A stretch of 63,136 bases of DNA, filler included, from Anaerolineae bacterium (GTDB lineage: Bacteria; Chloroflexota; Anaerolineae; B4-G1; DUEL01): the NCBI GenBank assembly GCA_041082215.1. It is 8 parts of 8 records of this genome, joined end to end, with 100 filler letters (N's around TTAATTAATTAA, not from the genome) between each part and the next. Parts side by side here need not be neighbours in the genome. Positions count along the whole stretch, not along the records: positions 29,332 to 43,890 come from JBDOIF010000075.1; 7 more parts are not named here. One strand, written 5' to 3'. Below the pieces are notes generated by a model, which did no database searches, was not told the DNA's origin, and saw nothing but the letters and a program-made list of their open reading frames with translations. This document shows positions 1 to 63,136 of this stretch, piece after piece; position 1 is the stretch's first letter; every line of letters starts with the position of its first letter. The position numbers were made by a program, and so were the translations under genes.

Positions 1-262
1 CTGCTGGTCGCCCCTACACTGGGCTACCTGCTGGTCGCCCCTACAATGGGCGACCTGCTGGCCGCCCCTACAATGGGCGACCTGCCGGCTGCCCCTACAA
101 TGGGCGACCTGCCGGTCGCCCGTACAATGGGCGACCTGCTGGTCGCCCGTACAATGGGCGACCTGCTGGTCGCCCCTACAATGGGCGACCTGCCGGCTGC
201 CCCTACAATGGGCGACCTGCTGGTCGCCCCAACAATGGGCAACCTGCCGGGTCGCCCCTACA
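1..262. repeat. Tandem array of 27-bp GTAG-type REP-like palindromic units (9 full + 1 partial)
   Basis: Unit ATGGGCGACCTGCTGGTCGCCCCTACA repeats head-to-tail; each contains the hairpin GGGCGACC-N4-GGTCGCCC and reads GTAG-GGGCGACC on the minus strand; no spacers between units. Confidence 0.9.
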
Positions 263-282
263 ATGCAAAACGGAGGTGAACG

Positions 283-1206
283 ATGAGTCGAGTTCGCTGG
301 CCCCTTCTCATCCTGGGGTTGGTTGGGGCGGTGGTGGTGATGGTTGTGGTGGTGGCGGTCATCCGCGTCGGGCGGGGGACGCCGGTGGAGCTGCCGGTGG
401 CCATCCAGGACATCCCGCCCGGCACGCCGCTGGACCCCCAGCGGTTCCGGCTGACCCAGGTGCGCGACCCCGACCGGGCCTTCCTGGAAGCGGTGATTAC
501 CGCCGAAGAGTTCCCCCAGTACCTGGGCCTGCCGCTGGTGGAGACGGTCCACGCCGGTTCGCCGGTCTTCAAGGCCCAGGTGCAGACGGAAGCGCCCAAC
601 GGGTGGCAGAGCCGGGTGACGCTGCTGCTTTCCGACCCCTCCCACCTGGTCTTCCCCATCCCGGTCACGCCCGACCAGGCGGGGAACTTCATCGTGGCGG
701 GGGACTACGTGGATGTGGTCTTCACCCTGGGGCGGGTGGCGCAGCAGGAGATGGAATGGGCCTATCAAGTGCCGGGAGCGCAGGGCATTGCGCCCCAGGG
801 GGTGATCACCCCCACCGCGCAGCCCATACCGGAGGCGTACCGGCCCGGCGAGGTGGTCACCGAGACGCTCCACCTGCCGCTGGCGAAGGTCATCCTGCCC
901 GACGTGCGGGTGCTGCGGGTGGAGCGGGAGGTGGTCCGCACCGCCAGTATGACCTACGGGACGGCGGGTGAAGAGACCAGCCGCCAGCGGGAGATCGAGG
1001 GGGATGTGGTCCGGCTCTACCTGGAGGTGGACCGGGAGCAGGCGGAGGTGCTGAGCTTCGCCCTCCACAACGGCATCCTCAACCTGCCCGCCCACGCCCA
1101 GCCCATCGGCACAACGACGGAGGGCTTCACCTGGGATGACTTTGTGGAGCGGTTCTTCCAGGACCGGCCCGCACCGTGGGAGGAGAACGTGGAGGAGGGG
1201 AGATGA
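283..1206 (+). CDS. cpaB: Flp pilus assembly protein CpaB/RcpC-like (SAF domain)
   Basis: N-terminal TM; SAF-like VAIQDIPPGTPL; 'AGDYVDVV' and 'ILPDVRVLRV' RcpC-type motifs; GGAGGTG RBS; first gene of tad operon. Confidence 0.75.
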   Translation: MSRVRWPLLILGLVGAVVVMVVVVAVIRVGRGTPVELPVAIQDIPPGTPLDPQRFRLTQVRDPDRAFLEAVITAEEFPQYLGLPLVETVHAGSPVFKAQVQTEAPNGWQSRVTLLLSDPSHLVFPIPVTPDQAGNFIVAGDYVDVVFTLGRVAQQEMEWAYQVPGAQGIAPQGVITPTAQPIPEAYRPGEVVTETLHLPLAKVILPDVRVLRVEREVVRTASMTYGTAGEETSRQREIEGDVVRLYLEVDREQAEVLSFALHNGILNLPAHAQPIGTTTEGFTWDDFVERFFQDRPAPWEENVEEGR

Positions 1207-2555
1207 CCGGGAACGGCGAGGAGAAACTGAACCTGGTCGTCGGCTTCTACAACTACGCCGACCTCCAGCGGCTGGAGCGGTTCCTGGAGGGGACGAGGGT
1301 CGTCATCCTCTCCGCCTCCCAGGACGCCCAGCGGGTCTTCGACGACGCGGTGAACCTGGAGGCGGATGTGGTCCTGCTCTGCCCCCAGGTGACCGGCTAC
1401 CGCCACCAGATGATCCTGGACCTCCTGCTGCACGTGGACCGGCCCATCCCGGTGGTGGGGTGGGTGGATGCCACGTCTGACGACGGGCGCTCGATGGTCG
1501 CCCACGGCGCAAAGGGGTTCGTCACCCTGCCTATGGACGCCCATCAGGGGAACAGGGTGGTCGGGCTGCTCCGGCAGGCGGTGGAGGAGGCGCGGAGGGA
1601 GCGGCAGGCGGGGGAGGTCAAAGCCCGCCCCGTCCCCTCCAGCCGCCTCCAGGCGTGGCAGGAGCGGGTCATCACCGTCTGGGTCCCCAAAGGGGGCGGC
1701 TCGACGCGGACGACGCTGGCGGTCAACCTGGCGGTGGCGCTGTCCCACGCCTCGCTGGGCAACCAGCCGACGGCGCTTTTGGACTTCGATATGTCGAAGG
1801 GGGACGCCCACACGATGCTGGGCTTCACCGTCAACGTCCGGCATGCCGAGCGGTACGGCTGGCCGCTTTTGGAGCGGGGGCTGTTCGACCTGGTGGTGGG
1901 GCTGGCCTCCCGCTGGGCGCAGGGGGGAGAGAACCTCATCACCCCGGTCCTTTTGCGTAACTACACCGTCCGCTGGGGTGAGGATTCCCAACTGGACCTC
2001 CTGCCGGGGCTGTACTTCCCCCACCAGGCGGGGGCGGAGGAGTTCCGCAACCTGGCGATGGTCTATCAGATGGGGCGGCGGATTATCGAGGTGATGCGGC
2101 AGATGTACGCCTTCGTCGTGGTGGACATCGGCCAGGACTTCACCCGACCGCTGCACCGGGCGGCGATTGAGGCGGCCAACGAGGTGCTGGTGACCGTCCC
2201 GCCGGTGTGGACGGCGGTGGTGGACACGGCGAACGCGATGGAGCCGCTCAAGCACCACTTTGGGAGCCTGGAGAAGTTCAAGCTGGTCATCACCCGCTAC
2301 AGCCCCGACTTCGGCCTTTCGGAGAAGGACATCATCCGGGAGGTGGGGCTGCCGAAGCTGGCGACCATCCCCCACGATGCGGTGGTAGCGGAGAACGCGG
2401 TGAACACCCACACCCCCTACGTCTTGAGCGACAACGGGCCGCTGGGGGAGGCGGTGCGGGAGCTGGCCGCCGCCTACCTGCCCTATCTGGCCCAGAAGCG
2501 GCAGCGTGCAGGGCTGTTCTCCGGCCTGAAGCGGGTGCTGGTGCGGGAGGCGTGA
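1203..2555 (+). CDS. CpaE/TadZ-like receiver-MinD/ParA ATPase
   Basis: Receiver-like N-terminus; deviant P-loop PKGGGSTRTT; LLDFD and VVVDIG motifs; ATGA overlap with cpaB places start at 1203. Confidence 0.8.
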   Translation: MTGNGEEKLNLVVGFYNYADLQRLERFLEGTRVVILSASQDAQRVFDDAVNLEADVVLLCPQVTGYRHQMILDLLLHVDRPIPVVGWVDATSDDGRSMVAHGAKGFVTLPMDAHQGNRVVGLLRQAVEEARRERQAGEVKARPVPSSRLQAWQERVITVWVPKGGGSTRTTLAVNLAVALSHASLGNQPTALLDFDMSKGDAHTMLGFTVNVRHAERYGWPLLERGLFDLVVGLASRWAQGGENLITPVLLRNYTVRWGEDSQLDLLPGLYFPHQAGAEEFRNLAMVYQMGRRIIEVMRQMYAFVVVDIGQDFTRPLHRAAIEAANEVLVTVPPVWTAVVDTANAMEPLKHHFGSLEKFKLVITRYSPDFGLSEKDIIREVGLPKLATIPHDAVVAENAVNTHTPYVLSDNGPLGEAVRELAAAYLPYLAQKRQRAGLFSGLKRVLVREA

Positions 2556-4039
2556 TGGGCAACGACGGGTACGGGTACGGGCGACCTGCTGGTCGCCCCA
2601 ACGGGCGACCTGCCGGTCGCCCCAACGGGCGACCTGCCGGTCGCCCATACAGCGGCTTCTGGGATTGGGGGGACGGCAGGGAGGAGGAGCTGCCCGTCCC
2701 GTCCTTCCACGACGTGATGGAGGCGGCGCGGGCGGTGGAGGTGGGCGACCCCTACGCCTACATCCTGGACACGGTGCGGGAGCGCATCCGGGCCGGAGGG
2801 TTGTTGACGGCGGCGCAACTGGATCACCCCGGCGAGGAGGAGGAGGAGCTGGTGCGGCGGCTGGCGCTGGAGGCGGCCCGCGACTACGCGGCGTCGGCGG
2901 CCAGCCGGGGCCTCCCACGGCTGGCGGAGGAGCCGGAGGCGGTCGCCCGGCGGGTGGTGGACGACATCCTGGGCTGGGGGCCGCTGGCGGAGCTGATGAC
3001 CGACGAGGCGGTGGAGGAAATCTTCATCAACGGCCCCGACGAAATCTGGGTGGTGCGGGCCGGAAGGCCGAAGGAGCGGACGCGGCTGCGCTTCGCCGAC
3101 GCGGGGGAGCTGCGCCGGTTCTTCAACCGGAAGCTGGACCGGGCTGGCGGCCACCGGGGGCTTTCCGCCAAAACCCCCTGGGCCGACGGACGGCTGGAGG
3201 ACGGGAGCCGCTTCCACGGCATCATGCCGCCGCTGGTGGCCAACCGGGATAACCTGGTGGTCACCATCCGCCGCTTCCGACCGGTGGCGAAGCGGCTGGA
3301 GGAGATGGTCCGGCTGGGGACGATGCCGGAGGAGGTGGGCCGATTTATCGAGGCGGCGGTGAGGGCGCGGCTGAACATCGTCGTCTCCGGCGGCACGGCC
3401 TCCGGCAAGACCACCTTCCTCAACGCCTGCGGCTCGGCGCTGGAGGCCGACGAGCGGGTGGTGAGCATCGAGGACACGCCGGAGCTTCAGGTCCCGGTGG
3501 AGAACTGGGTGCAGCTTGTGACGAGGGAGGCGAGCGAGGGGGTAGAAGCGGTAACGATGGCGGACCTGGTGCGGCACGCGCTGCGGATGAAGCCGGACCG
3601 CATCTGGCTGGGGGAGGCGCGGGGGCCGGAGATGGCGGCCATCCTGACGGCGGCCAACACCGGCCACGAGGGGGTGATGTTCACTGTCCACGCCGACGAT
3701 GTGTGGGCGACGCTGACCCGCATTGAGACGCTGGTGCAGGAGGGAAAACCGGGGCTACCCCTGCGGGCGATCCGGCTGAACATCGCCACGGCCCTCCACC
3801 TGGTGGTCCATCTTGCCCGCATCCGCCTGCCCGACGGCTCCGAGACGCGGCGGGTGATGGGGGTCGGGGAGGTGCGGGACCGGCTGGAGGGGGAGGAGAT
3901 CGTGGTCGAGCCGCTGTGGGACCGGAAGGGCGGGGCGCTGGCCTGGACGGGGAACTTCCCCTCCGAGCCGCTGCGCCGGAGGCTTCTGGAACGGGCAGGG
4001 TATGACTTCCGCAAAGAGGTGGCGCAGAGAGGCGAATGA
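2555..4039 (+). CDS. tadA: Tad/Flp pilus assembly ATPase CpaF/TadA
   Basis: Walker A GGTASGKTT; SIEDTPEL; ALRMKPDRIWLGEARG; NTGHEG..TVHA; TGATG coupling with upstream gene. Confidence 0.93.
   Translation: MGNDGYGYGRPAGRPNGRPAGRPNGRPAGRPYSGFWDWGDGREEELPVPSFHDVMEAARAVEVGDPYAYILDTVRERIRAGGLLTAAQLDHPGEEEEELVRRLALEAARDYAASAASRGLPRLAEEPEAVARRVVDDILGWGPLAELMTDEAVEEIFINGPDEIWVVRAGRPKERTRLRFADAGELRRFFNRKLDRAGGHRGLSAKTPWADGRLEDGSRFHGIMPPLVANRDNLVVTIRRFRPVAKRLEEMVRLGTMPEEVGRFIEAAVRARLNIVVSGGTASGKTTFLNACGSALEADERVVSIEDTPELQVPVENWVQLVTREASEGVEAVTMADLVRHALRMKPDRIWLGEARGPEMAAILTAANTGHEGVMFTVHADDVWATLTRIETLVQEGKPGLPLRAIRLNIATALHLVVHLARIRLPDGSETRRVMGVGEVRDRLEGEEIVVEPLWDRKGGALAWTGNFPSEPLRRRLLERAGYDFRKEVAQRGE
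2579..2650. repeat. Three 24-bp REP-like units inserted in frame in the tadA 5' end
   Basis: GGGCGACCTGCYGGTCGCCCCAAC x3, same core as the 1-262 array; encodes GRPAGRPN repeats. Confidence 0.85.
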
Positions 4040-4047
4040 GGTCCTTT

Positions 4048-4117
4048 CTGCTGGCTGCTGGTTACTGGTTGCTTGTAACTGGCAACGAGCGACCAGCAAC
4101 GAGCCACGAGCAACCAG
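4048..4117. repeat. Intergenic inverted heptamer array (CTGGTTG-like / CAACCAG-like)
   Basis: Degenerate 7-mers followed by their reverse complements; same family recurs at 33814-33908. Confidence 0.7.
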
Positions 4118-4160
4118 GAGAAGAACGCTGTGGGTGTACTGATCCAACCAGGGAGGTGCG

Positions 4161-5087
4161 ATGAGCGGTGAGTGGATGGTTGCGTTGAGCATCGGCCTGC
4201 TGGCCGGTGGGGTGGTGATGGTGGTCTTCCTGGGGCTGGCCCTGCGCCCGCGACGGGTGGTACGGGCACAGACGGAGGCGCTCCTGCCAGGCATCCAGGT
4301 CCGGCTGGACCGGGCCAAACTGGGGGTGAAGGCGTCGGCCTACCTCACCCGCTCCCTGGCCTACGGAGCCGGATTCGGTGCGCTGATGTGGCTGGCGACG
4401 GGGGCCTGGCTCACCTTCCCCGCCGGGCTGGTGGGGGGCTTCGCCTTCGTCTGGGCGCGGCTGGAGGACGAGCGGAACGAACGGCTGAACCGCTACCACA
4501 AGGCGCTGGCTTCGGCGGCGGATACTATCGTCAACTCCTGGCGGGTGCGGCCCTCGATGAACCGGGCGCTGGAGGCGGTGGCGACCTACGGCCAGGGGGA
4601 GGTGGCGGAGGACTTCGCCGAAGTGCGGCGGGCGGTGCGGGGCGGGGAGCCGCTGGTGACGGCCTTGCAGGCGGTGGCCGACCGGCGGGAGTCGCCGGTC
4701 TTCGACGCCCTGGCAACGGGGCTGATTGTGGCGGAAGAGGCGGGGGGAGAGGTCTCCGAGATGCTGGCCCGCCACGCCGCCGCGACGCGGGAGATGGCCC
4801 GCATCTACGAGGAGACGATAGACCAGCAGCGGGGGCAGCGGTCCGACGTGATGTGGGGCATCGTCGGGCCGTGGGCGATTATGGCGCTGCTGCGGCTGGC
4901 GACGATGCTCACCGGCGGGCTGGGGTACGGGACGGAGTTCTTCACCACCCTCACCGGCCAGGTTGCGGCAGGGGCGGCGGCGGCGCTGACGGTGCTGGCC
5001 TACATCCACGCCCACCGCACCGCCGGACGGGGCCTCATCGTCGAGCGGGTAGCGATGGAGCGGGGGCGGGGGGAGGATCACGAATGA
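4161..5087 (+). CDS. tadB: Tad pilus inner-membrane platform protein TadB-like (T2SSF domain)
   Basis: TM-rich; T2SSF-like 'ALQAVADRRESPVFDALATGLIVAEEAGG'; follows tadA; GGAGGTG RBS. Confidence 0.75.
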   Translation: MSGEWMVALSIGLLAGGVVMVVFLGLALRPRRVVRAQTEALLPGIQVRLDRAKLGVKASAYLTRSLAYGAGFGALMWLATGAWLTFPAGLVGGFAFVWARLEDERNERLNRYHKALASAADTIVNSWRVRPSMNRALEAVATYGQGEVAEDFAEVRRAVRGGEPLVTALQAVADRRESPVFDALATGLIVAEEAGGEVSEMLARHAAATREMARIYEETIDQQRGQRSDVMWGIVGPWAIMALLRLATMLTGGLGYGTEFFTTLTGQVAAGAAAALTVLAYIHAHRTAGRGLIVERVAMERGRGEDHE

Positions 5088-5142
5088 AGCGAATAGGGAC
5101 GAATGTTACGAATCATTCGTTCATTCGTGGAATTCGCGATTC
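5079..5142. repeat. Inverted ~9-mer array (ACGAAT.. / ..ATTCGT) overlapping the tadB stop
   Basis: Four CGAAT-containing units followed by four ATTCG/ATTC units. Confidence 0.6.
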
Positions 5143-5172
5143 TGCTGGTGGACAAGGATAGGGAGCATACAG

Positions 5173-6138
5173 ATGGAATACGTTCTGGCATTGCTGGCAG
5201 GTTCGAGTATGCTGGCCATTTTCGCAGCGGTAGCCTTGCCCGGACGCAAAGTAGCACATATCTCGCAGCGGGTTGTCCAGGAGCAGATGCAGCTTCGGGA
5301 GGCGCGGGGGCTGGGCTTCCTGATGCCCACCCTGGCGGGCATCGCCGATGTGCTCCAGGGTCGGGAGGGGGCGGAGGGGGTCAAGTATGGGCGAGCGGCC
5401 GGTCGTCCCTATCTGGCCCTGCTGAGGCAGGCGGATTGGTTCTGGGGGCCGGGGGAGGCCGCCCCACCCAACCCGGATGCTCCCTTCTGGAACCTGGAGA
5501 CGATGTGGGCGGCAAAGGTCTTCCGGGGCATCCTCTTCGCCCTGGGCGGCCTGGTGCTGGTGGGGGCGGCTCTGGCCGTGTTTCACGGCCCGCTCTGGAT
5601 GGCCCTCTTGGGGCTGCTGCTGGGGCTGGTCGGCTTCTTCGACCCCGACCAGGAGGTGGCGCAGGCAGCGGAGAAGCGCCGGCGGCAGATCATCCTGGAG
5701 ATGGGGTACAAAGTGCCGGAGCTGCGGGTCTATGTGCGGTCGGGGCGGACCTTCATCTCCGCCCTGCGCTACCTGACCTCCCGGCCCGGCGGTCCGTTCG
5801 TCAAGGAGCTGTACCGGGCGTTGCAGGTGTACGACATCACTGCCGACCTGGGGCGGGGGCTGAAGGCGGTGATGGAGCACAACCAGCTCTGTGAGCCGCT
5901 GGTCAACTTCTGCGCCGACCTGCTGGCGGTGCTGGCGGAAGGAGGAGAGCTGGGGCCGGTGCTGGAGGCCCACGCGGAGACGGCCCAGCACGAGCAGCGG
6001 CGGCTCCTGCGCCAGCAGGGACAGGACAACACCCAGGCGATGGGGTACGTCGTCTCGGCGACCACCCTCATCGTCATCTTCCTGCTCGTCGGCGGCCCGG
6101 CCCTGTGGACGGTGGTCACCAACCTGGCCGGGTTTTAA
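5173..6138 (+). CDS. tadC: Tad pilus platform protein TadC-like (T2SSF domain)
   Basis: TMs plus second T2SSF-like domain (VRSGRTFISAL...GGELGPVLEAHA); follows tadB. Confidence 0.75.
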   Translation: MEYVLALLAGSSMLAIFAAVALPGRKVAHISQRVVQEQMQLREARGLGFLMPTLAGIADVLQGREGAEGVKYGRAAGRPYLALLRQADWFWGPGEAAPPNPDAPFWNLETMWAAKVFRGILFALGGLVLVGAALAVFHGPLWMALLGLLLGLVGFFDPDQEVAQAAEKRRRQIILEMGYKVPELRVYVRSGRTFISALRYLTSRPGGPFVKELYRALQVYDITADLGRGLKAVMEHNQLCEPLVNFCADLLAVLAEGGELGPVLEAHAETAQHEQRRLLRQQGQDNTQAMGYVVSATTLIVIFLLVGGPALWTVVTNLAGF

Positions 6139-6140
6139 TG

Positions 6141-6199
6141 CGTGACGCCTGACGAATGATGAGTGACGGATAACGTCATACGTCATACGTCATACGTCA
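6141..6199. repeat. Inverted heptamer array (TGACG.. / CGTCATA)
   Basis: TGACG units then (CGTCATA)x3-4 between tadC and the pilin; can form a hairpin. Confidence 0.65.
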
Positions 6200-6220
6200 A
6201 ATCTAAAGAGGAGGTGTGAG

Positions 6221-6472
6221 GTGAACGAGAAGCTGCTGTATCTGTACTGCCGGGCGAAGGTGGAGGCGGAGGCCCTGCGGCGGCGGCTGGAGGTCCGCCA
6301 GGCGCTGACCGGGGAGGCGGGGCTGAGCAACCTGGCCACCACCGTTATCCTGGTGGCGGTGGGGGTCGGCCTGGTCGTGGCCGTCGTCGCCATCCTGGGG
6401 CCGCGCATCCTCAACCTGGCCCAGCGGACCGGGGAGCAGATTGACTCCGTGCCGCTGGATTGGGGACAGTAG
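6221..6472 (+). CDS. Putative Flp-type pilin
   Basis: 83 aa; charged leader ending GEAG, then a ~25-aa hydrophobic helix and short tail; strong GAGGAGGTG RBS; in tad operon. Confidence 0.7.
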   Translation: MNEKLLYLYCRAKVEAEALRRRLEVRQALTGEAGLSNLATTVILVAVGVGLVVAVVAILGPRILNLAQRTGEQIDSVPLDWGQ

Positions 6473-6574
6473 GGGCGACCAGCAGGTCGCCCATACAGGG
6501 AGCGACCAGCAGGTCGCCCATACAGGGAGCGACCAGCAGGTCGCCCGTTGGGGCGACCAGCAGGTCGCCCGTAC
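6469..6574. repeat. Four GTAG-type REP-like units after the pilin gene
   Basis: GTAGGGGCGACCAGCAGGTCGCCC and 3 variants, opposite orientation to 1-262; first GTAG contains the pilin TAG stop. Confidence 0.85.
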
Positions 6575-6651
6575 AGGGGGCGATGGGGGCGCGGGGCCAG
6601 GCATCGCTACGCCCAAATAGTGCCCCCACCCCCTCCCGTCAGAGGTGAGGA

Positions 6652-6719
6652 ATGGGAAGGGTAGACTGGATTCTCGGTCAACCGCTCTTCTGGGTCGTGG
6701 TCATCGCCACTCTGCTGGT
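6652..6719 (+). CDS. Start of a membrane protein truncated at contig end (possible TadE/pilin-like)
   Basis: GAGGTG RBS then MGRVDWILGQPLFWVVVIATLL running into Ns. Confidence 0.4.
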
Positions 6720-6819
6720 NNNNNNNNNNNNNNNNNNNNNNNNNNNNNNNNNNNNNNNNNNNNTTAATTAATTAANNNNNNNNNNNNNNNNNNNNNNNNN
6801 NNNNNNNNNNNNNNNNNNN
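6720..6819. other. Artificial contig spacer
   Basis: N-run with TTAATTAATTAA (stops in all frames). Confidence 0.99.
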
Positions 6820-6825
6820 TCGGTC

Positions 6826-7060
6826 AGGAGAGGGGAGGGGGTAGCGGCGAAGCCGCTGGGGGAGGGGTGAGGAAATCTTGTAAATACCCCTGTCCCAACT
6901 CACGTCCGAACATCAGGGAAAATCCGGGCTTCGGACAGGAGTTCGGACAGGGTGGGAGGGCGACCCTCACCCCTCCTCCTAGGGGGTGGGGTGAGGGAGA
7001 TGGGGTGAGGTCAGAAGCGACCGATGGGCGTTTGTGCCCGAATCACGTCCGAACTTCAGG
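6826..7060. repeat. Composite repeat region (CCCTCACCCC/GGGGTGAGG elements plus a 23-bp imperfect inverted repeat)
   Basis: GGGGTGAGG motifs near 6864, 6989 and 7002; arms CCCTGTCCCAACTCACGTCCGAA / TTCGGACAGGAGTTCGGACAGGG; partial copy TCACGTCCGAAC near 7043. Confidence 0.6.
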
Positions 7061-9905
7061 GGAAACGGTCATCCGCACCCTTCTCCCGCTTCCGGCGCAG
7101 GAGCCGCCCGGCAAGGGTCTCCCCCTCCGGCAGCGGGGCGGATGACTCCAACGGAGGGGATGGGGCTGCCGGCGGCTCCGCCGGTGTACGGGCTGCTTCG
7201 ACCGGAGGAAGGGACACAAGGGGAGTCCCCCGCTCCCGCACCCGCCCTTTGACCCGGAGAAGAGGGGCGGCAGGGGATGCCGCCTCGACGGCCGGACGGG
7301 CGATCTGCCGACCGATCTGCCCCCTCATCCATCCCCAGGCCCGCTCCACGTCCCGCCGCCCCCATGCCAGCCGCCGTACCGCCACATCCACCGGCCACAG
7401 CAGCGCCGCCAGCGTCAACAGCAGGGGAGCCAGGTCGCGGGCGACCCCCTCCCCCCGCAGGTCGTGGGCAAAGGCCTCCGCGGCATCCTCCAGAACCCGC
7501 CCACTCCCCGCCTCGGCCAGCCGGACCACTGCCCCAGGGTCCGCCTCCAGCGCGCGGTACTCCGGCGAGTACCCCAGCACCCAGCCGGCTGTCGTCCCCA
7601 CCCTCCCCCCATCCGGAAGACGGCCGTCCAGCCGGAGCAGATAGACCCCCTGCGCCCACGGCTCAAAGGTCCCCTCGTATCGGCCCGGGGCAACCTGGGA
7701 AAGCGCCACCTCACCGACCGCCCCCTCCGGCCCCACAACCCGCATCATTCCCTCCATCCCATTGATGAAGCGCCCATCCCTATCCAGTGCATCCACCATC
7801 ACGCGGGCCATCTCCCCCTCCAGCTCAACCTGCACCTCCAGCGGCAGGTCGGTTGGCTGGGCCAGGCTCCACCGGACCACCTGCGCCCAGAAGCGGCCAA
7901 ACCCCTCCCAGCCGACCCAGGGGGCAGCCCACCGACCCGTCGCGTCGGAGGTCCAGGCGACGGCCCGCCCCAGCCCGTACTGCCAGGCGGCCAGGAGCGG
8001 GTCATCCTGACCGGTTGTCAGGACTACCTGGGCGGCCGGCTTCGGCGTCGTCGCCACGTACCCCAGGAGGCGGGGGACCGCCTCGACCCCCTCCAGCATC
8101 GGGCTGGAAGCGGTCTGCCGGGGGAAGAAAGGCTCCTCGACGATGTAGGAGCGCATCGCCCGCTGGGTCTCTTCGGCAAAGATGGTGGGCAGATCGGCGG
8201 CCTGCCCGGTAAAATAGTACCGTCCTCCGCCCAGCCCGGCGATCTCCTCCAGGAAAGCCAGGTCCTGTCCTGCGCCGATGGCGACAGTGCTGAGGGTGAT
8301 CCCGCTCGCGGCGATCTCCTGTTTCACCAGCTCCGGCACGCCCATCTGATGCTCGGCGTCCGAGCCGTCGGCCAGGAGAAGGATGTGCCGCACGGTCCGG
8401 TCCGACCGCCGCAGGATATCCAGGGCGGCCTGGAGGGATTCGCGGACGTAGATGCCGCCCCCTCCGGCCTGGAGCCGGATCACGCGGTCAATGACCGCCT
8501 CCCGCTCGCTGCCCGGCAGCGGCCCGATGACGTCGGCCGGCCGGTCGTCGAAGGCGATGACGGTGATCTCGTCGGCGTCGTTGATCAGCTCGGCGACGCG
8601 GGCCGCGGCCTCCCCCGCCAGCCGGATCTTCTGTACCCCCCCCTCCATCACCCCCATACTGCCCGACTTGTCTATGATGACGACGATGGACATGGGTGGG
8701 AACCGGTCGGGGTCGTGGACGGCCATCTCCACCGGCAGCGTCTCCTCCAGCGGGGTGTCGTACCAGCCACCGACGCCATAGGCTTCCGGCCCGCCGACGG
8801 CCACCAGCCCTCCACCCAGGTCGCGCACGTAGGCCTGGAGGGCCGCCATCGCCCGGGGCGGAAGGGCCAGGGCCGGGGTATCCACCAGGACAACGGCGCC
8901 GTAGCCGGCCAGGTCCGCCGGATCGGAGGGCATGCGGGCGGGAGAAACCCCGCTGACCTCCATCCCGGCAGTCCGGAGCGCCTCCCCCAGGTAACGCGCG
9001 TCTGTTTCCTCCTCTGCGACGACCAGGACACGGGGCGGTCCCTCGACACGGGTGAAGGCGGCCAGCTCGTTGTTCTGCGGATAGGTGTCGCTGGCGGGGG
9101 TGAGGAGGACACGGTAGGTCAGGAACCCCGACCCCTGGGCGACCATCGGAGCGGCGAAGCGGTTGGAGCCGGGGGCCAGATGGACCTCCTGCCGGGCCAC
9201 CACCCGGTTGCCGGAAAGGACGGTAAGGATCGCCTCAGTGGGGCCGGTACTGTGGACGGTGACCTCCAGGGTAAAGGACTCGCCGGGATAGAGGCGGGAC
9301 GGCAACTCCACCCTGTCCAGCCAGGCCTCGACGGGGACCGCCTGGCCGAGGTCCACCAGGTCCACCTCGACCCCCTGGGCGTGCGCGACGCGGAGGGCAG
9401 CCTCCGCATCGCCGACAGTGGGCCGGCCGTCGGTGAGGATGACCATCCGACGGGCTGCCCCCTGAGAAAAGAGGGCCATCCCCAGCCGGACCGCCGCCGC
9501 CAGGTCGGTCTGGTGGGTGTGGGGGACGGAGGCAACCTCGTCCAGGTTCCGGTCGGAAGACAGGGGGCGCTCCACCAGCGCGTCTGCCCCAAAGACGACG
9601 ACGGCTGCCCGGTCGTCCGGCCCCATCGCCGCCAGCGAATCCCGGACAAAACCCCAGGCCTGTGCTTGCCGGTCCGGAGGGACGCTGTCGGACAGGTCCA
9701 CCAGGAAGACAACGGCCAGCTCATCCCCTCCGTGGACGGTCCGGAATCCGGCCAGGCTGAGGACGATCAGCGTCATGATCAGACAACGGACCCCCAGCGC
9801 AGCCCACGCCCGTCCCCGCCCATACCGTCCCCCCGGCCAGCCCACCCACATGGCGGCGGGGAGGGCAATAAGGAGCAGCAGCAGATAAGGGCGGGTAAAC
9901 GTCAT
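7056..9905 (-). CDS. Membrane protein with two vWA domains and a glutamine amidotransferase-like (GATase1-like) domain
   Basis: MIDAS DLSDS and DKSGS; 'GGGLVAVGGPEAYGVGG..TPLEETLPV'; 'AAWQYGLGRAVAWTSD'; start MTFTRP overlapping upstream stop. Confidence 0.85.
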   Translation of the reverse strand: MTFTRPYLLLLLIALPAAMWVGWPGGRYGRGRAWAALGVRCLIMTLIVLSLAGFRTVHGGDELAVVFLVDLSDSVPPDRQAQAWGFVRDSLAAMGPDDRAAVVVFGADALVERPLSSDRNLDEVASVPHTHQTDLAAAVRLGMALFSQGAARRMVILTDGRPTVGDAEAALRVAHAQGVEVDLVDLGQAVPVEAWLDRVELPSRLYPGESFTLEVTVHSTGPTEAILTVLSGNRVVARQEVHLAPGSNRFAAPMVAQGSGFLTYRVLLTPASDTYPQNNELAAFTRVEGPPRVLVVAEEETDARYLGEALRTAGMEVSGVSPARMPSDPADLAGYGAVVLVDTPALALPPRAMAALQAYVRDLGGGLVAVGGPEAYGVGGWYDTPLEETLPVEMAVHDPDRFPPMSIVVIIDKSGSMGVMEGGVQKIRLAGEAAARVAELINDADEITVIAFDDRPADVIGPLPGSEREAVIDRVIRLQAGGGGIYVRESLQAALDILRRSDRTVRHILLLADGSDAEHQMGVPELVKQEIAASGITLSTVAIGAGQDLAFLEEIAGLGGGRYYFTGQAADLPTIFAEETQRAMRSYIVEEPFFPRQTASSPMLEGVEAVPRLLGYVATTPKPAAQVVLTTGQDDPLLAAWQYGLGRAVAWTSDATGRWAAPWVGWEGFGRFWAQVVRWSLAQPTDLPLEVQVELEGEMARVMVDALDRDGRFINGMEGMMRVVGPEGAVGEVALSQVAPGRYEGTFEPWAQGVYLLRLDGRLPDGGRVGTTAGWVLGYSPEYRALEADPGAVVRLAEAGSGRVLEDAAEAFAHDLRGEGVARDLAPLLLTLAALLWPVDVAVRRLAWGRRDVERAWGWMRGQIGRQIARPAVEAASPAAPLLRVKGRVRERGTPLVSLPPVEAARTPAEPPAAPSPPLESSAPLPEGETLAGRLLRRKREKGADDRFP

Positions 9906-11698
9906 CTCCTCCCCCTCCGCTCCACCCACCACTCCGCCCCCATCACACCCAGCGTGGCCGCAGCCAGCCAGATCCACAGTTCGCGGCGCCCCTCCGACGT
10001 GCCCGCCCCTGCCCTCACCTCCACCGATCCCACCACCACCTGCTCCCGTGGCCCGATGTCCGACTCCGCCGCGTCGAACAGGTTGACGGCGAAGAGGTCG
10101 GAGCGAAGAAGCCTGCCGTCGGCGTCCAGATGGCGGAGCTGATACACTCCCAGCCGGTCGGCGGGGTCGGAGGGGGACCGCAGCTCCCCATCCGGCCCGA
10201 TGACCTCCACCCGTGCCGCTTCCGGCGCCGGGCGGATCGGGAGGGGGGCGCCGGGGTGGAGGGCGGCCGACTCTGCCAGCCCTCCGGCCGGGAGGAGCCA
10301 GCCGGTCAGGTTGGCCACCAGGATGGGGAAGGCCAGCCGCAACGGGAGGTCGGAATCGTGCAGGTCGAAGGCAAGCACCGCCAGCCGTCCCTCCGGCCGT
10401 TCGGCGACGAACAGCAGCGGCCCGCCCGCCGCCTCCACCAGCACCCGCGCCTCCGGCGGGGGTTCGACCCGCCAGGCCCGCAGGACGTGCACCTCGTCCC
10501 AGTCCACATAACGGAGGAGCGGGTCATCGGCCGCCAGGCGCACGGTCTGCGTATCCGTAAAGACCCCGCCCGTCCCTCCGTAGGGGCCGACGATCCACAG
10601 GTTGCCGGCCGGGAGGGTGGTTGTGATGGGGCCGTCAACGACCAGCAGGTCATAAGGCTCCTGGGGGAGCGGCCCGCCCGGCGGCAGGCGGGTCAGTTCC
10701 ACCCCGGGCAGGATCGCCAGCGCGCGTTCAAGGAAGAGATTGCCCGGAGTGACCAGCAGCACCCGCCGCCCCCCACCTGCCCGCACCGCCCAGGCCGCGT
10801 CGTCCAGCGACAGGGGGTCTTCCGTCTCCAGTTGCGCCTCCAGCAGTTGCAGATCGTAGGGCAGGTCGTCCAGGACCAGGGTGGCAGTGCCGCGCGGGGG
10901 GAGGGAGAGGGAACGCACATCCAAGGGGGCGCCGTCGGCCCGGAGGGCGACGCGCGTCTCCACCGGCCCCTGCCCGAAGTTGCCGACGCGCAGGAGCGCC
11001 TGGAGGCCGGTCGGTCCTTCCCGCATGGCCAGGGCCAGGACGGCCAGGTTATCCCCCCGCTCCCCGACGCGGACGAAGCGGACCTTTCCCGGCAGCGGCG
11101 GCAGGTTCCCGGACACGGCCCCGTCCGACAGGAACACAAAGCTGCGCTCTCCATCCCCAGCGGCGAGGGCGGATGCCAGGGCGCAGGCGGCCTCCCAGTC
11201 GGCGGGGCCGTCGGCAGGTTGGGCCGCTTCCAGGGCACGGCGGAGGGCCGCCCGGTCCTCCGTAGGGGCGACCAGGACGCGGGGCTGCGGTCCGACCAGC
11301 ACCACCGTCGCCGCATCCCCCGGCCCCAACCCCTCCACCAGGTCCAGCGCCATCCGTCGGGCCGCCTCGAAGCGGTTCGGGGGGACGTCGGCCGCCTGCA
11401 TGCTGGCGGAGCCGTCCAGCAGGATGACGACGCTCCCCTCGGAGAGGACGGGGCGGGTTACAAAGGGGCGGGCCAGGGCCAGGACGAGCAGGGCCAGGGC
11501 GAGCAACTGGAGAAAGAGGAGCAGGTTCCGGCGGAGCCGCTGCCAGGGGGTATTCGCCTCCCGGTCACGCAGCAGCCGCTGCCAGAGAAACGTGCTGGAA
11601 ACCCAAACCTCCCGCCGTCGGAGCCTTAACATATACAGCAGGAGGATGGGGAGGGCCAGCAACGCAAAGATAAAGGCAGGTACGTTCAGGAAGCCCAT
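9902..11698 (-). CDS. BatA N-terminal / vWA domain protein
   Basis: BatA-like 'LPILLLYMLRLRR..VSSTFLW..LLLFLQLL..LALARP'; MIDAS DGSASM; C-terminal TM ending EWW. Confidence 0.88.
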   Translation of the reverse strand: MGFLNVPAFIFALLALPILLLYMLRLRRREVWVSSTFLWQRLLRDREANTPWQRLRRNLLLFLQLLALALLVLALARPFVTRPVLSEGSVVILLDGSASMQAADVPPNRFEAARRMALDLVEGLGPGDAATVVLVGPQPRVLVAPTEDRAALRRALEAAQPADGPADWEAACALASALAAGDGERSFVFLSDGAVSGNLPPLPGKVRFVRVGERGDNLAVLALAMREGPTGLQALLRVGNFGQGPVETRVALRADGAPLDVRSLSLPPRGTATLVLDDLPYDLQLLEAQLETEDPLSLDDAAWAVRAGGGRRVLLVTPGNLFLERALAILPGVELTRLPPGGPLPQEPYDLLVVDGPITTTLPAGNLWIVGPYGGTGGVFTDTQTVRLAADDPLLRYVDWDEVHVLRAWRVEPPPEARVLVEAAGGPLLFVAERPEGRLAVLAFDLHDSDLPLRLAFPILVANLTGWLLPAGGLAESAALHPGAPLPIRPAPEAARVEVIGPDGELRSPSDPADRLGVYQLRHLDADGRLLRSDLFAVNLFDAAESDIGPREQVVVGSVEVRAGAGTSEGRRELWIWLAAATLGVMGAEWWVERRGRR

Positions 11699-11744
11699 TG
11701 TGGGTAAACGAGTGTGCGAGTGGGCGAGTATGCGAGTGGGCGGG

Positions 11745-12647
11745 TCAGTGGAGCAAGCGGGCGCGGCGGAGGTCGTAGAAGAGGGCACGGTCCAGGGGTG
11801 TGGCGGTGGAAAGGGGGATGTAGAGGGCATCGCGGGCGCGACAGGCGGCGCGGACTTCCTCCCGCCAGGCTGCCAGCCGCTGCCGGTACAGGAGCCGCAT
11901 TCCGCCGTCCACTGTCACCTCCTCGGCCGCCCCCGTCTCCACATCCACCAGCCGCAGATCGCCCGCCAGGGGCGGGTCCTCCTCATCGGGGGCTAACAGG
12001 TGGATGAGGGCCACCTCATGGCCCCGGGCCGCCAGCGCCGTCAGTCCATCGGCGATGCCAGTGGGGGAGAACAGGTCGGAGATCAACGCCACCAGTCCAG
12101 GCCGCCCCTTCATCAGAGCATAGGTTCGCAGCGCGCGATTCAGGTCGGTGGTTCCCCCTGTCCCCAAACCCTCCAGCCATCCGAACAGCCGGAGGGCCTG
12201 GCTCTGCCCTCGCACCGGCCCGAACGCCGCGACGACATCCCCTCCACGCAACGTCGCCACCTGTAGCCGATCCCCTCCGATCAGGGCCACATATCCCAGC
12301 GCAGCAGCCAGCGCCCTCGCATACGCCCATTTATCCATCTGCCTATCTATCCCTGTCCTCTCCTCCCCCGCCCACCCCATTGACCCGCTGCCATCCAGAA
12401 GCACGTGCACCGCCAGGTCCTCTTCCTCCTCGAACAGCTTCACGAAGGGCCGCTCCAGCCGCGCGTAAATATTCCAGTCCACCCTCCGCAGGTCATCTCC
12501 CCGGGCGTACTCCCGATAGTCGGCAAACTCCACCGACGTCCCCCGTTTGGTGGAACGCCGCTCCCCCTGGACCTGTCCGCGGCGGGGGTGGCGTGTGTGG
12601 AAGGTCAGAGGGGCAAGGCGGGCCAGCAGGCCGCTCTCCAGGAACAT
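11745..12647 (-). CDS. DUF58 domain protein
   Basis: 'EFADYREYARGDDLRRVDWN' signature; downstream of MoxR. Confidence 0.93.
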   Translation of the reverse strand: MFLESGLLARLAPLTFHTRHPRRGQVQGERRSTKRGTSVEFADYREYARGDDLRRVDWNIYARLERPFVKLFEEEEDLAVHVLLDGSGSMGWAGEERTGIDRQMDKWAYARALAAALGYVALIGGDRLQVATLRGGDVVAAFGPVRGQSQALRLFGWLEGLGTGGTTDLNRALRTYALMKGRPGLVALISDLFSPTGIADGLTALAARGHEVALIHLLAPDEEDPPLAGDLRLVDVETGAAEEVTVDGGMRLLYRQRLAAWREEVRAACRARDALYIPLSTATPLDRALFYDLRRARLLH

Positions 12648-12649
12648 CG

Positions 12650-13633
<984 letters not shown>

Positions 13634-13668
13634 AGCACTCTCCTCCCGGGTCGGTTAGCAAACCCGAC

Positions 13669-15231
13669 CTACGGTTCGAGTGAGGTGAAGTAATCACGGA
13701 CATACTGCTTGATCCCCAGGGGGATATATCGGCTCTCCAGTGCGGCGTGGGCCTGGGCGGCGTAGTCGGCATAGACCTCCCGGTAGGGAACGGTTGCCTG
13801 GCCGGCTGTGGCGGGAAGGGGCTGGCTGCCCAGCGGGGGTCCTCCCTCCCCCTCGCGGCCCAGGTTCAGCGGCGCCCCTCCTTCCTCCAGCCGATAGGGG
13901 ACGAACACCTCATCGTAGGGAGCGCCGGTCCCGGCATCCTCGTGGTGCCCCGACATCCCCTGTGACGCGGGGCCGGCCTGTCCACCTCCTGCCTGCTCCT
14001 GTCCGGTCTGGCCGCGTCCTCCCTGCCCGCTCTGCTGCGCTGCCCCCTGCCCCCCTCCCGTTCCGGCTCCCCCTCCTCCTGCTCCCGCCGCCTGGGCGAT
14101 CCCCCCACGTCCCTCCTGCAGGGCCGCCAGTGCCCGTTCCACCTCCTCCTGGCGTTCGACCCGTGCCCCGGCCTCTGCCATTTGCTGCGCCGCCTGCGCG
14201 ATCCTCTGGCGGGCCTCGCGGATATCCCCCCGCTCAATGGCCTGCGCCGCCTCTGTCAGATGTCGGGCCAGTTCCGGATCACCTTCTCCCAGTGCCGCTG
14301 CCGCTTCCGCCAACTGCCGGGCCAGTTCCAGCTCCTCCTCCCGACTCAACGCCTCCCCCAGATCGGAGGCGTAGGCGGCCAGCGCCTCCGCTGCCCCCCT
14401 GTAGTCCCCCCTGGCCAGTGCCTCGGCGATCTCCCGCGTGAGGTCAGAATCGGCCATTGCCCGGGCGGCCCGGTCCAGCCCCTCCCGCACCGCCGCAGCG
14501 CCGGGGTCCTGGAGGGGGGCCAGTTGCCGTTCCGCCTCAGCCAGCGCCGCCACCGCCTCCTCCGGCGATGTTCGCCCCTTCTCCAATGCGGCGATGGCCT
14601 CCTCCAGCGCGCGGAGGATCGCTTCCCGGTCCGCCTCGGTCAGCCCCTCGGCCTGGGCCACCGCCTCCCGCCGGGCCTCCAGCGCCTCGATCTGCTCCTC
14701 CACGGCGGCACGGACGGCAGCTCGCCGGGCCAGAACCCCCTCCTGGGGGTTGGGGAGCAAGAGGAAAAGGACCAGCGCGGCAGCAAGCCCGGTCAGCGCA
14801 ACCAGCCCCCGGCGGGGTGGCCGGATGGGCAGGGCAGCGTCCACATCCACCTGCGCCACGGCCTCCAGCGTCTCCTGTAGCTGGGCAGCGGCCATCGCGG
14901 GGACGACCCGCAGCCGGCCCTGGCCGATCTCCACCGCCGTGGTCAACCGCTCCGCCAGGGCAAGCCGCCGGTCGAGGGTGCGGGCCAGCTTGTGGAGCGT
15001 GCGGGGTCGGGCCAGCGCGGCCAGCGTCCCCCCCACGGCCCCAAGCGCCGCTCCGGTCAGCGCCGCCACCGCCAGCCAGCGGGCAGGGAGGAGGGGCCAC
15101 AGCCGGGCCGCCAGCGATAGCGCCGTCGCCAGCGCCAGCCCACCGACCGCCCCCCACGTCCCCCAGACCGTCCCCTCCAGCCAGCGCAGCCGCCAGCCCC
15201 AACGGCGTATGATCCCCTCCAGCCGCCCCAT
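13669..15231 (-). CDS. Membrane-anchored coiled-coil protein with Gly-rich region (MoxR-operon associated)
   Basis: 3 TMs, long A/E-rich helix, G/Q-rich linker, C-terminal 'IPLGIKQYVRDYF'; alternative GTG start at 15249. Confidence 0.8.
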   Translation of the reverse strand: MGRLEGIIRRWGWRLRWLEGTVWGTWGAVGGLALATALSLAARLWPLLPARWLAVAALTGAALGAVGGTLAALARPRTLHKLARTLDRRLALAERLTTAVEIGQGRLRVVPAMAAAQLQETLEAVAQVDVDAALPIRPPRRGLVALTGLAAALVLFLLLPNPQEGVLARRAAVRAAVEEQIEALEARREAVAQAEGLTEADREAILRALEEAIAALEKGRTSPEEAVAALAEAERQLAPLQDPGAAAVREGLDRAARAMADSDLTREIAEALARGDYRGAAEALAAYASDLGEALSREEELELARQLAEAAAALGEGDPELARHLTEAAQAIERGDIREARQRIAQAAQQMAEAGARVERQEEVERALAALQEGRGGIAQAAGAGGGGAGTGGGQGAAQQSGQGGRGQTGQEQAGGGQAGPASQGMSGHHEDAGTGAPYDEVFVPYRLEEGGAPLNLGREGEGGPPLGSQPLPATAGQATVPYREVYADYAAQAHAALESRYIPLGIKQYVRDYFTSLEP

Positions 15232-15245
15232 CCCCCACTCCCCGG

Positions 15246-16172
15246 TCACTGCGACTCCCGCCTCCGCACCCGGCGGACAGTCAACACAACCAGTACCACG
15301 CTGACCACCAGATAGAATACGGTGTAGACAATCCACCCGGATGGCAACCACAAAGAGCGATAGCCCAGAGAGAAACGCATAAACCAGACAGACCGATCGT
15401 TCACCAGCGCCGTTTCGGTGAGGACCGCAGCAGTGATGGGGTTAAGCCCCAGCAGGAAGTAGAAGAGATACGTGAGGACGATCTCGAACCAAGAAGGCAC
15501 CGATGCTGAACTCAGGGGAAGGAACACAGACGTTCCGACCACCGTCACGATTCCCAAAAGCAGTGGCATCCCCACCGTCATCACCAGCACGGCGGCGTAG
15601 GTGATCACAGTGGCGGTGAGGGTCGTGCGGGTGAGGGAGGAGACAAACAGGCCCAGGGCAGCTACAGTAAAGGCAGTCACGACAAGGATCACCAGGGCCA
15701 GCAGCAGCTCCTCCGCCTCCACCCCTCCCAGTACAAAGGCCAGGCTTTCCAGAGGGATAGCGACCAGGATGAGGAGAAGCATATAGGTGAGCGCGGCGCC
15801 GAGCTTGCCCAGGACCAGGCGACGGGCCGGGAGGAGGGTCGTGCGCAACAACTCGTAGGTTTTCCGCTCCCGCTCGCCGCTGATCGCGCCGGCAGCGAGG
15901 GCGGGGGTGAGAAAAGCGACCAGGGCGATTTCCAGAAGGACAACGGTGGAGAAGAGCGTCTTTCCGGCGTAAGCCATCGCCCCCACACTGCCAGGGGTCG
16001 AGGCCGTCTTGCTGTAGGCAGCGTAGACGACGCTGGTAAAGCAGGTCATAATCCCCAGATAGACGGTGAGCATCACAAAGGCCCGTGCTCCCCGTACCTG
16101 CCCGCGCAGCTCTTTCACCAGCACCGGATTGAATTCTCCGGGCTTCCTCCACCGCAGACCCTTTACCTTCAT
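15246..16172 (-). CDS. ABC-2 type transporter permease
   Basis: NPVLVKELR; 'AGAISGERERKTYELLRTT'; multiple TMs. Confidence 0.9.
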   Translation of the reverse strand: MKVKGLRWRKPGEFNPVLVKELRGQVRGARAFVMLTVYLGIMTCFTSVVYAAYSKTASTPGSVGAMAYAGKTLFSTVVLLEIALVAFLTPALAAGAISGERERKTYELLRTTLLPARRLVLGKLGAALTYMLLLILVAIPLESLAFVLGGVEAEELLLALVILVVTAFTVAALGLFVSSLTRTTLTATVITYAAVLVMTVGMPLLLGIVTVVGTSVFLPLSSASVPSWFEIVLTYLFYFLLGLNPITAAVLTETALVNDRSVWFMRFSLGYRSLWLPSGWIVYTVFYLVVSVVLVVLTVRRVRRRESQ

Positions 16173-16182
16173 CCGCCCTCCC

Positions 16183-17127
16183 TTAGGATACAACCCCCTT
16201 CGTCAACCGCAGGAACATGCCCTCCAGATTCTCCTCCTCTTCGTGGAACCGGATGACCGCGAAGCCGGCTGCCGTCATCGCGGCCAGCAGACCGGCCAGC
16301 GCGCTGTCGTCGCCGGAAAAGACCACCCGCAGGTCCCCGTTTCCCCCCACCGTCAGCACCTCCTGGACCCCCTGCTGGCCTGCGAGCCACTCCTGCGCCC
16401 TCTCCGTCCGGCCATCTGCCAGGCCGATCCGGACCAGCCGGTAGGGTTGGAGCAGCCGCCGCATCTCCGTAAGCGGGCCGCTGACCACGAGCCGGCCTGC
16501 TTCGATGATGCCGACGTGGGTGCAGACCTCCTCGATTTCGGAGAGGATGTGGGAAGAGACGAAGATCGTCTTCCCCATCGCCCGCAACTCCCGGATCAGT
16601 TCCCGCATCTCCACCCGCGCCCGGGGGTCAAGCCCGGAGGCCGGCTCGTCGAGGATGAGGACATAGGGATCGTGGACCAGGGCACGGGCCAGGCAGAGCC
16701 GTTGCTTCATACCGCGCGAAAGGGAGTCCACATAGTCCTCCCGGCGATGGCCCAGTTCCACCAGCTCCAGCAGGTCGTCCACCAGGCGGCTGCGGACGGC
16801 GGGGGGGATCTCATAGCAGGCAGCGAAGAAATCCAGGTATTCCTCCACCCGCATCTCGCCGTAGAAGCCGAAGAAGTCGGGCATATAGCCGATAGCCTTC
16901 CGCACCGCCCGAGGGTCTTTCAGCACCGAATGGCCCGCCACCCAGGCCTCCCCTGCCGTAGGCTCAAGGAGCGTCGCCAGCATGCGCATCGTCGTCGTCT
17001 TGCCCGCCCCGTTGGGGCCGACAAAGCCGTAAACCGTTCCCTCCTCGACGGTCAGGTCCAGCTCGGCCACGGCCAGCCGCTGCCCGTACCGCTTGGTCAA
17101 TCCCCTTGTCTCAATGACCGCCGCCAT
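16183..17127 (-). CDS. ABC transporter ATP-binding protein
   Basis: GPNGAGKTT; LSRGMKQR; LILDEP; SSH. Confidence 0.96.
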   Translation of the reverse strand: MAAVIETRGLTKRYGQRLAVAELDLTVEEGTVYGFVGPNGAGKTTTMRMLATLLEPTAGEAWVAGHSVLKDPRAVRKAIGYMPDFFGFYGEMRVEEYLDFFAACYEIPPAVRSRLVDDLLELVELGHRREDYVDSLSRGMKQRLCLARALVHDPYVLILDEPASGLDPRARVEMRELIRELRAMGKTIFVSSHILSEIEEVCTHVGIIEAGRLVVSGPLTEMRRLLQPYRLVRIGLADGRTERAQEWLAGQQGVQEVLTVGGNGDLRVVFSGDDSALAGLLAAMTAAGFAVIRFHEEEENLEGMFLRLTKGVVS

Positions 17128-19520
17128 CAGCGCTGCCCCTTCATCCGGATCGAGAGATTACCGATAAACGTCGGTGTGGCATCGGCCTGAACCTTCACGC
17201 GGACGAGGCCCGCCGGAGAGACGACTGCGTCCGGACGGGGAACGGTCTGCCAGCCCGGGCTTCTGCCCACCTCCACCCATTCCTCCTTCTCCCAATCCCA
17301 CACCGAGATGGTCGGCAGGCCATCCCCCTCGAACCGGATCGCCATCTCCTCCACCTGCGTCATCCGCATCGGGGTCCAGGGCATACAGGAAAAGAGCCTG
17401 CTCTGGTGGGGGTCAAGGGAGAGGCTTTTCCAGGCCTCCTCGTCTTCTGGCACGCAGGAGATGAAGCTGGGCGGGACGGTAAAGCCCACGCTGGTTTCAT
17501 GCACCGTCACCGGCAGGTCATAGATATACAGGGCGGTCACCCGCTGGCGGGAAGGCCGGTCCACCACTTCTACCGTCGGCGGGGCCTCCTCCCCCCAGCC
17601 GACCAGATGCACGCCCGGCCCCAGCCCCGCATCCCCGTATGGGAAGAGGGCCATGAGGAACTGGGCCTTCCGGTACAGCTCCGCGTCGTTCCAGTAATCC
17701 TCCGTCCCCAGAACCCGCCCCGGCAGCGTGTTCAGGCCGTAGGGAACGCCGAAAAGAGGGGCGCTGCCCGGAGAGACCATCGCCGAGGAGTAGAGGTCCA
17801 GCCGGACGGCGACCTCCGCCCCTGGCTCCAGGTCGCCCAGACGCTGCTCCTCAGAGCCGACCAGGAGCACGGCGTCGGTCAGGCGGACGGCGCCGTTGCG
17901 GATCGTCCCTTCCAGCCTGAACCCACCTTCGCTGATAGACTCCATTTGCAGGCTGGCGTCCACCGAAGAGACGCCTGTATACCCCTCGGCGATGAAGGGC
18001 CGGATGCCGCCTATATCCACCTGTATCCCGACAACGCGGCTCCCCTCTGCTTCCTGGAGGACGTACAGGGGGGAGGCGGCATAGGGAGCGTAGCCGGGGA
18101 GGATGTAGAAGTCCCACTCCGTCTCACAGGCCATCGCCCCATCAACCCGCAGGTCATATGTGGTGCGGCGGGGGGAGAACAGGCCCACCGCTGTCGTCAC
18201 CCGGCCCACATCGGTCCCAGCCGGCACGCGCACGGCGGTGAGACGGTGGACAATGGGCGTGCGCCCTCGAATCTGAAGGCCGGTCCCATAGGCGAAAGCA
18301 GTGAAAACCCCGACCAGGAGAAGGATCGTTATCCAGGCCAGCTCCCGCCGGTCCAGCTTTTTCAGCACCAGATAGTTGACGGGGCCGATCAGAACGGTGT
18401 ACACCATCATAAAGGCCAGCAGGTGAAGGACAGAGGGGGCGACCAGATCGGGGATAGAGTTAACGGCAGTCCACGCTGCATATCCCTCCCCGAAGCTGAG
18501 GCGCACATCGGACGAGGCGGCCGTATCGAGGAGGAAGGACCACAGGCGGGTGGCTTCCTCCCACCGTACAAAGAGGTCCGCCCCTGTCCCAAAGGCCAGG
18601 AAGTCCACCGTGCCTGCCCCGTAGATGCGACGGGCCACCAGCGGAAGGCCATCCTGCTCCAGAAGAACCTCTCCATCGCGCAGGACCGATTCGGCGACAG
18701 CGTAAGGGCCGGGCGCGAGCTGGCCCCCCAGCCGCAGGGAGAGCGCCTCCAGGCTGTCCACCGATCGGACAGCCCCCACCGTCACCGGCAGGAGATCGGC
18801 GATGCCGGCGGCAGTTTGGGCCGCGCCCCCTCCCCCGCTTACGATCAGATGCCCGCCGTGGGCAACCCAGGCCTCCATCGCCCACCGCTGCTCCAGAGAG
18901 AGGGCTGAGGTATCCACGTCGTCCAGCACCACCACATCCACCCCCTCCCATCCCAGGGGGTCGGGGGGCAGGTTTTCCGGCAGGACGTAGGCCACATAGC
19001 CTCTTCTGGCGGGAGGGGCCACATCGGCCAGGAAATTCAGATTTTCCCTTCCGCGCCCAACGACCGCATAAAGCCGGTCTGCCTCGACGACGGCGCGGAG
19101 GGAGAACTCCTGCTCGGCCAGGACATCCCCCCCGGCGATCAGGCGCAGCTTCCAGCGGGAGGACCAGCGGAGCGAGGGGAGGTAGAGGAAGTAAGCTTTG
19201 CGGGAGTGAGAGGGAAGGGAGACCGCCCTGGCGCCGGCCGGGCGGTTGGAGGAGGAGGCGTAGGACTCAACGATGTGCAGCTCTCCCTCAATATCCGGCC
19301 CCTCATTGGCCAGAAGGACCTGGACGGGGCACCACGCACTGCGGCGGCAGTATCCATCGAAGCCGGCGACAACGGCCATCGAAAGCTCCCCGCCCTGAGC
19401 AGCAGCGCCCCGCCCCGGAGGGATCAACAGGACGAGAAGCAAAAGGGGAACCACCGCAAAGCGAGAGCAACGAGAGATCCTCCTGCTTCCACAGGCTACA
19501 GATCGGAGTTCCGCTTTCAT
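17127..19520 (-). CDS. Large membrane/exported hypothetical protein (GATase1-like domain plus central TM pair), first gene of ABC/MoxR operon
   Basis: Signal-like LLLLVLLIPPGRGAAA; 'DVVVLDD..W..HGGHLIV.GG'; 'YTVLIGPVNYLVLKKLDRRELAW'; start uncertain (19520 or 19547). Confidence 0.75.
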   Translation of the reverse strand: MKAELRSVACGSRRISRCSRFAVVPLLLLVLLIPPGRGAAAQGGELSMAVVAGFDGYCRRSAWCPVQVLLANEGPDIEGELHIVESYASSSNRPAGARAVSLPSHSRKAYFLYLPSLRWSSRWKLRLIAGGDVLAEQEFSLRAVVEADRLYAVVGRGRENLNFLADVAPPARRGYVAYVLPENLPPDPLGWEGVDVVVLDDVDTSALSLEQRWAMEAWVAHGGHLIVSGGGGAAQTAAGIADLLPVTVGAVRSVDSLEALSLRLGGQLAPGPYAVAESVLRDGEVLLEQDGLPLVARRIYGAGTVDFLAFGTGADLFVRWEEATRLWSFLLDTAASSDVRLSFGEGYAAWTAVNSIPDLVAPSVLHLLAFMMVYTVLIGPVNYLVLKKLDRRELAWITILLLVGVFTAFAYGTGLQIRGRTPIVHRLTAVRVPAGTDVGRVTTAVGLFSPRRTTYDLRVDGAMACETEWDFYILPGYAPYAASPLYVLQEAEGSRVVGIQVDIGGIRPFIAEGYTGVSSVDASLQMESISEGGFRLEGTIRNGAVRLTDAVLLVGSEEQRLGDLEPGAEVAVRLDLYSSAMVSPGSAPLFGVPYGLNTLPGRVLGTEDYWNDAELYRKAQFLMALFPYGDAGLGPGVHLVGWGEEAPPTVEVVDRPSRQRVTALYIYDLPVTVHETSVGFTVPPSFISCVPEDEEAWKSLSLDPHQSRLFSCMPWTPMRMTQVEEMAIRFEGDGLPTISVWDWEKEEWVEVGRSPGWQTVPRPDAVVSPAGLVRVKVQADATPTFIGNLSIRMKGQR

Positions 19521-19931
19521 AAACGATAGTATGGACTGAAACGGCATATTCTTGCTTGACGAACGGGCGTCTATTCGCCTACAGATGGGGTACGCCGAAC
19601 TGCATAATAAAAAATTATAGCACACTTCGGGGACTTTGCACCCTGATCCCGACATTTTGGGCAGCGTGGGGCCCCGCACGGGCCGGGATGACAGGCTTCC
19701 GTGGGGAACGGGTAATCCGTCACTGGCGCAAAATTCCAGTCTGTGGCAAAATATATCCCTGGGTGGCTCCAACAGGTCCGGTAGCTTCAGAGCCCACCTG
19801 GCCAGCTCGATATCGCTGGCATTTCGACACCCCCCCGGGCGTCGTCCTGAGAGGGGGTTCAACGTGCGAAGGGCGGTTTCGCCCAACATAGACCGATCCG
19901 TTCCCTATTCTCGTGCGAAGGGGGTCAGAGT

Positions 19932-20504
19932 ATGAAAGAGGTAGTCGAGATTCGCTGGCATGGCCGGGGAGGGCAGGGGGTCGTTACCGCCGGCAAGCTC
20001 CTGGCCGAGACCGCCCTGGGCACCGGTCAGTACTTCCAGGCTTTCCCCGACTACGGGCCAGAGCGAATGGGCGCGCCCATCCGCTCCTATACCCGCATCA
20101 GCAAGAAACCCATCACCATCCACTCCCAGATCGAACACCCCGACATCGTCCTGGTGCTGGACCCCACCCTCCTGGGCGCGGTGCCGGTGACGGAGGGGCT
20201 GAAGGAAGAAGGAATCCTGCTGGTCAATACCCCGATGTCCCCCCAGGAGGTCCGGCAGATCACCGGATTCCGCACTGGCAAGGTCTTCACGGTGGATGCC
20301 AGCCACATCGCCATCGAAGAGATCGGCAGGGAGATCACCAACACCCCGATGCTGGGAGCCTTCGCCCGCGCTACGGGCCTTTTCGACCTGGACGCGCTGG
20401 AGGAGCAGGTCCGCCACTGGTTCGGCGAAAAGGTCAGCCCCGGGGTTGTGGAGTCCAACATCCGGGCCCTGAAGCGGGCGGCGAGGGAAGTGGTGGAGGG
20501 ATAA
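19932..20504 (+). CDS. porC: Pyruvate/2-oxoacid:ferredoxin oxidoreductase gamma subunit
   Basis: EIRWHGRGGQG; YGPERMGAP; NTPMLGA. Confidence 0.92.
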   Translation: MKEVVEIRWHGRGGQGVVTAGKLLAETALGTGQYFQAFPDYGPERMGAPIRSYTRISKKPITIHSQIEHPDIVLVLDPTLLGAVPVTEGLKEEGILLVNTPMSPQEVRQITGFRTGKVFTVDASHIAIEEIGREITNTPMLGAFARATGLFDLDALEEQVRHWFGEKVSPGVVESNIRALKRAAREVVEG

Positions 20505-20557
20505 AATACGGAATACGCAATACGCAATACGTAATTCGTATTCCGTGTTCCGTGATT
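20504..20557. repeat. Inverted heptamer array (TACGCAA family)
   Basis: AATACGG AATACGC AATACGC AATACGT then CGTATTC CGTGTTC; family recurs at 50430, 53580, 55662. Confidence 0.7.
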
Positions 20558-20577
20558 CTACGGAAGGAGCAAGCAGA

Positions 20578-20928
20578 ATGGCAAAACCGAAAGGTTGGCG
20601 AGAGATCCCCATCGGCGGGATGATTCTGGAAGCGGGCAACGCGGTGCAGTACCTCACCGGCGGCTGGCGGGCCTTCCGACCGGTCTTCGGTGAGGCGGAG
20701 TGCATCCACTGCTTTCAGTGCTGGTTGTTCTGTCCCGATTCCAGCATTCTGGTGGATCCGGAAAATCAGAAAATGCTCGGCTTCGACCTGGATCACTGTA
20801 AGGGGTGCGGCATCTGCGCCTCAGTCTGCCCGGTCAACTCCAAAGTGATCCGCCAGGCGGGAGAGAAACTGAACCGGGACGACCCCCGCCTTTGCATCCG
20901 AATGGTAGAAGAAGGCAAAGCGGAGTAG
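20578..20928 (+). CDS. porD: 2-oxoacid:ferredoxin oxidoreductase delta subunit (2x[4Fe-4S])
   Basis: TGGWR..RP; CIHCFQCWLFCP; CKGCGICASVCP; AAGGAG RBS. Confidence 0.92.
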   Translation: MAKPKGWREIPIGGMILEAGNAVQYLTGGWRAFRPVFGEAECIHCFQCWLFCPDSSILVDPENQKMLGFDLDHCKGCGICASVCPVNSKVIRQAGEKLNRDDPRLCIRMVEEGKAE

Positions 20929-20959
20929 CGCAGGATTCATCCTGCAGTGGAGGAGTCCA

Positions 20960-22147
20960 ATGAGCAAATACGAAGCGCTTACCGGAGACCAGGCAGTCGC
21001 CACGGCCATGCGCCAGATCAACCCCGACGTGGTCGCTGCCTATCCCATCACTCCTCAGACGGAGACGGTAGAATTCTTCGCCGAATTCGTGGCGGATGGA
21101 CTGGTGGACACGGAATTTGTCACTGTGGAGAGCGAGCACTCGGCGATGAGCGCCTGCGTTGGGGCCTCGGCGGCCGGGGCGCGGGTGATGACCGCTACCA
21201 GCGCCAACGGCCTGGCTCTCATGTGGGAGATTGTCTATATCGCCGCCTCCCTGCGTTGCCCCATCGTGATGAGCCTGGTCAACCGTGCCCTCTCCGGCCC
21301 CATCAACATCCACTGCGACCACTCCGACGTGATGGGCATGCGCGATAGCGGCTGGATCATCCTCTTCTCCGAAAACGGCCAGGAGGCCTACGACAACGTC
21401 ATCCAGGCGGTGCGGATCGCCGAACACCCCGACGTCCTCCTCCCCGTGGCCGTCTGCCAGGACGGCTTCATCACCAGCCACGCTATGGAACGGGTGGAGG
21501 TCTACGACGACCAGGCGGTGAAATCCTTTATCGGGACCTACCGTCCCCGCTGGTCGCTTCTGGACCTGGAGCATCCCAAGACATACGGGCCGCTCGACTT
21601 CTATGACTATTATTACGAGCACAAGCGGCAGCAGGTGGAGGCGATGGAACACGCCCACCGCGTCGTCCAGGAGGTGGCGGCGGAGTTCAACGGCAGGTTC
21701 AATCGCAACTATGGCCTCTTCGAGCCGTACCGGCTGGAGGACGCCGAGGTGGCCGTGGTCGTCGTCAACTCCACCGCCGGCACGGCCAAGACGGTGGTGG
21801 ATCAGCTCCGCGCCGAGGGCCTAAAGGTAGGGCTGCTCAAGCCTCGCGTCTTCCGCCCCTTCCCGGCAAAGGAACTGGCCGACGCCCTGCGCCATCTGAA
21901 GGCGGTGGCAGTGATGGACCGGGCCATCTCCTTCGGTTCGATGAACAACGGCGGCCCCCTCTTCCTGGAGACACTGGCCGCGCTGGCCCTCCACGGCGTG
22001 CACATCCCTACGGCCGACTACATCTTCGGCCTGGGCGGACGGGACATCCTGCCGAGGGAGATCGAGTCGGTCTACCGGGACCTGCTCCGCATAGCGGAGA
22101 CGGGCAGGGTGGAGCGAGTGGTGACGTATCTGAGCGTGAGGGAGTAG
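20960..22147 (+). CDS. porA: 2-oxoacid:ferredoxin oxidoreductase alpha subunit
   Basis: AAYPITPQT; VESEHSAM; NRALSGPINIHCDHSD. Confidence 0.95.
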   Translation: MSKYEALTGDQAVATAMRQINPDVVAAYPITPQTETVEFFAEFVADGLVDTEFVTVESEHSAMSACVGASAAGARVMTATSANGLALMWEIVYIAASLRCPIVMSLVNRALSGPINIHCDHSDVMGMRDSGWIILFSENGQEAYDNVIQAVRIAEHPDVLLPVAVCQDGFITSHAMERVEVYDDQAVKSFIGTYRPRWSLLDLEHPKTYGPLDFYDYYYEHKRQQVEAMEHAHRVVQEVAAEFNGRFNRNYGLFEPYRLEDAEVAVVVVNSTAGTAKTVVDQLRAEGLKVGLLKPRVFRPFPAKELADALRHLKAVAVMDRAISFGSMNNGGPLFLETLAALALHGVHIPTADYIFGLGGRDILPREIESVYRDLLRIAETGRVERVVTYLSVRE

Positions 22148-22151
22148 GAAG

Positions 22152-23084
22152 ATGCCGACCAAGTTAATCCCCAAAGAGCTGATCAAACAGCCGGTCCGTC
22201 TGACACCGGGCCACCGGCTTTGCGCGGGCTGCGGAGCCCCCATCATCTTCCGGCAGATGCTGGCAGCGATTGACGAGCCGGTCGTCATCGCCAACGCCAC
22301 GGGCTGCCTGGAGGTGGCCACGACCATCTATCCCTACACGGCGTGGAACGTGCCCTGGATCCACAACGCCTTCGAGAACGCCGCCGCCACCATCAGCGGC
22401 GTCGAGGCGGCCTACCGCAGCCTGGTCCGCCAGGGGAAGCTCCCTGAGCAGGACGTGAAGTTCATCGCTATCGGCGGCGACGGCGGCACCTACGACATCG
22501 GCCTCCAGGCCCTCTCCGGCGCAGCCGAACGCGGCCACCAGTTCCTCTACGTCTGTTACGACAACGGGGCCTATATGAACACCGGCATCCAGCGCTCCAG
22601 CGCCACCCCCCTTGGCGCCCACACCACCACCTCGCCGGCTGGCAAGAAGATCCCCGGCAAGCAGCAGTTCCGCAAGGACCTGACCGCCATCATGGCTGCC
22701 CATAACATCCCCTACGTGGCCCAGGCCGCCCCCAGCCAGTGGAAGGACCTGATGGAAAAGACCCGCAAGGCGGTCAACTGCGGCGGTCCTGCCTTCATGA
22801 ATGTCCTCTCTTCCTGCAACCGGGGCTGGCGCCACGCCACCGATGAGACCATCGAGATCACCCAACTGGCGGTGGATACCTGCTACTGGCCCCTCTACGA
22901 GGTGGAGAACGGCGTCTGGCGGCTCACCTACAAGCCAAAGGAGAAGCTGCCTGTGGAGGAGTGGCTGAAACGGCAGGGCCGGTTCCGCCATCTTTTCCAG
23001 CCGGAAAACCGACACCTGATCGCCGAGTTCCAGGCAGAGGTGGACCGCCGCTGGGAGTGGTTGCTGCGCCTCTGCGGAGAGTAA
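22152..23084 (+). CDS. porB: 2-oxoacid:ferredoxin oxidoreductase beta subunit (TPP-binding)
   Basis: GHRLCAGCG; ATGC; GGDGGTYDIG; YDNGAYMNTGIQRS. Confidence 0.95.
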   Translation: MPTKLIPKELIKQPVRLTPGHRLCAGCGAPIIFRQMLAAIDEPVVIANATGCLEVATTIYPYTAWNVPWIHNAFENAAATISGVEAAYRSLVRQGKLPEQDVKFIAIGGDGGTYDIGLQALSGAAERGHQFLYVCYDNGAYMNTGIQRSSATPLGAHTTTSPAGKKIPGKQQFRKDLTAIMAAHNIPYVAQAAPSQWKDLMEKTRKAVNCGGPAFMNVLSSCNRGWRHATDETIEITQLAVDTCYWPLYEVENGVWRLTYKPKEKLPVEEWLKRQGRFRHLFQPENRHLIAEFQAEVDRRWEWLLRLCGE

Positions 23085-23096
23085 CCCCCTCTTCCC

Positions 23097-23147
23097 AAAA
23101 GAACGGCTGCCCTGTGGCTCCTTTGGACCCCAGGGCAGCCGTTTTTC
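23097..23147. terminator. Probable bidirectional intrinsic terminator
   Basis: AACGGCTGCCCTG...CAGGGCAGCCGTT stem flanked by A-run and T-run between convergent genes. Confidence 0.75.
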
Positions 23148-23173
23148 AACAGGCGCTTCGCAACAGCCCGCTC

Positions 23174-24304
23174 TCAGGGCCGCTTCGGCGGGTTGGACCG
23201 CTCCGGGTGTACCGGGCGTTCAGGGCGTTCGGGCTGCTCCGGATGCTGGGGATGTTCAGGGTGCTCCGGATGTTCAGGGTGCTGGGGCTGCTCCGGACGT
23301 TCAGGGGTCGAGGGATGCTCCGGCTGCTCCGGACGTTCAGGGGTCGAGGGATGCTCCGGCTGTTCCGGCAGGTCTGGGCCCTGAGGGGAGGTGGGGTGCC
23401 GGGGGCGCTCCGAACGTGTTTCCGGCTTCTCCGGTGATTGCTGGGAGGGGGATGGGGTGAGAGTGGGGCGTGCGATGATGGGAGGCCGATCGGGCCAGAC
23501 GGTAGCTTCCTGCCCGGCACCCACCGCAACAACGCTCTGGCGTGCCGCTACTTCCACCACCCCCTCGACAACGACCACCTGGGTGCTGCCGTCTGGTCCG
23601 ACGACAACGGCGAACTCCGTCCCCCGTACCGCCGCTGTGGCTGCGGGCGTTTCGATCTTGAAGCAGGACTCCCCACCCGGCAGCGGCCGGACACGGTTGT
23701 AGGTCCGGCCTGATTCCTGATAAAGGACGATCGCCACACTCTCCTGCTGCGAATTCATCTCAAGGATCGCCATCTCCGTGCCGGCCTCAAGCCCCGTCAG
23801 GCTCCCGTCGAAGAACGCCAGCGTAGCCCTAGAAAGCGAACCAGTGCGCACCCGGTCCCCTGCCTCCAGCCGCTCGCCAGCCGACACCTCCCGCCATGCA
23901 TCGCCACCGGCGGGCAGGACCTCCACAATGCCCTCAGCCTGGATCAGAGTAGCGGCCTGAACAACGCCCCTTTCGGGCCGGGAAAGGAGAAAGAGGCCAC
24001 CGACGGTGACCAGGACCAGCGCCAGGGCAAACGCCAGGGCCCGTGGAAGCCAGACCCTGCGGCGGAAAGGAGCGGGCTTCTCCCTCCTGGCCAGCGCCTC
24101 CAGCATCCGCTGCTTCCCGGCGGCAAACGCAGCCGCCCGACCGACCGGCTGGGGCATGCGGCGCACCTGGCGGGCGATCTCCAGCAGGGGCCTCAGGTCA
24201 TCCGCATACTCTGGATAGCGGACCAGGCACTCCTCTACCGTGGCCCCCTCCCGCTCTAAGAGGACCAGGCATTCCTCCAGTGCTTCACTCAGGCCCCGCT
24301 TCAT
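23174..24304 (-). CDS. Putative anti-sigma factor with FecR domain and Pro/Glu/His-rich repeat tail
   Basis: N-terminal 'ALEECL..L..CL.RYPEYA..LRPLL'; one TM; FecR-like 'GDRVRTG..FFDGS..ETPAATAAVRGTEF'; PEHP/PEQP repeats; downstream of ECF sigma. Confidence 0.78.
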   Translation of the reverse strand: MKRGLSEALEECLVLLEREGATVEECLVRYPEYADDLRPLLEIARQVRRMPQPVGRAAAFAAGKQRMLEALARREKPAPFRRRVWLPRALAFALALVLVTVGGLFLLSRPERGVVQAATLIQAEGIVEVLPAGGDAWREVSAGERLEAGDRVRTGSLSRATLAFFDGSLTGLEAGTEMAILEMNSQQESVAIVLYQESGRTYNRVRPLPGGESCFKIETPAATAAVRGTEFAVVVGPDGSTQVVVVEGVVEVAARQSVVAVGAGQEATVWPDRPPIIARPTLTPSPSQQSPEKPETRSERPRHPTSPQGPDLPEQPEHPSTPERPEQPEHPSTPERPEQPQHPEHPEHPEHPQHPEQPERPERPVHPERSNPPKRP

Positions 24305-24651
24305 TCCTGCCTGTCCCCTGCCAAACCCTTGCCCCACAGACCAGACGGTTGGGACGGATCGGTATCTGGCTCCCCGGCTGGGGAGTTACACTCTGCCCTG
24401 ATTTTATCCATAAAGCTCACCAGTTCCGCCTCCAACCATCTCCACGAACGATCAGGTATAAGGCCTCCCTCCAGCATCCCCTCCAAAGCCGCGATCCGCG
24501 CCTCCGCAATAGCAACCATATGTTGCCGCATCTCCTTGCTCAGGTCCATCTCGGTCAGCAATTCCAGGCAGGCCAACAGGATCACATATTCCCGCTCCGG
24601 CGATGGTGGGAGAACAGGACGACCCCCGCCCCCTCTTGAGAAAAATTCCAT
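24301..24651 (-). CDS. Small hypothetical protein
   Basis: GGAGGG RBS before MEFF; stop overlaps anti-sigma start (ATGA). Confidence 0.5.
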   Translation of the reverse strand: MEFFSRGGGGRPVLPPSPEREYVILLACLELLTEMDLSKEMRQHMVAIAEARIAALEGMLEGGLIPDRSWRWLEAELVSFMDKIRAECNSPAGEPDTDPSQPSGLWGKGLAGDRQE

Positions 24652-24746
24652 TGATCCCTCCCGCAACCCCAGGCCTCTTCTCGCCCCACAATAACTATCA
24701 TTATTGTTTAACGGAGAACAAAGGCCTGGGATACGGGGCGCCTGCT

Positions 24747-25283
24747 CTAATCCTCCTCCAGAATCCGCCGCAGGGCCGCCAGCGCCCGGTGCTGCAATGC
24801 TTTGACCGCACCGACCGACCGGCCCAGTATGCGGGCCACGGCCTCGCCATCCAGCCCCTCAACGAACCGCAGGAGGATCACCCGACGCTGCTCCTCCGTG
24901 AGCCGGGCGATTGCAGCGGCCAGCCTCTCCTGTGTCAACGTCTGCTCGAGGGCCTTCTCTGGAGCATCCCCGTCCGCCACGAGCCGCCCATTCAGGGGCA
25001 CCGTGGGGAGCTGCCCAGCTCGCCGGTAGTGGTCCGTGACGACGTTGCGGGCGATGGTGTACAGCCAGGCCAGCAGCGGGCGGCCCCGGTAGGTAAAGCG
25101 GCCAATGTTCTCCACCACCCGGACAAAGACCTCGGCAGTGAGGTCCTCCGCCGTCGCCACATCCTCCACCCGGTAGAAAGTGTAACGATAAACGAAGGGA
25201 TAATACCGCTCGTATATCTCGACAAACGCAGCCGGGTCCCCCTCCTTTGCCCGCTGGATCAGGCGCTCTTCTTCCTGAAACAT
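24747..25283 (-). CDS. ECF RNA polymerase sigma-70 factor
   Basis: AEDLTAEVF; AWLYTIARN; region 4 'VARILGRSVGAVKALQHRA'. Confidence 0.95.
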   Translation of the reverse strand: MFQEEERLIQRAKEGDPAAFVEIYERYYPFVYRYTFYRVEDVATAEDLTAEVFVRVVENIGRFTYRGRPLLAWLYTIARNVVTDHYRRAGQLPTVPLNGRLVADGDAPEKALEQTLTQERLAAAIARLTEEQRRVILLRFVEGLDGEAVARILGRSVGAVKALQHRALAALRRILEED

Positions 25284-25464
25284 TCCCTTCGCCTCCGCTG
25301 CGACAGATGGACACTATAACATAGTTGGGCAGAGATGCAAGGAGCAGCGGTCAGGCCGGAGTAGGACCTGAGTCCTGCCGTCGGGGCGTATCCGCTGGCT
25401 CCGCTTCCCGTTATACCTGGTGAGCAGGAAAGTTACGGCAATATTTCAAGAAAGGAGGCACAGC

Positions 25465-26385
25465 ATGCACAGAGGCAAAAAGGTCATCGTCTCTATACTG
25501 GTTCTGACCCTCACCCTGGCACTCACAGCTCCCATCGCCGCCCAGGAGGGTCAGGAAGAGGACATCCCCCCGTGTGCGGGGGAAAGCGTCGCCGGTACAG
25601 TTGTAGCTGTGGATGAGGAGACAGGGACTGTGACGGTTTACACCGGCGCCTCCCTCTGTACGGTGACGCTGGAGGCCGAGTACGATCATCCGATCGTCGC
25701 TCTGCTGGGGATGTATTTCGGCGATATCCACGTCGAGACCCTGGCGGCCGCTCTGGAGGCTACCCAGGGCTGTGCCCTCTACGATGCGACAAGCGACGCG
25801 TGGGCCTGGGCCGACTGTGACGCTGAGGGTGCTGTCCCCATCACGGTAGTCGGCGCAAACCAGGACGGCACATTCACCGCCTCGGCCACTATAGGTGGTG
25901 AAGTGGTCAGCATCACCGTCGCCGTCGAAGACCCGGACGTGGCTGACGGCCTGAACGATGCACTGGCCACCCTCACGGTCACCTGGGAGCTGGATGTGGA
26001 TGGCAGCGTCATCCAGGTCGGCGACCAGATCGCCGCCTATCACGAGGCAGGCCTGGGCTTTGGCGAACTGGTCAAACTGTACGCTATCGCTGCCATCTCA
26101 GGCGTGCCGGTGGAGGAACTGGTCGCCGCTTTTCAGTCCGGGGTCGGTATGGGGGAGCTGTTCAAGGAATATGGCCGCCCCTCCGTGCTTGGAGTGGGCC
26201 ACCTCCGGGATAAAAACGACGGACGGCACGAGCGGGCAGGCAGCCCGCCCGACCACGCCAGCCCGCCTGACCATGCCGGCCCGCCTGACCACGCCGGCCC
26301 ACCCGACCATGCCGGCCCGCCTGACCACGCCGGCCCCTCCGATCACGCCGGGCCGTCGGGTCACCAAGGCTCCAAGAACAAGTGA
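25465..26385 (+). CDS. Secreted acidic hypothetical protein with C-terminal (PPDHAG)n repeats
   Basis: AAGGAGG RBS; signal peptide ending AAQ; 'GLGFGELVKLY'; six PxDHAx repeats (18-bp DNA repeat ~26245-26352). Confidence 0.8.
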   Translation: MHRGKKVIVSILVLTLTLALTAPIAAQEGQEEDIPPCAGESVAGTVVAVDEETGTVTVYTGASLCTVTLEAEYDHPIVALLGMYFGDIHVETLAAALEATQGCALYDATSDAWAWADCDAEGAVPITVVGANQDGTFTASATIGGEVVSITVAVEDPDVADGLNDALATLTVTWELDVDGSVIQVGDQIAAYHEAGLGFGELVKLYAIAAISGVPVEELVAAFQSGVGMGELFKEYGRPSVLGVGHLRDKNDGRHERAGSPPDHASPPDHAGPPDHAGPPDHAGPPDHAGPSDHAGPSGHQGSKNK

Positions 26386-26411
26386 TCAGCTTACGGCCTG
26401 CACTGAATAAC

Positions 26412-26447
26412 GGCTGGGGGGCAGCAATGCTGCCCCCCGCCAGCTTT
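26412..26447 (+). terminator. Probable intrinsic terminator hairpin
   Basis: GGGGGGCAGC..GCTGCCCCCC stem after the 25465 gene, short T tail. Confidence 0.5.
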
Positions 26448-26644
26448 AACCTGCCTGGCCAGCCATCACTTGACTTTCCATCTGGACTGGTGCATAAGCC
26501 TTTCCTGTGATGCCCTTTTCCCTTGCTCCTGAAGGCGATTACCGGCATATCCCTGCGCCGGGCAAGGTGGAGTTTGTCTGGCGGGCAGGCGAGAGGCCGG
26601 TCCTGGTACAGGTGCGGTCGGCCCGATAGGAAACGGCTGCCGGA

Positions 26645-27499
26645 TCAGGGCCGAAGCGCCCGTGCCCACACGGCCACGCGCTGACCGACGGGACGGAAGC
26701 CGAAGCGGGTGTAGAGCTGCTGGGAGGCGAGGTTCTCCTCCTGGGTGTTCAGCGTCACCCACCCGACACCTTGCTCCCACAACCGGGAGAGGATGTTCAT
26801 CAACAGGAGGCCCCCGACCCCCTGCCGCTGGGCCTCGGGGATCACCGCCAGCCGGCCGATGTGCGCTCCGTCCCCCGTCAACTGCGCCTGGGTGTAGCCG
26901 ATCAGCCCCCCTCCCCGCTCGGCCACCAGGAAGCAGGCCGACTGCTGCCGTATCCGCTCCATGGTTGTCCTGCTGAGCCACCAGGGAGGCGAAAAGGCAG
27001 CGTGGTCTACCGGCTCCAGAGAAGAGATGTCCGCCTCCATCACCGGGCGGATGCAGACCCCCTCCGCCGTCATCGGCGGCAGCCAGCGGGTATCCTTGAG
27101 CATCGTCACCAGGCGGGTGAGCCTCCGGAATCCCCGCGCCTTGAGGGCAGGGCCGGCCCATCCCCCCACATCCATCCAGGCCAGCGTGGAGGCCCCCAGA
27201 CGGCGGAGCGGCTCAACCAGCGACGGGAGCATCCGATCCAGCCAGGGCCCCACCCCCACGCCGCTCCCCAGCACTGCCAGCCGTACCCAGGCCACCGGCC
27301 CACCGTCGGGCCAGGCCAGCAATGCCCCCACCAGCCGCCCCTGGGAGAAAGCCGCGAGAAAAGTCTCCCCGCCCAGATGCTCCTCCCACGGCCAGGCGCC
27401 GACGGCGGGACGGGCGCCATAGGCCAGGAGGTGACGGATGGCCGGCCCGTCCTCCCAGGTGGCGGGGCGGACTTCGAGAGAGAGTTCAGTCACAGCCAT
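26645..27499 (-). CDS. GNAT-family acetyltransferase (RimI-like C-terminal domain)
   Basis: 'HIGRLAVIPEAQRQGVG'; 'NTQEENLASQQLYTRFGF'; overlaps hemW end. Confidence 0.85.
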   Translation of the reverse strand: MAVTELSLEVRPATWEDGPAIRHLLAYGARPAVGAWPWEEHLGGETFLAAFSQGRLVGALLAWPDGGPVAWVRLAVLGSGVGVGPWLDRMLPSLVEPLRRLGASTLAWMDVGGWAGPALKARGFRRLTRLVTMLKDTRWLPPMTAEGVCIRPVMEADISSLEPVDHAAFSPPWWLSRTTMERIRQQSACFLVAERGGGLIGYTQAQLTGDGAHIGRLAVIPEAQRQGVGGLLLMNILSRLWEQGVGWVTLNTQEENLASQQLYTRFGFRPVGQRVAVWARALRP

Positions 27500-28688
27500 C
27501 CAGTGCCTCCGGCAGAAACTGCTGGAAAACCTGGTTTCCCAGCAGCCGGCCACGCGACGTGAGCCGGACCACCTGCCCGTCCCATTCCACCAGCCCCAAC
27601 TGCCGCAGGCGGGCCAGCTCCTGGCCAAAGGTCTCCTCCAGCCCCACCCCGAAACGGGCGCGGAAGCGCGCGTCGCTCACCCCCTCCATCAGCCGCAACC
27701 CCATCATCATCATCTCACCCATCTCCAGGCGAGGGGGGATCACCTCCGCCTCCCCCGCCGGGGAATGGCCCGATTTCAGACGGGCGATGTAGGCCGCTGG
27801 ATGGGAGATGTTGACCCACCGCTTCCCTCCCCACCAGGAAGCCGCCCCCGCCCCCAAACCCAGATAGGATTCGTTGCGCCAGTAGATCAGGTTGTGACGA
27901 CAGACGAAGGGAGACAACATCCCAGGCTCCGACTCGCCGCCTTCAGGCCGGGGAGGGAGCTTCGCCCAGTTGGAAAGCTCGTAATGAAGATAACCCGCGT
28001 CGGCCAGCATCTCCTCCGCCAGCTCGTACATCTCCGCCATCAGGTCCTCGTCCGGAGCTGGCAGTTCCCCTCCGGCAATCCAGGCCTCCAGCGGCGTCCC
28101 TGCCTCCACCGAGAGGGCATAGAGGGAAAGGTGCTCCGGCTCCAGTGTCAGCGCTGCTTCCAGCGTCTCCCGCCATCGGGCGAGCGACTGGCCCGGGATG
28201 CCGTAGATGAAATCCAGGCTGACGTTGTCCAACCCGGCGGCCCGCGCGTCCCGCATCGCCTCCACCGCCTCCTCCCAGATGTAGGTGCGGCCCAGGAGAC
28301 GAAGCTCATCCCTGTGGGCGGATTGGACCCCCAGGCTGAGCCGATTGACCCCCAGCTCCCGAAGCCCCTGCAGATAGGATAGCGTCACCGTCCCGGGGTT
28401 CGCCTCGAGCGTGGCCTCAATGTCCTCCGGGATGGGGAAGCTGGACCGAAGGGCCTGAAAGAGCCGGGTCAGTTGATCGAGGGTAAGGACCGAGGGCGTG
28501 CCTCCGCCGAAGTAGAGCGTCCGGGGACGGACAGGGGGAGCAGCCCGGATCTCAGCACTCAGGGCCTCGACGTAGGCAGGGATAAGGTGTTCCAGCCCCG
28601 CGTAGGTGTTGAAATCGCAATAGGAGCACCGCGCCCGACAGAAGGGGATATGGATGTAAAGGGCGACCTCCCGTTCCGGCCTTTCCAT
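27486..28688 (-). CDS. hemW: Radical SAM heme chaperone HemW (HemN-like)
   Basis: LYIHIPFCRARCSYCDF; YFGGGTPS; YELSNW; HNLIYW. Confidence 0.92.
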   Translation of the reverse strand: MERPEREVALYIHIPFCRARCSYCDFNTYAGLEHLIPAYVEALSAEIRAAPPVRPRTLYFGGGTPSVLTLDQLTRLFQALRSSFPIPEDIEATLEANPGTVTLSYLQGLRELGVNRLSLGVQSAHRDELRLLGRTYIWEEAVEAMRDARAAGLDNVSLDFIYGIPGQSLARWRETLEAALTLEPEHLSLYALSVEAGTPLEAWIAGGELPAPDEDLMAEMYELAEEMLADAGYLHYELSNWAKLPPRPEGGESEPGMLSPFVCRHNLIYWRNESYLGLGAGAASWWGGKRWVNISHPAAYIARLKSGHSPAGEAEVIPPRLEMGEMMMMGLRLMEGVSDARFRARFGVGLEETFGQELARLRQLGLVEWDGQVVRLTSRGRLLGNQVFQQFLPEALDGCD

Positions 28689-28710
28689 CCTCCCCCCCCG
28701 CCCCCTCTTT

Positions 28711-29231
28711 CTATGCAGGAGGCCCCGCCAGCGGCAGCCAGACGGTGAAGGTGGAGCCTTTCCCCACCGCGCTCTCCACCGTCACCCGACCGCCGTGCAG
28801 CTCGACGATCTCCTTCACAATCGCCAGCCCCAAACCGGTGCCGGAAATCTGCATCCGCCGCGGCTCCGCGCCACGGAAAAAACGATCGAAGATATGGGGC
28901 AGCTCCTCCTGTGGAATCCCGATCCCCGTGTCGGAAACACGGACCGTCGCCCACAGCCGCCCCTCCGCCTCCTCCCGCCCCGTCGCCACCTCCACCCGAC
29001 CCCGTGGGGTATATCGGACCCCGTTCTCCACCAGGTTGTTGATCACCTGCATCATCCGCTTCGGATCCACCACCGCTACCGGCGCCGGCTCGGCCGGCAG
29101 GTGGACCAGCTCCAGCCCTTTCTCCTCCGCCAGCGCCTGGTGGCTCTCCACCGCCGCCTGCGTCAACTCGTTCAGCGATGTCGGCTCCGGGCTGAGTTCC
29201 AGCCGCCCGGCATCCATACGGGAAATCTGGA
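28711..29231 (-). CDS. Sensor histidine kinase, C-terminal HATPase part (5'-truncated)
   Basis: QVINNLVENGVRYT; DTGIGI; FDRFFR; GTGLGL. Confidence 0.92.
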
Positions 29232-29331
29232 NNNNNNNNNNNNNNNNNNNNNNNNNNNNNNNNNNNNNNNNNNNNTTAATTAATTAANNNNNNNNNNNNN
29301 NNNNNNNNNNNNNNNNNNNNNNNNNNNNNNN
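29232..29331. other. Artificial contig spacer
   Basis: N-run with TTAATTAATTAA. Confidence 0.99.
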
Positions 29332-30024
29332 GTGCATCTGTTGGGGGAGGGGGAGCTGCTGGTGGCGCAGCGGGATACCTTCCCGGGCGTGGGGCTGCTC
29401 TCCACGACCTGGCTCACCCCCGGCTTCCGCTGGGCCGACCGATATGTGTTGCAGGTTCCCTCCACAGTCTACGCGCCGGACCTGGCCCGGATCGAGGTGG
29501 GGCTGTACGACGCGACCACGGGGACTCGTCTGCCCGCCAGCACCGGCGGCGACAACGTCCGCTTCGAGCAGGTGGAGGTCCGCGCCCGGCCGGGTGAGGT
29601 CCCCAACCCCATCTCGGTCAACTTCGGCGACCGGATGGCGCTGGTCGGGTACGGGCTGAGCAGCCGGGTGGTGCGGGCTGGTGAGACGGTGACGCTGACC
29701 CTCTACTGGCGTGGGTTGCAGCCGATGGAGGCGGATTACACCGTCTCCGCCCAGTTGGTGGATCCTCAGCAGCGGAAGGCGGCGCAGAACGACGGCTGGC
29801 CCCAGGGGGGAAACGCGCCGACGGCGGCCTGGGAGGTAGGGCAGTTGGTGGCTGATGAGCGGTCGCTGACGGTCTACTCCGATGCCCCGCCGGGAGTCTA
29901 TGACCTGCGGGTGGTGGTGTACCTCCTGCAGGGAGAGCAGATCGTCCGCCTGCCGGTGATTCCGGAGGGGGGGCGGATGCTGAGCGACTACGTGGTTTTG
30001 ACCCGGGTGCGGGTGGTGCCGTGA
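29332..30024 (+). CDS. C-terminal extracytoplasmic Ig-like domains of a GT-C membrane protein (5'-truncated)
   Basis: Repeated 'LVGY..LTLYW..DYTV..L..AQ.D..P..W..G' module shared with neighbours. Confidence 0.75.
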   Translation: MHLLGEGELLVAQRDTFPGVGLLSTTWLTPGFRWADRYVLQVPSTVYAPDLARIEVGLYDATTGTRLPASTGGDNVRFEQVEVRARPGEVPNPISVNFGDRMALVGYGLSSRVVRAGETVTLTLYWRGLQPMEADYTVSAQLVDPQQRKAAQNDGWPQGGNAPTAAWEVGQLVADERSLTVYSDAPPGVYDLRVVVYLLQGEQIVRLPVIPEGGRMLSDYVVLTRVRVVP

Positions 30025-32093
30025 GCCGGCGGGCCTATCTGTGGGGGATGGTCGTTGTGTTGGTGGTGGCGGCGGCCCTGCGGCTGGCCGCCTTCGGAGA
30101 GGTGCCGCCCGGCCTCTACCACGACGAGGCGTTCAATGGACTGGACGCTCTCGACATCTTCCAGGGTCGCCTTGCCCTCTACTTCCCCGCCAACAACGGG
30201 CGGGAGCCGCTCTTCATTTACCTCGTCGCGGCGACGGTGGGCCTCCTGGGGAGAAGCCCCTTCGCCCTGCGGCTGGCCGCTTTCCCCGTGGGTCTGCTCA
30301 CCGTTGCGGCGACGGCGGCGATGGGCCGGGCGCTCTTCTCCCGCCGGGTAGGGCTGCTGGCGGCGGCGGTGCTGGCGGTGACGCTGTGGCACGTCCATCT
30401 GAGCCGGGTGGGATTCCGCGCTGTGCTCATGCCCTTGTTCACTGTCCTCATGGTCTGGCAGGGGGGACTGGGGGTGCGGACGGGCTGGCGGCGCCACTGG
30501 CTGGCAGCAGGTGCCGTGTATGGCCTTTCCTTCTACACCTATACCGCCACCCGCTTCACTCCCGTTGCCCTCGTGGCTTTTGGCCTGTACCTGATCCTTG
30601 TGATGAACCACGGAGCCGCAGAGGACGCAGAGAAATCCAGCTCTAACTTTATGAGACTCCGTGTCCTTTGTGTCTCTGTGGTTTTCTTCCTGTCGGCCCT
30701 GGCAACCCTTGTGCCGTTGCTGGCCTACACGGTAGCCCACCCGGACATCGTGCTGGGCCGACCGGGGCAGGTCTCGATCCTCAACCCGGCGGTCAACGGC
30801 GGGGACCTGTGGGGGACCTTAAGGGTGAATGCGCTGCGGACGGCGGGCATGTTCTTCGTGCGGGGGGACCGCATCTGGCGGCACAACGTCCCCTGGCGGC
30901 CGGTATTCGATCCGGCGCTGGGGGCGGCGTTTGTGGCGGGGCTGGTGGTCGCCGTGCGCCGCGCCCGACGGGACGTGGCGGCTGGCTTCGTGTTGATCTG
31001 GGTGGCGGTGATGGCCCTGCCGACGCTCCTGGCCGAGGACGCGCCCCACTTCCTCCGCGCGGTGGGAGTCCTTCCGGTGGTAGCCCTGCTCCCCGCCCTG
31101 GGGCTGGATTGGGTGATGGGCATAGGGGCCGGCACGGGGTCGGTCCCTGCGGGGTACCGGCTGGGGGCGGTGATCCTCGTGCTCCTGGTCGGCCTGACCT
31201 CCACCGGCCGGGCTTATTTCGGGGATTACGCCCGGGATCCGATGACCGGGTACTGGTTTGAGGAGGGGGCGGCCGCGCTGGCGGGCCGGGTCAACCGGTT
31301 CCTGGGGGTGGGGTGGGATGGGGAGCGGATGGAATGGGGGGAACCCGCCGACCGGCGTGTCTACCTCGATCCGGCACTGTGGGAGAAGTGGCCCCAGGTC
31401 CGCTTCCTGGTCGCTGCGCCGGATGCGGTGACGGTGGGGCTGGAGGGGGAAGCCCCGGCCAGCCCCGTGGCGGTCTTCGTCTGGCCCTATGGGGACTGGC
31501 GGCGGGCCTGGTCGCTTCTGCCCTCCCTGGCGGGGGTAATGGTGGAGGAGGGGCCGCTTTCCCAGGGGGACCGCGATCCCCACCCCTACCTGACCTACCT
31601 GGCCTTCTTCGCCTGCCGGGAGGGGCCTGCCGCGCCGGCGCTGGCCCGTTTCGCCGGAGGGGTGGAGCTGGTCGGTGTGAGCGTGACCTCACCCCCACCC
31701 CTGCCGGGAGGGGGTGGCCCCGAAGGGGCCTGGGGTGAGGGTGAGGTCCGTGTGCGGCTTCGCTGGCGGGTGGCTGCGCCGCCTGGGGGGGAGTACACCG
31801 TCTTTCTGCACTACCTGCGGGATGGGGAGATCATCGCCCAGGGTGATGCTCCCCCTGCAGGCGGCTATTACCCAACGTCCGTCTGGCGGCCCGGCGACGT
31901 GGTGGTAGATGAGCATGGGGTGGCGGGGGTGGGACGGCCCCTCCCTGGCCGCGATGCGCTGCGGATCGGCCTCTGGCGGCCGGAGACGGGGGAGGTATTA
32001 CCCCTGGTCAATGAGGCGGGAGAGGAGATCGGGGATTGGGTCGTCGTGCCGGTGGAGCCAGCGGTCCTGAGCGTCGAGCCGGGGGGGCCGTGA
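30021..32093 (+). CDS. GT-C (PMT/ArnT, GT39/GT83-like) membrane glycosyltransferase
   Basis: 'PPGLYHDEAFNG'; 'NNGREPLF'; many TMs; C-terminal Ig-like module. Confidence 0.82.
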   Translation: MSRRAYLWGMVVVLVVAAALRLAAFGEVPPGLYHDEAFNGLDALDIFQGRLALYFPANNGREPLFIYLVAATVGLLGRSPFALRLAAFPVGLLTVAATAAMGRALFSRRVGLLAAAVLAVTLWHVHLSRVGFRAVLMPLFTVLMVWQGGLGVRTGWRRHWLAAGAVYGLSFYTYTATRFTPVALVAFGLYLILVMNHGAAEDAEKSSSNFMRLRVLCVSVVFFLSALATLVPLLAYTVAHPDIVLGRPGQVSILNPAVNGGDLWGTLRVNALRTAGMFFVRGDRIWRHNVPWRPVFDPALGAAFVAGLVVAVRRARRDVAAGFVLIWVAVMALPTLLAEDAPHFLRAVGVLPVVALLPALGLDWVMGIGAGTGSVPAGYRLGAVILVLLVGLTSTGRAYFGDYARDPMTGYWFEEGAAALAGRVNRFLGVGWDGERMEWGEPADRRVYLDPALWEKWPQVRFLVAAPDAVTVGLEGEAPASPVAVFVWPYGDWRRAWSLLPSLAGVMVEEGPLSQGDRDPHPYLTYLAFFACREGPAAPALARFAGGVELVGVSVTSPPPLPGGGGPEGAWGEGEVRVRLRWRVAAPPGGEYTVFLHYLRDGEIIAQGDAPPAGGYYPTSVWRPGDVVVDEHGVAGVGRPLPGRDALRIGLWRPETGEVLPLVNEAGEEIGDWVVVPVEPAVLSVEPGGP
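30607..30684. repeat. In-frame inverted ~9-mer element (AACCACGGAG...CTCTGTGGTT)
   Basis: Terminal inverted arms within a loop of the 30021 gene; related arms near 47211-47240 and 57201-57261. Confidence 0.6.
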
Positions 32094-35000
32094 TGGGCTG
32101 GAGAGCGCTGGCTACCCGTCGGTCCGCTGCGGCGGCTTGGGGGTCGCTGGTGCTGGTGGCGCTTCTGGCCGCTGCGCCGGTCTGGGGGCCGGGGATCGTC
32201 AACACGCGGGGTGGGGGGGATAGCCCTTTCCTCGTGCAAAGGGCGCACCAGATGCTGGTCAACCTGCGGGCCGGCGTCTTCCCCGTCCGCTGGATGCCCG
32301 ACGCAGCCTACGGGCTGGGCTACCCCTTCTTCAGTTACTACGCCGCACTTCCTTACTACCTGACCGGGCTGCTGGCGCTGGTGGGGTTCGACCTTCTGAC
32401 CGCGCTGAAGGCCGTGCAGACGGCGGGGTTCGTGGCGGCGGCGCTGGCGATGTACGGCTGGATGCAGGGGGTGAGCCGGAGCCGGTGGGGAGCCTGGCTG
32501 ACCGCGGTCGCCTACACTGTGGCCCCGTTTCACCTGGTCAACGTCTATGTCCGGGGGGACTCCCTCTCTGAGTTCTACGCCTTTGCCTTCTACCCGCTGG
32601 TCCTCTGGACACTGGACAGGCGGTCTGAGGTGCAGAGAGCGGGGTCCTGGATCCCCGCCGCGCTGGCGTATGCGGGTCTTGTACTTACCCACAACATCTC
32701 TGCCCTGATCTTCACCCCCTTTGTCATCCTCTACCTTGTGATGCGGTGGCTGGGGAGGGAACTGGACCGCCAGTCATTGCTCATTGGTCATTGGTCATTG
32801 CTCTTGGGCCTGCTGCTTTCCGCCTGGTTCTGGCTCCCGGCGCTGGCGGAGAGCGGACAGGTGCAGTTGGGGACGGTGACGGGCGGCTATTTCCACTACT
32901 CCCGCCACTTCCGCGCTGCCGATCTTATTCAGCGCAGCCTCCTTTTCGATTACAGCATCACCCCGGATGGAGGCACACCCTTTGCGATGGGACTGGTGCA
33001 GGCGGTCTTTGCCGGGCTGGGGGGCGGGGTGCTGGCGATAGAGGGATTCCGACGACGGCTGGGGACGCGGTGGGGGTTTGTCCTCTTCGGCCTGGTTCTT
33101 TCCACGCTGATGATCACCCCCCTTTCGAAACCTCTCTGGGACCATCTGCCGCTTCTTCCGATGGTCCAGTTCCCATGGCGGTTCCTCTCCGTCCAGGCCC
33201 TTTTTACCGCGGCGGCGACGGGGCGGGTTGCAGATTACAGATGGCGAGTCGCAGGTCGCAACGGTCACGGCTCATTGGTCATCCCGGTCGCAGCCCTGCT
33301 GTCCGCGTCGGTTCTCCTCCCCCTTCATCCTGACCGCCTTCCCATCGGCCCCGCTGACGTGACGGTCGAGCGGCTACAGCTCTACGAACTGTTCACCGGC
33401 AACATCGGCACCACCATCCGTTACGAATACCTCGACCGGTCTGTGGTCCCCCGTCCCTTCACCTCCAACGCGCTCATCGAGCCGGATGCTCTACCCCAGG
33501 CCATCCCTCTGGAGGGAGCTGCGCTGGAGGCGGCTCTGGTGGAGCGACGCCCCACGGAGCAGGTCTGGCGAGTGTGGGGGGAGGGTGGGGGGATTGCCTT
33601 CCCGCTCCTCTACTGGCCCGGCTGGGGGGCCCGGGTGGATGGGGAGCTGGTGGCTGTGCGGCCTGTGGAGGGCTCCGGCTATCTGGCGCTGGAGGTGGGG
33701 CCGGGGGAGCACACCGTCGTCCTGCGGCTGGACCGCACGCCAGTTCGGGTTGTAGCGGAAGCCGTGTCTCTGGTCAGCCTTGCCGGCCTTCTGGTGGTCC
33801 TTGTCTGGCGTCGCTGGTTGCCGGCTGCTCGTTGCCTGTTACTGGTTGCTGGTTGCTCGTTGCTGGCCTTTCCTCTCTCAGCCAGCAACGAGCAACGAGT
33901 AACCAGTTGGTTTTCCTCTCCTCGAGCCATCCCCCCCACCGTTGCCAGCCTCACGATGGACTTCGAGCAGATGCCCTATCTGCACCCCAATCCCGATGGG
34001 GTGGACTTCGGGGGTGGGGTGCGGTTGGGGGGGTATCGGCTGTCGGCGGAGCGGCTGGCTCCGGGCGATTGGCTGACCGTTGCGCTGGACTGGGTGGAGG
34101 CGGCGGAGGGATACACGGCGACGGTCCGCCTGGTCTCTTCGGCTGCCGTGCGGTACGAGGTGGAGCCGCTGGCCGAGGCTGGCTGCAGGGTGGGGGCGGA
34201 GGAGTGTGGCGCTCTCACCCTCCAGCTGCCCGGCGACATACCGCGCGGCATCTACCTGCTCCAACTGCGCCTCTTTGGCCCTGGGGGGGAAGTGCACGCC
34301 CGCACGCCGCAGGGGAGGACGGAGGGGGTCCTGTATCTGGCCCCGGTGCGGGTAGTACAGGGTCCGCTGCTTGCGCCCGACGCGCCGCTTCTGGGCCCCT
34401 TCGGGCCGGACGTGTGGCTGCATGGGGTGACGGTCGCCCAGACGACCCCCGACCGGCTCTCGGTGCGGCTGGTCTGGTCGGCCCGGCGCCCCCTGGCGGC
34501 CAACTACGGCGTCTCGTTGCGGCTGGTGAATGGCGAAGGGGAAGTGGTGGCGACGCTGGACACCCAGCCCGGCTACGGCTTCCTTCCCACCAGCCTCTGG
34601 CGGCCCGGAGAGCAGGTAACGGACCGCTATCTCCTGGAACTGCCCGCCGACCTTTCCCCCGGTGACTATCGGCTGTGGCTGGTCCTCTATCAGATTCCCA
34701 CCCTGGAGCCGGTGGGTGAGGTCCGACTGGGGCCGTTCCCCCTGCCGCTGGCGGCTCCCTTCGAGGCGCGGCCGCCGGAGCGGGCCTTCGCCCTGCCGCC
34801 GCTGGAGCATCCTCTGGGGGTGGACTTCGGCATGGAGATACGGCTGGCCGGTTACGGGCTGGAGCGGGAGGCCGACGGGCTCCGGCTGACCCTGTGGTGG
34901 CAGGCGCTGGAGGCTCCCCTGGCCGACTACACCGTTTTCGTCCACCTCTTCGATCCGGAGACACAGGCCATCGTCGTCCAGAGCGATGCGATGCCGCGGG

Positions 35001-35317
35001 GCGGGGCCTATCCGACTTCGTGGTGGGCGGCGGGTGAGGTGGTCAGCGAGACGGTGACGCTTTCCCTGGAGGGGGTGGGGCCGGGCACGTATCGGCTGGC
35101 AGTGGGGCTATATGACCGCACTCTGACGCGGCTCCAGGCCGCTGGCCCGGATGGGGTGCGGCTGCCAGATGACCGGTTGGTCCTGCCGGTGGAGGTGGGG
35201 GTTGGGCCGTGGAGGAAGTCGTTGCTTTTCGAAGGGCGTTGTGATAGAATAAAAACTGCACCGAGCGTTTCCTTCCCCCTGAGAGCAAAGGAGGAGAGCG
35301 ATGCCGGGGAAAATTAG
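32093..35317 (+). CDS. PTPS-related/YfhO-like GT-C membrane protein with multiple C-terminal Ig-like modules
   Basis: 'RWMPDAAYGLGYPFFSYY'; 'RGDSLSE'; 'LTHN'; 'QFPWRF'; three C-terminal modules; last ~35 aa look like read-through. Confidence 0.82.
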   Translation: MGWRALATRRSAAAAWGSLVLVALLAAAPVWGPGIVNTRGGGDSPFLVQRAHQMLVNLRAGVFPVRWMPDAAYGLGYPFFSYYAALPYYLTGLLALVGFDLLTALKAVQTAGFVAAALAMYGWMQGVSRSRWGAWLTAVAYTVAPFHLVNVYVRGDSLSEFYAFAFYPLVLWTLDRRSEVQRAGSWIPAALAYAGLVLTHNISALIFTPFVILYLVMRWLGRELDRQSLLIGHWSLLLGLLLSAWFWLPALAESGQVQLGTVTGGYFHYSRHFRAADLIQRSLLFDYSITPDGGTPFAMGLVQAVFAGLGGGVLAIEGFRRRLGTRWGFVLFGLVLSTLMITPLSKPLWDHLPLLPMVQFPWRFLSVQALFTAAATGRVADYRWRVAGRNGHGSLVIPVAALLSASVLLPLHPDRLPIGPADVTVERLQLYELFTGNIGTTIRYEYLDRSVVPRPFTSNALIEPDALPQAIPLEGAALEAALVERRPTEQVWRVWGEGGGIAFPLLYWPGWGARVDGELVAVRPVEGSGYLALEVGPGEHTVVLRLDRTPVRVVAEAVSLVSLAGLLVVLVWRRWLPAARCLLLVAGCSLLAFPLSASNEQRVTSWFSSPRAIPPTVASLTMDFEQMPYLHPNPDGVDFGGGVRLGGYRLSAERLAPGDWLTVALDWVEAAEGYTATVRLVSSAAVRYEVEPLAEAGCRVGAEECGALTLQLPGDIPRGIYLLQLRLFGPGGEVHARTPQGRTEGVLYLAPVRVVQGPLLAPDAPLLGPFGPDVWLHGVTVAQTTPDRLSVRLVWSARRPLAANYGVSLRLVNGEGEVVATLDTQPGYGFLPTSLWRPGEQVTDRYLLELPADLSPGDYRLWLVLYQIPTLEPVGEVRLGPFPLPLAAPFEARPPERAFALPPLEHPLGVDFGMEIRLAGYGLEREADGLRLTLWWQALEAPLADYTVFVHLFDPETQAIVVQSDAMPRGGAYPTSWWAAGEVVSETVTLSLEGVGPGTYRLAVGLYDRTLTRLQAAGPDGVRLPDDRLVLPVEVGVGPWRKSLLFEGRCDRIKTAPSVSFPLRAKEESDAGEN
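35222..35250 (+). promoter_or_regulatory. Candidate sigma70 promoter of the NTPase cluster
   Basis: TTGCTT-17 bp-TAGAAT with extended TG (TGaTAGAAT), 50 nt upstream of 35301 (AAGGAGG RBS). Confidence 0.6.
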
Positions 35318-37112
35318 GGGGCGGGCGAGGCGATTGTTGAGGCGATGGGGACTTCCCCTGAATGTGATCCTGCTGGCGCTCCCTTTGCTTGTCTTCTGGC
35401 TGCTCGTCGCCCTTGGGCTCTTCTTTATCTCCCTGGGCCTGCTTTGTTTGCTCGGTGTTCAGACCGCTGATAAGGAAGTGAGCGCACTGGTGGGCATGCT
35501 GATCGCTACTGCTATCGGGTTTGCCGTGCAGCAGTGGAACACTCTGGATCAGGCGGAAAAAGAAAGGCGCGATCTGCGACAGAGGGCGCTGGAGGAGATC
35601 GAGGGGCTGAGGGAGAGCCTGCGGTCAGGGGACTATGCCCATGCTCTCTCGCTGTATCAGGCTTTTCGGAAGAGACTGGTGTGGGGGGCATGGCAGGAAT
35701 TGGAGGTTGAGCAGGCTCTGGAGAACGCCTGGCTGGCAGCGCCCTCGCCGCTGAGGGTGTGGGCGGACCTGTGCGAAGGGCTGAAGGGACTGAAGAGTAA
35801 CTGGGAATGTATCGAGGCGCTCGTATGGGCCTGGCGGCTTGGGGAGGACAAGGCCGGGCAGAAGTTGGATGAGGTGATCTCAGGGGAAACGCTCTGCCAG
35901 GTAAGCGAGGTCCTGCAGAGTGACCCAGCGGGTGTGCTGCTCTTGCGCAGTCCGGCTATTGGCCGGAGGTTGGACGCTCTAAGGGGGAAGGAGCTGAGCG
36001 CGGAACAAAAGAAGTGCCTGGAGGATCTGACCACGCTACGACAGCGGCCGGTCCGGCTGCCCCTGCCCTGGCGTGGGGCGGAGCGGCCTCCCGATCCGAG
36101 GGAGATCCGTGAGGCAGTAGAGAGATTGGGGCTTCAAGATAATCCGTTCGGGCCGGAACAGGCCGAGCTGGACCCGCGTCTCAAAGACTATGGAATCTGG
36201 CCCCGCTCTCTGGACCAGGCACGAGGGCCCCGGCCGGCTCTGGTGTTCGGTCCTTCGGGCTCCGGCAAGACGGCGGCGGCTTTGCTCCTGACCCTCAAGT
36301 GTCTTTCCCCGCCTGCAAGTCCTGAGGAAGGGAACGTTTTCCCGGTGTGGCTGGGGCCTGTGGTCGAAGCCTGGCCTGAAGCCAGTGCAGGCTGGCTGGA
36401 GCTTATCGGCCGGGCCCTGGCAGAGGCGTTGCTCCAGGTTAGTGCGCTGGACCCCTATGCCCTCTTCGAACAGGAAGCGGGAGTGGCGTCGGCGATCGCT
36501 TTCCTGCTTTCCAAGGTTTTCGGAGCAGGTGCGCTCGACCAGCATCTGCGAAGGGCGGGCCTCCAGGATGGGGCCCGGCATTACGTTCTGAGCGAGATTC
36601 GGAGGTGGGCTGGGGAGCTTGCCTCGGAGACCCATCTGGACGAATACACTTCTCTTGACCTGATCGGCAAGGCACGGCCCGCCGAACTGGCGTGCACCTA
36701 CGTATTCCTTGATCTCCCAAACGGGCTTCGCGTGAGGAGTCCATCTACGGCTGCTTCTCTGGCTTCTTTACTGGAGATGGGGCTGCCGCTGGCGTCCAGA
36801 GGGGTGTACCTGAAGGTGTTTCTGCCGGAGTGTCTGCAAGGGGACCTCGCCGGATTCTGGTTTGAGGAGCCGCTCTCCCTTACCTGGCAGGGGGATGAAC
36901 TGAGCGAGATGTTGTCCAGGCGGCTGCATATGGTCGGGTTGGATAGCCTGGCGCAGATTTGCGACTCACCGGCGCGCCGCCTCGACCCCGATCAGCAGCT
37001 TGTCCACGCTGCTGGCGGATTGCCCCGGGAGCTGGTGCGCCTGGGGAATCAGATGCTGGCGAGTGCGCGGGGTGAGCGGCTCACACCGGGGGACTTGCCA
37101 CAGGTGAGGTGA
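35301..37112 (+). CDS. Membrane-anchored P-loop NTPase (paralog A)
   Basis: 2-3 N-terminal TMs; helical region; 'LGLQDNPFGPEQAELDPRL'; Walker A GPSGSGKT; degenerate Walker B YVFLDL; KVFLP; GLPR. Confidence 0.8.
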   Translation: MPGKIRGRARRLLRRWGLPLNVILLALPLLVFWLLVALGLFFISLGLLCLLGVQTADKEVSALVGMLIATAIGFAVQQWNTLDQAEKERRDLRQRALEEIEGLRESLRSGDYAHALSLYQAFRKRLVWGAWQELEVEQALENAWLAAPSPLRVWADLCEGLKGLKSNWECIEALVWAWRLGEDKAGQKLDEVISGETLCQVSEVLQSDPAGVLLLRSPAIGRRLDALRGKELSAEQKKCLEDLTTLRQRPVRLPLPWRGAERPPDPREIREAVERLGLQDNPFGPEQAELDPRLKDYGIWPRSLDQARGPRPALVFGPSGSGKTAAALLLTLKCLSPPASPEEGNVFPVWLGPVVEAWPEASAGWLELIGRALAEALLQVSALDPYALFEQEAGVASAIAFLLSKVFGAGALDQHLRRAGLQDGARHYVLSEIRRWAGELASETHLDEYTSLDLIGKARPAELACTYVFLDLPNGLRVRSPSTAASLASLLEMGLPLASRGVYLKVFLPECLQGDLAGFWFEEPLSLTWQGDELSEMLSRRLHMVGLDSLAQICDSPARRLDPDQQLVHAAGGLPRELVRLGNQMLASARGERLTPGDLPQVR

Positions 37113-37113
37113 C

Positions 37114-38508
37114 GTGTTGAAGGGGCAGGTTCAGGCTCCCGGGCTGGCTGTTTTCGGCAGCCTGCGGGCAGACGACGAGCCCTGGCTGGCGGAGTGCTTT
37201 GTCCCGCCGGATGATTTCAGGCTGATGGAGGAGGAAGGCTCCATCGCCGTCTTTGGCCCCCCCGGTTCCGGGAAGTCGGCCGTTCGGGAGATGCTGGTCA
37301 GGCGATGCCGGGAAGTTTCGGAAGGCCGTCGGCGTCGCCTGATCGCCTGCTGGCGGTTTGACCCGCTCGCTCTTGGGCCGAGCCTGGGCCCCCGTTCCCT
37401 CCCCGGGCAGGTGGCTGGTGTCCTCGATTCCTGCGCTATGGCTGTGCTGGAGTATGTGGCTGCCTGTCCTTCGGAATGGGGCAATGCTCCAGAGTGGGTG
37501 CGCAGGTATCTCACCTGGTTTGTCCGCCGCTTCGCACAGGGGGACATCGTCAGTCGGGCAGGCTATTTGCTGGAGGAGGAGAGAGGGACTGGTTCGGATA
37601 TTGTGGCCCAGCTTCTCCGCGCCGAGATCGAACAGGACCCGGTGCCACCTCACAACTGGCCTCAGGTCGCTGCTGAACTGGCCAAAGCGCTGGTCCGCCT
37701 TGGGCTGGGAGGGGTTTGGGTGGTGGTGGACGGGCTGGAGCCGTGGGTGGAGGCTCAGTTCGACCAGGTGGTCTCTTCATTGAGCGCCCTTTTTTCCGCC
37801 CTTCCGCTGTTTGAGCAGGCCGCGTTTGCATATAAAGTGTTCCTCCCCTCGGTCCTTCAGCCCGGTCTGGCGGCCGCCGCCGGGGTGGAGCGGAGTCGGA
37901 TCCAGCCCTATTCGCTTGTCTGGCGGGAGGAGCAACTGGTCGAGATGGTGGAGCGCAGGATCGCCGTGGCACTCGGCAGACCGCGGTTTGCTTTGTCGGA
38001 GCTGTGCTCCGCTGCGGGCCTGCTGGAGTGGCTGAGGCGAGGGGGAGGAAATCGCCCCCGGGCCTGGCTGGAGCTGATCCGCCCGCTGGTGACCCGATAC
38101 ATATCCGACCGGCGGGAGCAGCCGATCAAGGAGGATGAGTGGAAAGAGCTGCGCCGTCAGGCTCCCCCGCGCCTTTTCCTGGACGAGGTGAACCGACGGG
38201 TGGTTGTGGGAGGACGGGAGGTCAGCATCGAGGAGATGACCAGCGGCGGATACCGGCTTTTCCGCTATCTTTACAAAAATGCCGGACGGGTTGTGCCGTG
38301 GGACGAGCTGTACTATCGGGGTTACCGCGGCATGGACCGCCAGCCTCTCGCGGTGGGAGATGAAGGTTATGAAGCCCCGACCTCTTACGAGGGCGTCCTC
38401 TACAGCAGAATCTCCGACGTCCGCAAGGCGATCGAGCCGGACCCTGAGGACCCGCTTTACCTGGATACGGTCCGGGGCGAAGGGGTTGTCCTGAGGCTGG
38501 GATGGTGA
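37114..38508 (+). CDS. P-loop NTPase with C-terminal OmpR-type winged-helix DNA-binding domain (paralog B)
   Basis: GPPGSGKS; VWVVVDGLE; KVFLP; C-terminus 'YRLFRYLYKNAGRVV..L...ISDVRKAIEPDPEDPLYLDTVRGEG'; start codon GTG/TTG uncertain. Confidence 0.85.
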   Translation: MLKGQVQAPGLAVFGSLRADDEPWLAECFVPPDDFRLMEEEGSIAVFGPPGSGKSAVREMLVRRCREVSEGRRRRLIACWRFDPLALGPSLGPRSLPGQVAGVLDSCAMAVLEYVAACPSEWGNAPEWVRRYLTWFVRRFAQGDIVSRAGYLLEEERGTGSDIVAQLLRAEIEQDPVPPHNWPQVAAELAKALVRLGLGGVWVVVDGLEPWVEAQFDQVVSSLSALFSALPLFEQAAFAYKVFLPSVLQPGLAAAAGVERSRIQPYSLVWREEQLVEMVERRIAVALGRPRFALSELCSAAGLLEWLRRGGGNRPRAWLELIRPLVTRYISDRREQPIKEDEWKELRRQAPPRLFLDEVNRRVVVGGREVSIEEMTSGGYRLFRYLYKNAGRVVPWDELYYRGYRGMDRQPLAVGDEGYEAPTSYEGVLYSRISDVRKAIEPDPEDPLYLDTVRGEGVVLRLGW

Positions 38509-38549
38509 TCAACCCGGGTTGTGAGGTTGTTGTTAGAAATTCTGGAGAT

Positions 38550-38600
38550 GATTAACAGGCAATTGGCAGAGAATCAGGAAGCAGTCAGGGTAGAATTAAG
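38550..38600. promoter_or_regulatory. Five 11-bp-phased direct repeats (candidate wHTH operator)
   Basis: GATTAAC (38550), AATTGGC (38561), AATCAGG (38572), AGTCAGG (38583), AATTAAG (38594). Confidence 0.45.
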
Positions 38601-38664
38601 AGCGTCCTGGACGTAAAGCATGGGGGGCGAGTTTTGTTTCTTTTGCAAGAGGGGTTATCTATAA

Positions 38665-39903
38665 ATGTCCGTTCTGAGAGGGACGACCGACAGATCGTCC
38701 ACATGTGGCGGGAGTGAGGAGGGCGAGGGCGAAAAGGAACGAAGGTGGCTGAGGGAAGAGCTGGGGTTACGGTTTGATCCGTTCCGGCATCTGGATGCCG
38801 GGGCGGACCCTTATCTTCCTGCTTATCTCATTGATCACGATGCTTTTATAGATCTGTGGGGAGATTGGCCTTCGTTTCTTTTCGCCCCCGCGGGCGGGGG
38901 AAAAACTGCCTTCCGGGTGCGTCTTGCTCGGGCCTGCAGGGTGGAGCAGGACGGTCGCCGGATACTCCCCGTAGTTTTTTATCCTCCCCGACCGTCTCCT
39001 GAGGGCACAGTCCCTGAAGAACCCGCCTACTTCGAAGCTCTCCTGCAGGGTATCGGGGCCGCGCTTCTCCTCCAACTGGCCTACATGCCGGATCGTTTCC
39101 TGGAGCTTTCGGAAACCCTGCGAGGAAGGGTACGTACAGCTCTGGAGCACAATTTCCCCGGTTCCCTGGACTACTATCTTGCCCAGCTAGAAGATGCAGG
39201 CTCGCTGGCCCCCCTCGCCCAGGCTTTTGATCGGACGGCTGCAGGGGCGCCCGGTGGGTCGCCCCTTCCAGCCGAGCCTTCGGCTGGCCGGATCCGGACC
39301 CTCTGCGCAGGGATCCGGGAAGCCCCGGTCGGAAACGGCCTGCCGCAAGCAGCCGAGGAGCGCCTTCGCTGGTTGATCGAACTGCTGAAGGATGGGCTGG
39401 GATATGAGAGCATTTACCTGCTTGTAGATGGGGTGGATGCATACGTACAGGACCCCTCCTTCGCCCTCCGCCTTCTCCAACCCCTGCTGGATCGGTTACA
39501 GGCCTGGTCGGAACAGGCCTTTTTTGTCAAATTTTTCCTGCCGACGGAATTACGCCCTCTCCTGGAAGGAAAGTTACAAAACCTATTGACATCACGACCG
39601 AAAGTCACTATAATAAAGTGGGATGAAAGGATGCTGGTCCGGGTGATCCGGGAGCGCCTCTACCTGGCCAGCGACGGGATGTACGACAGCCTGGAGGCGA
39701 TTTCGACCAGGGATGTCGGTGGTCAAATAGAAGAACGGCTGGCAGAGATCGTGCGTCCCCCACTGCCCCGGCAGATCCTCTATCTCACCCAGCGGGTGTT
39801 TGTCGAGCATATGAAGCGGGTAGGACCCTATGGTCGTCTGGAAAGCCAGGATTTCGCGGCGGCTCAGGAGTGGTATAGGGGCCAAAGAGGAGCAGGGAGC
39901 TAA
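38665..39903 (+). CDS. Stand-alone P-loop NTPase (paralog C)
   Basis: 'LGLRFDPFRHLDAGADPYL'; APAGGGKT; IYLLVDGVD; KFFLP; PLPR. Confidence 0.82.
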   Translation: MSVLRGTTDRSSTCGGSEEGEGEKERRWLREELGLRFDPFRHLDAGADPYLPAYLIDHDAFIDLWGDWPSFLFAPAGGGKTAFRVRLARACRVEQDGRRILPVVFYPPRPSPEGTVPEEPAYFEALLQGIGAALLLQLAYMPDRFLELSETLRGRVRTALEHNFPGSLDYYLAQLEDAGSLAPLAQAFDRTAAGAPGGSPLPAEPSAGRIRTLCAGIREAPVGNGLPQAAEERLRWLIELLKDGLGYESIYLLVDGVDAYVQDPSFALRLLQPLLDRLQAWSEQAFFVKFFLPTELRPLLEGKLQNLLTSRPKVTIIKWDERMLVRVIRERLYLASDGMYDSLEAISTRDVGGQIEERLAEIVRPPLPRQILYLTQRVFVEHMKRVGPYGRLESQDFAAAQEWYRGQRGAGS

Positions 39904-39961
39904 ATCACAGGCACTGAGTGGTTATGATTGGTTCTGTCTTCAGTTTCAGTGGCCCGAGTGC

Positions 39962-40019
39962 GAGGGTGTCAAGTTAGTAGGGGCGCAGCGCACTGCGCCC
40001 CTACTAACTTGACACCCTC
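39962..40019. repeat. Perfect 27-bp-stem palindrome containing GTAG-REP core
   Basis: GAGGGTGTCAAGTTAGTAGGGGCGCAG-CGCA-exact reverse complement. Confidence 0.92.
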
Positions 40020-40040
40020 TTCGTTTCTGGGGGTAGAGCG

Positions 40041-41165
40041 ATGGCAGACCCATTGATACCATCTTATCACAAAGATTATTTCGTGGACCGTGAGGGGGAG
40101 GTCTCCCGGGTGCATGAAAAGGTCCAGCGCCTGTTAAAAGGCGAGAGGCCCCATCTCCCTCACACTCTTTTCTACGGCCCCCGCGGGAGAGGCAAATCCT
40201 GGCTCCTGCGTTACCTGGCCTGCTATCTGCAAGAGAAGGAAGAATTCCAGAACAGGGTCCGGGTCCTGTACCTGGTTCTGGTGCGGGGTGAATCGGCCGC
40301 CGGAGAAGGACCGGCCGGAACGCTGGAGCTGGAGGCGGCGAAGGCGAACGCCGATCCGGAGGCCGCGGTCGGCCGGGTCCTGAGTAAGGCTTTAGAGCAG
40401 TTGGGGCTTTCGCCTGTCCCCAGGGTAGATTTGGCTCAGGCAAGCGCGTGGCTGGTAGAGCGGGTTCGGGAGGGTAAGCCCCTGGTTGTGCTCGTGGACG
40501 GGCTGGATGAGGCCTCCCCCTCGCTTCTGGGGTGCCTGGAATCCTACTATCTCGCCGTTCTGGCCAAAGAAACTAACGTCCTCCTCATCCTGGGCAGCCG
40601 CGTCCCGCGCCCTCAGGGGTACACGTGGAGGATGATGGAACTCAGGTATAAAGTAGAGGAGTTCCAGCTCGAGTCGTTTGATAAGAAACAAACAGAAGAG
40701 CAATTGCAGAAGTTGCGGGTGGACCCGTCCGTGGCCGATGAAGTGGGGGAGGCCGGAGAGGGCAATCCCCTCAGCAATGCGGTGCTGGGGAAACTGTGGA
40801 AGAAAGATAAGGCCGAGGCGCTTCAGCGTTGCGCTGAAGAGCTGCTGGACGGTGTGGATGAGGAACTGCGCGGCTATTTCTGGGCCCTCTGTCCTCTGCC
40901 CGCTGTCTATGAAGAGCAGATGCCTCCTCTGCTGGCTGCCTACTTTGGGAAAGATCCGTCGGTCTGGAGCTTCCAGAGCTGCCGGCGCATTCTGCAGGAT
41001 ATGGTGGCGACACGCCTGACACGATGGCAGGCAGGTGAGGGGTATGTGATGGACCCGGCCGTTCGGTCGGTGCTGACAAGGGCGCTGCAGGAAAACGATC
41101 CGCCGCGCTGGGAGAAGTTGAAGCAGGCTTCTGTAGGACAAGCTTCAGCTTGTCCTACAATCTGA
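40041..41165 (+). CDS. Short STAND-class (AAA_16/NB-ARC-like) NTPase
   Basis: FVDREGE; GPRGRGKS; VVLVDGLDE; LILGSR sensor; GNPL motif; no sensor repeats. Confidence 0.82.
   Translation: MADPLIPSYHKDYFVDREGEVSRVHEKVQRLLKGERPHLPHTLFYGPRGRGKSWLLRYLACYLQEKEEFQNRVRVLYLVLVRGESAAGEGPAGTLELEAAKANADPEAAVGRVLSKALEQLGLSPVPRVDLAQASAWLVERVREGKPLVVLVDGLDEASPSLLGCLESYYLAVLAKETNVLLILGSRVPRPQGYTWRMMELRYKVEEFQLESFDKKQTEEQLQKLRVDPSVADEVGEAGEGNPLSNAVLGKLWKKDKAEALQRCAEELLDGVDEELRGYFWALCPLPAVYEEQMPPLLAAYFGKDPSVWSFQSCRRILQDMVATRLTRWQAGEGYVMDPAVRSVLTRALQENDPPRWEKLKQASVGQASACPTI
41132..41159. repeat. GTAG-type palindrome forming the 3' end of the 40041 gene
   Basis: TGTAGGACAAGC-TTCA-GCTTGTCCTACA. Confidence 0.8.
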
Positions 41166-41187
41166 GGGCGCAGGGCAGGAGGTAGCG

Positions 41188-43890
41188 ATGAGAATGCCCA
41201 GTTTTCTGGCCGAGTATGCAGGCGCGCTGGTGACCGCCGATGTGGTCGGTCGTCAGGATGTTCTGGAGGAGATCCGTCAGGCTATAGAGGGGGAAGGGAC
41301 CCGGGTCTTCTACCTGGTGGGGCAGGGAGGCATTGGCAAGACCTGCCTGGTGCGGGCGGTGTTGCGGCGATGCCAGCCGGGCGACGAGCAGGAGAGCCGG
41401 CCCGCAGGGGAATGGTACCGCGATGGCCTCATTGCTGCCTCGCCCGACCTTCTGGTAGACCTGTATCACACGACGACGCATACCCGCGAGGGGCTGGCCC
41501 GCGCGCTGCGGGAGAGCCTGGCCGGCGCGAAGGGGGCTTTTCAGCAGTTTGATGCGGCTTATGAGGAGTGGGAGAAGAAGAAGTTCGACCTGGCGGGAAT
41601 GCTGAAGGAGCTCTCGCAATTGCGGGACCGGGTGAGCGAGGCTTTTCTGGATGACCTGAAGGCCCTTGCCCGGGAGCGCCGGGTGGTGATCGCGCTGGAT
41701 ACGGCCGAGCGGCTGTTATACGGAGAGGACGAGATCCAGCGGCGGCTCGGCCTGGAGCCGGAAGAGGTGGACGCGCTCGACTGGCTGCGGCAGATCCTAC
41801 CTCAGCTCGAGAATGTGGTTCTCCTCATCGCCGGGCGGCCCGAACCCCGGCGGCTACGGGAGGAATTAGAATCCATTTTGCAGGACCGGCTGGTCGTTAG
41901 GGAGCTGAAGAGCCTCGATCTGGAGGGCACAAAAGCCTACTTCCAGGCGGTGGCGGCGAGGGCGCAGAAGCTGGGGATGGATGACGTGGCAGGACAGGTC
42001 GAGGCCATCCCCGAGGACATCCGCCAGGTGATCTGGAAATACACTGGGGGCCGGCCGATCCTGCTGGCGCTGATGATTGACTACCTGCTCGTGTCCGATG
42101 AACTGTTACCACGGGTCAAAGAGCCGGTGGAGCAGGTATGGGAGCGCGAGGAGAAGGAGCTGGAGGCTATTCGGGAGGAGGTGGAGCGGGAACTGGTCCG
42201 CTTCTGGCAGGAATCGGGTCGGGAGGCAGACCAGGCCATCATCGCCCTGGCCTGGGCCCCCAAGGGGATGGATGCGGAGCTTCTGGCGCGGGTGGCCGAG
42301 TTAAGGCGTGACGATGGAGAATGGGATATCGAGCGCGCCCAGGAGTGGCTGGATGAGATCCGCAACCTTTCCTTCATCAAAGTCCGCCCGGCCGATGAGC
42401 GGGTGTTTCTCCACGACGAGATGTACGCCCTCTTCCAGAAGCACGTGCTGTCCATTGTGCCGGAGGTGCGCAGGGAGCGTGTGTATGGGGCGATTCTGGA
42501 TTATTACAGGGGTCGCATCACCCCCATGCGCCAGCGCGTTTGTGAGCTCTCCCAGCCCCGACGGGCGGATGAGCAGAGGGTGGAGCTGGGGGTGCCCCGG
42601 CCCCCGGACGATCCGGCGGCGCTGGCACGGGCCACGGCACGGCTGTGGATGTTGATGGCGGAGGAGGTTTATTACCGCCTGCGGTATGAGCCGGTAGATG
42701 GTTATAAGACCTACTCGAGCTATGTGAAAGAGGCTTACTGGAGTCATGAGGATGCTTTGGAACGGCTTCTACGTACCGAGTTGCTGGATTTTCGAAAGCA
42801 CTGGGAAGACAGAGGGTTCCCTGGAAAACTTCAAAGGGCAGTCGTTGATATAGGCGCCGGATTGCGACGGGTGGAGCGACTGAGGAGAGACTTCAAGTTT
42901 GACGAGGCTGTTTCGCTAGCCAGGGATATAAGGCAAAAGTGTTCCGATCTACTAAAAGAGGCAGGTACGCTGACAGAGATAGAACTCAGGGTACTGGAAG
43001 GGGAGATTCAAACCTATCAGGGTAGGAAGGAAAAGTTGGAGCGAGTTGGAGCGCTCCTTGAAGAGAGTATCAAGAAGGTTAGCGATTTTCGTCCAGGGGA
43101 TGAATTTGAGGAGTGGCGGCGCCAGGTGCTGCTGGCCGAGGCCTACAATGTGCTGGGGTACTACTACCGTAATCTGGGTCAATTCCGTAAAGCTGTGGAG
43201 GCTTACAGGCAGGCAGTGGCACAGTGGCGTCTGCTTGAACAAAAGGAGCGGGATCCGCTCCGGCGGATGGCGCTGCGGGCCCAGCACGCCAACACACTGA
43301 ACAACCTCTCCTGGGCGCTGGCAGAGCAGGGCCGCCTTGCGGAGGCCGGCCATCTCTGCGAAGACGCGCTGGAGATGCGGGTTGCGCTGGGGCCGGCCGG
43401 CCCTGTCGCCTTCAGCCTCAACACCTACGGCCTGGTCCTGGTGCGGGATGATAAGCCCCACCGGGCGCGGGTGATGACCAGCCGCGCCATGGGGATCTTC
43501 CGCAATCTGGATTACCCCCGGGGGATCGGGCTTGCCAGCATCGCTCTGGCAGAAGCGCTGCGGCGGATGAGCGCGATCGAGTACCTTTACGCCCCTGAGG
43601 AGAAGGCTGACCTGCTCCATCAGGCGGCTCGATACGCCAATGAGGCGGTGGAGATCTTCGGCGGTCCTCAGGTGCGGGAGCGCTCCCGCCTGATCGAGGC
43701 GCTCATCGAACGGGGATGCGTCTACCGCCAGTGGGCGTGGCTCCGGCCGCAGTATGAGGCGGAGAAAGATCCGCCCCAGGAGGAGCTGGCCCGACAGTCC
43801 GAAGAGGACCTGCGGCGAGCGATGGAGGAGGCCGGCGAGGAGATGGCCTACCGGCGGCTGGACGCGCATGTGAACCTGGCCTGGCTTTAC
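41188..43890 (+). CDS. STAND NTPase with C-terminal TPR repeats (3'-truncated)
   Basis: VVGRQD; GQGGIGKT; VIALDTAE; IAGR; TGGRP; LHD motif; TPR-like 'AYNVLGYYYRNLGQFRKAVEAYRQA' and 'ANTLNNLSWALAEQGRLAEA'. Confidence 0.88.
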
Positions 43891-43990
43891 NNNNNNNNNN
43901 NNNNNNNNNNNNNNNNNNNNNNNNNNNNNNNNNNTTAATTAATTAANNNNNNNNNNNNNNNNNNNNNNNNNNNNNNNNNNNNNNNNNNNN
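43891..43990. other. Artificial contig spacer
   Basis: N-run with TTAATTAATTAA. Confidence 0.99.
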
Positions 43991-44989
43991 GCCGTTCTCG
44001 TTGACCCGCGCCGTCTCGGTGAGGACGTTGATCTGCTCCAGGCCGTGGCGCAGGCCGATTTCGTAGTCGGTGGGGTCGTGGGCCGGGGTCACTTTGACCG
44101 CGCCGGTCCCGAAGGCCGGGTCCACGGCCTCATCGGCAATGATGGGGATGCGACGGCCCAGGGCCGGGAGGACGGCCGTCTTCCCGACCAGGTCCCGGTA
44201 CCGTTCATCCTCGGGGTGGACAGCGACAGCGGTATCGCCCAGGATGGTCTCCGGGCGGGTGGTGGCGACCTGGATGAAGCGAGTGGCTCCCTCTGCCCAA
44301 CGGCCGCTGCCCCATTCGGCGGTCGGGCCAGACCAGTTTTCGTCTATGAGGGGATAGCGGACGGTCCACAGGTGGCCGGCTTCCTCCTGATGGATGTTCT
44401 CCAGGTCGGAGATGGCGGTGGTGCAGCGGGGACACCAGTTCACCATATACTTGCCCCGGTAGATCAGGCCCTTCTTGTAGAGGCGAACGAAGGCGGTGCG
44501 GACCGCGCGGGAGAGGTCAGGATCCATGGTGAAGCGCTCCCGCGTCCAGTCGCAGGAGACGCCCAGGTGCTTGTGCTGCTGGGTGATGATGGCGCGGTGC
44601 TTCTGGGCCCACTCCCAGCAGCGCTGGACGAATCGCTCCCGGCCCAGGTCGTGGCGGGTGAGGCCCTCTTTGCGCAGGTCCCGCTCCACGACGTTCTGGG
44701 TGGCAATCCCAGCGTGGTCGGTGCCGGGGAGGAAGAGGGTATCGTAGCCGCGCATGCGGTAGTAGCGGGTCTGGAGGTCCTCCACGGCGGCGGTCATGGC
44801 GTGGCCCAGGTGGAGGACGCCGGTCACGTTGGGCGGGGGCATAGTGATACAGAAGCGGGGACCATCGGGAGAGGCCAGTCCCCTTTCGAGCTGTGTCTCC
44901 GGGCGGAAGTAGCCCTGCTCCTCCCACCATCGGTACAGCCGTTCCTCGATCTCCTGGAATTGGTAGATTGGGGCCAGTTTTTCGGTCAT
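43991..44989 (-). CDS. valS: Valine--tRNA ligase, N-terminal part (3'-truncated)
   Basis: PPPNVTGVLHLGHA; PGTDHAGIATQ; VATTRPET; GTGAVKVTPAHD. Confidence 0.96.
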
Positions 44990-45062
44990 CCTTCTCCCCC
45001 TGTCGTAGAGTCAGAACGTAGAGCCAATTACCAGGGCAAGCTGAAGCTTGTCCTGCAAATTA

Positions 45063-45806
45063 TTAAGCTGGCTTCTCTGCCAGGGCGATGATCCGGTGGG
45101 CCTGGGGGTCGAACGGTTCGCCGTTCCAGCCGCCGTAGACGGCGGACCAGCGCAGGCCGGCGGCCTCGATCAGGGATCGGAGTTCGGTGGCGGTGTAGAG
45201 ACGCGCATCGAACTCCAGGCTCTGCCATTCCCCACCTTCCAGCCATCGCCAGGTCTCCCCGGCCCGCCCGGCCACAGGGTCGAGCCACGGATCTGCCAGC
45301 ACGATCAGGTCGCCCGCCTCGAACCAGTACCGTTGCAGGCTCTGGCGGACCCGCCAGTCGCGGTTGATCACGTCAATGAGGAAGCGGCCGCCTGGCTTGA
45401 GGGTGCGGGCTACCCCCTCCAGCACCCGCCGGTTCTCCTCCTCGCTGGTGAAGTAGCCGAAGGAGGAGAAGATATTGATGACGGCGTCGAAGGCCCCTGT
45501 CCAGGGGATATCCCGCATATCACCCCGGTGCCAGGTGACCTCTATACCGGCCTCGCTGGCGGCGATGCGGGCCTGTCCCAGCAGGGTTTCGCTGAGGTCG
45601 AGGCCGGTGACCTGGAAGCCTCGCTGGGCCAGGGGGATGGTGATGCGGCCGTAGCCACAGGCCAGGTCGAGGACGGTGGCTCCCGGCCTTAATCCCAGAT
45701 AGCGGACGATGCCATCCACCTGCTGTTGAGTGGCCTCCGGCGTGGTCAGCGGCCCAAAGAGCCGCAGGTATCGGTCGTCGAACAACGTTTCCCACCAGGC
45801 CATCAT
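45063..45806 (-). CDS. Class I SAM-dependent methyltransferase
   Basis: VLDLACGYGR; GDMR; FSSFGYF; LKPGGRFLID; AGGAGGTG RBS. Confidence 0.92.
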   Translation of the reverse strand: MMAWWETLFDDRYLRLFGPLTTPEATQQQVDGIVRYLGLRPGATVLDLACGYGRITIPLAQRGFQVTGLDLSETLLGQARIAASEAGIEVTWHRGDMRDIPWTGAFDAVINIFSSFGYFTSEEENRRVLEGVARTLKPGGRFLIDVINRDWRVRQSLQRYWFEAGDLIVLADPWLDPVAGRAGETWRWLEGGEWQSLEFDARLYTATELRSLIEAAGLRWSAVYGGWNGEPFDPQAHRIIALAEKPA

Positions 45807-45818
45807 GCACCTCCTACA

Positions 45819-46113
45819 CAAACGCCCCTTCCGTCCAGGGACGGAAGGGGCGGATTCCGCGGTACCACCCTGGTTCGCCGGCTGTGCCGGCGCCCTCGCC
45901 AGCCCTCGCCCGCTGGTGCGGCCAAGGGCCTCCGCTGTAACGGGCGAACCCGGAGGAGCTTATCCGGAGGCGGCTCCGTTTCGGCCCCTCGACTCCCAGG
46001 CGACCTTCGGTCGGTGGCGCTGCAGGGGGCTTGCAGCCGGTGACCCCCCTCTCTGCCTGCCCTGCGGGGCAGTTCACCAGGGCCGGGCCGACCTACTCCT
46101 CCTGTTCATCGTC
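45819..46113 (-). promoter_or_regulatory. T-box riboswitch, Val (GUC) specifier
   Basis: Minus strand: GACGATGAACAGGAGGAGTAG start; AGAGAG and GCTGCAAG stem-I motifs; GAAG-GTC-GCCT specifier (plus 46002-46004); T-box GGGTGGTACCGCG; terminator GCCCCTTCCGTCC/GGACGGAAGGGGC. Confidence 0.9.
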
Positions 46114-46139
46114 TTTCTTCCCGGTCAGTTGTTGCCCAA

Positions 46140-46168
46140 ATTGTACCATTTTTAGGCCAGTTTGTCAA
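46140..46168 (-). promoter_or_regulatory. sigma70 promoter for the T-box leader
   Basis: TTGACA-17 bp-TACAAT with extended TG on the minus strand. Confidence 0.8.
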
Positions 46169-46268
46169 TTTCGGTTGGGGCTGGTTGCCCCTGCTATTCC
46201 TGGGAGTTTTTGCGTTATGGTTGGGATCGGGTATACTTATGTGGAAACCCATATGTGGAGGTGAACCG

Positions 46269-47192
46269 ATGAGCGAACCGGCGGGCGGCCCGGCCGTCAA
46301 GTCATCTGTTGGGACTCTCTGGCGGTTGTCGGCGGTTATGGGGAAGGCGCGGGCCTTTATGGCTTTGACCAAGCCGCTTCAGACGGCGCTGTTGCTGGTG
46401 ACAGGGGTTTGCGCTTATGCCCTGAGCCTGCCCGGTCGGGTGGGGTGGGGGGAGCTGGCGGCCGCCGCGGTGGCGCTGACCGGTGCGATTGGGGGATGCA
46501 CGGCGCTGAACATGGTGCTCGATCGGGACATTGACGCCCGGATGGGGCGGACCGTCCGTCGGCCTCTGCCGGCGGGCCTGGTGAGCCTCCGGTCTGCGGT
46601 GGCCTTTGGTCTGGTGATTTCAGCGGGAGGGATAGGGTTGGCCTGGGTCCTTTCCCCCCTTTTTGGGCTGATCGTCAGCCTGGGCTTTGTCATTGATCTG
46701 GGGGTGTATACCCTGTGGCTGAAGCGTCGGACCCCCTTTTCGATTCTCTGGGGTGGGATATCGGGGGGGATGCCAGCTCTGGCCGGGCGGGTCCTGGCGG
46801 TGGGGCGTGTGGATGGGGTGGGGATTCTTCTGGCGATGGGAGTGCTTTTCTGGATCCCGGCTCACATCCTGACCCTTTCCGCCCACTATGCGCGGGAGTA
46901 TCGGCTGGCGGGGGTGCCGGTCTGGCCGAATGTATACGGGCCGACGGCCACCCGTCGGGTGGTGGCAGGGGCGACGTTTCTGGACGTAGTGGTGCTGGTG
47001 TCGGCGGGGGTCCTTCTGGGCATCCATCCTGTTGCCCTGGGCGTGCTGGGGGTGTTGGGAGGCGGGCTTTCGGGCCTGGCGGTTGCGGCGCTCATTCGGC
47101 CCTCGGAGGGCCTGAACTGGCGGCTCTTTAAGTTTGCTTCTATCTATATGTTGGGAGCTTTTATCTGTTTGACGGTTGGGGCAGTGATATAG
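46269..47192 (+). CDS. ctaB: Protoheme IX farnesyltransferase (heme o synthase, UbiA family)
   Basis: 'LNMVLDRDIDARMGRTVRRPLPAG'; 'YTLWLKRRT'; 'FWIPAH'; GGAGGTG RBS. Confidence 0.88.
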   Translation: MSEPAGGPAVKSSVGTLWRLSAVMGKARAFMALTKPLQTALLLVTGVCAYALSLPGRVGWGELAAAAVALTGAIGGCTALNMVLDRDIDARMGRTVRRPLPAGLVSLRSAVAFGLVISAGGIGLAWVLSPLFGLIVSLGFVIDLGVYTLWLKRRTPFSILWGGISGGMPALAGRVLAVGRVDGVGILLAMGVLFWIPAHILTLSAHYAREYRLAGVPVWPNVYGPTATRRVVAGATFLDVVVLVSAGVLLGIHPVALGVLGVLGGGLSGLAVAALIRPSEGLNWRLFKFASIYMLGAFICLTVGAVI

Positions 47193-47274
47193 CGTCGGGA
47201 CTTCGGTTTTTTCTCCGCGTCCTCTTCGCCTCTGTGGTTTTTCCGCCTGTCGCAAGCGTGCGACTTCTGAGCGT

Positions 47275-47976
47275 ATGGACCTGCCTCCCACTTTAGAGGG
47301 CCGTTTTCTGCGGCGGGAGAATCGGTTTCGGGTGGTCGTGGAGCTGGATGGGCGGCCGGTGGCTGCCCACCTGCCCAATTCAGGCCGTCTGGCCGAGCTT
47401 CTGGAGCCGGGTCGGATCTGTTATCTGGTTTCACAGGAGGGGAGGCATCGCTGCACTGCATATGACCTGGTGCTGGTGGAATGGGATGGGGTGCTGGTGT
47501 CGGTGGATGCACGGTTGCCGGGCAGGCTGGTGGCCGAAAGCGTGCTGGCGGGGCGGCTTTTCCCGTGGTGGGGGGTGACGTTGATGGAGGCGGAGGTCAG
47601 GTGGGGGCGGAGCCGGTTAGACCTGAGGTTCGGGGGAGTGGGGGGTAGCTGGTGGGTGGAGGCCAAGTCGGTGACGCTGGTGGAGGATGGGGTGGCGTTA
47701 TTTCCGGACGCGCCGACGGAGCGGGGGCGTCGGCATTTGGAGGAGTTGAGGGAGCTGGTGCGGCGGGGGGAGCGGGCGGCGGTTGTTTTTGTGGTGCAGC
47801 GGGGTGATGCGGTGGCGTTTGCCCCCAACGTTGTAGCCGATCCTGGCTTTGCCCGTTTGCTGGGGGAGGTGGGAGGTGAGGGGGTAGGGGTGCATGCCGT
47901 TCGGTGTCGGGTGGCGCGGGCGGGGATCGAGGTGGAGGGGGAGTTGCCGGTTGTTTGGGGGAGAAGTGGGGGTTGA
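47275..47976 (+). CDS. sfsA: SfsA nuclease-fold protein
   Basis: RENRF; AHLPNSGRL; EAKSVTL; FPDAPTERGRRHL. Confidence 0.93.
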   Translation: MDLPPTLEGRFLRRENRFRVVVELDGRPVAAHLPNSGRLAELLEPGRICYLVSQEGRHRCTAYDLVLVEWDGVLVSVDARLPGRLVAESVLAGRLFPWWGVTLMEAEVRWGRSRLDLRFGGVGGSWWVEAKSVTLVEDGVALFPDAPTERGRRHLEELRELVRRGERAAVVFVVQRGDAVAFAPNVVADPGFARLLGEVGGEGVGVHAVRCRVARAGIEVEGELPVVWGRSGG

Positions 47977-48001
47977 CGAAACGGTTGGATTGTGGTAAGA
48001 T
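47973..48001 (+). promoter_or_regulatory. sigma70 promoter of tRNA-Asp
   Basis: TTGACG-17 bp-TAAGAT with extended TG, 12 nt upstream of the tRNA. Confidence 0.7.
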
Positions 48002-48013
48002 GTGAACCGTTTA

Positions 48014-48087
48014 GGGGCCGTGGTGTAGTTGGTCAACATACCGGCCTGTCAAGCCGGAGATCGCGGGTTCAAGCCCCGTCGGCCCCG
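48014..48087 (+). tRNA. tRNA-Asp(GTC), CCA not encoded
   Basis: Acceptor GGGGCCG/CGGCCCC; anticodon arm CCGGC-CTGTCAA-GCCGG; T arm GGTTCAAG. Confidence 0.96.
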
Positions 48088-48145
48088 CTCGTGGTAACTT
48101 CCCCCTCATACAAGGCCCAAGGCCTTGAGGGTGGAGGCCAGGTGG

Positions 48146-48197
48146 GAGAGCCATCCCGTGCGCCTGCCAACGCTGGGGGATGGCTCTTCGCTTTTTC
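48146..48197 (+). terminator. Intrinsic terminator after the tRNA
   Basis: AGAGCCATCCC...GGGATGGCTCT stem followed by a T-rich tail. Confidence 0.65.
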
Positions 48198-48221
48198 ACC
48201 CAGCCTCCTCGATCTCTGGCT

Positions 48222-48321
48222 NNNNNNNNNNNNNNNNNNNNNNNNNNNNNNNNNNNNNNNNNNNNTTAATTAATTAANNNNNNNNNNNNNNNNNNNNNNN
48301 NNNNNNNNNNNNNNNNNNNNN
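48222..48321. other. Artificial contig spacer
   Basis: N-run with TTAATTAATTAA. Confidence 0.99.
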
Positions 48322-48322
48322 G

Positions 48323-49639
48323 GCCGAAGGACAAAACTTCGATTCCTCCCAATTCGACATCTACGGCTTCGACCTCGCTACCAACCAGCCCTTCCTCGTT
48401 AGCAACCACCCCGCCAACGAAACCGCCCCCGCCCTCTTCGGCGAGCGCCTCGTCTGGCAGCGCGAGGAAAGCGGCATCCCCCAGATCGTCTCCCTCGACC
48501 TCGCCGGCAAACGCCCACCGTTGCCGCCGACAGTGGCACCTCTGGAGAAGGAGGAATCGCTTCCAAGCCCGCTCGCGGAGCCGCAGGAACGGTCCTTTTT
48601 CCCCACCGGGAACCCGTACAAGGGGATGCACGGAGCGAACGGGGACGGCTGGCAGGTCGCCTCGCCCAGGTCGACCGATGCCGTTGTACGCAGCAACGGG
48701 TCCCCCTATTTCGATTACTACCTGGTGCTCGATTCCGATCTGGGCCGGCCGACGGGGTACCCGAGCCCCCGCGGTCCCACGGTAGGGGATCTCTACCGGA
48801 CGATCCGCGTGAACTATTCCAAGATCGTGCTCGTGCGCCTTTGGCCGACGCTTTACCCCAACCCGGCGGGCACGGTAACGCCCGACGCCGTGGGGCAGCA
48901 GTACATCCGCCTCGCCTCCAGCCAGGATTGGGTGCGGATGGTGCAGACGAATAACGAGCCAAACCTGGAGTGGCCAGCGGCCTGTTACCAGTGTCGCTGG
49001 GTCACCGGCGGTCAAACTCGCACGTACACCTGGAACGGCATGAAGGACTACCGCCTCTACCAGGCGATCAACCAGTGGTACATCGATATCTGGTACGTGG
49101 TGGAATGGTACCGAAACAACCATCCTGACCCCACGATCCGCAGCCGCCTACAAAACATGCAGCGCTACACCCCGCCGATGGCCGAGATCTACTGCAATCT
49201 GGACAACGGCCAGAACTTTTACACCTACCTGCAGCCGATGATCGACCGCTACGATTATTTCACCTACCACGTCTACCCCTGGCCGGAGTTCGATGCGCTG
49301 AATGGATATGTCAAGAATAACACCTGGCCGTGGTTCACCTCCTGGCTCCGCACCCAGATCTCAAGTGGAACCGTGCTGTCTCGGATTACGGAGTTCGGGT
49401 GGAACCCGGGGCAGATGGACCGTACCGGATCAACCCAGCAGAGCCGCGTGTGGGGAAACGACGGCCGCTGGCACACCTTCTGCGGGGATGTACAGGGCTT
49501 TATCACCTACCAACGGAGGAATGCATACGGAGTTATGGTCTTCCTTGTGCAATCCACCGACCCGGTGCTGGAGAAGCACGATGGGCTCGACAACAACGGA
49601 AATCCATACTCCTGGTTCAGCTGTTATCGGTCGTGGTAG
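48323..49639 (+). CDS. Beta-propeller repeat + putative clan GH-A glycoside hydrolase (5'-truncated)
   Basis: Frame open from contig start (DIYGFDLAT..PALFGERLVWQ); Pro-rich linker; NNEPN (acid/base-like), TYHVY, ITEFG (nucleophile-like). Confidence 0.65.
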   Translation, partial: AEGQNFDSSQFDIYGFDLATNQPFLVSNHPANETAPALFGERLVWQREESGIPQIVSLDLAGKRPPLPPTVAPLEKEESLPSPLAEPQERSFFPTGNPYKGMHGANGDGWQVASPRSTDAVVRSNGSPYFDYYLVLDSDLGRPTGYPSPRGPTVGDLYRTIRVNYSKIVLVRLWPTLYPNPAGTVTPDAVGQQYIRLASSQDWVRMVQTNNEPNLEWPAACYQCRWVTGGQTRTYTWNGMKDYRLYQAINQWYIDIWYVVEWYRNNHPDPTIRSRLQNMQRYTPPMAEIYCNLDNGQNFYTYLQPMIDRYDYFTYHVYPWPEFDALNGYVKNNTWPWFTSWLRTQISSGTVLSRITEFGWNPGQMDRTGSTQQSRVWGNDGRWHTFCGDVQGFITYQRRNAYGVMVFLVQSTDPVLEKHDGLDNNGNPYSWFSCYRSW

Positions 49640-49684
49640 TTCTGCAGGGAGGGGGTGTTACCCCCCGTACAGGAGGGAAAACCA

Positions 49685-50126
49685 ATGTCTCGCTTCCGGA
49701 TCTGCGCATGCTACCTGGCAGCGCTCGTACTGCTGAGCGGCTGTGTAGCGACCTCCGCGCCCGCCCAGGGAAGCCCGAGCGCTCTCCCGCTCGTCCCTAC
49801 CCCGTGGCCGGCCGCTTCCCCTGTAACAACACCCGTCACTCCTGAACCCGCGTCTCTGCCGACGCTCCCTCCCTTGCCCGCGCCCACCGCGACGCAGGCC
49901 GGTCCCACGGCCGCGCCACCCATCCCCACCGCGGTTCTGGACCTGGGCAGTGTGCTATGGCCGGGCGCTGGAGAGCAGCTCCAGCCGAAGGTGTGGGGCT
50001 CACTCGTCGCCTGGACCGACTACCGCTCCCCCACCCCCACCATCGCCCTCTTCGATACCGCCTCCGCCGCCTTCTCCCTCCTCCCCTCCCCCTCCCCCAA
50101 CACCGCCCGCCTCAACCCCGCCCTCT
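49685..50126 (+). CDS. Lipoprotein with Pro-rich linker and beta-propeller repeat (3'-truncated)
   Basis: Lipobox LLSG-C; 'QLQPKVWGSLVAWTDYR'; GGAGGG RBS. Confidence 0.7.
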
Positions 50127-50226
50127 NNNNNNNNNNNNNNNNNNNNNNNNNNNNNNNNNNNNNNNNNNNNTTAATTAATTAANNNNNNNNNNNNNNNNNN
50201 NNNNNNNNNNNNNNNNNNNNNNNNNN
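50127..50226. other. Artificial contig spacer
   Basis: N-run with TTAATTAATTAA. Confidence 0.99.
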
Positions 50227-50227
50227 C

Positions 50228-52459
50228 GGGGGGGGGGGGGGGGCGGTCGAACCCCGGGCCGCCCTTCTCTTCTTCGCCGCCTCTGCTGCCCTTTTCGTCT
50301 TTCTGAGCACCCGCGCCTCCCTCTGGCTCTGGGAAGCCCTTCCCCTCCTGTCCTTCGTCCAGTTCCCCTGGCGGTTCATCGGCCGCGCCGCCCTCCCCAT
50401 AGACCTCCTGGCCGGAGCTGCTGTATCATCACGCAACACGCAGTACGCAGCACGCAGTACGCAATACGTGTTGCGTATCGCGTATTACGTAATTATGGCG
50501 GGATTCGTCGTGTCTGCTTTCCCTGCCACCTATTTCCCCTACGGCCTCTGCCCCCGTGCCGCCCAGCCCGTCGTCGCCGACATCCACCGCTACGAGCACG
50601 AGAGCCGGCTGGTGGGGGTGGACCCGGAGGGGTCGTATTTCCCGGTGTGGGTGGAGGAGCGGCCCACCGGCTCGCCGCTGGAGGCCCGATATGCCGCCGG
50701 GGGGGAGGTAGCCCGCTTCGACGAGGCTGCGTTGCCGGAGGGGGCACGCCTGCTGGAGGCCGACTACGGCCCCAACCGGGCCCGCCTCGTCGTCGAATCG
50801 CCCGCCCCTTTCCGCGCCCGCTACCTGGCCTTCTACTTCCCCGGCTGGCGGGTTGAGGTGGATGGGCAGCCCGTCTCCACCGTGCCCAGCGATCCAGAGG
50901 GCCTCATTACCTTCGACGTACCCGCCGGTCTCCACACGATTACCGTCCGCTTCACCGAGACTCCCCTCCGCCTCACCGCCGATCTCCTCTCCCTCGCCTC
51001 CCTCCTCACCCTCATCCTCCTCTCCGCTCTCCTGCGTTTCCGTGTCCCCCCCTCTCCCCCTCTCCGCGTCTCCGCGTCTCCGCGTCTTCCCCTCACCCTC
51101 CTGCTCTTTGCCTCTTGCCTTCTCGCTATCAAGCTCCTCGTGGTAGACCAGATAGAGAATCCCTTCCGCCGCCCCTTGCTCCAGCCCGACGGTGTCCTGC
51201 CCAAAGTAGAGTATCCCCTGAACCGGCCCTACGCCGATGGGATGACCCTCATCGGGTATGACCTGAGCGAAGCAGAGGTGGCCGCCGACGGGGTGCTGCG
51301 GGTGGACCTTCACTGGACGGCGCGGGAACGGCCCACGCGGCCGTATCAGTCGGTCGTTCAGTTGGTCGGGCCGGATGGGTTCCTCTGGAGTCCGCAGGAC
51401 AGCTACCGACCCCGCGGCTACCACCGCCCCCCCTCCACCGAAACCTGGGAGCCGGGCTACTGGGCGCTGGACAGCCACGAGGTGGAGCCGCTGCCCGGCA
51501 CGCCGCCAGGGACCTACCGGCTGGTGGTGATCCTTTTCGATCGGGAGACGTTGACGCCGCTTTCAGTGCTGGATGAATCGGGTCAGCCCGCCGCGCCGGA
51601 GCTGACGCTGGGGGAGGTCGCCCTGACCCGCCCCCGCCGCCTGACGGAGCCGCCCACCCGGAGCCGGCTCGACCTGGCCCTGGGCGATCTCACCCTGCTG
51701 ACGGCCGGGTTCGACCGGGAACAGGCCGCCCCCGGCGATGCGGTCCACGCCACCTTCCTCTGGCGGGTCGAACAGGGGCCGGTTGCCGAGCCTGCGCCGA
51801 TCCTGGCACTGCTGGCGCCCGACGGCTCCGTCGCCGCCGACTACCCCCTTTCTCCCCTCATCCCCTGGTTCCCGGCCACCGACTGGCTTCCCGGCGAAGT
51901 CTGGCGCACCCAGCACCGGCTCACCCTCCCCGCCACCCTCGAAACCGCCACCTACACCTGGACCCTCCAGGTCACCCAATCACCCGGTTACCCACTCACC
52001 CATTTGTCCATCACCGCCCCCCCGCACACCTTCACCCCGCCCCCCTTCGATCACCCCGTGGACATCACCCTGGGCAACCTCGCCACCCTCGTCGGCTTCA
52101 CCCAGTCCCCCAGTCCCCCAGTCCCCCAATCACCCAATCACCCAATCACCCTCACCCTGGTCTGGCGCGCCGAAGCCACCGCCTCCGAGTCGTACCACGT
52201 CTTCCTCCACCTGCTGGGGCCCGATGGGCGGATCGTGGCCCAGTCGGACGGGGTGCCGGCGGGCTGGACCCGGCCCACTACCGGCTGGCTCCCCGGCGAG
52301 TACATCGTGGACACCCGCACCCTCACCCTTCCGCCAGACGCCCTCCCGGGCACCTACATTCTCCAGGCCGGCCTCTACCTCCCCGGCGACGGCCGCCTCA
52401 CCACCGCCGATGGCGCCGATGCCATCCGGCTGACAACGATCACGGTGCAGGGGCAATGA
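50228..52459 (+). CDS. PTPS-related GT-C membrane protein with Ig-like modules (5'-truncated)
   Basis: Frame of the 50468 ORF extends upstream through LWEALPLLSFVQFPWRF; paralogous to 32093 and 52456 genes. Confidence 0.8.
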   Translation, partial: GGGGGAVEPRAALLFFAASAALFVFLSTRASLWLWEALPLLSFVQFPWRFIGRAALPIDLLAGAAVSSRNTQYAARSTQYVLRIAYYVIMAGFVVSAFPATYFPYGLCPRAAQPVVADIHRYEHESRLVGVDPEGSYFPVWVEERPTGSPLEARYAAGGEVARFDEAALPEGARLLEADYGPNRARLVVESPAPFRARYLAFYFPGWRVEVDGQPVSTVPSDPEGLITFDVPAGLHTITVRFTETPLRLTADLLSLASLLTLILLSALLRFRVPPSPPLRVSASPRLPLTLLLFASCLLAIKLLVVDQIENPFRRPLLQPDGVLPKVEYPLNRPYADGMTLIGYDLSEAEVAADGVLRVDLHWTARERPTRPYQSVVQLVGPDGFLWSPQDSYRPRGYHRPPSTETWEPGYWALDSHEVEPLPGTPPGTYRLVVILFDRETLTPLSVLDESGQPAAPELTLGEVALTRPRRLTEPPTRSRLDLALGDLTLLTAGFDREQAAPGDAVHATFLWRVEQGPVAEPAPILALLAPDGSVAADYPLSPLIPWFPATDWLPGEVWRTQHRLTLPATLETATYTWTLQVTQSPGYPLTHLSITAPPHTFTPPPFDHPVDITLGNLATLVGFTQSPSPPVPQSPNHPITLTLVWRAEATASESYHVFLHLLGPDGRIVAQSDGVPAGWTRPTTGWLPGEYIVDTRTLTLPPDALPGTYILQAGLYLPGDGRLTTADGADAIRLTTITVQGQ

Positions 52460-55400
52460 GTCGTCACCCGTCACCCGTCATCCGTCATTCGTCACTTGTC
52501 CTCTGTCTCCTGCTCCTCTTTGTTCCCGCCCTCCAGCCCCTTCTCACCGCAGACCTCACCTGTGGCTACGACAACGTCTTCCACCTCTGGCGGGCCGTGC
52601 AGGTGGAGCAGCTCTGGCGGCAAGGGGTGCTCTTCAGCCGCTGGGCGCCGGATATGGCCCACGGCTTCGGCTTCCCGCTTTTCGTTTTCGTCTCCTCCCT
52701 CTCGGCCTCCGTGGCGGCCGCCCTGCATCTTGTGGGCCTGCAGTGGCCTGTGGCGCTGAACGGGGCCTTCGCCCTGGGGATGTTGATGGGCGGCCTCTTC
52801 GCCTTCCTCCTGGCGCGCGACCTCTTCGGCACCCCGGGAGGGATCGTGGGGGCCGTCGCCTATGTTTACGCCCCCTATCAGGCCTACGAGGTCTTCAACC
52901 GGGGGAGCCTCTGGGAATCCTTCGCCTGGGCTTTCCCACCACTGGCTCTCTGTGGGCTGCATCGCTGGGCGGTTCACCGCGACCGGCGCTTTCTGACCAT
53001 CGGGGCGGTCGGGCTGGCGCTCCTGATCTGCACCCATCAGCTCTTCGCCTTTCTTTTTGCCCCTCTTCTGGCGGGATGGGTGCTGCTGGCCTGGTATAAC
53101 GGTCGCGACCCCAGGGCGCTGTTGCGCGGTGCGGCGATGGGGCTGCTGGGACTGGGCCTGAGCGCCTTCTACTGGCTGCCGGGCCTGATGGAGCGGGAAT
53201 TTGTGCAGACGGAGCGGCTCCTGGGGACGTGGGTCTTCGATTACCACAACAACTTCATCACCCTGGCCGACCTTCTGGCCCTGCCCCGGTCGGTGGACCC
53301 GGCGCTGATCAACGATTGGCCCCCCAAGGCTCTGGGACTGCTGCCGGTGCTTGTGGGCCTGCTTCCGCTGCTCCGCTGGCGGGGGATGGGCCGGGAGCAA
53401 CGGGCACAGGTTGCCCTGCTTCTGCTCCTTGCCGCTGGCTTTGCCCTGATGGCCCTGCCCCTTTCCCTCCCCTTATGGGAGCACCTGCCGTTCCTGCCCT
53501 ACGTCCAGTTCCCCTGGCGGTTCCTTGGCCCCGCTGCCTTCTGCCTGGCCCTCCTTGCCGCCGCTATTTTTGACCCCCGACGAAACACGCATTACGCAAC
53601 ACGTACTGCGTATTACGTGTTCCGTCTGGGATTTCCCTTCACTATCGCCGCCCTTCTTCTGGGGAACCTGGGCTGGTTCTACCCCGCCCACTGCGCCCCG
53701 CCAGAGGAGATCTCCATCCGGGGGATGATTGCCTGGGAGCGGGCGACCGACACCCTGGGGACCACAGCCAGGGGGGAGTATCTGCCGGTCTGGGTGCGTC
53801 GGATGCCGCAAAGCGACGATCTGCGGGCGGCCTACGAGACAGGCGGCCCCATCTCCCGGCTGGACCCCCAAAGCTTGCCGGAGGCTGCCCACGTTCTGGA
53901 GGCCGACTATGGCCCGTTGGGAGCAGCCCTCGGGCTGGAAACCCCTGTTCCCTTCCGCGCCCGCTACCTGGCCTTCTACTACCCCGGATGGCGGGTCTGG
54001 GTGGACGGGGAGCCTGTCCCCATCGCGCCCAGTAATCCAGAGGGCCTCATTACCTTCGACGTACCCGCCGGTCTTCACACAATCACCATCCGCTTCACCG
54101 AGACCCCGCTGCGGCTCATCGCCGACATCCTCTCCCTTGCTTCCCTCGTCACCCTCATCGCCACCCTGTTTCTCATCCGCCCCCCAGTCCCCCAACCACC
54201 CAATCACCCGATCACCCAATCACCTGCTCGCCCAGTCACCCAGTCACCTGCTCACCCAGCCACCCTCCTCCTCACCGCCTTTCTGCTCCTCCTGCTCAAG
54301 GCGACCCTCATTGACCGCGTGGACAACCCTCTGCGCCACATCCGCCTGCGCGACGGGCAACTGGAAGGGGTGGAGGTCCCCGCCCAGACGGTCTTCGACG
54401 GCCAGTTCCGGCTTCTGGGGCACGACGCGCTGCCGGAGGAGGTGCCGGGCGATCGGCCGATCCCCGTCCGCCTGTACTGGCAGGACCCCGTCCCCGGCGG
54501 CCCCGACTATCGGGTGGCGCTGGCGCTGAAGGGTGCGGACGGGCTGACGTGGAGCGACCCCGATCCGCAGCCGCCCCGCTGGCATCGGACGCCGCCCCCG
54601 GCCTACCTCTGGCCGCCTGACGGATATGTCCTGACGGCGTTCGATCTACGGCCAATGGTCGGCACGCCGCCCGGCGTCTACACCGTCACCCTGTCCGTCT
54701 TCGACCGTGCCACCCTGGCCCCCTTCGCCGCCCAGGGCGGGGCCGGGCGGGGCCTGGGGCTTGAGATCGCGCTGGGGCAGGTGGAGATCACCCGTCCTCG
54801 CCGCCCTCCGGAGGCCCCTCCGGCCCAGTACAGGGCCGACTTCCCCCTTGGCCCCATCCGGCTGGTGGGGTATAATCTGGATCGGAGCGAGGCCGCCCCC
54901 GGCGACCCCTTCCTCCTGACCCTTTTCTGGCAGGTGGAGGAAACACCCGAGGAAGAGCTTCGACTTCAACTGAACCTGCAACCTGCAACCTGGCATCTCC
55001 AACCCTCCCCTTTTCCCCTGACTCAGTGGCGGGAAGGCGACCTCTGGCGGGGCCAGCATCTCTTGCGTCTCCCGGCAGGGCTGGAGAGCGGCGCGTACCG
55101 GTGGACCCTTCAGGTCTGCCAGGGCTCAGCGCCGGAGTGCGAGCCGATGGGAGAGGAAGTGACTCTGGGCACCCTGGAAATCCACGCCCCCCAGCGGCTG
55201 TGGGAGCCGCCGCCGCTGGACGTCAAGAGCAACGCCCGCCTGGGCGACGTCGTCACGTTGTTGGGAGCACAGCTTACGACTTGCGACCTGGCCACGATCT
55301 GTAATCTGCAACCCGGAACCACCCTGACCGTCACCCTCGTCTGGCGGGCCGAGGCGGAGATGGAGGCCAGCTACCGGGTCTTTCTGCATCTGGTGGGGCC

Positions 55401-55662
55401 GGACGGGTCGCTCGTCGCCCAATCGGACGGGGTGCCGGCAAATTGGACCCGCCCCACCACCGGCTGGCTGCCGGGGGAGGTGGTGCTGGACGAACGGGTG
55501 CTGGCCGTTCCGGAAGAGGCCCTCGCAGGCGAATACAAATTGTGGGTCGGCTTATACGGCTGGCCATCGCTGGAGCGGCTCCCTGCCTTCCGCCCCGATG
55601 GCTCCCGCTGGCCCGACGACCGCGTCCTGCTGACCGAAATCGCCCTGTCCCCTGCGCCATGA
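52456..55662 (+). CDS. PTPS-related/YfhO-like GT-C membrane protein with Ig-like modules
   Basis: 'RWAPDMAHGFGFPLF'; 'RGSLWE'; 'QFPWRF'; three C-terminal modules; ATGA coupling. Confidence 0.83.
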   Translation: MSRHPSPVIRHSSLVLCLLLLFVPALQPLLTADLTCGYDNVFHLWRAVQVEQLWRQGVLFSRWAPDMAHGFGFPLFVFVSSLSASVAAALHLVGLQWPVALNGAFALGMLMGGLFAFLLARDLFGTPGGIVGAVAYVYAPYQAYEVFNRGSLWESFAWAFPPLALCGLHRWAVHRDRRFLTIGAVGLALLICTHQLFAFLFAPLLAGWVLLAWYNGRDPRALLRGAAMGLLGLGLSAFYWLPGLMEREFVQTERLLGTWVFDYHNNFITLADLLALPRSVDPALINDWPPKALGLLPVLVGLLPLLRWRGMGREQRAQVALLLLLAAGFALMALPLSLPLWEHLPFLPYVQFPWRFLGPAAFCLALLAAAIFDPRRNTHYATRTAYYVFRLGFPFTIAALLLGNLGWFYPAHCAPPEEISIRGMIAWERATDTLGTTARGEYLPVWVRRMPQSDDLRAAYETGGPISRLDPQSLPEAAHVLEADYGPLGAALGLETPVPFRARYLAFYYPGWRVWVDGEPVPIAPSNPEGLITFDVPAGLHTITIRFTETPLRLIADILSLASLVTLIATLFLIRPPVPQPPNHPITQSPARPVTQSPAHPATLLLTAFLLLLLKATLIDRVDNPLRHIRLRDGQLEGVEVPAQTVFDGQFRLLGHDALPEEVPGDRPIPVRLYWQDPVPGGPDYRVALALKGADGLTWSDPDPQPPRWHRTPPPAYLWPPDGYVLTAFDLRPMVGTPPGVYTVTLSVFDRATLAPFAAQGGAGRGLGLEIALGQVEITRPRRPPEAPPAQYRADFPLGPIRLVGYNLDRSEAAPGDPFLLTLFWQVEETPEEELRLQLNLQPATWHLQPSPFPLTQWREGDLWRGQHLLRLPAGLESGAYRWTLQVCQGSAPECEPMGEEVTLGTLEIHAPQRLWEPPPLDVKSNARLGDVVTLLGAQLTTCDLATICNLQPGTTLTVTLVWRAEAEMEASYRVFLHLVGPDGSLVAQSDGVPANWTRPTTGWLPGEVVLDERVLAVPEEALAGEYKLWVGLYGWPSLERLPAFRPDGSRWPDDRVLLTEIALSPAP

Positions 55663-56261
55663 ACACGCACCACACACCACGCAATACGCAATACGCAATA
55701 CGCAATACCACCTTTCTTCCTTTGCTTGCCATCACCCTCCTTTCCTTCGCCCTCCGTCTCTATCACCTCGACGCCCAGCCCATCTGGTGGGATGAGGCGA
55801 TTAGCATCCACCTGGCCACCTCCAGCCTGGCCAGCCTCCTTGCCGACCGGGCCGCCCACGTCCACCCACCGCTCTACTTCCTGTTGCTCAAGGCGTGGGT
55901 CGCTATCGCCGGCGTCAGCGCCTTCAGCGTCCGCTTCTTCTCTGCCTGGTTCAATACGCTCCTGGTCCCTGCCGTCTACGCCTTCGCAAACCGCCGGATA
56001 AGCAGGCGGACGGGCCAGTTCGCCGCCCTTCTCATCGCTCTCTCTCCCCTGTACATCGTGTACTCCCAGGAAGCCCGCGTCTATGCCCTCCTCCCCCTGG
56101 CCTACCTGGCCCTCCTTGGGCTGACGCGCCACCTGATCCGTGGAACACGGGGGCGCCTCTTCTCCTGGCTGTTGCTGACCGCTGTAGAGACGATCGGCCT
56201 CTATCTGCACTATGTCTTCGTCTTCCCCGTCATCTATGTCAACCTGCTCCTCCTGCCCGGC
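55659..56261 (+). CDS. GT-C (GT39/ArnT-like) glycosyltransferase, N-terminal part (3'-truncated)
   Basis: 'LRLYHLDAQPIWWDEA'; 'HPPLYFLLLKAW'; 'YSQEARVYA'; ATGA coupling. Confidence 0.85.
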
Positions 56262-56361
56262 NNNNNNNNNNNNNNNNNNNNNNNNNNNNNNNNNNNNNNN
56301 NNNNNTTAATTAATTAANNNNNNNNNNNNNNNNNNNNNNNNNNNNNNNNNNNNNNNNNNNN
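56262..56361. other. Artificial contig spacer
   Basis: N-run with TTAATTAATTAA. Confidence 0.99.
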
Positions 56362-57144
56362 CTCAGCGTGGTGGGCCGGGGGGAGATCGGCCCGGAAGAC
56401 CTGGGGTTGCTGGAGGCGGTGGGGCGGCAGGTGGGCATCGGCATAGAGAACGCCCGGCTCTGGGAAGAGGTCCGGCAGAAAGAGGCGGTCCGGCGGGACC
56501 TGCTCCACCGGCTGATGACGGCGCAGGAGGAGGAGCGGCGGCGTATCGCGCGGGAACTCCACGACGAGGCCGGACAGGCGCTGACCTCGCTCCTGGTCAG
56601 TCTGCGGCTGATGGAGAACGCGCAATCGCTGGAGGAGGTCCGTGCGCTGGTCGCCGGGATGAGGGAGGTGGTGAGCCAGACGCTGGACGAGGTGCATAAC
56701 CTGGCGGTGGAACTGCGGCCCAGCGTCCTGGACGATCTGGGGCTGGTGCCGGCGCTGGCCCGCTATGTACAGGGCTGTCGGGTCCGCTTCGGGATCGGGG
56801 TGGACCTGGAGGTGGTGGGGCTGGAGTCGGTCCGGTTGCCGGAGGCGGTGGAGACGGCGGTCTACCGCATTGCACAGGAGGCCCTGACCAACGCAGCCCG
56901 CCACGCGGGAGCGCGGCACGTGAGCATAATTCTGGAGCGGCGCGGGAATACGGTCGTGCTGATCGTGGAGGACGACGGGCAGGGGTTTGATGTGAGTGCA
57001 GTGATGGCGGCGCGAGAGCAGGGTCGCCTGGGGCTTCACGGCATGGCGGAGCGGGCCTCTCTGGTCGGCGGCCGCCTGACGGTGGAGTCCACTCCGGGGG
57101 CCGGGACAACGGTCATGCTGGAAGTGCCGGTGGGCGCCGGTTGA
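56362..57144 (+). CDS. HisKA_3-type sensor kinase (GAF tail + kinase; 5'-truncated)
   Basis: EEERRRIARELHDE; YRIAQEALTN; EDDGQGF; LGLHGMAER. Confidence 0.92.
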   Translation, partial: LSVVGRGEIGPEDLGLLEAVGRQVGIGIENARLWEEVRQKEAVRRDLLHRLMTAQEEERRRIARELHDEAGQALTSLLVSLRLMENAQSLEEVRALVAGMREVVSQTLDEVHNLAVELRPSVLDDLGLVPALARYVQGCRVRFGIGVDLEVVGLESVRLPEAVETAVYRIAQEALTNAARHAGARHVSIILERRGNTVVLIVEDDGQGFDVSAVMAAREQGRLGLHGMAERASLVGGRLTVESTPGAGTTVMLEVPVGAG

Positions 57145-57265
57145 AATCGGCCTTTTCGGGCACGTTGTGCCGGCCGTCGGCCTGCGCCGACGCTATCGCA
57201 ACCACGGATTTCACAGATTTCGGAAAGATAAATCCGCGTCTATCTGCGTTTATCTGCGTCCTGCG

Positions 57266-57928
57266 ATGGAACGAATCCGGGTGATGATTGCCGATGACCA
57301 CGCCGTCCTGCGGGCAGGGCTGCGGATGCTCCTGGACCGGGAGGCGGATATAGAAGTGGTGGGGGAGGCCCAGGACGGTGCGGAGGTGCTGGCGCGGGTG
57401 CGGGACCTGCGACCGGACGTTCTGCTTCTGGACGTGGCGATGCCCCGGCTGGGGGGATTGGAGGCGCTGCCGCGCGTCCGGGAGGCCTCCCCGGAGACGC
57501 ACGTGTTGATGCTGACGATGTACGAGGACGAAGAATATCTGCGGGAGGCACTGCGCGCCGGCGCCGCCGGGTACGTCCTCAAGCGGGCCGCCGCCGAGGA
57601 ACTCCTCTCCGCCATCCGCACCGTTTATCACGGCGGAGTTTATCTGCATCCCGAGCACGCCCGGCAGTTGCTGGAGGATATGGTAGACCGGGAAGCACGT
57701 CAGGTGGCCCAGAAGGAAATCCCCCTGAGCCCCCGGGAACAGGAAATACTCCGGCTGATCGCGCTGGGCTACACCAATCAACAGGCCGCCGACGCGCTCT
57801 ACCTGAGCGTCAAGACGGTAGAGACTTACCGGGCGCGGCTGATGGCCAAACTGGGCCTGCGCACCCGCGCGGAACTGGTCCGCTATGCGCTACAGACGGG
57901 CCTCTTGAAAGAAGCAGAGAACGAATAG
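57266..57928 (+). CDS. NarL/LuxR-family response regulator (NreC-like)
   Basis: IADDH; LLLDVAMP; GYVLK; 'LSPREQEIL..LSVKTVETYR'. Confidence 0.94.
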   Translation: MERIRVMIADDHAVLRAGLRMLLDREADIEVVGEAQDGAEVLARVRDLRPDVLLLDVAMPRLGGLEALPRVREASPETHVLMLTMYEDEEYLREALRAGAAGYVLKRAAAEELLSAIRTVYHGGVYLHPEHARQLLEDMVDREARQVAQKEIPLSPREQEILRLIALGYTNQQAADALYLSVKTVETYRARLMAKLGLRTRAELVRYALQTGLLKEAENE

Positions 57929-57936
57929 CGCGGCAC

Positions 57937-58030
57937 ACTTCCCCTCTCTGTTGTCAGGTTTTCCCCTACCGCCTGAAGGCGGGTTTTCCCTGACAAATTC
58001 TCCAACTTTCCCCGATAGACATTTCCCCTT
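57937..58030. promoter_or_regulatory. Candidate response-regulator binding repeats
   Basis: TGTCAGG...CCTGACA inverted pair and five TTCCC direct repeats upstream of the transporter. Confidence 0.4.
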
Positions 58031-58046
58031 TCAGCCTCTAAAATAA

Positions 58047-58081
58047 GACGTGCCAGGCACTTCCGAACTGCCTGGCACGTC
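58047..58081. repeat. Palindromic element
   Basis: GACGTGCCAGGCA-N9-TGCCTGGCACGTC. Confidence 0.7.
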
Positions 58082-58138
58082 CTGGCATGTCTGCCTGGGC
58101 CAGGATGTCGTCGGGTAGCCGCGCAGGTAGAAACAGTT

Positions 58139-59359
58139 ATGGCATCCTCTTCCTCTTCTTCCGATCACCCCTCTCTCTGGGGAGAGGTCAGCGGCGCGCT
58201 GGGCGACCTGGGCACTCTGGTCCCGCTGGCGGTAGCGTTGATCACGGTCAATGGCCTCCCGGCCACCGGCGTCTTCGTCGGCATCGGGGTAGCCTACATT
58301 CTGGTCGGCCTCTTCTACCACCTGCCCATCCCGGTCCAGCCGCTGAAAGCGGTGGCGGCGATTGCCATCGCCCGCGGGCTCTCCGGCCGCATGGTGACAG
58401 CGGCGGGTTGGTGGATGGGCATGCTGATGCTCCTCTTCGCCCTTACCGACGCGCCTCGCTGGTTGAGCCGGTTCTTTACCCGGCCTGTGATCCGGGGCCT
58501 GCAATTAGGGGTGGGGCTGATGCTGATCCGCAGCGGCCTGGCTCTGGTTTCCCGACCCCAGGTGGTTCCCGGGGGTGAGGAGCGGGTCGTTCACCTGGCC
58601 GCGCGGGCCGTCCCCCTGGGATGGGTACTGGCCGCGCTGACGGCAGGGGTTCTCTTCTGGGCCCTCCGCAACCGCTGCTGGCCCCCGGGCCTGCCGGTCC
58701 TGGCCTTCGGTGGGCTGGCTGCTCTGGTCTTCGGTGGTGCGGGGCGGCTCCTGGGGACAGTCCGTCTGGGGTTGGCCCTGCCAGTACCGGTTCTTCCCCA
58801 GCCCGGCGACCTGGCGGCGGCCCTGGTCTATCTGGTCCTGCCCCAGATTCCCCTCACCCTGGGCAACGCCGTCTTTGCCACGGCGGATACGGCGCGCATT
58901 TACTTCGGCGAGCGGGCCCGACGGGTCACCCCTCGTAACCTGATGGCGACCATCGGGGTTTCCCAGTTGATCGCCGCGCTGTTCGGGGGCACCCCCGTCT
59001 GCCACGGCTCCGGAGGCCTCACCGCCCACTACCGCCTGGGCGCGCGCACCAGCCTGGCCCCCCTTCTGATGGGCACGCTCTGCCTGGCCCTGGCCCTCTT
59101 CGTGGATGGCCACGTTCTTCCCTTCCTGGCCCTGGTCCCCTACCCGGTACTGGGCGTCCTGCTGGCTTTCTCGGGCTTCCAACATGCCCGGCTGGTTCGG
59201 GATCTGCGGGAGTGGGAGAAAGTGGCCGTTGCGCTGGTCACCGCCGGGATCGGCCTCGTCACCGGTAACCTGGCCCTGGGCTTCGGGGGAGGGATTCTCC
59301 TGGACCAGGCATTCCGGCTGGCCCGGCGGGTGCGGGCCCGGCAGGCGACACCTTCGTAG
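58139..59359 (+). CDS. MOT1-family molybdate/sulfate transporter
   Basis: 'GEVSGALGDLGT'; 'PIPVQPLKA'; 'PQIPLTLGNA'; 'PVCHGSGGL'; adjacent to mobA. Confidence 0.85.
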   Translation: MASSSSSSDHPSLWGEVSGALGDLGTLVPLAVALITVNGLPATGVFVGIGVAYILVGLFYHLPIPVQPLKAVAAIAIARGLSGRMVTAAGWWMGMLMLLFALTDAPRWLSRFFTRPVIRGLQLGVGLMLIRSGLALVSRPQVVPGGEERVVHLAARAVPLGWVLAALTAGVLFWALRNRCWPPGLPVLAFGGLAALVFGGAGRLLGTVRLGLALPVPVLPQPGDLAAALVYLVLPQIPLTLGNAVFATADTARIYFGERARRVTPRNLMATIGVSQLIAALFGGTPVCHGSGGLTAHYRLGARTSLAPLLMGTLCLALALFVDGHVLPFLALVPYPVLGVLLAFSGFQHARLVRDLREWEKVAVALVTAGIGLVTGNLALGFGGGILLDQAFRLARRVRARQATPS

Positions 59360-59371
59360 CGAGAGGGGAAA

Positions 59372-59954
59372 ATGGCCGCCAGCGGCGCGGTTTTAGTCGG
59401 CGGGCAGAGCCGGCGGATGGGCGTAGATAAGCCCCTGCTCTCCCTCCGGGGCCGCCGTATGATTGAGTGGGTCATGGAGGCCCTGAGCCAGGTAGTGGAT
59501 GAGGTCCTGCTGGTCGGGCGGGGGGCAGGCCGTCTGGCCTGGCTGGGGCTCTCCACGGTGGAGGACCTGGTCCCCGGGGGCGGGCCGCTGGCAGGCATCT
59601 TCACCGCGCTGACGGTGGCCCGTTCCCCCCACTGCCTGGTCGTCGCCTGCGACATGCCCTTTCTGGACCCGGCCCTCCTGGCCTACCTGCTGGAGCAGGC
59701 CCCTGGCTGGGACGCGGTGGTGCCCGCAGTAGACGGCCATCTGGAACCGCTGCACGCCGTCTATGCTCGCTCCTGCCTGCCGGTCATTGGCCGGATGGTG
59801 GCGGCGGGAGAACTCTGCCCGCTGGACCTCTATCCTCGGGTGCGGGTGCGGTACGTGGGAGAGGGAGAGATTGCCGCCTTCGCTGGCGGGCGACGGTCCT
59901 TTATTAACTTCAACACGCCGGAGGACCTGAAAGAGGACCTGCAGGCCTCACAAA
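59372..59954 (+). CDS. mobA: Molybdenum cofactor guanylyltransferase (stop lost at contig end)
   Basis: LVGGQSRRMGVDK; GPLAGI; ACDMPF; EPLHAVY; NFNTPED. Confidence 0.93.
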
Positions 59955-60054
59955 NNNNNNNNNNNNNNNNNNNNNNNNNNNNNNNNNNNNNNNNNNNNTT
60001 AATTAATTAANNNNNNNNNNNNNNNNNNNNNNNNNNNNNNNNNNNNNNNNNNNN
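59955..60054. other. Artificial contig spacer
   Basis: N-run with TTAATTAATTAA. Confidence 0.99.
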
Positions 60055-60055
60055 T

Positions 60056-63000
60056 ACCGTCTGCCAGCAGTGCAACACCCAGTGCGGCATCAAGGTCCGG
60101 CTGCTGGACGGGGTGGCCGCCAAGATAGACGGTAACCCTTACTCCCCCTGGAACCTCTACCCCCATTTGCCCTACAAGACGCCCCTGCGGGAGGTAGCCC
60201 CGATAGACGGCTACATCTGCCCCAAGGGGCAGGCCGGCATCCAGACCGCCTACGACCCCTACCGCATCCGCACCGTCCTCAAGCGCAAGCCCGGAACCAA
60301 ACGGGGCGAGAATCAATGGATCACCATTCCCTTTGACCAGGCAGTCCGGGAGATTGTGGAGGGCGGCGACCTCTTCGGCGAGGGACATGTCCAGGGCCTG
60401 CGGGAACTCTGGGCCATCCGCGACCCCAAAGTGATGAAGGAAATGGGGGAGTTTGTCAAGAAAATCTGGGCCGAGAAGGACCCGGAGAAGAAAAAGGTCC
60501 TGGTGGAAGAGTTCAAGACTCAGTTCGCCGACTACGTGGATGGGATGATAGACCCCGACCATCCCGACCTGGGGCCGAAGAACAACCAGATTGTGCTGAT
60601 GTGGGGGCGGCTCAAGGGCGGCCGTTCGGACCTCCTCCACCGCTTCTTCGGCAGCGGCCTGGGCACCGTCAACCGGCATGGCCACACCACCGTCTGCCAG
60701 GGTTCTCTCTACTTTGGCTGTAAGGCTATGTCGGAGCAGTTTGTGGACGGCAAGTTCTCCGGCGGGGCCAAGTTCTACTGGCAGGCAGACCTGGGCAACA
60801 GCGAGTTCGTCATCTTCGTGGGAGCCAGCCTCTTTGAGGGCAACTACGGCCCGCCGCTGCGGGTGATCAAAATCACCGAGGGCTTAACCGAGGAACGGCT
60901 GAGGTACGCGGTAATTGACCCCCGCTTCTCCAAGATGGCCTCCCGGGCCTGGAAGTGGATCCCCAATAAGCCCGGCACTGAGGGAGCCATCGCGATGGGG
61001 ATGATCCGCTGGATCATAGAGAACGGGCGATATAATGAGGCCTTCCTGCGCAACGCCAACAAAGCCGCCGCCAAAGCCGCCGGGGAGCCCACCTGGACCA
61101 ACGCCGTCTGGCTGGTGAAAATCGGCGAGGACGGCACCCCCGGTGCCTTCCTGCGCGCTGCCGAGATCGGCCTTACCACGAAGCAGGAAGTGGAAAAGGA
61201 GGGCAAGAAGGTCACCGTCTACGTCACCCCCGAGGGCGAGGAGTACGCCTACGACCTGCTGGTCACCATGGTAGAGGGCAAACCGGTGGCCTTTGACCCT
61301 AACGACGCCGAGACCGTCGTGGTGGGCGACCTCTTCGTGGACACTACCCTGCGGAGTCCCGATGGCAAGGCCATCCCGGTCAAGAGTGGGATGCAGGTCC
61401 TCAAAGAGTCGGCGGAGAGGATGACCATAGAGGAGTACGCTGCCGAGGCCGGGATCAAGCCCGAGGACATCGTGGACCTGGCCCGGGAGTTCACCAGCCA
61501 CGGCAAGCGGGCGGCAGTGGACATCCACCGGGGCGTCTCCCAGCACACCAACGGTTTCTACAACGTGGTGGCCTGGTTCACCCTCAGCCTCCTCATCGGC
61601 AACTACGACTGGGCCGGTGGGATGATTAAGGCCACCACCTACGACTACCTGGGCGCCAAAGCGAAGGGGCCCTTTGAACTGGGGCAGATGAACCCAGGCG
61701 CCCTCTCCCCTTTCGGCATCAGCGTCATCCGCCACGAGGTCAAGTGGCAGGATACCACCCTCTACGACGGGCAGTATCCGGCGAAGCGGAACTGGTACCC
61801 CCTCTCTTCGGATATTTACCAGGAGATCATCCCCTCCATCGGCGATGCCTATCCGTATCCGGTGAAGATTTTGTTCATCTATATGGGCACGCCGGTCTAT
61901 TCCCTGCCCGCCGGGAACACCAACATTGAGGTCCTTAAAGAGCCGAGGAAAATCCCCCTCATCGTCGCCTCGGACATCATTGTGGGGGAGACCTCCATGT
62001 ACGCCGACTACATCTTCCCCGACCTCTCCTACCTGGAGCGGTGGGAGTTCGTCGGGTCTCACCCGTCGGTGGCCTGGAAGGTGCAACCGGTCCGGCAGCC
62101 GGTTATCCCGCCCCTCACCGAGACAGTGCGGGTCTACGGGCAGGAGATGCCCCTCTCCCTGGAGGCGATGCTCCTGGGCCTGGCGGAGGCGCTGGGACTG
62201 CCCAACTTCGGGCCCAACGGCCTGGGCGAGGGGGTTCCCCTCACCCACCCGGACGACCTCTACCTGCGGATGGTCGCCAACCTGGCCTTCGGCGAGAAGG
62301 AAGACGGCTCCGACACCGTCCCCGACGCCGATGACGACGAGGTTCGCCTCTTCCTGGAAGCCCGGCAGTATCTGCCGAAGAGCGTCTTTGACCCTGACCG
62401 GTGGAAGAACATCGTGGGAGAGGACCTCTGGCGGAAGGTGGTCTATGTCCTCAACCGGGGCGGCCGTTTCCAGGACTTCGCCAAGGCCTACGAGGGCGCG
62501 CAGGTGAAGAATAAGTACGGGCAACTGATCAACCTCTACCAGGAGAAGACGGCCACCACCAAGAGTTCCATGACCGGGAAGCCCTACTTCGGCTGCGCGG
62601 CCTACATCCCCGGACCTCGGGACGTCCTGAGCAACCCGCTGGAGGATGAGAAGGCCGGCTACGATATGGTGCTCATCACCTACCGGGAAATCTTCCACAC
62701 CAAGAGCCGCACCATTGCCGACTACTGGCTCCTGGGCGTGGCGCCGGAGAACTACATCCTGCTCAACGCTCAGGACGCGGCCCGGCTGGGGCTGGCAGAC
62801 GGCGATCCCATCAAAGTGGTCTCGCCCGACAACCCCGAGGGGGCCTGGGACCTGGGGAACGGGCAGAAGAAGCCGATGGTGGGGAAGGTCAGGGTGGTGC
62901 AGGGCCTGCGGCCGGGGGTGATTGCCTTCAGCCTGGGGCACGGCCACTGGGCCTACGGCGCCTCGGACATTGTCATAGACGGCCAGGTCATTAAAGGCGA

Positions 63001-63136
63001 CCCGCGCCGGGCCACGGGCGTCCACGCCAATGCGGCCATGCGGGTGGACCCGTACCTGAAGAACACCTGCCTGGTGGACCCGGTGGGTGGTTCGGCCGTC
63101 TTTTACGACACGCGGGTGAAGGTGGTGAAGGCGTAG
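60056..63136 (+). CDS. Mo/W-bisPGD oxidoreductase catalytic subunit, tetrathionate/selenate reductase (TtrA/SrdA)-like (5'-truncated)
   Basis: Frame opens with [20 protein letters not shown] ([4Fe-4S]); '[35 protein letters not shown]'; '[13 protein letters not shown]'; [12 protein letters not shown]. Confidence 0.85.

Follow-up and report, generated by a model that had tools for sequence, protein, structure and literature searches.

A conserved ATPase gene cluster with a STAND-TPR protein and a radical SAM/SPASM partner in Chloroflexota: a candidate NLR-like conflict system

The window analyzed here, a stretch of 63,136 nucleotides from an Anaerolineae bacterium (assembly GCA_041082215.1), is composed of contigs strung together with N spacers. 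One of these contigs, covering positions 29332 to 43890 of the window, carries the five co-directional P-loop NTPase genes reported by the initial annotation of this DNA, which are named A to E in the following (Table 1). All five are present on the plus strand with one Walker A motif each, and the motifs quoted in that annotation were found in the translations: GPSGSGKT (A), GPPGSGKS (B), APAGGGKT (C), GPRGRGKS (D) and GQGGIGKT (E). The proposed domain layout, with a membrane anchor on A, a winged helix on B, a bare ATPase in C, a short STAND protein in D and a STAND-TPR protein in E, is upheld by Pfam and profile matches and, for the anchor of A, by a hydrophobic stretch, and the last gene is indeed broken off by the end of the contig.

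Table 1. Position of genes and other features within the window.
Feature	Position	Strand	Description
Possible A promoter	35221..35249	+	Found by eye: TTGCTT, 17 nt, TAGAAT, TG extension
A	35301..37112	+	603-aa AAA+ ATPase with membrane anchor; B and C are its paralogues
B	37114..38508	+	464-aa AAA+ ATPase, C-terminal OmpR/PhoB-type winged-helix DNA-binding domain
C	38665..39903	+	412-aa bare AAA+ ATPase, no other domain
Candidate internal promoter for D-E-G-F	39586..39614	+	Consensus scan: perfect TTGACA, 17 nt, TATAAT
Palindrome	39965..40018		C-D spacer; ~25-bp stem, REP-like element
D	40041..41165	+	374-aa short STAND-type ATPase; no sensor or effector domain
E	41188..43890	+	STAND ATPase with C-terminal TPR repeats; first 901 codons

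Judged by their sequences, A, B and C are paralogous AAA+ ATPases which are distantly similar to the Sll1717 family of P-loop ATPases and to DS-41, a validated anti-phage protein. An alignment of C with B by hhalign covered 310 columns (probability 99.5%, E 2.4e-23). The N-terminal hydrophobic stretch of A comprises residues 16–56 and is followed by about 200 residues lacking a family match, before the ATPase module, for which Pfam gave a weak AAA_16 match to the protein, starts at approximately residue 280. Only five of 14 A orthologues keep the GK[ST] signature, with the lysine being replaced by arginine or histidine in eight. In C, where a helical insertion separates Walker A from Walker B, the Walker A motif is unbroken in all 16 orthologues. 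The winged helix of B scored 27.8 bits on Pfam Trans_reg_C (cut-off 26.2, E 2.7e-6), and residues 354–462 of a B-orthologue profile matched the solved DNA-binding domains of RegX3, RstA, WalR and OmpR; the 31 relatives of B are named by their sources as winged-helix proteins of Anaerolineae or Chloroflexota.

The best named-family matches of these three proteins were the models for DS-41 and Sll1717, yet all scores stayed below the respective cut-offs, with 34.6 (A), 55.1 (B) and 65.5 bits (C) on DS41_1_antiphage (NF053860; cut-off 370 bits) and 29.6, 64.7 and 46.1 bits on ATPase_Sll1717 (NF047389; cut-off 75 bits), of which B covers positions 1–355. A search of the entire genome yielded A, B and C as its only three Sll1717/DS41-type matches, none of them above the Sll1717 cut-off. 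The DefensePredictor study (PMC13092281) describes DS-41 ('AAA2') as an anti-phage system of E. coli that consists of one gene. In contrast to DS-41, there are three paralogues here, with transmembrane or winged-helix additions, and they are always located upstream of D-E-F. The AlphaFold2 model of C (pLDDT 89) exhibited HslU, BrxC and ORC as top Foldseek matches (TM 0.33–0.40). The nearest named ESM Atlas clusters carry BrxC_BrxD. For BrxC of the BREX system (E ~1e-3, TM 0.38–0.39), this resemblance is at the fold level only, HslU and ORC scoring alike, and BREX gene models gave no match on A–E.

For D, Pfam AAA_16 matched from residue 14 onwards with 32.5 bits (cut-off 32.6), alongside NACHT (E 2e-4), ATPase_2 and NPHP3_N. 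E matched AAA_16 (35.0 bits), TPR_10 (E 3e-11) and TPR_12 (E 9e-9), and its orthologues are 984–1095 residues long, apart from one form of 1504 residues. The identity per 50-residue bin ranges from 0.28 to 0.43 in the TPR part and the ATPase part alike, and a TPR part that is no more variable than the ATPase part is also compatible with an internal ligand that is conserved.

With the 147 nt at its end, the contig (C3) exactly overlaps the beginning of a second contig from this genome (C43, locus L134). On C43, the end of E, with the remaining ~154 codons lying in bases 1–612, is accompanied by genes for a GNAT acetyltransferase (G) and for a radical SAM/SPASM enzyme (F). The operon runs on beyond the contig end with G and F, two genes which had not been foreseen by the initial annotation.

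A sigma-70-like promoter had been assigned to the five genes as their own. A consensus scan did not yield any sigma-70-like site upstream of A (positions 34600–35300); the possible site found by eye (Table 1) is located within the 3′ end of an upstream open reading frame (32036–35317). GGAGG is located 8 nt ahead of the ATG of A. The sole match of the scan was a perfect sigma-70 consensus within C, about 430 nt before D. It is made up of minor codons (TTG 51 of 632 for leucine, ACA 16 of 142 for threonine and ATA 16 of 120 for isoleucine, counted in the genes of the A–E contig), and 8 of 20 loci have a sigma-70 match of at least 10/12 at a distance of 310–440 nt ahead of the D frame, with the recurrence at the same spot in C being judged by eye on the C alignment. 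The core of the palindrome in the C-D spacer was found on at least eight other contigs of this genome. In libraries labelled as metatranscriptomes, only a few contigs of 150–270 nt touch B, D and E.

The 20 loci that were retrieved via B all show A-B-C-D-E-(G)-F as their gene order, at protein identities of 25–50%, with A being present in 18, B in 20, C in 19, D in 19, E in 20, G in 12 and F in 19 of them. The four genes on each side of these loci vary and are mostly housekeeping genes. With one gene order shared by all 20 loci, the clustering of A to E is not due to chance, and the five genes are co-conserved as a unit in Chloroflexota. This order extends over many families within the class and reaches other classes as well. 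Of 401 class genomes, 46 contain B orthologues and 62 contain F, which was also found in 41 of 401 genomes of a sample of the phylum; with so few of the class genomes containing B or F, the system is therefore not essential. Its distribution is patchy, with two or three copies in some genomes. That these genes encode ordinary housekeeping or regulatory ATPases which became neighbors by accident would fit with their exclusively weak or generic named-family matches and with the housekeeping genes nearby. Nevertheless, this explanation is very hard to uphold, as it is contradicted by the gene order kept across families and classes and by the small share of class genomes.

F is present in 30 of 34 genomes with a strong match to B. 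Two of the four exceptions are less than 90% complete and fragmented, in the third the contig stops just short of the expected F, and the fourth has a short and divergent F. E adjoins F in 19 of 20, 17 of 20 and 9 of 10 loci of the three fetched groups (45 of 50), with two loci of the last group showing a convergent arrangement. Reduced forms comprise A-C-D-E-F, A-D-E-F, A-E-F, D-E-F and E-F. As seen in the loci fetched through F, the constant core consists of E and F, usually preceded by D, whereas A, B and C make up an accessory module that can be dispensed with. A-B-C were never seen apart from D-E, and in each of the 20 loci recovered with B a same-strand E follows downstream.

The reduced forms also bear on the idea of two independent neighboring systems, one being A-B-C with its DS-41-like ATPases and the other D-E-(G)-F. 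Many loci contain D-E-F without A-B-C, a near-consensus promoter at the end of C could drive a separate transcript of D-E-G-F in 8 of 20 loci, and DS-41 is active in E. coli on its own (PMC13092281). However, the constant presence of E downstream of A-B-C, even at identities down to ~25%, speaks against such a separation, as does the restriction of Sll1717-like genes in this genome to A, B and C. Moreover, A-C-D-E-F, A-D-E-F and A-E-F suggest gain and loss of parts within one system. Two separate systems thus appear improbable to us.

In an alignment of 17 F sequences, C104, C108 and C111 as well as C337, C355, C392, C395, C401 and C405 are invariant and C423 is nearly so; at the superfamily level, F exhibits CxxxCxxC and the full 7-Cys SPASM pattern. 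Pfam Radical_SAM matched F orthologues at E 1e-13 to 2e-18, and SPASM was recognized in one of five scanned. In Foldseek, CteB, TigE, anSME, ChlB and SkfB ranked highest. CteB (PDB 5WGG/5WHY), the thioether-forming maturase of SCIFF peptides, which includes an RRE, is the best match of F both in sequence and in fold (TM 0.6–0.7), with the F profile matching its N-terminal domain, radical SAM core and full SPASM cysteine pattern at E 2.4e-43. Unlike CteB, F scored only 103.5 bits on the SCIFF maturase model (TIGR03974; cut-off 425), has a disordered Asp-Cys-Ala-Cys tail, and comes without a detectable SCIFF precursor gene. Prokaryotic viperins (pVip) are comparable to F as radical SAM enzymes in a putative immune setting and gave weak core matches. 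However, F reached only 54.3 and 58.5 bits on the viperin model (NF038283; cut-off 180), viperin structures ranked far below peptide maturases in Foldseek, and F possesses SPASM and RRE-like domains, which are typical of peptide or protein modifiers.

The N-terminal tail of F is predicted to be disordered (pLDDT <50). A DCAC-type motif (Asp-Cys-Ala-Cys) occurs in 40 of 49 F orthologues, with two or more copies in 19 and an overall range of one to four or more, whereas five lack any Cys-X-Cys tail motif and four more contain a variant form only. No such motif was detected outside F in a six-frame translation of this genome, and no conserved small open reading frame that could represent a separate precursor was found across 50 loci. 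F of this genome is short by ~63 residues, which form the RRE-like domain in its relatives; its mode of action may be different, or it may be impaired.

As stated by the initial annotation, no nuclease, TIR or SIR2 effector is visible here, and the window's own version of the system has no recognized killing domain. Such domains are found in relatives. In locus L144, the gene at the D position encodes a SIR2_2-AAA_16 fusion (E 2e-28), the SIR2 part of which is ThsA-like in PADLOC (E 9.5e-32). Locus L150 contains a TIR_2 + EAD7 protein (EAD7 51.8 bits) next to a D whose N-terminus carries EAD7 (32.6 bits, cut-off 32). The same EAD on a core NTPase and an adjacent effector, a pairing rule set out by Kaur et al. 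(2020, PMC7159879), was seen in L150 only and is absent from the window's own D. Loci L161 and L162 have a SIR2_2 gene ahead of D and, after F, a PNP_UDP_1 gene fitting the PADLOC PN-superfamily 'Effector' model. A HEPN gene is present in L139, and NYN genes follow F in four loci. The evidence for immune effectors rests on these divergent relatives and not on the version in the window.

PADLOC gave a best E of only 2.5e-4 on A–E (for E itself PDC-M16A, E 0.0019 over 40 residues), all NCBIfam matches of A–E were far below cut-off, and no description of an A-B-C-D-E-(G)-F system was found in literature searches, in agreement with the earlier statement that this architecture is not a named one. 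A search for relatives on viral contigs yielded no hits. Few of the 50 loci lie among defence genes: a type I R-M system, a type IIG/DrmMI-like gene, PDC-S01, a DpdE/ZorD-like SNF2 gene and a CRISPR array were each found once, and most neighbors are housekeeping genes such as those for tRNA synthetases, ftsA/ftsZ and penicillin-binding proteins.

Avs proteins are NLR-like anti-phage STAND proteins of bacteria. E resembles them in being a STAND NTPase with a C-terminal TPR sensor, and the partner STAND in relatives carries SIR2 or recruits TIR. Unlike Avs, E has no effector domain at its N-terminus, because AAA_16 begins at residue 19; furthermore, PADLOC gave no hit, the invariant partner is a radical SAM enzyme, and the tasks seem to be divided between E as a sensor-type STAND and D as a short one.

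A second comparison is offered by actinobacterial conflict systems, in which radical SAM/SPASM modules are tied to TPR-bearing AP-ATPases, according to Kaur et al. (2020, eLife, PMC7159879). Like the VMAP-ternary systems of the FxSxx-COOH/FxsB type presented there, the system described here ties a radical SAM/SPASM enzyme to a STAND-TPR protein, recruits TIR or other effectors, partly by EAD pairing, and occurs in filamentous or multicellular hosts. The neighborhood of a TPR-bearing STAND ATPase and a radical SAM gene in 45 of 50 loci is shared with Fxs modules as well. However, no VMAP, zincin-like peptidase or FxSxx-type precursor was found in the 50 loci, E did not match any Fxs model, and F scored 57.3 and 63.3 bits on FxsB (TIGR04269; cut-off 370). 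Unlike in Fxs modules, the enzyme apparently carries the Cys-rich peptide as a fusion, and as many as three AAA+ ATPases are added. There is also no MoxR as in the vWA-MoxR ternary system, and the only VWA_2 protein is encoded on the opposite strand in a single locus (L153).

With moderate confidence, we regard A-B-C-D-E-G-F as the accessory-rich form of an NLR-like conflict or immune system of Chloroflexota, which is modular, has a radical SAM partner and probably serves an anti-phage or cell-suicide role. The initial reading as an NTPase signalling/defence system fits with the conserved unit and with the immune effectors of relatives, but it missed the E + F core and the accessory nature of A-B-C. 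The relay that it suggested, in which the TPR-STAND passes a trigger on to a membrane and a transcriptional output, is still hypothetical. In the NLR-like system, the TPR part of E would sense a trigger and E would assemble with ATP. D would act as a helper that brings a killing domain in other lineages, either as a SIR2 fusion or as TIR via EAD7 pairing, and F would be the dedicated enzymatic partner of E. F might cross-link a Cys-rich peptide, for which its own tail is the simplest candidate, and thereby make or arm a signal or toxin, with A, B and C supplying a membrane arm and a transcriptional arm.

The same genes could, with a distinctly lower probability, form a non-immune peptide-signalling or regulatory circuit, in which F matures a Cys-rich peptide that E binds via its TPR like pheromone receptors, B is the gene switch and A is a membrane sensor or exporter, so that development or secondary metabolites would be controlled in filamentous Chloroflexota. 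The grouping of F with RiPP and protein maturases, the GNAT gene adjoining F in 12 of 20 loci, the OmpR-type DNA-binding domain of B, the equal conservation of the TPR and ATPase parts of E and the mostly housekeeping flanking genes all fit with such a circuit. AfsR-type regulators, in which an OmpR-like winged helix occurs together with an NB-ARC ATPase and TPR repeats, would also count in its favor. Yet, no conserved precursor, protease or exporter gene accompanies the system, and the SIR2-D fusion, EAD7-TIR, PNP, HEPN and NYN of relatives are hallmarks of conflict systems rather than of pheromone signalling. The patchy distribution with two or three copies in some genomes likewise speaks against it.

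Within the preferred NLR-like reading, a more specific model can be put forward only tentatively, and we consider it rather unlikely to hold in full. The STAND sensor would control a radical SAM/SPASM enzyme with a self-carried substrate, namely the disordered Asp-Cys-Ala-Cys tail fused ahead of the peptide-binding domain, and the cross-linking would itself be the immune signal or weapon. As in plant NLR pairs, sensor and helper would be separate STAND proteins, and up to three DS-41-like ATPases would serve as output arms.

The E + F-core system with its accessory A-B-C is an apparently undescribed gene system of Chloroflexota; the defence repertoire of this phylum has, to our knowledge, received little attention. 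The natural series E-F, D-E-F and A-B-C-D-E-G-F could reveal how sensor and helper STAND ATPases and DS-41-like ATPases combine. If true, F would be a rare RiPP-type maturase with a substrate motif fused to its own N-terminus. We know of no radical SAM enzymes in defence other than the nucleotide-modifying viperins; if the proposed role is true, NLR-like bacterial immunity would gain a peptide- or protein-cross-linking radical SAM enzyme as a new partner.

The initial annotation had reported five consecutive same-strand open reading frames, each with a Walker A motif, and all five frames and all quoted motifs were present in the translations. These genes, termed A to E, occupy contig C3 of the organism's genome (G000; 174 contigs, 3.53 Mb, completeness 96%), which corresponds to window positions 29332-43890, and are separated by gaps of 1 (A-B), 156 (B-C), 137 (C-D) and 22 nt (D-E). 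The earlier domain labels for B (winged helix), D (STAND-type) and E (STAND with TPRs) were backed by Pfam. The C-terminus of B matched the OmpR-type winged helix model Trans_reg_C with 27.8 bits (cut-off 26.2), D gave matches to AAA_16 and NACHT, and E gave matches to AAA_16, TPR_10 and TPR_12. A and C yielded weak P-loop matches only, and residues 16-56 of A form an N-terminal hydrophobic segment. Upstream of A lie genes for a PMT_2 glycosyltransferase-like protein and a PTPS_related membrane protein, neither of which is conserved with the cluster elsewhere. As the window consists of eight contigs joined by spacers of the form N44-TTAATTAATTAA-N44, it is not one stretch of the genome, and reading frames which run into a spacer are cut genes.

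Positions of genes, sequence signals and contig joins (window coordinates unless a contig or fetched locus is named)
Feature	Location	Strand	Remarks
A, membrane-anchored ATPase	35301-37112	+	603 aa
B, ATPase with winged helix	37114-38508	+	464 aa
C, bare ATPase	38665-39903	+	412 aa
D, short STAND	40041-41165	+	374 aa
E, STAND-TPR	41188 to contig end 43890	+	901 codons
Sigma-70 consensus site	39586-39614		TTGACA-17-TATAAT, inside the coding sequence of C
REP-like palindrome, C-D spacer	39965-40018		stem about 25 bp; GC-rich core recurs on at least 8 other contigs of the genome
F of the window's genome	L134 (contig C43) 1049-2392		both Asp-Cys-Ala-Cys motifs retained
Frame downstream of F	L134 (contig C43) 2551-2835		open at contig end; SWIM-like CxC...CxH pattern by eye
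F of locus L149	15162-16952 (oriented)		N-terminal tail with tandem Cys-rich units
Three radical SAM/SPASM-like paralogues	contig C84, about 64.8-73.5 kb	one strand	about 450 aa each, within 9 kb
CRISPR array	L168 225-3816		about 6.5 kb upstream of a D-E-F system
ORF on another contig	25420-26385		ends in tandem Pro-Pro-Asp-His-Ala-Gly repeats
Valyl-tRNA synthetase-like frame	43943-44989	-	cut gene, runs into a spacer
Spacers (contig joins)	6720-6819, 29232-29331, 43891-43990, 48222-48321, 50127-50226, 56262-56361, 59955-60054		

Of 401 genomes sampled from the class, 46 encode an orthologue of B (E 1e-10 or better), and these are spread across many families. Twenty loci were fetched around such orthologues and searched with per-gene profile HMMs over stop-to-stop frames, with tblastn as a second view. 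Throughout these loci the genes follow the order A-B-C-D-E-(G)-F, where G encodes a GNAT acetyltransferase and F a radical SAM/SPASM enzyme. B and E are present in all 20 loci, C, D and F in 19 each, A in 18 and G in 12. The encoded proteins share 22-49% identity with those of the window, and the four flanking genes on each side, mostly housekeeping genes, vary between loci. In the window's own genome F sits on C43, a contig of 2835 nt. The two contigs join, as the end of C3 and the start of C43 share an identical stretch of 147 nt, and C43 includes in this order the last 154 codons of E, the GNAT frame, F (447 aa) and the start of another frame. The earlier remark that no effector was visible but that the contig ended within the last gene was thus apt, as the operon runs on into G and F. 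In another fetched locus (L140) a SWIM protein and a DpdE/ZorD-like SNF2 helicase are encoded immediately upstream of the system. A loose-pattern contig scan with the B alignment was rejected, as its 80 kept loci matched residues 274 onward only, chiefly the winged helix, and none of them held two or more genes of the system.

The constant core of the system is E plus F. An orthologue of F is encoded in 62 of the 401 class genomes; in a phylum-wide sample of 401 genomes, which extends to families of other classes, 41 carry one. Of the 34 genomes in which B matches strongly, 30 also encode F; two of the four remaining genomes are less than 90% complete and fragmented, one has a contig ending just before the expected place of F and one encodes a short, divergent F. 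Conversely, a B match is absent from 29 of the 62 F-bearing genomes. Among 30 more loci, which were fetched around F in sets of 20 and 10, E adjoins F in 17 and nine loci, respectively; two arrangements are convergent and two misses are short pieces. The forms seen were the full set, A-C-D-E-F, A-D-E-F, D-E-F and E-F. A, B and C are thus regarded as an accessory module; in the loci fetched they never occur without D-E, and D-E-F does occur without them. A scan of viral contigs with the F alignment yielded no relatives.

In the fetched loci F is about 500 aa long. Across 17 sequences this radical SAM enzyme exhibits the CxxxCxxC motif and the full seven-cysteine SPASM pattern, with six of the seven cysteines being invariant and the last one nearly so. 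The best named models are peptide maturases (nif11-type, PapB, QhpD and SCIFF), all scoring far below their cut-offs, and the viperin model scored much lower than these. The best solved relative is 5WGG/5WHY ('Structural insights into thioether bond formation in the biosynthesis of sactipeptides'; profile E 2.4e-43), and as the match begins at residue 20 of that chain it includes the N-terminal domain. In a fold search 5WHY, TigE, anSME, ChlB, SkfB, PqqE and SuiB likewise ranked above viperins. In the model of the F orthologue from locus L126 (pLDDT 77), residues 67-132 are predicted to fold into strands and then helices, an arrangement like that of peptide-recognition (RRE) domains, while residues 16-61 are modelled as disordered (pLDDT <50).

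One short motif in the disordered tail stands out by its strong conservation, (Glu/Gln)-x-Asp-Cys-Ala-Cys-(Ala/Pro). Of 49 F orthologues, 40 have a DCAC-type motif, 19 of them in at least two copies; HCAC or DCDC occurs in four others and none of these variants in the remaining five. The tail of the L149 enzyme contains four to five tandem units of the type Gln-Cys-Asp-Cys-Asn-Cys-Asp-Cys-Ala-Cys. Within the window's genome the motif is found in F only, in two copies. No conserved precursor gene was found among the intergenic small ORFs of 20 loci, and clustering of 1959 such ORFs from 50 loci and the window's contig gave no family occurring in more than three loci, those few being antisense to F. 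With its variable number of Cys-rich units, its flexibility and the RRE-like domain behind it, the tail has the look of a fused substrate rather than of a fixed metal site; metal or cluster binding is a less likely alternative. Compared with its closest fetched relative, the F of the window's genome is short of about 63 residues, those that make up the RRE-like domain there, and this gap is either a real deletion or an assembly artefact. The same genome encodes three further radical SAM/SPASM-like paralogues on contig C84, which are possibly an ordinary peptide-maturation cluster.

Orthologues of E have in common a Walker A motif, an hhhhD-T-x-E Walker B motif, a G-R-P motif and an L-H-D-E motif, a pattern which we take to recall AP-ATPase/NB-ARC proteins. 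The idea of a diversifying sensor in E was rejected, since its TPR and ATPase halves are conserved to the same degree. D lacks a sensor, and the window's copy of it lacks an effector domain as well. A complex prediction for E residues 540-1026 with F (L126 pair, 14-row alignments) gave a score of 0.00, a value which bears on binding in neither direction.

Sequence comparison indicates that A, B and C are paralogues within one little-known AAA+ family. In BLASTP searches B and C share 25% identity over 349 residues (E 1.6e-11), and A matches both B and C with E of about 1e-6. Profile comparison of C with the B orthologues gave a probability of 99.5% (E 2.4e-23, 310 columns); C and E have the P-loop alone in common. 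The best named relatives of the three proteins are the NCBIfam models 'P-loop ATPase, Sll1717 family' and 'DS41_1 anti-phage protein', all matches being below cut-off (B on Sll1717: 64.7 bits against 75; C on DS41_1: 65.5 bits against 370). Over the whole genome the Sll1717 model matches A, B and C only, and a literature search on Sll1717 found no paper. DS-41 ('AAA2') is described in the DefensePredictor study (PMC13092281) as a single-gene system which protected E. coli from phage. The confident AlphaFold2 model of C (pLDDT 89, pTM 0.87) loosely resembles HslU, the BREX ATPase BrxC and ORC subunits in a fold search (TM 0.33-0.40), and the nearest named ESM Atlas clusters, labelled BrxC_BrxD or KAP_NTPase, serve as a lead only. 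With a limit of E 1e-30, the C profile matched 372 of 1.84 billion cluster representatives, and among the sequences of solved structures it gave no match below E 0.5. All 16 C orthologues have the canonical Walker A motif, as do 18 of 21 orthologues of B, 16 of 17 of D, 20 of 21 of E and only five of 14 of A. As Arg or His replaces the Walker A Lys in eight of these 14 (loci L115, L116, L117, L120, L123, L124, L125 and L133), A is likely to be often a non-hydrolysing member, although the window's copy retains the Lys.

A scan of positions 34600-43890 returned the site in C as the sole, and perfect, sigma-70 consensus; it is composed of codons that are minor in C3. Matches of at least 10/12 to this consensus lie 310-440 nt upstream of the D frame in eight of 20 orthologous loci and, when placed on the C alignment by eye, share one position within that gene. 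The predicted promoter would fit a separate D-E-G-F transcript. Expression was not demonstrated by read data: two contig sets gave six and seven short pieces, and the zero reads from two raw-read metatranscriptomes carry no weight.

The reduced forms of the system have recognised conflict domains within them or beside them on the same strand. In locus L144 the D-position gene encodes a SIR2_2-AAA_16 fusion of 745 aa with a ThsA-like SIR2 part (PADLOC, E 9.5e-32). Locus L150 encodes a TIR_2+EAD7 protein followed by a D-position ATPase which itself starts with EAD7, and this layout is exactly the paired-EAD effector recruitment set out by Kaur et al. (PMC7159879). Loci L161 and L162 have a SIR2_2 gene before D and, after F, a gene for a PNP_UDP_1 protein matching the PN-superfamily 'Effector' model of PADLOC. 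In these two loci, which belong to one family, the series from SIR2 over D, E and F to the PNP-type nucleosidase lies directly downstream of ftsA and ftsZ. Further examples are a HEPN gene (L139), a Peptidase_C25-like gene before E (L149), NYN-domain genes after F in four loci and SPFH/Band-7 genes nearby in five. Other defence genes are scarce in the vicinity, with one each of type I R-M, type IIG/DrmMI-like, PDC-S01, DpdE/ZorD-like SNF2 helicase and CRISPR array. The array is indicated by repeated translated units (FNPPCGLVAFST and similar) in locus L168.

The nearest described relative (PMC7159879) is a radical SAM/SPASM 'peptide-processing' module of the actinobacterial vWA-MoxR ternary conflict systems, which is always paired with a TPR-bearing AP-ATPase. 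Both share the pairing of a radical SAM/SPASM enzyme with a TPR ATPase and the EAD-recruited effectors. Unlike the actinobacterial module, however, the present system has no vWA-MoxR pair, no peptidase and no separate precursor, and it fails the FxsB model. As there is neither a fused effector nor a model match, it is by the tests available not an Avs, and as all scores stayed below cut-off it is not DS-41, a SCIFF system or a viperin. A literature search on radical SAM/SPASM enzymes with STAND, TPR, NLR, NACHT or anti-phage yielded no description of it, with only Kaur et al. (2020) being relevant; the term 'SPASM' is absent from two text supplements of that paper, while the source data of its gene-neighbourhood figures, outside that search, could hold related loci.

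The initial annotation had proposed a candidate NTPase signalling or defence system. While its five-gene observation was confirmed, the interpretation is supported in part, by the conserved cluster and by the conflict domains in relatives. An NLR-like conflict system with a radical SAM partner is the most likely reading, at about even chances, and its main rival, a non-immune peptide-signalling circuit, appears rather unlikely. The most novel element of the system is the radical SAM/SPASM enzyme bearing its own Cys-repeat tail.
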